DNA from: Nemertoderma westbladi | Taxonomy: Eukaryota; Animalia; Xenacoelomorpha | DNA length: 51,963 nt | Assembly: GCA_032718475.1 (NCBI GenBank) | Contig: JAUCBJ010007559.1 | Location: 1-51,963 of the forward strand | Direction: 5' to 3' | In this document: piece after piece, positions 1 through 51,963 of the stretch | Layout: every line of letters starts with the position of its first letter | Numbering within the stretch: position 1 is the stretch's first letter | Notes under the pieces: generated by a model | What the model saw: only the letters and a program-made list of their open reading frames with translations | Databases searched by the model: none | Told to the model about the DNA's origin: nothing | Made by a program: the position numbers and the translations under genes

Positions 1-455
1 ACCCTAACTCTCTCACACTCGGACCTCCTCGTCCCTCACTCAGCCTCTTATTCTCCCCCCCACACTAGAATTGCGTCCGCACTCTCTCCGCACTCCGCAC
101 TATTATTCCGTCCCTCAACCTCACTTCGACTGTCTCTTCCCTTCTGACGAATCTCCCCCCCCCCTCTCGTGCCGTCGCACTCAAGAAGTGTGAAATTGTC
201 TGGTGTCTCGTCCATAGTGCCATAGTCAGTTGTCCCCCAGTCCCAGTAGCTAATTGAGAAAGGTTGTATGACTATAGTACTTACTCCGAACGTATATATT
301 TCTAGATTACTAATTACTACGTACGTACATACAAATTGCACTTATATGATTATTTGCATTAATTGAATTTGTACTTAATAGTTCGTACATCCCACGCGGC
401 GCCTACCAGGCGTACCACGTCCAAGTCCCAGTCTCTCTCCCTCGACTCTGGGAAC

Positions 456-2943
456 CTATCTGTTCCTCCGGGGGTAGTTCCCCCTGGCGTCCTCTTCCCT
501 GGGTCGTTTCTTGGTTATCACCGTTCCTCTGGCATCATCCGCTTTCTGCTTTCGGACCTTCGCCGCCACTTCCTTGCTGATCCCGGTCGTTGGCTCCTTG
601 GGCGCTGGTGTTATTAGTGTCCGATATCGCTTCGCCGGTGGCCCCTCAGAATGGCCCGGTTGTCTCCCTCTAGTGGCGTCCCATAGGATCATTTTCATTG
701 CCTTTGGTACGTGCTCCGCCAAGAAATCCCTAAACTCCCTTCGGTTCTCTGGCGTCCACCTGTCCAGATACCTTTGCGTGTTCATCACTCCAGCGTACGA
801 CGCCGCCGTTGCTACCTCTTGCTAGGTAAACGGTAGCCTCCGCTTTATGATTTCCATGCGTCATGGCCCCGACGTCGGCCCACTCCTCGAATCTTGTGAA
901 CTTCTCCTCGTCGTTCATCCAGTCGCACTCGCGTCCGTAGTGTCCCCGAAAGTGGCACTTTGGACATCGGTTATGCAACCGTGGACACGCCCCCATCCTG
1001 TGACTTGGTTCTCTGCAGTAGAGACAAAAGGTTCCATTTTGGAACCGGTATAGGCAGCTGCTTTCCCGATGGGTCTGTCTCCCACAGTAGTCGCAGCCGA
1101 GTACCAATGTCTCCCGTCCCACCTCGTCTTTCGTCCCAAGCGATCTCCGCGGTCTGTGGAGTCGCTGGTAGGCGAACTTCTCTACGTTGGTCTCTCTATC
1201 TACGTCGATCTCTCCGCCCCTCTCGGGCATCGTCTCCCCGAATACTATCCGTGGTGCCGTCCCCGGTTGCTCGCCCAACCTGATGGTGCTCCCCGCGAAA
1301 TCCATCGCCGGCTCCTCATGCACCCAGGTCCGCTTGCCGGATCTGTTCCAGAAGGCCCTCGCCCCACTGGCCGTCACCACCCTTCCGCCAACCCAGTCCG
1401 TGTCCGAGTGGCCTATCCTCTCGATGGGCGGCATCTCTCCGAACTCGTCGTCGTCGTCCTCCTCTTCTGGTAGTGTCTCCAATCCCGGTATCCCGATGGA
1501 TCCACTATGTCCCTTCCCGCCTTGGCTCTCGCCCGTAGCTCTCCATCCCTCTAGCTCCCTTAACTTCCTTGGCGGTTGGTCGCCCTCGGCGCCCGCTGGT
1601 ATGGGCATCGTTTGCAACCCCGACGTCGACTGTTTCGGCGATCCCACCGTCCATCCCAATTCTCGCCCTAGAGACTCCCCCGAACTCCCTGACGAAGTCC
1701 AATGAAGTTCGTCTAGGCCCGCCTGTTCCTCGAAGCCGTAACTCTGTGTCCTGGCCTCCTCTTCCCTCTCCTCTGCTTCTATCCTCTCCCGTCTAGCGAC
1801 TTCTTCCAGTCGCTTTGCTTCTCGTCTATCCGTCTCTAGCTGCTCCCATCTCTGATACGGTGTATCTGTCTCCCCGTCTACCAGATGTCGGCTGTTGTAG
1901 TACACCGACTCGCCCTTCAGCCCCGGGTGGTCTACCAGACCGTCAAAGGCCACTTTAAAGGCTCTCCTGTAGCTTAGGGGTGATCCCGATAACAGAAATG
2001 CCCCTGGTTCCCTCTCGATAATCACGGTCATGAATAAGTTAAGCAAACTTATCATCATCCAGTCCTCCTGCAGGATATATCGCTTCTGATATACCTTTAT
2101 CGCTCCCCTGCGGAACTGATATACCTCCTGCTTTCCCGGTCTCGCTCCCCACTTTAGCGAGTTCGCTAGTTCTGCTCCGTATTCTTCCCCAAACTTCCCC
2201 CAGTCCATCGGTTTGTGGCATACGAGCCCCAATAATTGGCCCATTGCCACCGCCCCGCATTGGCCTGCGTTTTCGACTACCCCCAATCCATCCGGTGCCA
2301 TCATAGCCATAAAGACTTTCTGCATATCCAGGAGGTTGGTGGCGTCCGGACCGATGATCCTCTCCGCGTCCTCGCGAATCGCCGATCCCACTTTCGTCGT
2401 CGACTTCTCTCTTACTAAGACTTGTACCGCTTTCGGTAATCGGTCTAATTTCGGCCCGTCCTTCTTCCCATACGTCCCTAGGTCGAATAAGAAGGTGTCC
2501 CCATTTGGCGCGGCCAAATGTAGGAGTATGGTCCTGGCCGACCCTGCCGTTCCTCGTCTCGAACCCGTCTCGTCTTCCACGGTTCCCTCGTCATCTAGGA
2601 TCATATATCCTCCTCTGTTGACGGACTCTATGAATCTCTTCCAGTCCTTCCTCGGTGATTCCCTCGGGTATTTCGGTATCCCGAACTTCGCCTCGTCCCC
2701 TTTCACCACGTAGTGGAAGTGTTGGAAGATCGCGTTGTCCAGCGACGGGGTCCCGTAGGTCCCGACCAGCCGCTGTTCGTGCGCCTCCCGGAAGTGATCT
2801 TGCAGCGCTCGTGCCGCGTGACCCCTTTCCAACCTCTCGTAGTATCCTCTCGTCTTCTCTTCCGGATGCCTCTCGGTGAAATCCACCAGTATCTCCTTTC
2901 CTCCTGACTCCGCCTTTCTCTTTCTGATCAACTTACTCGCCAT
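456..2943 (-). CDS. Accessory ORF of element A: DEDDy-like 3'-5' exonuclease + acidic linker + 3 CCHC-type knuckles + C-terminal domain (tail disrupted near 820-860)
   Basis: 737-aa ORF 730-2943. It contains ILDDEG (ExoI-like), ILLHLAAPNGDTFLFDL, LPKAVQVLVREKSTTKVGSAIRED (ExoII-like), LLDMQ and QKRYILQED (ExoIII-like), then CDYCGRQTHRESSC, CLYCREPSHRMGAC, CPKCHFRGHYGREC. The homologue at 25769-26220 shows the true tail continues in the 456-788 frame. Confidence 0.8.
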
Positions 2944-3429
2944 TCCGAACGTTCACTCGCTCACCTGCAAGGTGGTGCCTTACCAAGGCGCAATACAGAT
3001 GAGTGATGTATCTAGGATGTTCTGTACAGTTCGATAATGGCCTATTTCCTACTTAACTGCGCCTTTTAACCTAAATTATTCCTAATTAATTTTGAAGCGT
3101 AAATGAGCGTAATTTACAATTTCTGTCCGTTACTTTTATTATGTTCTAGAATAACTTCCCTTTTGTTGCCACTATTTTACAACTTTCAGCCCTATTCTAT
3201 TTATTTATTTATTTACTTTGATTCTACTGTCCTACTACTTACTACTGCCTATGGATTATTCTATTCTCTAATCCACATTCTAGCCTACTCTGTGGGTCTA
3301 TGCAGTACAGCAGTATGCGTCGTGTGGCCACACGACTTATCCAGCTGTACTCATATGCCCCCCTCTCTCTACTAACTGCTAACTAATACCTATATCTATA
3401 TCCCCTTTTTACCTCTTACTCTCTCTCTT

Positions 3430-4030
3430 CTAACTAACGGTACTACGTACCCTCTAACTCTTCTCTAACTAACTAGCGCTACTTACGTACCCTCTAACTC
3501 TCTAACTAACTATTGGTACTACGTACCCTCTAACTCTAACTAACTAGCGGTACTACGTACCCTCTAACTCTCTAACTAACTATCGGTACTACGTACCCTC
3601 TAACTCTAACTAACTAGCGGTACTACGTACCCTCTAACTCTCTAACTAACTATCGGTACTACGTACCCTCTAACTCTAACTAACTAGCGGTACTACGTAC
3701 CCTCTAACTCTCTGACTAACTATCGGTACTACGTACCCTCTAACTCTAACTAACTAGCGGTACTACGTACCCTCTAACTCTCTAACTAACTATCGGTACT
3801 ACGTACCCTCTAACTCTAACTAACTAGCGGTACTACGTACCCTCTAACTAACTCTCTAACTAACTATCGGTACTACGTACCCTCTAACTCTAACTAACTA
3901 GCGGTACTACGTACCCTCTAACTAACTCTCTAACTGGCGGTACTACGTACCTCCTAACTAACTAACTAACTAGGTACTACGTACCTTCTTACTAACTCTC
4001 TGCCTACTTAGGTAGGAACTGCGTACCTAA
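3430..4030. repeat. Tandem array of 34/36-bp units (70-bp dimer) with GGTAC-tac-GTACC mini-hairpin core, about 16 copies
   Basis: taactagcggtactacgtaccctc recurs at 3541, 3611, 3681 and 3751, alternating with a tatcggtact variant. A T-run of about 21 nt follows near 4039-4059. Confidence 0.95.
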
Positions 4031-4147
4031 CATGTACTATTTTTTTTTTTTTTTTTTTTATTATTTTGTTTGTGGGAAGGGCGTCTCGCCCTCAATCCCA
4101 CCCCCCTCAGTCCAAAACTTGGACGACTAAACTTTTCTCTAACTCTG

Positions 4148-5200
4148 CTAAGGTGCCCCTTCTAATAGACAGCATTTGCCTACAGCTCTCCTGTAGGTTT
4201 TTCTGTCCTTTGCACCTATCTTCCCACCTATCCGCACTTCTACCAATCGGACTCTTCCCTCCTCGTCGGAGTAGGTGTCCACAACTCTCGCCAACCGCCA
4301 TTGGTTGTTGATGATAGTATCATCCGTAACGATTACGAGATCTCCCTCTCTTAACTCCCTGTTTGACTTCCTCCACTTGCTTCGTTTATGGAGTGTGGGT
4401 AGGTATTCCTCGACCCACCTCCTCCAATACTCTGCGCTTATTGCTTTAGCGACTTTCCAACTTTGGCGGGAGTGTATGTCATCTGGGTCTACACCCCGCA
4501 TATCGATGGTCGCTGGCCTTTCCATCAGGAAATGGCTAGGCGTCAACACGTCTAGTGACTCAGGGTCATCATTCTCCGGATATAGCGGTCTGCTATTAAT
4601 GATCCCCTCGCACTTCGCAAGTACTGTACGTAAGACGTCCTCAGTGACCATGTGGGTGTTCATTAGCTTCGTCATTAGACGCTTTGAACTGCCCACCTGT
4701 CTCTCGACGCATCCTAGTGTATGTGGTGCATACGGCGTCCTTCTCTCCCATTTTACTTGTCGTCTCCTCATGGCTGCCTTGACTTCTTCTCCCTCCAAGA
4801 TGTCCAAGGCCTCTGCCATCTCACTCTCTGCGCCCACAAAGTTGGTGCCGTTGTCGCTGTATATCACTGCGATCGTCCCACCTTTGCGGTCCCTAAACCT
4901 TTCTAAGGCATTAATGAACGCTGATGCGGTTGCATCTTGGGCGAGTTCTATCCCTACCGCCCGCGTATTGTTGCATACGAAGATAATGCCGTAGCGTTTC
5001 TCCGTGTGTCGCATCACTTTGATCTTTATCGGCCCGAACATGTCCACACCGCAATGCGTAAATGGCGGGTCGTGCTGTCTTACCCTACTCGCCGGTAGTG
5101 GCGCCATCTCCTGTATGGCTCGCTCCTTCTTCGCTCGTCGGCAGGTCTGGCACTGCCCCACTACCGCTTTAACCTTCTTCCTTAATTGTTTGACCCAATA
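4148..5200 (-). pseudogene. Integrase (rve core + BEL C-terminal domain) of element A, frameshifted from upstream pol
   Basis: CQTC, PFTHCGVDMFGP, IYSDNGTNFVGA, VERQVG, INSRPL, LTPSHFL, WRLARV. Frameshift near 5200 (frame ...YWVKQLRKKVKAVVGQCQTC). Confidence 0.93.
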
Positions 5201-6806
5201 GGTCCTCCTTTATCTCTGTGAGGGTTCGGTTGGTGCCCCCGTGCAATATCGATTTGTCCCATATCGAGTCCCATATAATCTGGTGGACTATTGGCGATCC
5301 TGTAGGAATGATGATGATGGGTTTTGGTGGTACGACTATGCTGTTGTTGTATCCCACCCTAGAATTCATTACTAGAATCCCGTCGTCATTGAGTTGTGGC
5401 GACAGCGTAATCAGCTCGCTGTCCCGTCGGAGGTGCTGTTGGTTACCGACGCGTTCCACCTCGTCGCCGTAGTTCTTCCGTTGTTCATAGCGGATCACTG
5501 CCTTGGCCGCTCCTTCCAGATCTATGGTTGTTCTGATCTTCTTGTCCTTGCCGACTCCCGCAAGGAAGTTCCCGAAGGCTCTCCAGTACGCCACCAGTTT
5601 CTTGGTCTTATACCAACTAGAACTGTAGCTGAGGAGTTTATCCGTCGGGTTATCGCACAGTTCCCGTCCTGGTTGCACGTCCCTAATCTCCCTCACCATC
5701 TGGGAGTATATCTCTTCTCCCTCTGAATCTCCCTCTTCTCCTTCTGATACTACTTCCGAGCCCGGGTCCACCTTCCTCATCGGCGGCCAGGCCTCCCTAT
5801 CGCTCAGAAATTGTGGCCCATGTTGCCACAATACTTCCTTCTTCAGGAAAGTGTGGCGTTCCACGCCCCTTGACAGCAAGTCCGCTGGGTTCTCGTCTGT
5901 TGGGCAGTAGTGCCACATTTCCAGTTCTGTGCTCGCCCTTATTTCGTCCACTCTATTCGCGACGAATATCGGGTATCTCGTCCTTTCGTTATGTAGCCAA
6001 CCAAGCACTACCATGGAGTCCGTCCAGTAGTGTGTCTCCACTATGTTGGGAATAGTATCCACTAGGTAGGCTGTGGCTCTTACTCCTAGTCTCGCAGCTG
6101 TCAATTCTAACTTGGGAACTGATGCTGAATCTGGCGGCGTTGACTTTGCTTTGCTAAAGGCTAGTCTGGGCTTATGAGCCCCCTCTCGTTGTACTAAATA
6201 GAGTGCCGCTCCGTACGCTTCCAACGACGCGTCGGAGAACATGTGTAGGTCCAGATTCGTCATGTTCCCATCCGGGAAATACACCCTTGGCATGTTGTAT
6301 GTTCCCATCTTCTCCAAGTTTCCTGTCCACTTGCTCCACTGCTTCTTGATTTCCTCTGGTACCTCTACGTCCCACTCATCTTTCAATTTGTATACTCTCT
6401 TGAGTATCTGTTTCCCCGTGACTAATAATGGGGATGCTAGGCCTAGGGGATCGTATATCCTTGCTATATACGATACATAACCCCTCTTCGTGTGGATGTC
6501 TGCGCCCTCCTGGCTCAGCTGATACTTCAGTTCGTCTGTCTCTCTATCCCACACGATTCCCAATGCCTTCTGCTGGGATTCCGTTCTGTTAATCGCCATG
6601 TCCTGCCCTTTGGCTGTTGTGGGATTATCCATGGTCGATTCTGGTTTCCTGTCCTCTATGGCTTTGATAAATTCTTCCGAACTGGATTGGAATTTTGTCA
6701 GGTTAAAGCCGGATCCCTTTAGGATGTCGCGAACCTCGCGCCCTGTATCCAGTATCTCCTTAACCGTATTTCCAGACTCCATTCCGTCGTCTACGTAGAA
6801 ACCGCG
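5169..6806 (-). pseudogene. RT C-terminal part (YVDD) and Pao-type RNase H of element A
   Basis: RGFYVDDGMES lies directly after the in-frame TGA at 6807-6809. Also KALGIVW, IYDPLG, LHMFSDAS, PKLELTAA, YWTDS, FVANRV, NPADLLSRG, HGG. Confidence 0.93.
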
Positions 6807-8729
6807 TCAAATCATATCGACGGCCCTACTGCTGTATTTATCTTCCTTCCCCTTTACTGTGTCTCTTACTGCCATAGTCGTCGTAAATGAAGACGACTTG
6901 GCCCCCATGTTCTGTACTACCATCTTATATGCTGGTATTATCGGCGGTTCTTCTTCGCCGTTATACCATAAGAAGCGTTGACTGTCGCTATCTTCTTCCG
7001 TTACACGGACTTGGTTGAACATGCCTTCTATGTCACACGTGAAGGCGAGTTTCCCATTTCTAAATCTAAGTAACACCTCTATGCCCGAATTGTAAATGTT
7101 TGGGCCTTCTAACAGGTAATCGTTTAAGCACTTCCCGTCGGTCTTTGCCGATGCGTCGACTACCATCCTTAGTTTACCTTTCTTTGGGTCTAAAGCCACG
7201 TGCAGTGGCAGGTAGTATGTTCTATCCGTGTTCGGCTGGTCGACCGGTAACTCCACGGCCCATCCTTTCTCGACGTACTTCTTAATTGTTCTGTGGATGT
7301 ACTCATTCTTCTCGGGGCTCCGTTTTAGTGTTTGTTTCAGCTTGCGGAGTCTCGTGAGTACCATCCCCCTATTATCGGGCAGCGGTATCTTTGGTAGTTT
7401 CCATACCATTCCTATAGTATACCGTCCCTCATCGCACGTCATTGATTCCTCCACGCTTTGTAGAGCCTGCTTGTCTTCTACCGAGGTCCCGACCCCGGTT
7501 TCTTTCAGTCCCTCGAAATCCTGTCTGAGCAGTCTTTTGAGCTGCTCCTCTGCTCCCTTGTCACCCATTTCCTGCATTGTTCCCGCGAACATGCATCCTG
7601 ATGTCTCCGACATCCTGAATGGTATCTTGCTCTTGATGGGACCACTCAGCGTCCACCCGAATGGTGTTAATATGGCCACCGGGTCACTCTGCTTGTCTTC
7701 GCCGAAGACCGTTTGCATTCTTTCGTGGGCCGTTGGGCAGTCCATACCTACTATGATGGATACCTTCCTAACGTCCACGTCTGGGATTGAGAAGTCAATG
7801 TTGTCCAGGAATTTATTCTGCTCGACCTCGATGTTGGTTGGCCGCCTGGCATTGATATTAATTGACTCTATCACTTGAATGGGATCGATGGTTGCCCCAT
7901 AGTCGCATCCTGGTGCCACTGCTGCAATTGCGCACCGTCCTGTTCTCATCTCCAGGATCTCATCTTTGCTAGAGATGGTTGTTACCGCCATCCTGCTTGG
8001 CCTCGTTCTCAATCCTATCTCCTCGGCCACCCATTCCTCGACTAATGTGAAGGCAGCTCCACTATCAACCAGCATTAGTGTTGTTACTGATCGATTGCCT
8101 TCCCCGATCACTCGTACTGGTACTACTCCAAGTAGCACCATTCCTCTCTTCTTCGCCCCTACTGTGCTCGTCGCCATCGTTTGGCCTCTCCTTTGACCAA
8201 ATTTCATTGGCTTCTCCTTGCACTCCCTTGCTGTATGTCCACTCATTACACATCGCGAGCAGATTTTATTGCTGAACGCATAGTCTATCTGATCTTGCCT
8301 AGGTAGCGCCTGCCAGTACCTGCAGTTCATAGTTTGATGAAGCGCATTTGCGTGTAGCTGGCATTTGCTCTTTGGGTCGTAGCCCTCTTTATACAGTGCA
8401 TTGCGTATCGCAGTTGCGTTCGTACCAAAGTCCCTACTATTCTTATTGTTTGGGTTTTGCCTATTGGACCTACTGGGGTTATGTTTATTCGTGTTGTTAT
8501 TGTTTCCCTGTCCGTTCCATGATGTTGTCTTATCCTCGGCTAGCTGTGGACTTGCAGTCCCCTGCGTTGCTGCATATGGCAATGATTGCCTGAGTCTCGG
8601 TAATGCGCTTGATGTGTTGTGCTCTGGTTTCGGTCTATGGTAGTCTGTCTTCGGTCCCTTTCCCAGGCTGTCTTCGCTATAGACTGGGTCAGTTATTAGT
8701 TCAGCCTCGTAGTTTAAGAAGTTTGACAT
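6807..8729 (-). pseudogene. Gag zinc knuckles, aspartic protease and RT N-terminal part of element A
   Basis: CSRCVMSGHTAREC, LVDSGA, YYLPLH, KLRMVVDASAK, CLNDYLLEGPN, LLRFR, DIEGMFNQV, QRFLW. Ends at a premature TGA four codons before YVDD. Confidence 0.92.
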
Positions 8730-8821
8730 TTCTTCTAAACCCGGTTCCGCACCCTTCCTATCTCGAGTGGAGAAGGCGATTTTCCTCCACTTGTTGCGCA
8801 GCCAGTTTGGTAGTGCCTGCG

Positions 8822-10270
8822 CTATCGTGGTGATGTTGTTGGACGCATTGAGCGCGCGTCTAGCGTCTTCAGCACGATTAGAGCCTTTTCGACTTTGTTA
8901 GCGAACGTCTTAATGCTAACGGGATTATCCTGTAGGCCACCCGATGTTATGCCTCTCAGCGTCTGCCTGATGATCTTGGCCGGGTACCCGTATTCCCTAT
9001 CCAGTGCCCGCCATGCTGTCGTGAAGCCGCCCTCTATTCCTTGATATTGCCTCACGATGTCGTATGCTGGGCCTCCCGTGTACACTTGCAGATACTTTAG
9101 GCACTCCGCCTGCGTCAAGTTCTTTGTTAGTATTTCGTTACTATACATGCGCCGAAACTGTAGATATTCTTCCGGCCTGCTCCCATCGAATTTGAATGGT
9201 TCCACGGGTGGTAACTCGATCCTCGTTTTCAACGCATCGATCAACGTGGCCATCCCCATCGCCTGCGCTTCCAATGGATTCGATGGATGCTGCATGGTTT
9301 CTCCTGTCTGGTGCGTTCCGTCTGTCCTATTTCTTGACTTTCTCTGACTTGGGTATGTCATCGGGGGTAGCGGCCCCCTCCATATGTCTGTATCACACGA
9401 CCTATTCTCATCCAAGGGTCTCGTTGTTCTTGCCCCTATCGGGGTATATTGTTGATATTGTGATGGGGGAATGTCACCCTGTCCCCCCCCCCCCACCGGT
9501 ATGTTTGGTACTGGGGTTGATGTTAATATGTTGGGGCCCATACACCTATCCGCAATAATTCCCCCTTCCCCTGGGTATATGTTATGTCCCTGCATGCTGT
9601 AGTCATACTGCTGTGCTGGTACCGGTATAGGCCTATCAGCTTCTGGCCTACTCGCCGGTATGTATTCCGCGACTTCCGGGTTTAATCCCGTTGTCCACGC
9701 CATCCTATCGCCTACATTGCCTCTCTCAGTATGGCCTATTGTATGTGCAGTAAGGCCTACAGTATGTCCTACAGTCTGCATGTGTCGCTCGGGATCGAAG
9801 TTTATTCTTCTCGAATAATCCTCCCCGCGGCTACCGTATTCTCGATCGATAGGTGTATTCCGCCGGAAAGTTTCTCTTCGACCCCCCTCTCCACTGTTCT
9901 CATCTTCATACCGGTATATCGCGTACCCCTCTCTCGGCGCGTAGTGCGCCTCGCCGGGTCGCATCTCTCCGGGGCGACGGCAATCTCCCGGAGTCCGACC
10001 CCACTGACTCTCTGTTCTCATCTCGACTACTGACGGCTCGCTATCCGTCCTCGCTCTTCTATCGTTCGCGGCGATACCTCTACTACTGTCTTCTCTTCTT
10101 CTCCTTTCAGTGGAGCGTTCCCGTTCGTGAGATCTCTCGTCGACCTCCCGGTTAAACCCCACTGTTCTTCTTCCCTCTTCTGATCGGGCTCGACGCTTCG
10201 TCCGCCCTCTTACGACGTCAACCTGTCTCTCACTGCTCGGTCGCACGCCGCCCGCTGGGGATACTCGCAA
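8822..10270 (-). pseudogene. Gag core (DUF1759-like) of element A
   Basis: LPPVEPFKFDGSRPEEYLQF...CLKYLQVYTGGPA...AWRALDREYG. Frameshift near 8855 into the downstream frame. Confidence 0.85.
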
Positions 10271-12568
10271 TCCCCCTATTACTTTCCGTCGGCGGTTGTT
10301 GCGGTTTACCTATTTCGGCCCGCGCATTATCCGCTGACGGCTGTGGGACACTCTCTGCCCCCCCCCCCCCTTTCACCGCTAACTCGCTGTTGTGGGGTTC
10401 TCGTAGCCCCCCCCCCCCCCCCACTCGCCACATCTAACTTCGCCACACCTCACCCCGCTACTATATCCCTCTCCAGTCGACACATCAACCCTACCGCGGT
10501 CGGGTCTATTCACCCCCGCCTCTCCCTCTGCTATTGCGTGGCCTACCAGGCCCTCTACTCCCTGTCTACCAACTATGTGGCCTACCAGGCCCTCGCTGGG
10601 TCTACCTAACCCAGCTATTCCCTGCCTACCAACTACATGGCCTACCAGGCCCTCCTCTGTCTGGCAATACACGCCCGACGTGTTTACATTAATAGCACCC
10701 GTATTGGAAACGGAATTAATTTGTTCGTTCGAAATAAAATCATTTGAATTATCTTGCGCGACTACACTATCTGAATTATTTTGTAAATTCGGGCTCGCTG
10801 AATTATTTAAGTTATTTAGATTATTTTGTGTTATTGCATTACTTAAATTATTTTGTAAGTTCGAATTTGGGTTATTACTTTGATTAATTGGATTATTTTG
10901 CGTAGATACATTAATATTAGAATTATTTTCTACATTAATATTAGGAATGTTCTGATTTAAATTTAAATTACTACCACTAGGTAAAGTATTTCCTGCAATA
11001 AAGGTTTGATTAGAATTGTCCCATACGGTACTATTAATATTGACCACGTCTACTGTACCATTATCATTATTACCCCCCCCCCCCCCCCCCCCGCCCGTAC
11101 GGTCACACCAGTTTTGAGTCTGTCATGCGGTCCCTGTAAGTGGGGTATTAATGAATGTATCCACGGCCCCCGGCTCCTCAAAAATACTCGAGCCAGCCTT
11201 GCTCTCAGACTCCCCCATCTGCGCCAGTTCCACCTCACGCGTGTGTACAGCTTCGTACTCTACGAGTTTGTCTCGCTGTTTCTCCAATTCTTTTCGCTCA
11301 CGCTCCACTTTCGCTATTTTATCCATAGCCTCCCGTTCGGTCTGCTTGGCCAATTCCACCTCTCTCCTAATCCCCTCCCTTCACCTCGCCTCACGCGCTC
11401 TACGCTCACTCTCCTCCCTCACTTCACGCTCTCTGCGTTCACTTTTCTCTCTCGCCACACGCTCTTCTTGTTCCTTCAACTCTATTTCATCATACTCCCT
11501 AAGGCTCCTCATGGCCCTTTCGGCCTTCTCTCTTATCTCTCCAATCGACGCCATTTCCCTCTCCAGCAGCACTCTCCCTTCCTCTAGCCGTCTACCTACT
11601 TCTCTATTACCTTGCACTGCTAGATTGAGACGGTACCTAGCGTCTATCTCTCTCACCCGTCTTTCTTTTGCGGAGGATGTAGCAGACTTATCGGTTGTGG
11701 AGGATTCCCTCCGCCTTCCCGATCTACTAGCTTTCCCCCTCCTTCCGGAACTCCCTCCGACCGACGAGACCGAATCCACGGGGTCAGCCTCGGATTCGCC
11801 CTCCTCAGGTCTGTTCCAACCCACTAATTTTACTCCCCGGGCATCGACCAAGTATGGCCCTATGTACACTGACGCTACGCTAGGTTCCATACTCCCACAT
11901 TCCCATAGTTCAAACAGTTCGCTGGCAACCCCTTTTGCTCTCTCCTCGGCTAGTTCCCTCTGCCCAAAACGCATTAGGTAATTAAAGTGTCTATCCGACT
12001 CACCTAGTCGTTTCCTCAGTCTCACCTCGTCTATCGTTTTCCCCTTTCTGGCCTCCTCTAGTAGTCTCCGGGTCGCGTTGTAGGCCCGTCGAAGTCGCTC
12101 AGAAACCCCGACGTCCTCGTCGCCAACCTCTCGTCCGTCTCTCCGGGTTCAACGTCGTACCGGCGGCCCCAGCGTCGCCGTTCCGGCGGGCCGTCCGTCG
12201 CCCTCGGCCTGTGGCTGGCCGGCGACATCGGTACCGATATCTCCTTCGTCTCTCTGCATCCGGGGCCGCACCGTCGGCCCCACCGTCGCCGTTTCGGCGG
12301 GCCACTCGTCGCCCTCAGCCTGTGGCTGGCCGGCGACACCGGTGCGTCGACCCCCGTCCCGTGTCGACTCGTCTCCGTCTCCCTCCGTCCCGCTCTCTCT
12401 TTCTCTCGGTTCGACCTCGGGTTCCAGGCCCCCCTCGTCCTGAACTGCCGGATGACCCGTTACCGATGGGTCCGGCGTCGTGGGCCTGTATCGCCTGGTT
12501 GCGGCCTCGCGGATCGTTAGCTCTTCGTCCGGGGTCCGCGTCGGTGTCGTGTCACCTGTCCGACTCAT
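10271..12568 (-). pseudogene. Long low-complexity Gag N-terminal region of element A, split into several ORFs
   Basis: Consecutive minus-strand ORFs (12149-12568, 11381-12025, 11123-11359, 10379-11047) with E/R coiled-coil and Asn-rich segments. Several breaks fall at poly-C runs. Confidence 0.6.
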
Positions 12569-12627
12569 CTCTCTTCTGCAGATTTCGGTGGCTAGTGGTT
12601 ATTGAGTTTATCTAGGGCGGCAGCTGG

Positions 12628-12636
12628 TTTAGTTAC
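12628..12636 (-). promoter_or_regulatory. Non-tRNA primer-binding-site candidate of element A (GTAACTAAA)
   Basis: Directly follows the putative LTR end on the minus strand and forms an inverted repeat with 12798-12806 inside the LTR. Confidence 0.55.
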
Positions 12637-13168
12637 TGTGACGGGATCCAAGAGGGATCCCGGTTTATCCGGTTTTAGTTCACGCGTCCCCGCCGTGTAT
12701 AAAGAGTGAATGAGTTCTGATGTTGTTTGTCGTATATAATATGATATGTGGATATAGATATAGATATAGTATTGTCATATATGGAAGGCGGGATACGGTA
12801 ACTAAAGTCCCGGTCCTTCCCTATCTAAAACTATGTAACCTAATCTAGCACCGGTATTGCACTGAGATAACTGAACTGATATGATTACAGGTTACTGGTT
12901 ATATTGCACGGTGGCCTTATTGCTACTCAATCGATGCCTTTCCCCCCTCTGATTGGTTGATACCCTTGTTGGCGCCCTTTGGAGTGTTCCCGTTCACTCC
13001 ACTTGTTCTCTCTTGGTTAGGGGTTTGGCCCCTGACCCTTATTGTGTGGTTCACCTCCCCACTCTTATTGGGATGGCACGAGTTGGTTGATTGCCCAATC
13101 TCGAGGCCCCCAATATTGCTTATCGGCTTAACTTTTATGGGGTGTTAGCGGGATTGGATAAGCTAACA
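12637..13168 (-). repeat. Putative 5' LTR of element A (about 532 bp)
   Basis: TG...CA termini. It sits just upstream of the first gag ORF and is followed by unrelated LINE sequence. The GTTAC|TG junction mirrors the proven junction of element B. The partner LTR is not in the window. Confidence 0.6.
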
Positions 13169-13183
13169 AAATCCAGGACCAAA

Positions 13184-13265
13184 ATCGTTATGCTGCATTG
13201 CAGCTGCATTTTTAAGAATGCTGTTCAGGCCTGTCAACAAAATTGCGCTGCTACAACACCCTATC
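13184..13265 (-). mobile_element. 3'-end fragment of RTE-type LINE
   Basis: atgctgcattgcagctgcatttttaagaatgctg matches the LINE 3' end at 34188-34221. Confidence 0.75.
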
Positions 13266-14044
13266 ACTTATTGTACTTAGAATTCACTGGTGTGAATCCG
13301 ATCGAAAAATAAAATTTTTGAAAAAAGAACTGGGGTGGTTATTTTGCAGCACCAAAATTACAAGTAGTGAACAATTTTCATAAAATTTGAACGTTACAAT
13401 TTTCAGCTAATTGATTTAATACAATGTTCAATACGGGTTTTATGGTGCGTAAAATTCATTGTAAAATATTTAAAAATTATCTGATTAGTATAAATGGCTG
13501 TTTTAGTCCTCTACGTAGGAAAAAAATGAAAAAAACAGGTAACCAGCACTTTTCAGTTTGAACACAAAATTATTTGTTCACTTATACGATTCTATAAATT
13601 CCCATTTTTAGGTTTTCTGGGGCGCTGATTCTAATGGAAACATTTCTCATTACCCAGAGCATTGCTACTCCTATTTTTCGGTGTAATATGGTAAATTTTG
13701 GTTCTAGCACCATATTTCGTACCCATCATCAAAAATGTACACGATTGAGATGTCCAGTGCGGTTTTTATTGATTCCATCGGATTCACGACCCTCATAAAC
13801 CCGTACAACGCAAGAAACAAGATGATACTATCTATTGATCAATTTGCTTATTTCCAAAAATTTGGTGCTCGCACAACAATTGAAACCCTGAAACCATTTA
13901 TTTAGCTCAAATTCTTCAAAGTCCAATGTTTCAGTTTCGGGTCTCTCCGCGCGGTAATTTACTCTAAGCACATTTATACGCTTATTCATATCTATAAAAT
14001 GGTTACGAATTACCTGCAACTTATCATATAGGGATGTCAGAGTT

Positions 14045-14483
14045 CTAAACTGTCTCTTTGGTCGCTATACTCTCCAACTTCAGTAAATTGATTGTTTGCA
14101 GGTGTAACAGCTGATCATATTCATCCAGCATTACGGCTAAATCTGCCGGGTCTTGGGTTCCACTGTCTAGGCATTTGGTTAATTTATTTGTCGCCTTGGT
14201 TACCTTACCCATGTAAACCACCTGCACTTTTATTAATTGTAGGAAGCCTCAAGGATGTGTTACTATCGTCACTACTGTCAGCATCAGGGATTTCATCTTC
14301 AAGGTGTCGAGCAGCACCCTGAACTATAAACCTAGAAGCAGGGACGATACCTACTGTCTGTGTGGTAGGGGCACTAATAGTCTCAATTACATCAGGTGTG
14401 GTGACGTTTAATTGCTAACTGGACTCGTCAGCAGTCTCACATTGTTCTGTTACCGGAACGTCGGTATTTGTTGTTTGACTCAT
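14045..14483 (-). pseudogene. Possible degraded gag N-terminus of another LTR element
   Basis: Helical segment YMGKVTKATNKLTKCL... resembles BEL Gag N-termini. It is interrupted and has no diagnostic motif. Confidence 0.3.
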
Positions 14484-15265
14484 TTTCGGGATTTTATATT
14501 TTATATTGATTAAAATTTTTTAATTTTAATTTTAATTCAATTTAACGAAATTCCTTGCTTGTTGTAATAGTTTACAAATTATTACACCAATTTAATTGTG
14601 AATTCAAATAAAACAAACTTTCACAACTCAATTAATTTCTAATTTTCTTATATTTATTTTATTTCATAAAATATATCCTTGGCTCGACTTTATGAGACCC
14701 TGGATGGTGGGACAATAAGATACAACAAAGGGAAGTAATTTAAAATTGTACTTAAAAAATTACAACACCAAATTTATTTTATATGCACAAGTGCCACAAA
14801 TACTGTGCATAAGTATTTTAACAAACCTTCAAACAGCCACAAATAAACTCTAGATCCCACAAGCACAATCCTATCGACACTACGACCAACCTGTGATTGA
14901 TGCTAACGACGCCGTCCCACGTCCCAACCTCGTGAATGATCAGTTAACTTGCGTACCAAGTCAAACGTCTCCAGATCCCGGATTGGTTGTGGTGATGAAA
15001 GTGATGTTCCTGTAAGTTGTATTAGAGAATTAGGTGGCTGTCTGGTAGATTTACACTAAATAAAACGAAATATAAATTTTTAATTTCATATAAATCTTAT
15101 AATGCAGCCCTTTTTGGCTATACAAATTTCCAAACTCGATAGAAACTTCACTCAACGGCGGCGCTATAGCAACTCTGTGATTTATTTATAATTTTTTACA
15201 TCGCAAATCAGCTAAGAATTGGCTAAAAAGATGTCGCTAAAGCACATTGCAGATTTATTAACATA

Positions 15266-16592
15266 ACTAGAAAGCCTGTGGCCCTTCGGGCCACAGCTTT
15301 CTAGTGCACGTGCAGATGATATATGAATATGTGTGGGAGATTTGAGAACTGCATACGGAACAGACACCATCATTAAATAAAACACCACCCCCATAAGAGA
15401 TAACTGTCAAGTTTCAACTTTAGGCAGACTGTAAATAACAAAATTTCCAGAAAATGATCACTTTCAGATCCACCCTCTACCTGCGGACTGGTGAAATGCA
15501 GACGGCGCTGCAGTTTGGTAAAGATGGGGTTTATGGTGAAGTAAAATGCCTGCCTTTCAAGTTTCAGCTTAAACAGATTGTAAATAACAAAATTGATGTA
15601 CTGTAGATGTTCACATTCAGACATTTCACCCTCTAGCGGTAGACTGAAGAACTGTGGACGACTCTGGGACTCCGTAAAGATACAGAATATGCTGTAGTAG
15701 ATTCCTGCCAAGTTTCAGCTCAAAGGGATTAAAAAGAACCAAATGGGATGAGGTGTTCACTATCAGATATGTCGCCCTCTAGCGGCAGATGGGGGGACTG
15801 TATACAACTCTGTGACTCCGTAAAGGTACAGCCTATGCTGTAGTAGATGCCTACCAAGTTTCAGTCTAAACCGTTAGTAAATAACAAAGTTGGAGAAGAT
15901 GTTAACTTTCAGACATTTCACCCTCTAGCGGTAGACTGGGGAAGTGGATAGGATTCTGCAACCCCGTAAAGATACAGCCTATGATGTAGTAGATACCAAC
16001 CAAGTTTCAGCTCAAAATGATTAAAAAGAACCAAATGGGATGAGGTTTTCACTATCAGACAATTCGCCCTCTAGCGGCTGACTGTGGAACTGTAGACGAC
16101 TCTACTACTCCGCAAAGATATAGCCTATGCTATAGTAGATGCCTACCAAGTTTCAGTCTAAAAGGATTGTAAATAACAAAGTTGGAGGAGATGTTAACTT
16201 TCATACATTTCGCCCTCTAGCGGCAGACGCGGGTAATGTAGACAACTCTGCGCGACTCAGTAAAGATATAGCCTATGCTGTAGTAGATGCCTACCAAGTT
16301 CAGTCTAAATGGATTATAAATAACAAAGTTGGAGAAGATGTTAACTCTCAGACATTTAGCCCTCTAACGGTAGACTGGGGAACTGTGGACAACTCATTGA
16401 CTCCGGAAATATACAGCCTATGCTGCAGTATATAGCTACCAAGTTTCAGCTCAAAAGCATTAAAAACAACCCAATGAGATCAGGTTTTCACTATCGGACA
16501 ATTCGCCCTCTAGCGGCAAATGGGGGAACTTCAGACGGCTCTGAGTATTACGTTGCAACGAGTTAGGGCGAGACCTATCTAACGAGCTATAG
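15266..16592. repeat. About 147-bp tandem array (about 8 copies) bracketed by hairpins; Helitron/Helentron-derived-like element
   Basis: caagtttcag and ccctctagcgg recur every 146-150 bp from about 15408 to 16515. A near-perfect hairpin actagaaagcctgtggcc-cttcg-ggccacagctttctagt lies at 15266-15305. Confidence 0.75.
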
Positions 16593-18689
16593 TAAGCGAG
16601 ATTTCATCGAGATTAGATGTATAATATTAGATAAAATAATAATACAGTAAGTATAGGCCTACAGAAATAATTATTTTACTTTTAATATTCATAACAGTAA
16701 AACAAAAATGTTATAAACCTCTCCTTCCATGCAGCCAATGATTGAGAAAGCAGAATTACTCTGAGCAATTCGCAACAGACAACCCAAACCCACCCCACCC
16801 CAATCAACACTCCAGCCTGCTTGCTCCTTATCTGTGCCCAGCCAGCTAGCTGCGATTTCAATAATTACCTTAACGTTGCTATGATACAGAAAAAAATCCT
16901 TCCCTATTCACTACAGCACTAAGAATAGGCCAATTCGATCGTGCTTGGCGAATATGACATATTTATACACTATTTGATTTTTAATCAATAAATAATCATA
17001 CATATTTATATTAAACACTCGAATAAAATAAATACTTTGTGAGAATGGGACACGGCGAATCTACTCATGTTAATTTGATACCAGATGGGATAAATGTTAC
17101 CCCTCTAAATAATTAATTACCGATAGAAGAACCGAAATAATTCGATACATTTCGCCCGAACGAACACAAAATCTCGTGGATAAATTTGCCGATATTCTCT
17201 AATTTTTCACTTCTATTCTGTAAAGTAACTGTAAGAGTGTCAAACTAATGATTGTGAGAGATGATTAACACTATCTAAATACCCCAAATACATTTACTGC
17301 TGGACTGAAAATAATGCTGTTAGTAGCTGAAACTTGGTATATAAGCTTACTCAACCCAAACAAAAGGTCAAAATAAATAAAGATGAAGTGAAATGAATGT
17401 TAGTATCCTAATGAGACCCAAACCTAAGCCAAAACGATGAGCGCTGATACCAAATATATCAACACTCTAACCCTTTTGCGCTTCCGTGCTGCCTGTGCGG
17501 TTATTATGATGGGGTATCCCGGTTCAAATTGGCCCAAAACCCAAGTACAGGAAAAATAGTTAAAGCACCAGTTAACCTAATAGAATTGTGTACATCAACC
17601 TAATGAGACCCCCCCTCCCCTGTGGCTTACCCAGTCCAACTTACTGCCCTTATGTTTCACTCATGTTGTATGATATAATCCATCCTGTCCTGTGGCTCCC
17701 GCAGTCGGCCGGTATGGCTCGACGTCCTCACTCCATAATTATCATTATTAGGCGGAGAATGTGCCGCGCATGTGTAAAAACAACGGGTTTGAATTCCGAA
17801 CCGATCACCGGGTGTCTTTATTCCACCATTTTGATTCACAAATTCACCAACACAAACAAAACACAATTAGGGTTAATACATATATGTATATATTTTACGT
17901 TTTTACTGTACAAAATCAGAACATAATATCAGAGAAATTCAATACAATCTGAAGAAATTCAATATAAAATCGCGAAGAAAAATCAATATAACAACATATC
18001 ATATAACAACAAAACTGGTTTTTACCGGTTCCAGTAAGTTCTCTTTGACATTGCATAAAAATTCAGTAAACCGGTTTTTACTTGGATATGAGTAGCTACT
18101 AGCTTTCTTATTCGTCCAGCAAACAGATAAATGGCCAATCACAGCGCCCTTCTTATCACCTACATGGAATGGGCCTGGCGCATGCGCATAACTAGAGTTC
18201 AAACATAAACAGCATCTAAATTAATTTGTAAGGGCCACCCGTTTAGGTATAAAATTGGACAAATTATGGATGTAGAAATTCTGTATCAACATTTGTTTAG
18301 ATCCACCTTATTTACTGCGGTTTTAATACAGATATAAACTTGATTAAATATTTCCTAGTTTGCAATAAAATTCGGAATTCAAAATCGTCAATAAATTAGC
18401 CATAAATAATATCGTAAAAATAAATAAGTTTTTTTATGTATAGCTACTGCAGTACTACGTACAGAGTTGAACATATTTAATGTTTTGATTGACACTATTT
18501 ATTTTATAACATTATTTATGACATCATTATGACATTATTTATGTTCCGTTTATAACTTACCGTTTATTTATTAATTAACTTTATATAAGTTTTTATGATG
18601 GACCAATATCATTGATTCATTAATCAAGATACCCTATTTCTGTGGTGCTATTTGGTCAATATTATTAATATTACAACAATAATATGTTC

Positions 18690-19045
18690 AGCATACTTGC
18701 AGCATAAGGGTTCTCTGAGCGCCAGAGGAAATTATTGCAGTTATCCGGTCACTGTACGATGGTTCCACCACATTAGTGTCTCCTGCTGATGGTGGCGACA
18801 CAGATCCATTCGAAGTCTTATGGGGAGTCCTTCACGGTGACACACTTGCACCCTTTATACTCGTAATTGTGGTTGACTATGTTATACGCATGTCCTTAGA
18901 TCATCATAATGATGATGGGGTGAATACTGGCACAAGAATTAGAGGAAATCCAGCAAAGTACCTAACTGATCTAGACTTTGCTGATGACTTAGGGGTACTG
19001 TCAGAATCACTAGAGGGAGCCCAAACGCTCCTCTGTTCATTGGCT
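18690..19045 (+). mobile_element. RTE-type LINE reverse transcriptase fragment
   Basis: GVLHGDTLAPFILVIVVDY...LTDLDFADDL; homologous in inverted orientation to about 34930-35280. Confidence 0.88.
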
Positions 19046-19689
19046 CAGAATCGCTCAATATTAATCTGTATCTCAAAACTGAGCCCCGTGCTGCGCGAAG
19101 GCCCCACGAACGTGTTTAAAGTTGTTTTAATGGCTCCTGAAATAGTTACTCTTGTATTTTTAAGCTGCAATATGGCATTTTGAAACCAGCTGATGGCGTT
19201 GATAGATACCCAGTTTAAAACCAAATCAGGAAATACAGTAGTGATTCTAGTTTTTTTTAAGGGCTCCTGTAACTTACTATTCTTTATAAAGTGATAGTTA
19301 GTAATCCTAGAGCTGGGTCATTGCGGCAAATTATAATATAAAACCACAATAATATTTAAGAAATAATAGACCGTGCCATCTGAATACCTACAGTATATCA
19401 ATTTGTGCAATAATCAGTATAGCAGTAGTTCATAGGAAGTAGTGCGTATAGTTTCAGTAGTGTGGTAGTACAGTCTAGTTGCTTGAATAATAGCCTGTTG
19501 GCCGAAATATCGCAACAACCTTATTTATTTTATATGTCACTAGTATTGGTCTTTACCCCACCTATATTGACAATATGATTAGAACAGTGACCTGGACACG
19601 GAACTACCTATTAATATTATCTGGTATTGGATTATCATCTACTGAAGGAATAATATATTCTATCGGATATTCTATCGAACCTGCCTATT

Positions 19690-20534
19690 AATAGGCCTGG
19701 GTAGTTCTTGTCAGGAGTTGAGCCATTTAAAAACACGATGTGGTTGTGTGTGTGTGTATGTATAACCATCCAATATCTCAAAAACTCAAGCAGGTATGCA
19801 AATATTTTAATAACTAACTCTCCATAAATTTTGGTTGCGCACAAGACTGTATATTTTTTGTGGCGTTTCGATCACGGGGTCACTGAAAAATAGCGGTTTT
19901 GAAAATTTAAAGTCGAATTTCACCGATTTCAACTCATCGAGTATGCACCAACTTTTTTATTTGAGATATTCAGTCATCTGAGCAACATATTTGCGCCTCA
20001 GAATCTTTTCAAATATCGCCAATCTCGCACAGAACGTCGCCAAAATTTGTTAGTCTGGCAAAAAAAACGCACAAATTCGTCTAAAAGAGTAAATTATTTA
20101 GTTGTGGAATAATATGACTCAACTAGAAAAGCCAGCCATCTGGCTGTAAGGAGACCCTCCATAGACAAACGTAGTGTTAGTTGGGTCCCCCCTCATTCAT
20201 TATCATCAACTCCCTCCCACATAACATAGCACTGAGATGATTCACTGGGAAGAGCTATTCATCTGGTGTGTTAATACATTATACAAACATATAGTTGATG
20301 TTTGATTACTGTCTGGGTTAGAGTGAGATAGTAATAAATTTGGCAAGTAATATACTTCTCTGCAGTTTGGGCTATCCATTCAATAAATAGTAGTAGCTTA
20401 CTAGGCCCACATGTACCAGCAGCTGGTGTTTCTATCGTTGAGTTGATGGCAATTGTCGTGTTTTCATTTTCGCTCACTCATGGTACTGGTTTGAGGGGCA
20501 GGTTCGTTTATAGCCAGCTTGCTGGCTTTCTAGT
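19690..20534. repeat. Dispersed composite repeat, copy 1; includes a TIR-bounded subelement 20122-20534
   Basis: Closely matches 49150-49934. The subelement has inverted ends actagaaaagccagc...gctggcttttctagt. Confidence 0.85.
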
Positions 20535-22582
20535 ATATTGTGTGGTATTATAAATATATACTTTATTCGATTAGTGATAGTATTAGTATAACAATATTAT
20601 TTTAAAACATTTCTCGGCGAACTTTAAACTTACTGTAAGGGTTAATAAATTTCCTAGAAATAAATTTGATACATAACATAAAATTTGAAATTATTATGTA
20701 TTAATTTAAATAAAATTTTTACAATAAAATACCAAACTAGTTCTAGTTAAACTAGTTCTAGTCAAACTAGTAAACGTTCGAAATGGTTGGTTTAAGTAAG
20801 CACGGGAAGTCAAAAGGATTTTGAAAATCGGCTGTGATTAGCTTCTACATATTTGACGTCACTACACAGTGCTCAGACAATTTCTTATATTGTTTTCTAT
20901 GGAGGGTGATTTTGGATCCATTCAAATTTACATTTAATCTCAATCATTTCATCACATGTGAAAACAGAGTGTCTTACGCGTATTTTAGCACTACAATTAA
21001 TTAAATTCATGATGATGAAAATATTATTGATAAAATGAATCAATTCACAATTATAAACTCGCAGTTTGCCTGACCGGTATGCAAATAGTATTGAACCACT
21101 CAGCCCTATAAACCTATTGCATTGCAATATCGGAGTATTGCTGTATTGCAGCATTAAGTTCATTAAGTTGAAATGTGTACCAGTCACCGGTAGCGTAAGA
21201 GTTGTACAGCGGTAGGTTTACTCAACGTTATGAACTTAAGCAACAATAAAGCAATATGCCTATTCCGATACTGCAATGCAATAGGAGGCTAGGGCTGAGT
21301 TGATTAGTTCTTGCATACGGGGTCATGCAATCTACCAAGTGTGCAAAATTGCAAACAGTATTATTTATAAGTGTTTGTAGTGTTAAAAGACGCGCTTGAC
21401 TCTCTTGACACTTGTAGTGACCTAACATCACGAATTATTGGGTCAACATGAGAGCGGGATATTCAAACAGGGATATATAGGACTACTACCTAGGCCTACT
21501 GTACTGCTGTACGATATACAGATTACTGCGCTGTCAGATCAGTTATCATATCTGCATATGCAATTATATCTGTTATCAATGCTATAACTAATTATTAATG
21601 AACGATCATTAAAAACTCATTAATTGACAATCATTAAACTCTAAACTTTAAACATTAAATATTGTTGAATGACCTTTAGTCAGTCAGCCTTTGCTTAAAC
21701 TTTTGTGGTGACTGGTATATATTATAGTTACATAGATATAACTTAACGCAATCAATTTTGTAATAATATTAATTATACAATTTGTAAATTAAACATTTGT
21801 CTAAAGCTAAAATTATATTTCGAATTTATTTCACATTGTTCATATTGTTTTCTTAATTAATCTTAATCAATTGACTTTATTGTGCACGAAAATTATTGAA
21901 CCTTACAATGATGTAGATTAAATGTGTATTTAAATCGATCGAAAATCAACCCATAGAAAACTATATAAGAAATTATCTGAGCACAGCTAAGTGACGTGAT
22001 GTCAAATATGTCAATCAATCAATCAATCAATTGAGCTCATATGAGCTCGTATATGAGCTCGTATATCAGTTTTATTTACAAATTGAAATGTCACGAATAA
22101 ATAGGCATATTAGCTGATTAGTGAACTATCATATGAACAGTTATTTGCAATTTGTGTAGCCTATTGAATTTGTGTAGTTATTTAATTAGCCAAATAAAGC
22201 AGTAGCATAGCTAGTGTGCATTATTTGACTAAAAGAGAGGAAAATAATTCGTGATATACTGGTTCATTGCCATTCAAATGAACTTGGTACTCTACATCTT
22301 GCGATCGGTATGGCTTGTTTTTATAATAGTTGAATTGCGTAAAGTGGTGTTTATGGTGGTAGAACATGTGCAGATACATTCAAGTTTTTTACGGAAAACG
22401 ATGATGACAATAAATAATCAACTGAGGTGATGACGGTGATGTTTGTTTATAAGTTATTTATTTATTATTATTTTGTAGGTTATTTAGAAGTGATATTTTT
22501 AGTTTTTTGGCTAATAAATGTTTTGACTTACATTGTTTTAGTTCCATGCTTAGTGAGTTCCATATAATAGTTCCTCTGTAAT

Positions 22583-23100
22583 TTAATGAATTTTGTGTGG
22601 ACAGCAATCTAGTACGGGGAATAAAATAGTTCTGCAGTGTTGTGGATCTACTGTAGTAGCGTGACTGTGGATTTGGGATGTTTGTGTGAATAGGGATGAA
22701 ATGAATTCTTTCTTTTTCTTATTATGAATCTCCCACATTAGTTTAGCTACTTCTAATTTATACAATTTTTCAATTGGCAAAATATTTAGGGATTTGTAAA
22801 TCGGGTTGGAGTGCGCTTGATAGTGATTGAAGGTGATTGCTCGTAATAATTTATTTATTTTGATTCGAATGGGGTTTATATATTTGTTATAAGTGTTACC
22901 CCATAGTACTAAGCCGTATAATATGTAAGGATGAATGAGTGTGAAATAAAGCATTTTTAAAATATTTAAAGGTAAGATGTGTCGAATTTTGAAGAATATA
23001 CCGCAAGATTTAGAAATTTTCTTTAGGACATATGCGCAGTGACTTTTCCAGGTTAATTTGTTATCTATCCAAATCCCTAAAAATTTTGTTTCATTTTTTA
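22583..23100 (-). mobile_element. 5'-truncated non-LTR retrotransposon RT C-terminus (L2/Crack/CR1-like group)
   Basis: TKFLGIWIDNKLTWKSH...KISKSCGIFFKIR...LYFTLIHPYILYGLVLWG. Confidence 0.85.
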
Positions 23101-23484
23101 TGGCAATATTTATATTGCCATAACATATATATGTAACAGCCAATCACAGCCGATTTTCAAAATTAGCTTCCCAGGCTTACTTATCGCAATAATTTGTATT
23201 GTCCGTTTAAATCCTTTTTTTGTCCTTTTTTTTAATTTTTTATGTCCTCCAAAAATCGAATGTTAGGTTCCATGCTACCGGTTTCTCTACTGCTGTTCTC
23301 TCAGGCTATCAGTACCGGTATTAGTATATATAGCACTACAGTATTTTGCTGTATTGTATGTACAGATGTAGGTATAAAGCAGGCATTTCTGTATTTTAGT
23401 ACCGGTACCGGCACCGGTACTGCTGTAGGCCTACTGTGTAGCCTACCATTTAAATACGGTACTGGTAGGCCTATCGGCAGACCG

Positions 23485-24085
23485 GTTGTTTTGGTTAGAA
23501 AATCCCGCCTCATCTGTAACCTGCTCCTTTGCCTGATTTGGTAAAGTGACCGTTTATTGTTTTGGTTAGAAAGGCCCGCCTCTGTAACCTGCTCCTTTCC
23601 TTCATTTTGTAAAGTGACTGTTTATTGTTTTGGTTAGAAAATCCCGCCTCTGTAACCTGCCCCTTTCCCTCAATTAATTAAGTGATCGTTTATTGTTTTA
23701 GTTAGGAAATCCCGCCTCTGTAACCTGCTCCTTTCTCTCAATTGGTAATGTTATCGTTTATTGTTTTGGTTAGAAAATCCCGTCTCTATAACCTGCTCCT
23801 TTCCCTGATTTGGTAAAGTCACTGTTTATTGTTTTGGTTAGAAAATCGCGCATCTGTAACCTGCTCCTTTCTCTCAACTGGTAATGTTATCGTTTTATTG
23901 TTTTGGTTAGAAAATCCCGTCTCTGTATCTTGCTCCTTTCCCTCAATTAGGTAAATGATCGTTTATTGTTTTGGTTAGAAAATCGCGCCTCTGTAACCTG
24001 CTCCTTTCCCTGATTTGGTAAAGTGACTGTTCATTGTTTTGGTTAGAAAATCCGGCCTTAACATGCTCCTTTCCATCAATTGGAA
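23485..24085. repeat. 68-bp tandem repeat, about 9 copies
   Basis: gtttattgttttggttagaaaatcccgcctctgtaacctgctcctttc recurs about every 68 bp. Confidence 0.95.
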
Positions 24086-24954
24086 ATTGTTTTTGGCTAT
24101 AAAATGAGTGTTTTGCTACGTCATGTGGTATTCGATTATCGACAACAACCACAAACTTTTAAATTTAGAGTCTTTTACCACAGGCGCATATGGAATTCTA
24201 CTCATAGTCTATAAATCATGGAATGTTTTGGCACAGGCATAGTGAAACCAACTGTCCGACAGACCAGAAATCAACAAATTTTGAATGTTTTGGCATAGGC
24301 ATGTTGAAATCAACTGTCTGACAGTCCAGAAATCAGCAGTCTGACAGTTTGAAGAAATACATACATAAAAAGTCATTAAAAGGACAATAAAAGTCATTAA
24401 AAGGACAACAAAAGTCATTATGCACAATTCGTAAAAAAAGGAGGACAAAAAAAGTCAAATAAAAGGACATAAAAATTCACTGCCCTTACTTATACTTAAA
24501 CCCGCCATTTCGACCGATTCTTCATGTTTTTACAAAAATCACACACGCCGCCACTCGATTCAGTAGGAGAACTCAAAGTTGGCCATCGCGAAAATTTAGA
24601 AATATCATCACTTTGTGCCAAATGGTAGGTTCTGTCCATGTGCCTGTGGCACTAGTTACCTTGATCCAAAAATTAAAATTTTGGTTTCTAACTAAGTTTG
24701 GACCCATTTGATGACATTTGATGCATGCAGGAAGTTCTTTCTTGAGTCATTGATCTTTCATTAATGTGTTATATTGCTATAAATTTCATTATGGCGCATC
24801 GCGATGGCTCAAAATTTCAACCCTCTTGGGATCCGTGAAGATATAGACGAAATTTAATGAAATTTTTTTTGCCTTATTTTTTTACCATTTGGCAACTTTT
24901 GTGCACCGGTAGAACAATGAAATCGAAAAAAAGTAAAAAAACTCACCACCCTAT

Positions 24955-26460
24955 TGTACGCGTCGTCGCGTCCGTGGGCTGCTGGGCTAATGCTGGATAT
25001 ATATATATTAGGCCGAAGGCCATTGAAAACGACAGAGTTAAATTGTCAGTATTAATAATCACAGTAATTGATAATAGCAGTCTGAATATAATAATATGCA
25101 ATACGGTCAGTAACGACGACGGTCAAAACTATTCCGGTCTCACAACTGTAAGGAAATCAACTAAACTAACATTCAGTAATCACAATGGTTATATCATTGA
25201 CACATATCACATCAGCCCTACACTACAGGGCGGCCTTAATATCCAATAGATGCGCGCTTGTCCTCCCCAATGTGCTTTCCCGCCGACTATTGACTTAACC
25301 TGATTAATTCTCACCTCGCCACTCCCTGTTGGCATTATCCCTTGGTGCTAGCCTTACTAGCTTGTTTGTCCCTCTGAGGTGGTTTGACCTCTCACCTCTC
25401 TCTGTGGCTTACGGCATGTGTCGCCCCAGTTGGTTATGAGGTGAGATCATTATTGGTAATCTCACATCGCCAACTATATTGGTAAAATGCCACTAACCCC
25501 ATTTTCGGTGGGTAATGCACGGAATTGAATCCACTTACACTCCCCCCCATGCTATCTTCCCGGTGAGAAGATAGCATCAACCTTAAGTGCGCTTCAATTC
25601 CGCTGGAATCCAATCTAATATTGGATTTGGAGTGGAATTTTCTTCTTGGGGTCGACTTTCCAGGCCGGCCCCCATGGGTCTGTTATCACTACCCATCCCT
25701 TGTACACCTGCGAGCTACGCCGTACCAAGGTATCTGGCGTTTCTGTTTTAGATGATTGCCCTCACTCCTCACACAATTTTCCTCATGGACTTTGTTGGAC
25801 TTAGTCCCACTGAGTGTCCCTCCTGTCTCCCTCTGGTAGCATCCCACAAGATCATCTTCATCGTGCGCGGCACGTGTTCTCCCAGAAAGTCCCTGAATTC
25901 GATCCTATTTTCTGGTGACCATCTGTCCAGGTATCTCTGGGTGTTGATGACCCCTCCGTACGATGCCGCTGTCGCTACCTCCTGATACATGAATGGTAGT
26001 CTCATCTTGGTGATCTCCTGGTGGGCTTCCACGTTTATGTTAAAGAAGCCCCACCGGAACTCCTGGGATGCATCCTTTGTCGTGTCATGACTATGACGTC
26101 GGCCCACTCCTCGAAGATCAGGAAGTTCTCCTCATCGTCCATACAGTCGCACTGGCGCTTAAAGTGCCCTCTAAACTTGCACTTTGAACATCTGTTGCGC
26201 AACCTCGGACACGCACCCATCTTATGGGTTGACTCACGGCAGTAGAGACACGCCGTCCCCTTCTGGAAACGGTATAGACAGTTATTTTGCTGACGGGTTA
26301 ATCTCCCACATTAATCGCAACCGTGTACTATTGTGTCCTTCCCCAAGTCGTCCTTGGCTCCGCGTGGCCTCCTGGGTCTATGGAGCCGCTGGTAGGCAAA
26401 TATCTGGACTCTGTCCTCCCTACCCATGTCGATGTCCTCCTCCACCCTCGGCATTGTTTC
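24955..26460 (-). mobile_element. Remnant C: 3' end of a BEL element related to A (LTR-like part, polypurine tract, accessory ORF tail)
   Basis: 25769-26330 encodes GACPRLRNRCSKCKFRGHFKRQC, FEEWADV and NTQRYLDRWSPENRIEFRDFL, matching A. A G-rich tract (minus strand, 25540-25548) abuts TGTAAG at 25539. The left boundary is uncertain. Confidence 0.75.
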
Positions 26461-27344
26461 TCCAAACATATAACGATATTAACGAACGAACCTCCATAAC
26501 GATATTGGAAATACATAAATAATAAAATATCCATAATAAATTCTAAATTATTAGTGTATTAACTTGTTTGTTAAATAACTAACCGAATTCAACTTACCTT
26601 TAATCTTATATACTAATCTAAATATACATAATTATAAAAAAGTCAGCTATGTCATATCAAAGTTATACAAAACATTAATCTTTATAAGCCTGAATATCTA
26701 TAATACTTACATGTATTTTATTAACAAAAATTCAAAGTAAAAGATTGTAGTTCTTAATCTTAAGATTAATTTAAAACTTACACAGCATTGGGGTAAAATA
26801 TTAATATGATATAATAAAAAATAATCAAATAAATAAATAAATATCAGTAGGCTAAAGGTAAGTGGAGTCATCTAATTTAACCGAATAACTAACCGAATAG
26901 GATACAGATATTTTACGATAATCTAAAAAAACAAGTTTATACGGTGCTTAGTACTATTACTAGTAGAATACAGTTTGAATTTCGCTCTAATAAAACCCAA
27001 TAACGACCAATAAACCAATGCAAACACCCCAATAACGACCAATAAACCAATTAAAACAGTCGATTTTAAGAGCCAAACTTTATACGAGTTTTTCTCAGAA
27101 TGAACATTTTTTCCCCAGGTCCCTTTTCTCGCAACCAGCCACTTGCTACTCTCTATCCATGATCCAAGGTACAGGAAGTCGTCAACCTTCCTTAGTTGAT
27201 TATTATCGATTGTTGTCGATTGTTAAATGCAATCGACCCCCTTAGAAGATATTGGAGTTATTAATTATATTTATCAATAAACAATAAAAGTAATACAGTA
27301 TCAGCTATAATAAATATTAATTGGCGAATATCTAGCAATTTCAG

Positions 27345-27461
27345 ACGCCGTAGAAATTCTACGAGTTCTATCAACTTGGAGACCGATTCTCAAAACAAAG
27401 ACAGTTCTCCTACAAACTCAGGGCAGAGATCTCGCAGGGGAAAGAGGTCGTTATCTATAAG
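27345..27461 (+). CDS. GLIS1/3-like gene, exon (…RSRRGKRSLSI)
   Basis: tttcag acceptor and gtaag donor. Splices in phase to the next exon to give KRSLSISPLS. Confidence 0.75.
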
Positions 27462-27763
27462 GTAAGAAAAACCTTGGGGTGAGGGGTGGGGGGGTCAAGT
27501 ATATAATAACTCGTAATTTTGAATTTAATGAACGGAGAAATCTCCAGTTGCAAATTATTTCAAAAATTCAAACGTCAGTATAACAGGTTGCATCTTATTT
27601 TTTGGGGTAATCAGCTGTTATTTGCGTCAATGACAAGGGATTGATTTTTTGATAGCGTCCATTGACCCCCCCCCCCCCCCCCCCCCCATGGCTACTCTTA
27701 TTTAATATTTTTAAAAATTATTAATATTAAATGGTAACCACCGTTTATATTTACCACTTACAG

Positions 27764-27978
27764 CCCATTGAGTCTGGATGGGATTGATATTAACTCGCTA
27801 ATTCGCACCTCCCCAACCAGCCTGGTAGCCTACATAAACAATAGCAATGTATCCGGTTCCGAGATACAATTGGAGTTGAGTAGAAGGTGCAGCAGTTCCA
27901 CAACATCCAGCAATCAAATAAATCAGGTTTACCTCTCTCATAGAAACTCAGGATCGAGTTATTCATCCTTCCTAACTG
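27764..27978 (+). CDS. GLIS1/3-like gene, exon with conserved N-terminal motif
   Basis: SPLSLDGIDINSLIRTSPTSLVAYIN resembles the GLI/GLIS3 N-terminal conserved block; ttacag acceptor. Confidence 0.85.
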
Positions 27979-28845
27979 GTTAGAATATTATCAGTACTCA
28001 ATTTGCCTTCCAACTAATAAAATCGTTGTATAATTTACTATTTTTAAATTTTATGTTTAATAATTTCATAGAAATAAAATAATAAAAACCTGGAATTCCT
28101 CACGTGAGGGTAAACTGCAAAGTGAAATATAATACACTTACTGTACTGTACTTATTAGACAGCGATAATTCAGTTAATTGGATCTTTGTTGTGAATTATT
28201 TATCTTTTAAAGGATTTATTTTTTTGTTATCGACATAATTTATTAAAATTGGCCCAAATTCTGGCTATTTGTTAGGCACGTTGTTTCTTGGTGAAAAATG
28301 CAACGCTCATTTAAAAAGTGAGCCTTTGTGTAATCTTATTACCAAAGTCCAGCGCCACCTAGCACCACCCTGCAGTCACTACAGCTGAAAAGTGTGTGCA
28401 TGATCTAGTTACTATGGCAGGCGGCAGGCAAGAGGAAACGTGGTGTTCAGTCATGGACATTCCGAAACGTAAAAACCGAAATTGAAAGAAACGAAAATCT
28501 ATCTAAGGCTGATTTAGATTGTGAACTGTGAAATTTTTGCACCGCATTATTAAAACAATTATTTTTCTGGCTCTAAACTTTTATATTCTTATTTTAGGCG
28601 GAATGGGGAGTCGTAAGAATTCGCAGTTTTAGATTAAGCTTAAGCTTTTAGATTAAGCAGTCTAAAAAAAAACCAGCTGAGAATGGTTATATGAAGTAAT
28701 ACAGTCAAATATATATCTTCATATTCTCTATTTCAAACATTTATTTCAATATGTACATGAATTTTGTATGGTATGTTTGATATGAAGTTAATATCTTCAC
28801 ATTGTTCCGCTTCATACTACCATTTCATCCTTATATATTTTACAG

Positions 28846-29031
28846 CTATTTCACCACTTGTCAATATTTGTGACACACATTGAAAGCACCCATGTGGAAA
28901 CACAGAAGAAAAATGGAAATTACATCTGCAGATGGGCTGGTTGCCAACGGCAACAGAAGTCATTTAACGCGCGATATAAACTGATTGTTCACATGAGAGT
29001 CCACAGTGGGGAGAGACCCAACATATGCCCC
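28846..29031 (+). CDS. GLIS: GLIS1/3-like gene, exon (end of ZF1, ZF2)
   Basis: HIESTH...CRWAGCQRQQKSFNARYKLIVHMRVHSGERPNICP; FNARYKL is GLIS-type. tacag/gtgag splice sites. Confidence 0.92.
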
Positions 29032-29215
29032 GTGAGTCATTCAAATATATCCCAATAGATAATTGAATAAAACAGATTCAAAGTCTGTCAACAATTAACT
29101 GCTGCATGAACAATAAAGTTTATATTTTTTAATATTAATTATTATTAAATAATTGATTATTATTAATTTTAAAATTAATAATTATTAATAAATCAATTAC
29201 TCAAACTAATTTCAG

Positions 29216-29342
29216 GTTGAATCTTGTAATCGGATGTTTTCTAGATAGGAAAATCTTAAGATTCATTTACGGAACCACACTGGAGAAAGGCCCTACCCAT
29301 GCACAAACCCAATGTGTAACAAAGCGTTCAGTAACAGCTCAG
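29216..29342 (+). pseudogene. GLIS: GLIS1/3-like gene, exon (ZF3-ZF4) with in-frame TAG
   Basis: [44 protein letters not shown] at 29246-29248 replaces the Leu of FSRLENLK. Confidence 0.88.
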
Positions 29343-29399
29343 GTACGTAAAATAGTAAATGAATAGGATAATTTTTTAGTTTATTTAAACTCCGTTCAC

Positions 29400-29605
29400 T
29401 GTGTTATCTTCCACTATCTGTTTTCCAAGTCGCCTTGGTTTCCATTTATCGACCAGTTAAGGATGAAAGCCAGGGTGGTGGTGCTAAGCTGCCATAATTA
29501 AAAGCACTTTACCCAAATAGTGCTGCCCAATCATGGGATCGAACCGGGGCCTCTTGATTGGTAGCACAGGAATGCCCACGTCTAGAACGAGCTACTGCTT
29601 GGTAA
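29400..29605 (-). mobile_element. tRNA-headed SINE with Deu/Nin-like central domain, in GLIS intron
   Basis: Minus strand has a B-box-like GGTTCGATCCC followed by CTTTCATCCTTAACTGGTCGATAAATG, resembling the Deu/Nin SINE domain. Confidence 0.6.
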
Positions 29606-30049
29606 AATAGCCAATAAAAACTAAATACTAATTACAAATTACAATATATATATATTTTTGAATTAAAGTTTAATATCCGATCTAGAGAGATCCCAAGGAA
29701 TCCAATTCATTCATTACCGTATGTACACTTACAGTACAGTGACATTGATTACATATACAACTATTTACGACAACAAATTACATAATGCCATAAGACAGTT
29801 TGTGTTTGTATGTATTTTAATCTGTTAAGAAATCTATTATTTTTTTCAAAATTTTTGCCTTAATATATTAACTTCAAACTATTTTTTGGTGAATTATTTG
29901 TTATATATTTCTTTGTTGTTGTTATGTATTTTTAAAAATGGACATATGTTAATTTATCTGTGCCAGTGTTTTTGTGGTCGACTATATATGTTTTCGTTGA
30001 CTACACAATACTAAAATTAAACTAATTTCATTGAATTATCGCGTTTTAG

Positions 30050-30219
30050 ATCGCGCCAAACATATGAGAACGCACATTGACAGCAAACCATATGTATGTC
30101 AGCTGCCCAACTGTACGAAAAGGTACACTGACCCCAGTTCCTTGCGTAAACATATGAAGCTACACTCGAACGCATCTCAGTTATTAGCCTCTGTATCTAA
30201 AACATCGTCGCAGTTTCAA
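30050..30219 (+). CDS. GLIS: GLIS1/3-like gene, exon (ZF4 end, ZF5)
   Basis: [39 protein letters not shown]; in phase with the previous exon. Donor position is inferred. Confidence 0.9.
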
Positions 30220-30632
30220 GTCAGGAAAAATGTGCCTCATAATGTGATATTAATCGGTTACGTATCTATTTTCTTCTGAGTTATAATTACTCGAATATTA
30301 TCGGTTACGTATCTATTTTCTTCTGGTTATATTCTCGTTTATCGGTTCGCATCTATTTTCTTCTGAGTTATAATTACTCGAAATATAGAAAGTAAAATAA
30401 GTAAATAGGCCTAATTATGGCAAGAATAGGCGAGAATCAACGAATTTATGCGTAATGTTAATGTATCGCAAATTGTGAAAAATTCGCCAATATACCGTAC
30501 AGTATATTAAATAAAATTGCATAAATGTTACTGTAGGAAGTCAAGTTAAACATCGTGTGTAATATTTTTCTGGCTAACTGATAAAATTATAATTAACTAA
30601 GAAGTCAAACTTTCATTATACATTTTTTATAG

Positions 30633-30870
30633 TTGAAAACAAAGAGCAATCAACTTTCACCTATAATAAATACAACAATCTTACCTCAACCTACGCAACA
30701 GTCATACCCAAACCAGTACTATATGCAACCCTTAGCTGTCAGTGGTAACTCATTCCCATTGGACAGTATCCTCACTGTGGGATGTAACTCTGACCAATCT
30801 GAAAGCAAGAAATATCCGTTGGTGCATACAGACACCCAGGACAGCGGATTGGGCGCCTCATTGTCCACAG
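30633..30870 (+). CDS. Probable GLIS1/3-like gene exon, C-terminal low-complexity region
   Basis: tttatag acceptor, open P/Q/S-rich frame with DSGLGAS, and a cag|gtaag donor. Confidence 0.65.
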
Positions 30871-31683
30871 GTAAGACATATTATATTATGTTTGTATATG
30901 TTTGTTTATATTGAATATCGTAGCTTAAGTGTCATAAGGATAAGGCCCTAAGTCAAAGAGCCTACAAAAGATATCGAAAGATATGATGGCCTTTCTGCAG
31001 TAAGATATTGCCCAATAGAAATGTCGGATTTCACTTTACCACGTAATAATCATCACTTCCCATTGGATAAAATATTCAAAACTTCACCAGTTAATACAGC
31101 ATGTCTTAAAGCAACGATATATATATATGAATTAGATGGTGTTTCTTTTTATTCGAAGTTTTTTTAACATGTAAAACATACAATATTGGTATAAATATAT
31201 AGAAAAATATCCCCTCACCAAACAGTTAGACTATCACCAGCTTTTAGGTTGGTTGCTAGGCTACCAACCAAACATAAACACATAAACAGCATTTTTTTTC
31301 CAAAATTGTAACATTACTCAACGTCATTAGTATTAACAGTGAGTTGTTATTTAGCACTTTACAACTTTTGATGACATTACAGCATTGTATTGGCCTGTAG
31401 TACATTTAGTATTGTATTGGTGTTGTAATGTCCCTTGTTTATGTATAACCAATGACGGCGAGCTGTAAAGTTTCGGCGTCATTGGTTACCATGTAAACAA
31501 TAGGTGGCATTTATAATTAATTGCCTGACAGCCAGATAGGCCTACTTTTTTTTCATTTCATTTCATAAAACTTTACCAAGAGCGTGACAATGTCCGACTC
31601 AATGATAAAGATGTAATGTACAGAACAATTTATTATAAAACGTAATTACAGTATAAATAGTAAATAATTAATAAACTAATAAC

Positions 31684-33230
31684 TTACTGTAGGACTATTG
31701 TACCTATTTTTACATTGCACATGGAGGTGAGAGTTAACTGCAGATTTAAAAGAATGTTGATTATCTGGGTTTTTAATTTCATTAGGCAGAGCACTCCATA
31801 ACTACATCTTTCCTGAACATTATTAACGTAACTCCACCAACCAGCACCTCTTTTCCTATTAGTATTATTCATTAAATTGCTGAACGAGGATACACAATAA
31901 AAGTTTGTGTCAATAAGACACTCATTCATGTTATCTTGCAACAGAGAAGCACATTCCACAGTGTCCAGCCAATGCTCAGTCAGGCTCAATATGTTGCAAT
32001 TAGCTAAAAGATCCTTAATGTATGCGATGTTAGAACATAGTCCTCTCGTATTAAATGTACAACATGTGAGTTAGTTGTTATCTCTGTAAGAGTTACAACT
32101 GCTGCCGCTGACCGCTTCGGTTTTCGTGTTAAATATAGTGCGGTTGGGCCGAGTGGGGTGTGGATTTGTTCTTGATTAATGTGAGCCTGGAAGGGTGTAT
32201 AGAGCTTGCTATCATTGCTTGCTTGTTAGGGCGCTGAGTGTCAGGTCTGTTGCAGGTATATGGTTTATTTGTCGCACTGAAGTTACATTCATTATGGCGC
32301 TGTTGATATAGTGCTTGGTCATGTAGTCTGCTACCTGGCTTGTACGTGACATTATTGGTTCAATTAGTATGGTTTGTTGGGTTATGTGTCAATTCCCGAC
32401 TAGTTATGCCTCCATTCCCGACTAGTTATGCCAGGGGGCCAGAAACCAGGTTTGATTACCTTATCCTTATCCGGTAAGTTTACAACTATATGGGCATTGC
32501 ATGAGTCAGTGCTCCTGTTTATTCGCATTGTGATCCGATAAACCTTAATATTCCTCAGTGCCAGGTAGTTAGTTATGTCACTTTCACCATTATTTCTATC
32601 AATCTCGTTGATGAAGATAGAAGCACGCTGGAAACATTGCGCCCCTTGAAGGGATGTAACTATCTTCTCAGATGAGGCAGTGGACATTAGGGTGGAGTGA
32701 AAAAATTTTTTTCTTTATTTTTAAGGGAAGCACTATTTTTCTGATGCCAAATCGGTCTAAACTAACTTTGCAAAAAAAAAATTTTGATTTCGAAAAATTC
32801 TAGGCGGGCCTCATGACACTTGAAAATTTAAAATTTTTGAGAAGGCAATGCCAGTTTTGAAAATCCCAGATATTTTGTATTTTTGATAAAAGTTAAGGAA
32901 GATGCAAATATTTATTGTCAAATAGGTTGGAAACAAACACTAAATGTGAAATTGTGAAATTGAAATCAGAAAAATAAATGTAGCTTCCCTTAAAAGTAAA
33001 GAAAAACATTTTTTTCACTCCACCCTAGTGGACATAGGTCAGTATTTTGTTACAGTTACACTATAAAGTTTAGTAGACGACTGATAACTTAGTTTATATG
33101 GTTTAGAAAGAGGCGGGTGACGACTAGGAGCCCATTGTTGTTTAGCAGTAACTTGTGAAGTGATTGTGATTGCCTGTTTGCTATAGCCTGCGACCTCCTG
33201 TAACTTCTGGTCGATGTTCATTGTGGAGTG
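31684..33230 (-). mobile_element. Degraded LINE: ORF1 C-terminus and start of AP endonuclease
   Basis: KVIKPGFWPPGITSREW (ORF1-type ending) and CTFNTRGL...ILSLTEHWL (endonuclease N-terminus). Interrupted by a MITE. Confidence 0.7.
32688..33027. mobile_element. hAT-type MITE, 340 bp
   Basis: TIRs TAGGGTGGAGTGAAAAAA... (about 44 bp, imperfect) and an 8-bp TSD GTGGACAT at 32680-32687 and 33028-33035. Confidence 0.9.
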
Positions 33231-34159
33231 CTTCGAACTGTTGATGGCAGAGCAGGAGTGGTTGCTACTATGGTTGTAGCCTGCTATCTCTAAAGATTCT
33301 ACTACCTACTACATTACGTACCGGTAGCTATTAATAACCAGTAGCTATTAACTATTAATATGGCTCCAAACGCCACCATAAATATAAGCTAACTTATTTA
33401 TAACATAATTTATGTCATTTTTACATTTATTTATTCAGCAACTAATTTAATTTGTTCAGTTTCTATCACTTATAATATCATTACATATACAATCATTTCG
33501 TAATGTTAAAATTTTGGAATAAAACTACATACATACTTGTTGCAAAGTACTTTACTGTACAGTGTTCTGATCCTCGTGGCTTTATTTTCACTCACTCACT
33601 AACGTTCGTTCGTGTAACAAAGCCACCTGGATCATCACGCTGTAAAATGCTAATTTACACACCAGTATGTAAATAGTTGTTACTGTACAGTTGAACATTT
33701 GGTAACATTACCTACTCCGTCTCCAAGGTTACCGAGTACTCCTATAAATAATGGGGTAGATTCCGATTGGAACAGATCGTGTTACAGTCAGTTGGACACA
33801 GAAGGTCGTTTACTTTCTCTTCCTGGTATTAAACAAAGGTTAGCGGTAATTTAGGCATTTAAGAACTACTTAATATTTTTATATTTTTAATATTAATATA
33901 TATTTATATTAGGCCATATATGGAGAGCAGGCATAGGGGAAGATAAGGGAGCTACTGTGCTACTAATACAACTAGAATTTAGAATTTTAATACCACAGTC
34001 CGAACTCGGACAGTGGAAATGAGATCCTTCCAGGCTTCCCGATTCTCCATAGTTGTCGCAATTTCGTTTCTCTCAAGTTCAGATTAGGTATGACCTCGTC
34101 TTTACTTGCCCATTACTGAATTTTAATTTCCGTTCACGCATAGTGGTTGATACAGGTGG

Positions 34160-35499
34160 TACTACTACTACTACTACTAGGATCGGCATGCTGCATTGCA
34201 GCTGCATTTTTAAGAATGCTGTGCCGGCATGTTGACAAAATTGCGCCGCCACAACTCCCTATTACCCATGACATTTGCTAGATCATCCGCATCTTCAAGA
34301 CCAGTGTCCTTTAAGATGCGTCTCAAGAAAGTCATGGGCTGTCCACCATGCTTATTCACTCCATGAGGCTGCCAAAGTACAGGATTATGCACTGGCTGGT
34401 CCTCACGGCGAAAGCAATGTCCTGCAAAGCGGAGACGATTTTGTTCTAGTGTCAAGCTTGGGGGAACCAATGAGACACCTCCAATGTTATATAGTGTCTG
34501 GTTGGAGATGTGTGCATTGTACTTGACACAATGAACCCGGCGTAACATTCTTGTGAATGTGCCATCCAGAGATTTGGTGTCCTCAGCAGTTAGAGCCCAG
34601 CATGGACTACCATAGAGGAGTACTGGAACTACTGCTGCTCTAAATAATCGGACCTTAAGTTTCCGATTAATTCTCGGTGACTTCCAAATCCTGGAAAGCC
34701 TACTCAAGGCTGCCCATGCCTTTCCCTTACGTATTCGAAGGTCCTCACCTGACTTCCGGATCCATGATCCCAGGTAACAGAAGTCGTCCACATGCTCAAG
34801 CATACCATCCTTTGAGCTTATGCTCATCCGATCAGAGACTTGCTGAGAACTTTCAAAGTTAACTGTCAAAATGTTGGTCTTTCTGGAGTTAATAAAAAGA
34901 CCAACACTAGAAGCAGCATGTTCCAATGAGCTGAGGAGCCGTTGGGCTCCCTCTAGTGATTCTAAGAGTACTCCTAAGTTATCAGCAAAGTCTAGATCAG
35001 TTAGGTACTTGGCAGGATTTCCTCAACTTCTGGAGCCAGTAGGTGGAGTTATCATCACCCCATCATCATTATGATGATTTAAGGACATGCGTAGAACATA
35101 GTCAACCACAATTATGAACAAGAATGGTGCAAGTGTGTCTCCCTGGAGGACGCCCCTAACACTTCGAATGGTTCTGTGTCACCATCAACAGTAGACACAA
35201 ATGTTGTCGAACCATCGTATACTGATCTGATTGCTGCAATAATTTCATCAAGAATCCCATATAATGAAAGTATGCTGAACATAGGTGAGTGTGGGACTGA
35301 ATCAAAGGCCTTGAAGAAGTCAACAAAGATAACAGCCAGATGCCTGTCTTTCTTTTTTGATAACTATTCAATTATCCTTCTAAGTGCCAAAATGGGTTCC
35401 GTGGTCCCACGACCTTTACGGAACCCATTCTGATGTCCACGGAGCAGTCTCTCAATGGGATCCCTGATGCGATTTAATAGAATTCTATTGTATAGCTTT
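34160..35499 (-). mobile_element. RTE-type LINE, 3' half (RT core and C-terminus, (TAG)n tail)
   Basis: QNGFRKGR, FVDFFKAFDSV, QGDTLAPFLF, DFADN, FCYLGS, VLLYGSPCW, RLRFAGHCFR. (CTA)n run at about 34161-34178. Confidence 0.92.
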
Positions 35500-36751
35500 T
35501 GTTCGCGCTTTTGAAGACCTTTAGCAGTTTAACCTGCCAAAATTTATATGTCTTTTAGTTAATTAAAACACCTTTAGCATACGACAATCTTTTATGCTAA
35601 TACGCAAAACATTAGCCGAAGTCAGCCCATGCGCGATCATTCACCCGATGGATCTACACCCGGGAGGCTGAATTCGGATGCTTAAATTTTATTATTGCAG
35701 TGTAAGGTTGCAGTGTAAACTTACTGTATTATTCGATAGATCGTTAATAATTAATCTCTGACAGATATTATTGGCTTTCGGGAAATATTAACAGTTCCTT
35801 TAGGACGTGGCGCTTTATCTATTTAAACAGAACTAAGACTTATACTAAAACGCAACGATACTGCTTATGATTGAAGTATAAAGCGTATTCTTTAGGAAAT
35901 ACTTTGTTACCAATCACAATCATACACACTATTCTGCCGACCGTCAGTATATTTGATCACACATAAAGAGAGCAGCAATTGACTCACGTAGGGTCTGCTA
36001 AATAACATTGGATTCAATACACACCACATTAATATAAATCGCAATTGTTATGTATAGCCGGTCTCTCTAACCTGTAGTGTATCAAGAAAATTGGGAATTT
36101 GGGTGATTTATCCGTATTATCCAAAGAGCAATATTTCCATCAACAAATAGGTACAATTAATAACTGACGGTAAAATAACAGTACAAACAATATGATTAAT
36201 GCAGTTAAATTAAGTGAGTATGTTAATTAGTTAGTTATTGAGATTTGTTAAGTGAGGTAACAGTTTATACTTTCGATAATTCAAGCAGTTTTACTAGAGT
36301 TCTTCCCAAAAAGCCGGTGTTTCTGGCTTAGACAGCAATAACAACAAAGTATCAAGTAAAAGCAGTAAGACTGAACACTCTCCTTATGATCGGCTGAAAA
36401 GCTACACGTCGACAGGAAAAATCGCTCTGATTGGCTCAAGCCAAACAAAGAACTATGCGTCCAATGGATGTTTCCATGTCAGCAACCAGCTGTTAGATGT
36501 CGTAATATGAATCATCACGGCTAAGCTGTGAAAGGTAGTTGGTGCATTACAGGTTTTTTGCCTTACCATGTCCGCCAAAACACGTATATAGCAGAATGAC
36601 TTTTATGTCCGTTAAAACACCTGTAACGGTACCTTGCGGGCGAGGGGAATATATATACAGTTAGAGAACCTTTTTAGAGTATTCCAGCGCCTGGGGGGAA
36701 ACTGGATTGCGAAGCAAAAGGGGCCAGTTATATCCCACAGAAGCTTTTACA
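35500..36751 (-). repeat. 3' LTR of element B
   Basis: Same length as 46265-47516, with no mismatch seen by eye. Confidence 0.97.
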
Positions 36752-36760
36752 CCGCTCCCA
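36752..36760 (-). promoter_or_regulatory. Polypurine tract of element B (TGGGAGCGG)
   Basis: Purine-rich tract directly before the 3' LTR on the minus strand. Confidence 0.7.
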
Positions 36761-36829
36761 GAAAATGGGATTTGAGTCTATAAATATACAAAAATCACAG
36801 TTTCTAATATACGTAAATACTCTAAACAG

Positions 36830-38278
36830 TTAGTCTTTCTTGCGCGGACGGCGTTTACGCAGTTTTTTAAAGCTAGCAAGAGTCCTTTTCTCTTTGGGGC
36901 GAGCCACTTTACGAGGAGGGCTATAACTCCTGGGTGAAGGGTGCAATATGATTGCATCAGAAGGTATGGGATTGCGATCGGTGTATCCGCCGGTCGAAGT
37001 ACCGGGTTGATTGACATCAACGTCCGGGGAGAGGGGTCTAACGGCTTTGAGAGCTCGTTTCAAGACAGCCGCTCTTACGGGTCCTTTACGAGTGGTCTGA
37101 ACGAGGGCCGTGGGTGGACCATAGGCAGTTAGAAACTTCCTTGGTTTAATGGTTCTTTCCAACTCGCGTTCGCGGGCTCTGTACTCGTAAGGCTGTCGAT
37201 ATACTTCCTGTAACTCAGGGTGTGAGTTGACAAATAAGTCTCCATAGGCCGGATCTTGACGGATAAAGTTTATTAAGTTGTACGAATTGATGTCACTCGG
37301 ATTAATGCTCCTGAGAAATTTGCGTACATATTTGGTTGAAATACATTCTCCAACGCGCTTCAATAGTTCATAACTTGATATGCGTAATTTCTGTTCGACA
37401 GAAGCGAATAGATAAGGATGTAACGCATAAACTCCTTCGTAAGCGCGTCCGGGATAATAGCGATGGCGCGAATCACAATATAAATCAGTGTTCGCTTCCC
37501 AAGCTCTGATGTAACGTAGTGTGATCATTTCATCTACGCTTTCCAAATCGTGATTAAAAGGGCAATCGAAACTGGCATGTCCCTTTAGTTGACAATGGTG
37601 ACATTGAGTCATAAATTGAGGGCAAACCGCAAAAATGTGCAAATTATTAAATCTGCAATACGCGCAATAAATTTCCATCGCCGGTTGTTCGTGGAAATAG
37701 GAACAGCGGACGTTTGTGTCCATGGGCGTAACATGGTCTCTCGATGCGCATAACCGACAACGTTGCCGAGAAACATAGTTGGCATGGCGATAATCGTACG
37801 CAGTGAGACACTGTGGACTTTGATACCATTCTAGGATGTAATCGTTGTCGCTGTTCCGAGCGCGATAGGCTGAATCTCCTCAGATTCTAGACATATTGGT
37901 TCGTCTTCCCAGTCTGTTACGAATAGAATTTTCGTGATCTATTCTCGGTTTATCGTTACGACGCCGCTGGGTATGATATTTAAATAGAACCATTTCCCCT
38001 TCGGTGTCTACATCGTCCGTATCATGTAAATCGATAGGATGGCCGGTAGTTAAGAAGTCCATGTACGTACCATTACGATTCGTATAGCGAGCGGTGAATT
38101 TTCCATAGTCCGCTTCGCGCGTAAGTTGTTCCTGGGACATCGGCGGTTCGATATAACGACCATCGTCCTCAGTAATAGTCGGATCGGCTTCACCGCGTAT
38201 CAAGCTATCCACAAACGCTTGTAAAGGTAGAGTATATCGCTCTCTAATACCAAGGTCATCTTCTATCAATTCCGTCAT
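36830..38278 (-). CDS. Accessory zinc-knuckle ORF of element B, one frame with a single internal TGA (37880-37882)
   Basis: ORFs 37880-38278 and 36830-37723 are in frame and joined by 52 open codons containing CRLCASRDH. CAYCRFNNLHIFAVCP and CHHCQLKGHASFDC follow, collinear with A's accessory ORF. Confidence 0.75.
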
Positions 38279-39090
38279 ATCTGCTATCTGAGTTTGTTAA
38301 TATCAATATAAGCTAATATTTTAGGCAAGCGGGCGTCGCTGCCTACTAGGCTTTTTGCCCCCGGACAGTGGGTTTCTCAGCGCCGATGTACCGCTGTCGC
38401 AGTGTTTACGCCAACATGTAGCAACAGCACGACAACGATAACCGGCACAAGTCCCACCACTGTCCGTCCCAAAGGCTTGAATCCACTTGAGGTTATCTCG
38501 GTAGAGTTAGGGCTATTTTACAATTGCGATTAGCTACTGTAAACACACTTTAGTAGTAACATTCACCTATAAACGCACAAATTCCATACAATCATTACTT
38601 ACTGCACACATGCATGCCATTTGTCCGTTAGTCAGTGTCTTCCAGAATGTCACGTTATTACTATGTATCCTTGGATACTAATAGCGCGCTATGTATACTC
38701 TTATGCTACGCAATGGGGCAAGCTTTTATTGGTCCTTTAACTTGTTTCTAATTCTAGCGTGGGTGTTGCCATGGTGACATTATGGAAAACTAGCGGTAGA
38801 ATTAGGGCAATCCTCAGGCATACAGATCTGGGATGTTATTTAATAGTAATTCTTTAATTGTCAATATCCTCTTTATGCATGATTTTATAAATTTTATCGG
38901 CTATTGACTATATGTTGGAGATTCTCACACTCTAGTACACTCAATATGAATCTCCGCTCCCATGATCTATTAATTACTGGAATTTTGGGAATGTTATAAA
39001 TTGTACAAAATGACAATTTATGAAATTCATTTGAATATGAATTTAAATTTATTCCCGTGAATTTTATTATTTGATATTAAATTGACATAA

Positions 39091-39385
39091 ATTTTATTCC
39101 AGAGCATATCTGGGGACTTAGGATCCTTAATTCTATAAAATAGTCCTTCTAAGAATATCGGTAAATACTGCGATATCTTAATTGACTAGAAATTTTAAAG
39201 GATCGGGATTTTACAGATTTTAACAAAATATTAAATTAATATTTAGGATGGGCACCGATTTATTCCAGAACTTGTCGGGGGACGTTAACCACTGATTCTA
39301 GAATTTGTCTTTCAAGTATATCGGTGGGTGCCACGATATCTTAATCGACTAGAATTACAGATGGTCAAAAGTTTAACAGATTTAT
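39091..39385. repeat. Diverged tandem duplication, about 165 bp, inside element B
   Basis: tttattccaga...cgatatcttaat.gactagaa...acagattt occurs twice. Confidence 0.7.
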
Positions 39386-39900
39386 TTGCAATTTACGCTA
39401 CTGTTAGAGGGACATCACGCTACTATATGTATTATTTGTTATAAGGTAGAAGAGCAATATCGCACGAAGCAATGTCAGTGTGAAGAGGCAAGTCGTTTCC
39501 AAGGTCTACCCAGAGCTTGGTTTAGCCGAGACACGAGGATCTGAACTTTGCATTCCTAATACTCTGCCTACCAATAATACTTAAATATAGTAGTGGCTTT
39601 ATTGTACTTTAAGAAGTACTGACATGTCATCTTACTATAGTCTCGCATTTATAATATAATACGGACAGTAAGGAAAGAGAAAAATAATTATTTCTTGCCG
39701 TCGCACTAAATATATTGTAAGTAATTAAATACGTAATAAACACTAATATATTGCACTAATTTACTAAATATTCTAAAATAACATTCTACTAAATAAAATT
39801 AAAGAAAACGATTATAATAAAATTACATAATAATACATACATAAATATAAAATAAAAACAAATATAAAATGATATAGTCACACGCCCACTCCACATGCTA

Positions 39901-42900
39901 TCACGTTATGGAGTCCCTAGATATTTGCCGGATTAGGGAAGTAGTCGTAGGAAGAGTATCTTGCCTTCCATAGTTTTCGGACAGTTTTCGGTCTCTTTCC
40001 AGTAAACATAAACGACTAGCTGGGCGATTGAGTTGTTGTGTTACTTTCTCCGCTCCCTTGGCCTGTCTAATTTCTGCCGTGGTAAGATGAGGAGGCCATT
40101 CTTCTTCTTCTTTACTTAAGGAGTCGGATCCACCTAACCAGCCTGGAGTATCTATCAGTTCTTGAGGAGTTGCTCCTCTGGAAGCGATGTCGGCTGGATT
40201 AATCGTCCCAAGGCAATGTCTCCATTGATCTACATTGGAGTTAATATCGTCATTATCTGAGGAGTATGGTGTTCCCTCAGTTGGGTCGTCCACATCACTG
40301 CTCTCCACTTCCCCCTTTACTTGGTATACCTGTTGTTGAGGTAATCTCTCTTTGAGAGTTCTACGGGAAGGGCCAGTGAAGTACCAACCTACTCTAGTTC
40401 TTACCGCATAGGTTTGTAGTGGCTGTGGTTGAGCAGGCCGTTTCTCTAATGGCTCGAGCGCCTCATGCGCGTTTTGGCCGATGAGTATTTGCACTCCAGG
40501 ATAATCGGTTTGGAATCGAGGTATCTCAAGATGTTGGATGCACTCGTCCTCGTCCCAGTTATAAGGTTCTGCTTGAGTAGTAGCAAAGTTCTTTATAACC
40601 ATCATTTTTACTGACCTTATACTTTGTGTTCCTAACTTATCCTGGGGGGTGGACAACACACCTACATAGTAATCTGCCGTTAGGGTAGATTTCCAAACCT
40701 GCATAATTCCTGACATATTCAATTTAGTCCGGAACTTGGGTTGTCCAGCAAAGATATCTTCGGCTAGTTCTTGATCGATGAATGTTCCTGTACTGCCGGA
40801 GTCAAGTAGGGCGTTCACTATGTAACTCTTGTTGGGACCATGAACTCGAACTTGCACTACAGGAAATTCTCTTATTCCTATGTTGGAAGTTGGAACTTTC
40901 CAAGATGGTTGTTTGTCAAAAGTAGTTGGAGTAAACTCGTCAGTGTCCTTTTCATCCGTAAGTGCTCGATACACTGTGGTATTTATTAGATAACAGGATT
41001 CGTTGGCATCGGAGAATTCGTCTGTATAGAATCCTTCCCACTCAGAACTTTGGTCAGTGTCGTTCACATCACTGAATTGGACATGTAGTTCGGGCTCACT
41101 TACCTGACTCGGGTGGTCTCGATCGAACTCACTGTGTAACAAGATGTGATGTTTCGCGCCACACTTTGCACACTTTACGTCGGAGTAACAGGTTCGCCGT
41201 TGGTGTCCTGATCTGAGGCAATTATAGCATAACCGCTTATTCCACAGGACTGTACGTCTGTCTACAGGGGATTTCTTTAGAAATTCAGCACACGCACTCA
41301 AACGGTGGGGCCCGTCGCACAGCGCACATTTTGGTTTGATGTTACTCACCTTAACTTGGTTAACGTTATGCACTCTCGTTCTTTCTTCGGGCTTTCTTCC
41401 GTGAATTCTCTTAGGAGACGTAGGAGGAGTTGTTGTTACCTGTTCTCTCCTGTCACTGGTTCGAGACTTGTATTTACTTACGTCTTTATAGGTCTTGTTG
41501 TCATAGTAAGATTTTGCTGTGTCTTTCCCGCTGTCCTCTTCTTGAGAAGCTTGGCTCTCGCCGTCGTCAGTATAACACACTGGTATTATCCTTCTCCTAG
41601 AATCGGGTTTCTCACTTACCTTATTTTTCGATGTTTTCTCTCTGGACTGCCTTATGAGTTGTAATTTTACTTCACTATCTAAGAAAGACATGAGATCAGC
41701 CATGGTAGGACTTCGTCGTTGTTGTTCATTCATGTACAACACTTTCTTGTCCCAGCGTGTACATACTCCACCCTTTGGTAAAGTAGAGACTACGGCTCCA
41801 ATAACCATGGAACTCTGATATTCATGCGACTTACCTAACCAGTCCAATTGTCTACAGATCTCTTGAATTTCATCGGAAAACTCTATAATCTCGCTACTAA
41901 GGAAGTGTCGGGGGGCTACTAATTTTGCATACAAATACTTAGCTATGTTATCCTTGTTACCATACCTGATGTTTAATGTATCCCAAACTTGTCTTAATCC
42001 ATCTGGATGTCCAATAAACTTTAATGCCATTAACTTGGGAGGTCCTTCCAAGCACTTGATGAGGAATCTAAGTTTCTCTCCGTTAGATAGTACAGAGTTC
42101 TGTATGCTATCTTTGTAATATTCGTTGAAAGGTAACCATTTCATCTCATCTCCATTGAATTTGACGATCTCTCCCACTTTGACCGCTTGGCGGGCTTCTG
42201 TTCTAGCCATCTGACGCGTAAAGCTTTCTTGGGCCATCGTGTTATTTAATATCGAATTATCGGTATATAAATTTTTCGGATCATTATCAGGTCTATAGGG
42301 AATATCATTAATAACAGGTCTATAATCACCCTTAATAGGGTTTGCTATAGGAGTTTCAACTTCACTAGCAGTATAGATGCGTGTAGGCTCCACACCTTGC
42401 GCATGTAATACTTCAGACCTAACAGGTTGACACAATGTTACAGGGGGTATTGGTATGCCCTTTTGGATATTGACTAATTTGTTGCGTTCTAGCGCGATAC
42501 TTTGCTGCACTTCTTGCAACTCTGCTCTACCTTCCCTCACTGTTCCCTTAAGTTGGTGGACAGTCTCCTGCATCTGTCCTAGCAGGAGATTCATCCCCCG
42601 CCGTCCCTCTTCCACCCACTCAACCGCCGAAGCGGGAGTCGCCAACATAGTAGCGGGCTGACGCGGGACGACGGGAGACAAATTATTGATTTCTCTCTCT
42701 GCTATCTGGACAGGGGTATTTGCATGGACTGTTCCACCGGGTACAGGCAGTGTAGTGCTATGTAAAGGGAATTTAGAGTTAAGCTCTGGAAGTGTAGGGG
42801 TCTCTAGCACAGAAGTAACTTTGGGAACTACAGGCCTAATTATTTCAGGTTCATCGACTATAGTAGGGAGTCTTTTGACCTGGATAAATTGTTCTATGGG

Positions 42901-43956
42901 TTCTGCACTACCTAAATCTGTGCTAGTTAGCTGTCTTTTAACAGCTGGGGGCAAATCAGGCAATTTACGACGGTAATATGTTTTTCTACGCCTACTTAGA
43001 TGAGATCTATCTCCTCCGCCTTCAGGGTCGGTAGTATCGCCTTCCTCCGATGATGTGTACCCCTGGCGCTTGGGAGTAGATTTTCTCATCATCTGCATTT
43101 GATTAGCAGTAAACTGTTTATTTATACTGTCTTGTGTCTCTTGCAGATTCTCCAACTCCAGTTGGGTAATCTGCTCAGATGCTCTCCGTTCTGCTTCGGC
43201 CACTGCCCTTTCCGCCTTTGCTTCTGCCGTAGCCGCCGCCATAGCCGCCGCCTTTTGTTCCTCTATCCTTCTTTTCTTTATTTGTTCTTCTTGGACTCTA
43301 ACGAGGCGGAGTTTTTCATCACATTTAGCTTGTTCTGCAGCTAACATTTCCGCATCGATTGCGTCCAACACAAGCTTGGTTCCTTCACTATTAGGGCGAA
43401 GTCCAGACAGTCGTCTCCTCAACTCTTCGTCTCCTATGAATCGCTGATAGTCTGACAGATATATGTCAATGGCGTCTCTAGTTCGCGGCTTCTCTGCTGC
43501 TGTTAATTCGCTTTCCACTTCGCTTTCCACCTCGCTTTCCACTGGAGAAGAAGTGGCGTCGGTTGATTCTTCATAGGTTGGCCGCTCATCATAAACCATA
43601 TCCGCCATCTTCGCTCCGCGTTCGGGCGTCCGCTCAACAGTATCCGAACTACTGGAGCTATCGGGCCGCTGAGAACTAGGTTCTTGGCTAGGAGGTTGCT
43701 GCTGTTTTATAGCTTCTTCTTGATCCCGCTTGACTTGGGCCCGAGTGCCTATGGCAGACCAACGGCGCTTCACTAACTTCGCAAAATGCGAAATCGCTTC
43801 TACCAACCTAGGTTCTGATACAACCACTGCAGGGGTTGCCCTTCTTACAGTATGAGGGGTTTCAGACCTCAGTCTGGGATTCTCTACACTTTGATCTGAG
43901 AAACAGTCTGTTGTTTCTAGGAGACTATCTGACAGAGTTTGCCTTGTGTCAGCCAT
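39901..43956 (-). CDS. Gag-protease polyprotein of element B fused in frame to the RNase H tail
   Basis: KFNGDEMKWLPF...EKLRFLIKCLEGP, CALCDGPHRLSAC, CYNCLRSGHQRRTC, CAKCGAKHHILLH, ALLDSGS, AVRTRVGW, then QWRHCLGTINPADIASRG. No RT motifs. Confidence 0.93.
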   Translation of the reverse strand: MADTRQTLSDSLLETTDCFSDQSVENPRLRSETPHTVRRATPAVVVSEPRLVEAISHFAKLVKRRWSAIGTRAQVKRDQEEAIKQQQPPSQEPSSQRPDSSSSSDTVERTPERGAKMADMVYDERPTYEESTDATSSPVESEVESEVESELTAAEKPRTRDAIDIYLSDYQRFIGDEELRRRLSGLRPNSEGTKLVLDAIDAEMLAAEQAKCDEKLRLVRVQEEQIKKRRIEEQKAAAMAAATAEAKAERAVAEAERRASEQITQLELENLQETQDSINKQFTANQMQMMRKSTPKRQGYTSSEEGDTTDPEGGGDRSHLSRRRKTYYRRKLPDLPPAVKRQLTSTDLGSAEPIEQFIQVKRLPTIVDEPEIIRPVVPKVTSVLETPTLPELNSKFPLHSTTLPVPGGTVHANTPVQIAEREINNLSPVVPRQPATMLATPASAVEWVEEGRRGMNLLLGQMQETVHQLKGTVREGRAELQEVQQSIALERNKLVNIQKGIPIPPVTLCQPVRSEVLHAQGVEPTRIYTASEVETPIANPIKGDYRPVINDIPYRPDNDPKNLYTDNSILNNTMAQESFTRQMARTEARQAVKVGEIVKFNGDEMKWLPFNEYYKDSIQNSVLSNGEKLRFLIKCLEGPPKLMALKFIGHPDGLRQVWDTLNIRYGNKDNIAKYLYAKLVAPRHFLSSEIIEFSDEIQEICRQLDWLGKSHEYQSSMVIGAVVSTLPKGGVCTRWDKKVLYMNEQQRRSPTMADLMSFLDSEVKLQLIRQSREKTSKNKVSEKPDSRRRIIPVCYTDDGESQASQEEDSGKDTAKSYYDNKTYKDVSKYKSRTSDRREQVTTTPPTSPKRIHGRKPEERTRVHNVNQVKVSNIKPKCALCDGPHRLSACAEFLKKSPVDRRTVLWNKRLCYNCLRSGHQRRTCYSDVKCAKCGAKHHILLHSEFDRDHPSQVSEPELHVQFSDVNDTDQSSEWEGFYTDEFSDANESCYLINTTVYRALTDEKDTDEFTPTTFDKQPSWKVPTSNIGIREFPVVQVRVHGPNKSYIVNALLDSGSTGTFIDQELAEDIFAGQPKFRTKLNMSGIMQVWKSTLTADYYVGVLSTPQDKLGTQSIRSVKMMVIKNFATTQAEPYNWDEDECIQHLEIPRFQTDYPGVQILIGQNAHEALEPLEKRPAQPQPLQTYAVRTRVGWYFTGPSRRTLKERLPQQQVYQVKGEVESSDVDDPTEGTPYSSDNDDINSNVDQWRHCLGTINPADIASRGATPQELIDTPGWLGGSDSLSKEEEEWPPHLTTAEIRQAKGAEKVTQQLNRPASRLCLLERDRKLSENYGRQDTLPTTTSLIRQISRDSIT

Positions 43957-44091
43957 GTTTGTTTACACAGTTGAATGCCTACGGTTACAAATACAGTCAA
44001 AGTAAGTCTAGTAATTCAGTATCACCGTTAGCCTAATAATTAATTGCCGATACTGCTGCTCAGTGTAGCGTGATATATATATAATATATTA

Positions 44092-44460
44092 GAATACCGG
44101 TATGCTTATCATATATATATAAGTATGATTACAGACTAGATTTGTCACAGAGTACCGGTATATAAATTTAGCACAAATATATATAAATATATAATAGGCC
44201 TATAGTGAATACCGGTATACAGCTTACACTTATAGTATATATAAGTATTGTAAACTAGGTTTGTCACAGAGTACCGGTATATAATTTTAGCACAAATATA
44301 TATAAATATATAATAGGCCTATCGTGAATACCGGTATGCAGCTTACACTTATAGTATATATAAGTATAATTATGAACTAGAATTAATTACAGAATACCGG
44401 TATGATTTCAGCACAAATTTATAGAAATAAATATAATAAGCCTATGGTAAATACCGGTAT
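44092..44460. repeat. About 120-bp tandem repeat x3 in 5' leader of element B
   Basis: acagagtaccggtat...agcacaaat recurs near 44147, 44266 and 44389. Confidence 0.88.
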
Positions 44461-45448
44461 GTCAATTATTTTAGAATAATTGAATTTCTGAATATTTTAG
44501 GGTTACTTGGTTACTTTAACTTACTTTATTACCGTTATTTAAGCAGTAGTCCAACTGATATTGAGACCTAGTTGTTGTATGGCAGGCCTACTATTTATAA
44601 ATCGTTTGAGTTGATTTATAATATTTATATACCCGTTTAAAATGGGTTTTTGTCAATATTTGAAATAAATGTTATTATTTCTGGGGGGTCACTACACAGA
44701 AGCTGTGCGCTCTCAGTGAAGTGCTATTTATTTGACACTAAAACTGATAATTCTAGTTTACCTAAGTTACTTAGTTACTACAAATTACTTACGATACGGG
44801 TGAGATTAATTCTCTAGTTAAACACAACAAAAATATTACGTACGAAATTTTTAGGGTAATTTTACAGGAAGTCTACAAACCAGCCCAACAAAGGGTTAGA
44901 ATTCTGGTTATTACAACGGACAGGGTACTACGGTATTTGAAATAATAAGTAGTAGTAAATATATTGTACTGTCCAGATAGGAAAATACCACCGCCTGACG
45001 ACCTATAACCGTATCGCTATAGGTACTACGTTATGTATCACGGATTGTTCCTACCCAGAAGCTAATAGAGCTAACGAATGTGCCTATCAACCACTTTACA
45101 ACACAAATATACTGCCTACACTAATTACTTCGGAAAGCACTGTACACTAAACCCTAAATTAGGTACAAGTACCGGTATAACAAATAATCAGTAGTTAAAT
45201 ATACTTGAACAGTTAAAAGAACCACGGCATCTGCTGGAGTGACCGAAGCACAAAGTCGTCAGTCTTTACCTACGCCAAGCAGCCCTGATGTAGTACCGGG
45301 GTTAGTTTAACTATAACGGTATGTATAACAAGCACAATTACTGTAGGAATAAACTTGGGGACATGAATGTTGCGAATAATCGCATAAACTCTGAATAATA
45401 AATATTACGCTACCCGTACAGAATACTCAAACAAATACAAACCAAACG

Positions 45449-45960
45449 CTGGCAGACTACTATTAAGCCTAAACAAACTACAGTATGTGCAGATTCTGAA
45501 ACTGTTAGTTAGTATGCGTTCTAACACGGTAGTACGACTTACTCTTTAAGAGGGGATTGACCTTACCGCTTATGGCTGCCCCAACTTACTAACGGCACTT
45601 GATCAGACCAACTCTACACACGCAGCAATCCCTTCAGACTCAAAAAATAGCCAGACGACAATCCAGCCTACAAATATTTGAGTAATAACTATTACGGTAC
45701 CTGAACAGACCACACAAACAAACACAGGCTAAAACACTGGCAGACTACGATCAAGCCTAAATAAACTACAGTATATGCAGACTCTGAAACTGTTAGTTAG
45801 TATGCGTTCTAACACGGTAGTACGACTTATTCTTTAAGAGGGGATTGACCTTACCGCATATGGCTGCCCCAACTTACTAACAGCACTTTATCAGACAAAC
45901 TCTACACACGCCGTAATCTCTCCAAACTCAACAACAGCCAGACAGCAACTCAGCCTACAA
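45449..45960. repeat. About 288-bp-period tandem duplication in 5' leader of element B
   Basis: ctggcagactac...ctgaaactgttagttagtatgcgttctaacacgg starts at 45449 and again at 45737. Confidence 0.9.
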
Positions 45961-46251
45961 TTATCTGAACAATCTGAGCAGGGTCACACGCCTTCTGCTC
46001 AATATTAGCCTACTAGTAAATAAAACTGACAGAAATAGACCTAAGTAAAATCCCAATAAAAACCAGGCGTCCCCGATTTAATATCGAGACCTACCGGTAT
46101 ACAATAATCAAAATCGAATAATACTAAATGTACTTGTACAGCAGTACCGGTACCGGTGATGACAGTTAGGCCTACTGACCTACAGAAGCACCGGTTCAGT
46201 TTTACCAGTCACTACGGTATTTTGCAACCTTATTGCCTACTGCAATAAGAT

Positions 46252-46264
46252 TATAAACTGTTAC
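46252..46264 (-). promoter_or_regulatory. Non-tRNA primer-binding-site candidate of element B (GTAACAGTTTATA)
   Basis: Directly follows the 5' LTR end and forms an exact 13-nt inverted repeat with 47022-47034 (and 36257-36269) inside the LTR. Confidence 0.65.
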
Positions 46265-47516
46265 TGTTCGCGCTTTTGAAGACCTTTAGCAGTTTAACCT
46301 GCCAAAATTTATATGTCTTTTAGTTAATTAAAACACCTTTAGCATACGACAATCTTTTATGCTAATACGCAAAACATTAGCCGAAGTCAGCCCATGCGCG
46401 ATCATTCACCCGATGGATCTACACCCGGGAGGCTGAATTCGGATGCTTAAATTTTATTATTGCAGTGTAAGGTTGCAGTGTAAACTTACTGTATTATTCG
46501 ATAGATCGTTAATAATTAATCTCTGACAGATATTATTGGCTTTCGGGAAATATTAACAGTTCCTTTAGGACGTGGCGCTTTATCTATTTAAACAGAACTA
46601 AGACTTATACTAAAACGCAACGATACTGCTTATGATTGAAGTATAAAGCGTATTCTTTAGGAAATACTTTGTTACCAATCACAATCATACACACTATTCT
46701 GCCGACCGTCAGTATATTTGATCACACATAAAGAGAGCAGCAATTGACTCACGTAGGGTCTGCTAAATAACATTGGATTCAATACACACCACATTAATAT
46801 AAATCGCAATTGTTATGTATAGCCGGTCTCTCTAACCTGTAGTGTATCAAGAAAATTGGGAATTTGGGTGATTTATCCGTATTATCCAAAGAGCAATATT
46901 TCCATCAACAAATAGGTACAATTAATAACTGACGGTAAAATAACAGTACAAACAATATGATTAATGCAGTTAAATTAAGTGAGTATGTTAATTAGTTAGT
47001 TATTGAGATTTGTTAAGTGAGGTAACAGTTTATACTTTCGATAATTCAAGCAGTTTTACTAGAGTTCTTCCCAAAAAGCCGGTGTTTCTGGCTTAGACAG
47101 CAATAACAACAAAGTATCAAGTAAAAGCAGTAAGACTGAACACTCTCCTTATGATCGGCTGAAAAGCTACACGTCGACAGGAAAAATCGCTCTGATTGGC
47201 TCAAGCCAAACAAAGAACTATGCGTCCAATGGATGTTTCCATGTCAGCAACCAGCTGTTAGATGTCGTAATATGAATCATCACGGCTAAGCTGTGAAAGG
47301 TAGTTGGTGCATTACAGGTTTTTTGCCTTACCATGTCCGCCAAAACACGTATATAGCAGAATGACTTTTATGTCCGTTAAAACACCTGTAACGGTACCTT
47401 GCGGGCGAGGGGAATATATATACAGTTAGAGAACCTTTTTAGAGTATTCCAGCGCCTGGGGGGAAACTGGATTGCGAAGCAAAAGGGGCCAGTTATATCC
47501 CACAGAAGCTTTTACA
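46265..47516 (-). repeat. 5' LTR of element B
   Basis: TG...CA, direct repeat of 35500-36751. Confidence 0.97.
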
Positions 47517-48860
47517 GCTTTGCAGCAATCGAGATCAATGAGATTCCCCGAAAAGAACCATAGAGTATTAGGTTGCCCTTCTTGAGAACTGGCACCAACT
47601 TATTTGTTTTCATTTCTTGTGGGACTCTTGTTGTTCGGTACATGTCTACTATGATGGGATAGCTGAGCTTTAAACACTCAGGTATTTTAAAGACCTCAGG
47701 GGGAACACCATCTACTCCACTGGTACGATTGGTCTTAATGCTTTTTGCAGCAGCCTTCACTTCTGCAAAGGAGATATCGCCAATGGGAAAATCTGGGAGT
47801 ACAGACTCAGACACTTTTACTTCTATAAAGTTATCAGGATTGTCATTATTGAGGAGCTTATCAAAGTGGGCCTTCCAACCATTGAGGCGATTGGCTGGTG
47901 ATTCAGCCTTAACCTTGGTGGTTGGTTGGCTTTTCCGCCCAGTAAGCAAGTTGATCGATTTCCATGCCTGGGATGATAGCCTGCTGTCGTCGGCATCATT
48001 GATGGCATCAACCTGTTGGTTTATTAGCTCCTGTAGATTAACAGAGTACTGCCTTTTCAGGGACCTAGATGCAGCCTTAACTGCATTCTTGGCCGCTGTA
48101 GTCTGTTTGAGTCGGGACTTTTTCTGCGCCTTATATAGGTCATTTCGGTCCTTCTGGATTTTGTTGTCAGTCCAGGGGGCCCGTTTCCTGTTTCCAGGGT
48201 ATACAGGAACTGTTTCTGCAGCTGCTAACTAAAGAACCTCATACCTTTTGCTCAGCTGTAGTGTGAAGCTGGATCTCACACTTGGCTGTAGCAACAGAGA
48301 GGACCAGTCATGCCGCGGCAAGGCAGATTTCGTTGTTCTGCTAGCACGCAGACTAAGTCTTACCTTGGCCACAATAAGGCGGTGATCACTGGAGAAGGGT
48401 CGAAGTGTAAATGCATTACAGTCTTGTATAGAGCTCCTGTACTTCCTACGAAACAAAATATGGTCTATCTGGGACTTGTGACCACTGGGACCACTATGAG
48501 TGCATAGCTTTCCTGTTCGCTTCTTGAACTGGGTTCCAGCCGAAAACACTCCATTTCCAGAGATAAAATCCTGAAGATGGACGGAATTTCGGTTAACACT
48601 ATTGCTATAGACCCAGGGCGATGTAGGTGATTGATGTAGACTTGCATTAAAGTCTCCCAGGAATGTTAAGAATGCATGCTGATCCACTCCATCAGTAGCT
48701 GCTTGTAGATTGTGGTAGAAATTTTCCACTTCCTCTACAGGTTCAACACTAGTTGGAGAGTAGCACACAATCAGAACCACCTTAGGAAACTTCTTAGCCA
48801 GTCTTCCAGAACATGAGAAGTGGCAACGGATGATGCGGCTAGAGATTTGGTCCAATTTTA
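47517..48860 (-). mobile_element. RTE-type LINE, 5' half (AP endonuclease, linker, RT start), 5'-truncated
   Basis: IVCYSPT, LGDFNA, SQIDHIL, SDHRLI, SGVDGVPPE, FRGISLISIAAKL. Continues as YNRILLNR after element B is removed. Confidence 0.93.
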
Positions 48861-49149
48861 TTTGGTCCTATTTTGTCCAATGCATCGTAATGCAGCCTTA
48901 CAATGGGGGTTGTATTGTACCTACGCCAGGCCTACAATTGAACATAACAGTTCGATATGGTGTCCCTATCTTGATAAGATATAAACATATTGGAACGTAC
49001 CCAGCACTCCTTTAGCCGTTATCTTCCCAGTATGTTTGGTCTCAGCTGTAAAAATAGATTAGATAAGCTTGATGCGAAGCCTCTGGAATATCGCAGGATC
49101 CTCATTGACCTGGTCGAAAAATGTTCAAGATTATAACGAACCTGGCTAT

Positions 49150-49224
49150 AGGCCAGGGTAGTTCTTGTCAAGAGTTGAGCCGTTCAAAAACACGATGTGG
49201 ATATGTGTGTGTGTGTGTGTGGGG

Positions 49225-49255
<31 letters not shown>

Positions 49256-49934
49256 TGTGTGTGTGTCTGAATGTATAACCATCCAATATCTCAAAAACTC
49301 AAGCAGGTACGCAAAAATTTAATAACAAACTCTACATAAATTTTGGTTGCGCACAAGACTGTATATTTTTTGTTGCGTTTTGATCACTAGGTCACTGAAA
49401 AATAGTGGTTTTGAAAATTTAAAGTCGAATTTCACCGATTTCAACTCGTCGAGTATGCACCAACTTTTTTATTTGAGATATTCAGTTATCTGAGCAACAT
49501 ATTTGCGCCTCAGAATCTTTTCAAATATCGCCAATCTCGCACAGAACGTCGCCAAAATTTGTTAGTCCGGCAAAAAAACGCACAAATTCGTCTAAAAGAG
49601 TAAATTATTTAGTTGCGGAATAATATGATTCAACTTGAAAGCCAGCCAGCTGGCTGTAAGGAGACCCTCCATAGACAAACGTAGTGTTAGTTGGGTCCCT
49701 CCTCATTCATTATCATCAACTCCCTCCCACCTAACATAGCAGTGAGTAACCTTATAGATTATTGTCATAGGATTCACTGGGAAGAGCTATTCATCTGGTG
49801 GGGTAATACATTATACAAACTTACAGTTGATGTTTGATTACTGTCTGGGTTAGAGTGATATAGTAATAAATTTGGCAAGTAATATACTTCTGTGCAGTTT
49901 GGGCTATCCATTCAATAAATAGTAGTAGCTTACT
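49150..49934. repeat. Dispersed composite repeat, copy 2, with expanded (GT)n
   Basis: Matches about 19690-20400; longer GT microsatellite at about 49204-49266. Confidence 0.85.
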
Positions 49935-50057
49935 TGCTAGATCATCCGGATCTTCAAGGCCAGTGTCCTTTAAGATGCGTCTCAAGAAAGTCATGGGCTG
50001 TCCACCATGCTTATTCACTCCATGAGGCTGCCAAAGTACAAGATTATGCTCTGGCTG
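49935..50057 (-). mobile_element. RTE-type LINE 3' fragment
   Basis: VLWQPHGVNKHGGQPMTFLRRILKDTGLED is nearly identical to about 34275-34397. Confidence 0.9.
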
Positions 50058-50195
50058 TTGTAAATATTGCAATGAAATATCGATAACTAGATACCATGAA
50101 CTGCAAAAAAGGTCCAACTATTGCCCAGACCTATTGCCCAGCTTGGGGCTAAATCAATTTAATTTAAATTACTATTAGCAGACCTTTAATGTTTA

Positions 50196-50259
50196 GTGTT
50201 AACCCTATTACCACTGGGGGGGGGGGGGGGGGGGGGGGCAGTGGTAATAGGGTTAACAC
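50196..50259. repeat. Mini foldback: 21-bp perfect inverted arms around a G-run, TTAA-CCC...GGG-TTAA
   Basis: gtgttaaccctattaccactg / cagtggtaatagggttaacac. Confidence 0.85.
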
Positions 50260-50828
50260 AAATTTCAATTTGACATTATTATATTTTATATATAAATAAC
50301 TTCATTTTAATAGAATAGATTAACTCCGCTCGAAATGTATATAATTAAAAAAAAAACCTAAATATCTGGTAAATGTTTGGGTAAACTACCTATTCTACAA
50401 TATGTGTAATGATAAACAATAGGCCCCAATACTATTTCGGTAATTCTAACACTTCATTTTAATAATAAAATTTCTTAATTAATGTAGATTTAATTATATA
50501 CTTTATTATCCTTCCCATCTCTAGATATAGTTTATCGTAGCGTTCAACCATTAAATAAATTGATTTTGGAACGAGCGATAGATACCGGTAAGGCATATTT
50601 TATTTATTGTCAAATAAAAGAACAGATTTAAGTGAAAATGTTTTTTTGAATTTTTAACAATAAAATGAATTTTTATTGTTTGTTAAGAAGATATATAGTT
50701 GTATTTACTTTACACAGGCTAACCCAATACAGTTGGTTGTTTTTTAGACCTTTTTATTATTTTTAAATTCCATCACCTAACATTCAAAAAGAAAGTAGAT
50801 TGTCCTAGTCTATTTGAAGAATTAATTT

Positions 50829-51023
50829 TTAGTTGCAAAGGTCTTCATCACAGCAAGTGACACTACAAGAAGTGTCTGGAGGTGCACTAGGGTCGCCTCT
50901 TTGTCCAGCACAAATGTAGGTCTCTATTGTGTTGCATTCGGTGTCAGATAGAGGGGCGTCTTTAGGTAAACACATTGGCATTGTGGTTGGAGGGATTCCG
51001 CCATGGTGGACTATGGTCATAGT
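50829..51023 (-). CDS. Ly6/three-finger-like protein, terminal exon
   Basis: tttcag acceptor; ends CSVTCCDEDLCN-stop, the Ly6/uPAR C-terminal signature. Confidence 0.75.
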   Translation of the reverse strand, partial: TMTIVHHGGIPPTTMPMCLPKDAPLSDTECNTIETYICAGQRGDPSAPPDTSCSVTCCDEDLCN

Positions 51024-51177
51024 CTGAAATAATAACATTGTCGTACAATAACACAACAGAGCAATACATTCGAATACAAGAAATTATAATTTAATTTATT
51101 AATTCAATGGGGGGGGGGGGGGGGGGGGGTCATCAGGGCGTGCCAGGGGAGAAATTTGTATGGAAACCTCCATGAAC

Positions 51178-51365
51178 GGAACCATGGACCCTAACTTCTC
51201 TGAATGCCGCCATCCCAGAACCATGGACCCCACCTTGTCTGACAGCCTCCATCCCCGGAACCATGGACCCCGCCCAGTCTGACAGCCTCCATCCGCAGAA
51301 CATGGACCCGAGGACCATGGACCAACTTGTCTGAAAGTCTCCAACATTGGAACCATGGACCCCTA
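51178..51365. repeat. About 40-bp minisatellite in intron
   Basis: gaaccatggaccc...gtctgacagcctccatcc units, about 5 copies. Confidence 0.85.
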
Positions 51366-51555
51366 CTTCTACAAAATGTGACAAAATGTTTTTGTCAAAC
51401 CGGCATAGCATCTCAATGTGCAGTTTCAATGCTGTAGGCCGACTATAGTAGTTGTAGTTAGTGGTTCGACCCATTAAACCTAATCCATCATGTCTGTCCC
51501 CTTCCAAACTATTACACTTGTACAGATAGTCTAATATTTATTGCTGAAGACTTAC

Positions 51556-51629
51556 AACACATCGTACGCAACCATCTCTACTCATTTTTCCATCTGGCCC
51601 GGCACTGTGGCAACTCAAACCGTAGCCAA
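51556..51629 (-). CDS. Ly6/three-finger-like protein, internal exon
   Basis: cag acceptor and gtaag donor. Encodes GYGLSCHSAGPDGKMSRDGCVRCV, in phase with the terminal exon. Confidence 0.65.
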
Positions 51630-51963
51630 CTGCCACAAGTGATGTAAGAATCAATAAGTGTTTCATAATTATTGAAAGGAATTTATACTAAAGAGATTGT
51701 AAATGTTTAATATAATATATGAACAAAATAAATAATATTATTTCAAATAATAATAACAATGCTATAATAAATCAAAAGCAAACGCACAAATGGAACAAGT
51801 TTTCCACGAAATCTGGGGTTGTACGAGAGAGATAAGTAAACTTTGGCTGCATACATTAGGCAGCTGTAAACGGGGGTGTGGGGCTGAACCTGCGAAATCA
51901 TTTAATCAAGGTAACTCCTTTTGTAGTTGGCCGACTCGCTGTGATATGAATGTCTGACAGGCT

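Follow-up and report, generated by a model that had tools for sequence, protein, structure and literature searches.

LTR retrotransposons that carry a third gene for a DEDDy exonuclease behind pol are known from bdelloid rotifers. According to the available text of Rodriguez et al. (2017), such ORF3s are found in the Juno and Vesta elements and are shared with Athena/Terminon elements; their acidic motif is changed to DEED, their activity is unproven, and the same two roles are proposed for them as for the gene described here (PMC5408684). Later reviews repeat the rotifer finding (PMC5718144, PMC6431247, PMC6338049), one of which speaks, in its accessible part, of a well-known accessory domain. 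The extra genes of BEL/Pao elements, as covered by the available text of PMC13524379, are env-like, i.e., an F-like env in roo and chuvirus-like glycoproteins in mosquito elements. A related arrangement is also known from a cellular enzyme, namely the RNase D of Trypanosoma brucei (TbRND; PDB 7c42), in which the DEDD domain cuts an RNA end and the CCHC fingers bind five to nine bases away from it, as described in the accessible part of PMC7797062.

Here, we studied a contig of Nemertoderma westbladi (JAUCBJ010007559.1, positions 1 to 51,963; the whole stretch of 51,963 nucleotides is referred to as the window). A first-pass annotation, made from the sequence alone, had described a BEL/Pao retrotransposon with a 3'-5' exonuclease and triple zinc-knuckle gene in the env slot, and had implied that such a gene lacks precedent. 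The latter does not stand, since rotifer LTR elements with a DEDDy ORF3 downstream of pol have been described, at least according to the available text of PMC5408684. As far as searched, it is the BEL/Pao host, the knuckle fusion and the D-E-D-E site that are new, while the kind of gene itself is known. That is, no exonuclease gene on a BEL/Pao element was found in the main text of the papers searched.

The BEL/Pao call itself agrees with Pfam, i.e., the domains are Pao-type and arranged in the order PR-RT-RH-IN. Read in its sense direction (minus strand throughout), the element comprises a long gag-side region (8822..12598), which keeps to one frame, is interrupted by in-frame stops and holds DUF1759 near its end (E 1.4e-09), followed by the gag knuckle, the aspartyl protease and the RT start (6807..8897; in-frame stop at 6807-6809), the RT end (YVDD) with RNase H (5169..6806; Pfam Peptidase_A17 'Pao', E 7.6e-41) and the integrase (4148..5209; Integrase_H2C2, rve) with DUF5641 (E 2.2e-24). 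The gag-side part 10379-12598 of the DUF1759 frame is unusually long, contains charged, Asn-rich and repeated stretches and has no Pfam match. A spacer of 1204 bases (2944..4147) separates the integrase stop from the start of the third gene, in the following ORF3, whose ATG is located at 2943, i.e., 1.2 kb behind the integrase and on the element's sense strand. The spacer holds a tandem array of eight 70-base units (3423-3993), the length of which varies among contig copies; it might serve the regulation of ORF3. The element reaches the window edge: within the window, neither an LTR pair nor a 3' LTR of the ORF3-bearing element was found, and scanning revealed no convincing combination of LTR end and primer site. 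For the integrase, one relative (33% identity) was found, on a 1.5 kb contig without downstream DNA. The gag-pol of this copy is broken, as is its ORF3.

The first-pass annotation had reported a single long ORF from 456 to 2943. This is indeed the gene span of the family, but the present copy does not hold it in a single frame. Here, the open part (730..2943, minus strand) encodes 737 aa up to a stop at 730-732 and departs from the family frame near 858, where the copy is broken; a stop is located at 822-824, and the conserved C-terminal tail of the family's ORF3 (456..821, minus strand; no Pfam family) lies in another frame. An isolated diverged ORF3 fragment elsewhere in the window (25769..26522, minus strand) covers knuckles and tail at about 72% DNA identity, with 83/128 and 50/59 residues identical. 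When compared to this fragment, the frame of 456-821 shows 37/50 differences at third codon positions (50/59 being its count of identical residues), whereas in the frame that reaches 730 only 9/29 residues are identical. This frame comparison shows that the family's ORF3 continues to 456, with purifying selection acting on it, and that this copy is 3'-damaged.

All motifs named beforehand were recovered on the minus strand, i.e., ILDDEG at residues 115-120 (D117 at 2595-2593, E119 at 2589-2587), LLHLA starting at residue 140, FLFDL at 151, LPKAVQVLV at 169, KVGSAIRED at 184 (D192 at 2370-2368) and QKRYILQED at 286 (Y289, E293 at 2067-2065, D294). They are part of a DEDDy-like 3'-5' exonuclease domain (1999..2661, minus strand; residues 95-315) with D117, E119, D192 and Y289, and with E293 at the fourth carboxylate. 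It is followed by a charged helical stretch and a low-complexity acidic/Gly-Ser-Pro linker (1264..1998, minus strand; residues 316-560; based on sequence and composition) and by three zinc knuckles (925..1095, minus strand; residues 617-673, starting at 617, 640 and 660). Each of the three is an exact CX2CX4HX4C, as expected from the earlier CCHC reading; Pfam zf-CCHC matches are weak and remain below the cut-off. ORF3 shows no introns. The element further holds a hairpin with a 5-pair stem and a GGU loop at 10649, 10589, 10550, 2988 and 410 (minus strand); two such hairpins flank the family's ORF3, about 45 bases to either side.

ORF3 is the element's own accessory gene, real and under selection. 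We assign it to the element because of its position behind the integrase, its strand, its composition, its large family and the related ORF of a sister element. In terms of composition (GC, purine bias), ORF3 (0.57, 0.63) resembles the pol region (0.50, 0.61) and not the flank (0.36, 0.51). Hydropathy, sequons and family search agree with the earlier description of an accessory gene in env position without env features: the best 19-residue hydropathy is 1.32, there are only two sequons, and the Pfam search gave no match to env families. ORF3 thus shares with env-carrying BEL/Pao elements the presence of an extra gene but differs from them in having neither a hydrophobic, i.e., transmembrane, anchor nor fusogen homology or any other match to an env family.

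Contigs from two studies match positions 1-4300 (13,883 and 5,700 contigs) with depth in all 30 bins, where the first study may be the window's own source and read depth does not equal copy number. The contig depth is unbroken from the integrase end through ORF3, and no single contig spans integrase to ORF3. For the variant statistics, the best-supported 40 of 435 variants were used, of which 36 fall in the analysed ORF and four outside its open part. In residues 90-345, 14/19 variants of this best-40 set are silent third-position changes, compared to an expected silent share of 23-31% (P 4e-6 to 1.3e-4). Respective numbers for the linker and the knuckle region are 6/11 and 2/6 within the same best 40 of 435, among which codons 117, 119, 192, 289, 293 and 294 are untouched. 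ORF3 accordingly appears to be under purifying selection as judged from these variants, where the silent excess comes from a selected subset of rows and is a hint of strength rather than a dN/dS. In a dataset labelled as a second organism, several ORF3 pieces were observed over 475-2907, one of them with 9 differences in 339 bases; the ORF3 family may extend to a related species, while we do not count these pieces as evidence of expression.

The window also contains the sister BEL/Pao element, which is internally deleted (35500..47516, minus strand) and bounded by identical 1252-base LTRs with TG..CA ends and a 5-base target duplication. Because its LTRs are 100% identical, we consider it a recent insertion. 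It is without RT and integrase, i.e., its gag-protease joins an RNase H remnant, and the third ORF is kept. This ORF (36830-38296) lies inside the LTRs and shows one in-frame stop and three knuckle-like motifs. Its knuckle region aligns with that of ORF3 at 27% over 82 residues (pairwise E 2e-06), and neither Pfam nor the WRN-like profile introduced below provides a nuclease signal for it. The pair suggests that BEL third genes are modular in this host, i.e., that a knuckle cassette is combined with different N-terminal partners. The sister element is located between fragments of non-LTR retrotransposons, which were observed at 18719-19183, 34210-35433 and 47512-48867; the part 34210-35022 shows weak RVT_1 and DUF6451 matches.

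The N-terminal domain had been placed in the WRN-exo/EXD/Nibbler group. An RNase D/WRN-like character is found at moderate strength (ESM, profile, alignment), but no standard profile matches. That is, the Pfam check proposed along with the group assignment came out empty at E up to 10, and NCBIfam, PDB sequences and phmmer gave no exonuclease match (PDB only two chance PCF11 rows, E 1.5-2). Among 1.84 billion protein representatives, no true homologue was found, both of the two matches being repeat artefacts, and word searches, contig collections, plasmids and phages provided no ORF3 homologue. In the ESM Atlas, ORF3 reaches 0.94 to PF01612 clusters (171 shared features; 24/30 matches are PF01612) and 0.95 to unnamed eukaryotic clusters, where 4-10/100 shuffled proteins score 0.9 or more in the respective control. 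Leaving PF01612 aside, the best named matches are still of DEDD/RNase H type (0.77 and 0.75, weak leads only).

As exonuclease references we used 68 prokaryotic proteins, with the WRN-like profile built from 30 bacterial ones. This profile ranks ORF3 first among 215 window frames, at a whole-window E of only 0.57; the domain scores 5.3 bits, above 1000/1000 shuffles, and the ExoII block gives most of the signal. With the profiles of RNase D, NrnC and PolA, the domain does not stand out (44, 154 and 14 shuffles are equally high), and hhalign is not significant (probability 0.23%, while shuffles reach 7.9%). The domain shows 12-21% identity to the references. When aligned with 50 of them using MAFFT, D117, E119, D192, W265 and Y289 are invariant, E293 falls on the last catalytic Asp, and all seven motifs are in correct order and spacing; in a looser alignment control, 4/129 shuffles equal the real sequence in conserved columns. 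Ordered-block tests yielded 0/3 significant results with blocks too long to help, and 1/4 after the settings were changed.

Regarding the individual sites, D-x-E of ExoI is present as D117 and E119, which are invariant in the MAFFT alignment and located in the first strand of the guided model discussed below, while the automatic block tests did not place ExoI there. The Asp of ExoII is D192 according to the WRN-like profile, the block test and MAFFT. Y-x3-D of ExoIII is absent, i.e., Y289 is kept and followed by E293 and then D294, where 68/68 references show Asp; alignment and block comparison with the references thus bear out the Glu-for-Asp exchange that had been noticed before. Since the ExoIII Asp is replaced by Glu, we file the domain as DEDDy-like and not as canonical.

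Structure prediction by AlphaFold and Foldseek, also part of the earlier proposal, gave a divided answer. The unguided model is unusable (pLDDT 32, such that a Foldseek search of it is meaningless), even if its strands and helices are, at low confidence, already in DEDD order. The alignment-guided model reaches a pLDDT of 74 (85-96 in the core) and fits, with Z 11.8-13.6 to diDNase/NrnC, RNase D, WRN, TbRND, EXD1, Nibbler and Egalitarian; being built on the exonuclease alignment, it is circular and only shows that the sequence fits the fold. The structure comparison of this guided model does not separate the subfamilies, with WRN, EXD, Nibbler, RNase D and Egalitarian at a tie. We consider an RNase H-like DEDD nuclease fold of the ORF3 domain likely, and the domain is probably a divergent DEDDy exonuclease. 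For catalysis with Glu as the fourth metal ligand, we see even chances.

Compared to the Juno and Vesta ORF3s as described in the available text of PMC5408684, ORF3 likewise follows pol as an ORF of its own that is not env; it encodes an RNase D-like DEDDy domain with an altered acidic motif and lacks a transmembrane segment. It differs in its carrier, which is BEL/Pao here, where that text names only Juno, Vesta, TelKA and Mag, and in its site, which reads D-E-D-E instead of DEED (as to which Asp changed, this is a comparison of letter order only). Furthermore, ORF3 is a fusion that also comprises a conserved tail and the three CCHC knuckles, a difference based on description only. TbRND shares the succession of DEDD domain and tandem CCHC motifs (Z 12.6 to the guided model). 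It is, however, an enzyme of the cell's mitochondria that has four fingers, an intact DEDD and a linker of 28 residues, following the accessible part of PMC7797062, whereas ORF3 is encoded by a mobile element and shows three knuckles about 300 residues away from the domain and a Glu at ExoIII. ORF3 and TbRND probably represent one design reached separately. With the PF01612 group of WRN-exo, EXD2, Mut-7 (Nibbler), EXD1 and Egalitarian, ORF3 has in common the motif order, the KVG..I..D block, W...Q..Y...xW and the ESM signal; it differs by its missing Pfam match, the replaced ExoIII Asp and insertions after ExoI and before ExoIII.

By analogy, we tentatively propose that ORF3 is a knuckle-clamped 3' trimming enzyme serving the element's own replication, a role to which we give somewhat less than even chances. 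The proposal is modelled on Trypanosoma RNase D, in which the DEDD domain trims an RNA end while the CCHC fingers grasp the molecule upstream of it. In ORF3, the three zinc knuckles would likely grip single-stranded RNA, the 3' end of which is then predicted to enter the RNase D/WRN-type nuclease domain. Likely substrates would be the element's own RNA, primer or reverse-transcription intermediates, a part of the model with less support than the nuclease fold. The gap of about 300 residues between domain and knuckles, compared to 28 in Trypanosoma RNase D, counts against this mechanism.

Other explanations concern the origin of the gene, its fold or its role. A host gene or passenger that adjoins one element copy would account for the missing 3' LTR in the window and for contigs that do not reach from integrase to ORF3, but it conflicts with the intron-less, element-like composed ORF, the thousands of diverged contigs over it, the dispersed second fragment and the related ORF inside the sister element's LTRs, such that we regard it as most improbable. 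It is also improbable, if less so, that the exonuclease likeness is partly chance, i.e., that a real knuckle-bearing accessory gene has an N-terminal domain of another fold. All standard profile searches being negative, the share of the ExoII block in the profile signal and the shuffled proteins with high ESM scores would fit such a case; seven motifs in the right order and spacing, the independent agreement of ESM and WRN-like profile, and the DEDD order of strands and helices in the (low-confidence) unguided model argue against it.

If the fold is accepted, ORF3 might still be a nuclease-dead RNA-binding scaffold in the manner of Egalitarian, EXD1 or Maelstrom, which packages or localises element RNA together with the knuckles, perhaps via the GGU-loop hairpins. 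The altered fourth carboxylate points this way, as does the sister element that retains a knuckle ORF without a detected nuclease domain. Egalitarian is the top Foldseek match of the guided model (E 8e-5) but only rank 14 in the structure comparison, and the model is guided. The catalytic residues of Egalitarian are dispensable, and it binds the localisation stem-loop of the I-factor retrotransposon, as stated in the accessible part of PMC13186709. The hairpin pattern occurs five times in the element and not in the other 38.8 kb, with at most 2 occurrences in 500 shuffles; however, the pattern was defined post hoc, 3/5 copies stem from one local repeat, and only 1/6 folded hairpin contexts is well above shuffles. 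D117, E119, D192 and Y289 are all kept, which is beyond what a dead scaffold needs; we consider this role rather unlikely. Also unlikely, and more so, is a role in counter-defence, in which the nuclease would shorten or degrade piRNAs or siRNAs that the host directs against the element. Such a role would fit the abundance of the element family and the fact that two proteins of small-RNA pathways, Nibbler/Mut-7 and EXD1, belong to the tied structural matches, but no subfamily affinity to Nibbler is demonstrable. As a rule, piRNAs are bound by PIWI proteins and carry a 2'-O-methyl group at their 3' end, which makes them resistant to such enzymes. In the accessible parts of the respective sources, the knuckle-plus-DEDD analogue is described to trim small guide RNAs (PMC7797062), and a helicase, another accessory domain of retrotransposons, has been reported to suppress silencing (PMC6338049), whereas the rotifer study reports no clear link between ORF type and copy number (PMC5408684). 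Still more doubtful is the far-reaching version by which a BEL/Pao lineage would have built its own small-RNA trimming enzyme, i.e., a knuckle-clamped D-E-D-E exonuclease, from a modular third gene with knuckles that the BEL families of this host have in common, and would use it to disarm piRNA/siRNA silencing.

With ORF3 as the element's own gene and its domain as a probable divergent DEDDy exonuclease, exonuclease third genes are extended to a second LTR superfamily, namely to an abundant family on which purifying selection acts. The likely RNA-binding knuckles give a concrete substrate model for exonuclease third genes, and whether such a gene acts as replication aid, RNA scaffold or silencing suppressor is testable with one small domain.

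Follow-up and report, generated by a model that had tools for sequence, protein, structure and literature searches.

The window analysed here is a 51,963-nucleotide stretch of Nemertoderma westbladi DNA (contig JAUCBJ010007559.1), and the feature of main interest within it is element B, a 12-kb retrotransposon on the minus strand (35500-47516; Table 1). Both of its LTRs end in TG..CA, and contigs from runs X1 and X4 fuse the 2 flanks without the element when the flanks are compared, so that the boundaries are supported by an empty site. The earlier note had taken the LTR boundary to be fixed by the twin LTR and the target-site duplication, and the 1252-bp pair at 100% identity, the GCTTT duplication and the empty-site contigs all bear this out. 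The insertion lies in LINE-like sequence, with endonuclease and RT-end pieces at 34210-35499 and 47517-48867. Runs X1, X3, X4, and X5 were analysed as contigs, and X4 is only guessed to be RNA. For element B, the summed contig depth in X1 and X3 is in the hundreds of thousands and variants are numerous, which fits a large family, depth not being equivalent to copy number.

Table 1. Coordinates of the features of element B and of the putative priming sites of element A in the window.
Feature	Position	Strand	Remarks
5' LTR	46265..47516	-	1252 bp, 100% identical to 35500-36751
3' LTR	35500..36751	-	1252 bp; second copy of the 13-mer at 36257-36269
Target-site duplication GCTTT	47517..47521, mate 35495-35499	n/a	5 bp
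Polypurine tract	36752..36759	-	
PBS position	46252..46264	-	13 nt directly adjoining the LTR end; TGG absent
Predicted self-primer segment	47022..47034	-	exact PBS complement, LTR positions 483-495
Hypervariable stretch	46970..47016	-	LTR ~501-547; depth drop >100-fold; substitutions, indels, replaced sequence
Candidate TATA box	47416..47422	-	LTR position 95, from motif scan; those of relatives at 88-198
Candidate poly(A) signal AATAAA	46453..46458	-	LTR 1059-1064, the sole one in the LTR
Leader arm 3' of the PBS	46223..46248	-	predicted 20-bp pairing with LTR 1040-1060
LTR arm of the predicted 20-bp helix	46457..46477	-	LTR 1040-1060
Non-coding leader	43957..46251	-	2.3 kb; tandem units of 288 nt and 119 nt
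ORF	39901..43956	-	Gag (DUF1759, zinc-knuckle-like motifs), protease-like region, ~50-aa RNase H-end scrap
3' accessory frame	36830..38296	-	2 pieces, 138 + 349 aa, one stop between, Cys/His motifs
Element A candidate PBS	12628..12636	-	ACA, then the first five bases of element B's; no twin LTR to fix the LTR end
Element A 9-nt complement of candidate PBS	12798..12806	-	170 nt upstream

The Gag of element B matches DUF1759 with an E value of 3.8e-12. The gag-protease region matches distant BEL polyproteins only (23% to 44% identity), and the best-matching proteins that were checked (P0001, P0010, and P0015) contain Peptidase_A17, DUF5641, and DUF1759. Reverse transcriptase and integrase were looked for in element B and neither was found, the RNase H-end scrap being all that is present. 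We file the element as a BEL/Pao-derived, non-autonomous derivative and not as a complete member of that group; its identical LTRs together with the missing RT suggest that it moved recently, with enzymes supplied in trans. The 3' accessory frame has no Pfam match and is weakly similar to a 740-aa ORF of element A (E 1e-4). An Rfam scan of 43900-47600 returned one match, at chance level (U12, E 0.83), and ARAGORN detected no tRNA gene within the window. Metagenome contigs yielded no relative when the gag of element B was the query, and repeated scans of viral contigs found nothing.

Element A (1-13169, minus strand) is a second BEL/Pao element, with pol in pieces separated by stops and frame changes, a 70-nt tandem array at 3412-4027, and the 740-aa 3' ORF, which has Cys/His motifs; it forms a long branch on an integrase tree, and its 3' LTR lies outside the window. 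The 9-nt complement of its candidate PBS was equalled in 25 of 20,000 shuffles of the putative LTR, a post hoc comparison, and a TATA/initiator-like pair (12903/12877) precedes this complement by approximately 70 nt. A remnant of an A-like element occupies approximately 24950-26470 (minus strand), with a purine tract and a piece of 3' ORF that is 64% identical to that of element A; its likely LTR has TATAA with initiator-like motifs 26 and 31 nt further on, a spacing as in element A. The window further contains tandem arrays at 15400-16630 (146-nt units), 23440-24120 (68-nt units), and 51150-51370 (approximately 40-nt units), and dispersed repeats at 19669-20402/49130-49934 (92%, direct) and 18683-19043/34923-35283 (81%, inverted, LINE-like).

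For reverse transcription of an LTR element, the sequence adjoining the 5' LTR must pair with the 3' end of the primer. The earlier note had claimed that element B lacks a tRNA-type PBS, that this position pairs perfectly with the element's own LTR, and that an RNA ending at the last C of the complement would abut the LTR end. Each of these points holds. Read from 46264 to 46252, the PBS matches 47034-47022 exactly as its reverse complement. Pairing begins at offset 0 and extends no further than 13 nt, and there is no TGG within the first 7 bases. Of 9501 internal 13-mers, only 1, the one directly following the LTR, is complemented in the LTR; a 13-nt match at offsets 0 to 3 was reached by 2 of 5000 dinucleotide shuffles of the element B LTR. 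It could be argued that the complement is a chance match or a DNA-level inverted duplication without function, given that the sequence is AT-rich and that a contiguous match such as that of element B could come from a DNA event. However, a single match among 9501 positions that falls exactly at the LTR end, and a complement that in relatives is not contiguous in DNA (see below), make this reading extremely unlikely.

In element B itself the match is contiguous and not split by a GT-AG intron, the best canonical LTR junction giving -11.4 kcal/mol versus -15.5 kcal/mol for the contiguous match. A spliced primer for element B was considered and rejected, as the 12-nt junction in question needs a non-consensus donor at 491 and disappears with consensus donors. 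With regard to sequence variation in the contigs, no substitution or indel at or above 2% is listed for 47020-47053 in X1, X3, and X5. Because the neighbouring 47055-47120 is equally quiet, with no substitution at 2%, the invariance of the 13-mer is weak evidence, which fits constraint and does not prove it. The contigs of X4 leave 46971-47050 without cover, which proves nothing, and one low-depth X4 contig has different letters across the LTR end and PBS (46222-46270); the simplest interpretation is a sub-family that shares the ACA|GT start and has another PBS, the orientation of the contig being ambiguous. The candidate poly(A) signal is changed at one base in 26% (X3) and 45% (X1) of the contig depth.

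RNA folding predicts a 20-bp helix between the LTR and the leader (-25.3 kcal/mol; equalled in 2 of 200 shuffles; pair probabilities 0.78 to 1.0) which crosses the primer helix and would thus form a pseudoknot. In another window of the fold, the helix adjacent to the PBS is unremarkable (16 of 100 shuffles), and such a helix is not general among relatives, where 3 of 11 give at most 4 of 100 shuffles. The LTR-end duplex of element B was equalled in 13 and 42 of 200 shuffles. In a nested fold from LTR 483 to leader 1420, the primer helix has a probability of 0, because it crosses stronger helices and needs a pseudoknot, which ViennaRNA cannot score. Among 22 mapped variant sites (the LTR/leader part of 40 listed among 157), 1 lies within the helices, and there a G-U pair is kept. 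Leader and LTR share a further exact inverted pair of 12 nt (46113-46124/46491-46502), which is nested outside the 20-bp helix and adjoins a consensus splice donor at LTR 1028.

With an alignment of 12 BEL polyproteins as query, we obtained 79 metagenome loci (from the best 80 of 551) and 7 genome-bin loci; the latter (L080-L086) are BEL/Pao retrotransposons on contigs from bacterial genome bins and most likely represent host DNA contaminating those bins. A flanking direct repeat was present in 32 of these 86 BEL loci, from which 11 were picked by eye where both copies run past the LTR end; element B shares approximately 23% to 27% identity with the fetched relatives over gag-protease. TGG is absent from all 11 twin-defined LTR ends. 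In 8 of the 11 relatives, the PBS pairs with the LTR of the same element (10 to 15 nt) only when a predicted GT-AG intron is bridged, in 2 the complement is contiguous, and in 1 there is none; in other words, an element-specific complement is kept by the relatives, mostly across a predicted LTR intron. Under a strict filter, 7 of the 11 (L020, L021, L053, L058, L072, L083, and L084) match 10 to 15 nt across an intron of 67 to 451 nt with a consensus donor and a pyrimidine-rich acceptor, and for each of them none of 2000 shuffled PBSs reaches the match. The eighth, L051, has a 10-nt spliced match with a laxer acceptor. The contiguous complements are 11 nt in L065 (2 of 2000 shuffles) and 10 nt in L075 (6 of 2000), and L023 has no complement to its own LTR. 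The choice of the offset limit (4) and of one donor motif followed inspection of L053 and L058, and the end of L072 was shifted by one base by hand.

These pairings are specific to the individual element. In a cross-element control of 128 unrelated pairs, spliced matches scored 0 in 126 cases and 6 in the other 2, and contiguous matches reached a maximum of 9; no PBS fits an LTR other than its own or that of a sister element. No slid junction beats the GT/AG position, with ties occurring where bases repeat. The intron is present in both LTR copies in 6 of the 8 loci, the other 2 having one copy on the contig, and a contiguous copy of any of the 8 exon junctions is found nowhere among the 86 loci. 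That the PBS matches an exon-exon junction absent from the DNA suggests that processed element RNA serves as primer. In L083 and L084, whose LTRs are 88% identical, 2 of the last 3 exon bases differ and 2 PBS bases differ to match, which on sequence grounds is a compensatory change in close relatives. The PBS/LTR covariation across the family that the earlier note had proposed as a check is thus seen, with an own-LTR complement in 10 of the 11 relatives and the compensatory change in L083/L084, and its candidate for self-priming gains family-level support by comparison. PBSs beginning with GT pair flush, whereas those with another start (L020, L021, L053, L075, L083, L084, L019, and L027) have a spacer of 1 to 4 nt before the pairing.

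Since the offset limit and one donor motif had been tuned on the first loci, a held-out scan was run with the same rule on the 46 of 75 loci that had enough upstream DNA. Nine gave 10 to 13 nt, 4 gave 7 nt, and 33 gave none, while the null reached 10 nt or more in 1 of 230 runs; the contigs of the 37 loci below 10 nt may not all include a whole LTR. Two of the 9 matches are near-copies of L051 and L058, which brings the overall number of distinct families to approximately 13, and 7 of the 9 have the ACA|GT start that is also found in element B. On a quick integrase tree of 65 rows, from which 22 loci were omitted as lacking a long integrase match, the self-complement signature is scattered over the whole tree and its classes do not cluster; for example, the intron-less L065 groups with the intron-bearing L056, L058, L059, and L077 (support 99). 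Element B, having no integrase, cannot be placed on this tree.

An alternative reading of these data is that the pairing is structural, serving packaging, end-to-end pairing, or the hiding of a 5' poly(A) signal, and that priming actually depends on a host RNA, for example a tRNA half. Priming by tRNA halves exists in Ty1/copia lineages (PMC6317226), and the 20-bp helix of element B ends on the sole AATAAA of the LTR. However, a host primer would give few shared PBS types, and the approximately 13 families have differing PBSs, each fitting only its own LTR and covarying with it. We therefore regard a host primer as very unlikely. Self-priming, as a prediction from sequence, is well supported by comparison with the relatives.

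Where on the element RNA the putative primer lies is indicated by the relatives. In those with a TATA motif, the primer segment is approximately 125 to 240 nt downstream of it; the junction lies 142 to 243 nt past TATA where one is seen and 8 to 99 nt before a poly(A) hexamer, suggesting that the primer probably lies within R and has to be released by a cut. This bears on the strict Tf1 form of self-priming, in which transcription of element B would start at approximately LTR 483, with the initial 13 nucleotides of the RNA as primer. Consistent with such a start, there are CCAAT-type boxes at LTR 287 and 318, the GC content falls near 450-500, the sequence just downstream of the primer segment is hypervariable, the complementarity stops at 483 on its upstream side, and an additional, pretzel-like helix is predicted in element B. 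Against it stand the distances from TATA in the relatives and the position of the element A complement relative to its TATA/initiator-like pair. Moreover, in some copies other sequence takes the place of that lying 21 or more bases upstream of 483, which leaves no conserved -30 element. Priming in element B is probably not of the strict Tf1 form, which we consider unlikely.

The TATAAA at 483 could instead be a TATA box, as the earlier note cautioned, with full-length RNA starting approximately 30 nt downstream and the primer being provided in trans by the U3 copy close to the 3' end of the RNA or by a separate short LTR transcript. The copy of element B in the window has a CA initiator-like site 30 nt downstream, and in element A and the 25-kb remnant initiator-like motifs come 26 and 31 nt after TATAA. 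However, the initiator-like site of element B lies inside the hypervariable stretch, there is another TATA-like motif at LTR 95, as in relatives, a cut in U3 would destroy the strand-transfer acceptor of that RNA, and the exact complement is left unexplained. A TATA box at this position is, in our assessment, quite improbable.

Taken together, we consider it likely that element B, a recent BEL/Pao-derived insertion, primes minus-strand DNA synthesis with RNA of its own LTR instead of a tRNA. Transcription would start upstream of LTR 483, placing the primer segment inside R. By analogy with Tf1, the 5' copy of this segment would pair with the PBS, probably aided by the 20-bp LTR/leader helix, and a cut after C495 would provide the 3' OH; the cut would probably be made in trans by the RNase H of the RT of an autonomous partner, which is not seen in the window. 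In relatives with an intron, the primer would arise when the cap-proximal copy is spliced, and the unspliced 3' copy would transmit the intron; element B would be an intron-less form with a ready-made primer. On comparison, the most likely placement of element B is as an intron-less representative of a BEL group that primes itself, often with a splice-built primer. We lean, by a little, towards the broader proposal that a wide BEL/Pao lineage self-primes, with a spliceosome-built primer in most families (an intron in R, the spliced cap-proximal copy pairing with the PBS and the 3' copy keeping the intron), and that element B is a high-copy, non-autonomous, intron-less representative with a Tf1-like pseudoknot. 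If true, this would add a third LTR superfamily with self-priming, with a primer that is internal and often splice-built, and would tie retrotransposon replication to host splicing. It would also offer a simple annotation rule and account for the 'no PBS found' calls made for BEL elements.

The BEL element Cer7 of C. elegans is reported to encode its own tRNA-like primer. It resembles the elements described here in having an element-encoded primer within BEL/Pao, but that primer is tRNA-like, whereas ARAGORN finds no tRNA in the window. The earlier note knew of no self-priming in BEL/Pao, and the literature covered agrees with this: there is no report of BEL/Pao self-priming or of a splice-built primer in the sources consulted (including PMC3601003, PMC6934838, PMC3286476, PMC13524379, and PMC8220671), and an earlier mention elsewhere, for example in subscription papers or repeat-database reports, is possible. 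PMC3118150, PMC554778, and PMC6238403 likewise give no match to PBS as a term. The Belpaoviridae profile describes an 18-nt PBS for host tRNA-Arg or tRNA-Gly, tRNA priming, and a poorly understood replication (PMC8742986). Element B agrees with this profile in its LTR layout, polypurine tract, DUF1759 Gag, and protease and RNase H remnants, but at 12 kb it has no complete pol, in which RT, RNase H, and integrase would follow the gypsy order, and TGG is absent from both element B and all 11 fixed-end relatives.

Outside BEL/Pao, fungal GalEa resembles element B in having no tRNA PBS but differs in using a local leader hairpin, an LTR complement not being found there in the part of the source available (PMC5445492). 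The TAR elements of Ty1/copia (Houba, Osr-1) and Tcn1 indicate that self-priming also occurs outside Tf1/sushi, and there too it is predicted from sequence, as here; they differ in having plant or fungal hosts and belonging to other superfamilies, and no splice-built primer is described for them in the portion of PMC6317226 available. The closest parallel in priming is with Tf1, Tf2, and Tj1 of the Tf1/sushi group, which have in common with element B the absence of a tRNA PBS and a PBS complementary to a short LTR segment. The pretzel of Tf1, with extra duplexes beside the PBS that cross the primer helix, may be partly present in element B. Tf1/sushi elements have a Ty3/gypsy chromovirus pol with a chromodomain, and element B, whose proteins are BEL-type, is not a member. 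The Tf1 primer is the first 11 nt of the transcript, with RNase H cutting between bases 11 and 12 (PMC7175516, PMC4600332, 10.1101/2022.12.06.519325), whereas the putative primer of element B is probably internal to R and those of its relatives are split by a predicted spliceosomal intron.
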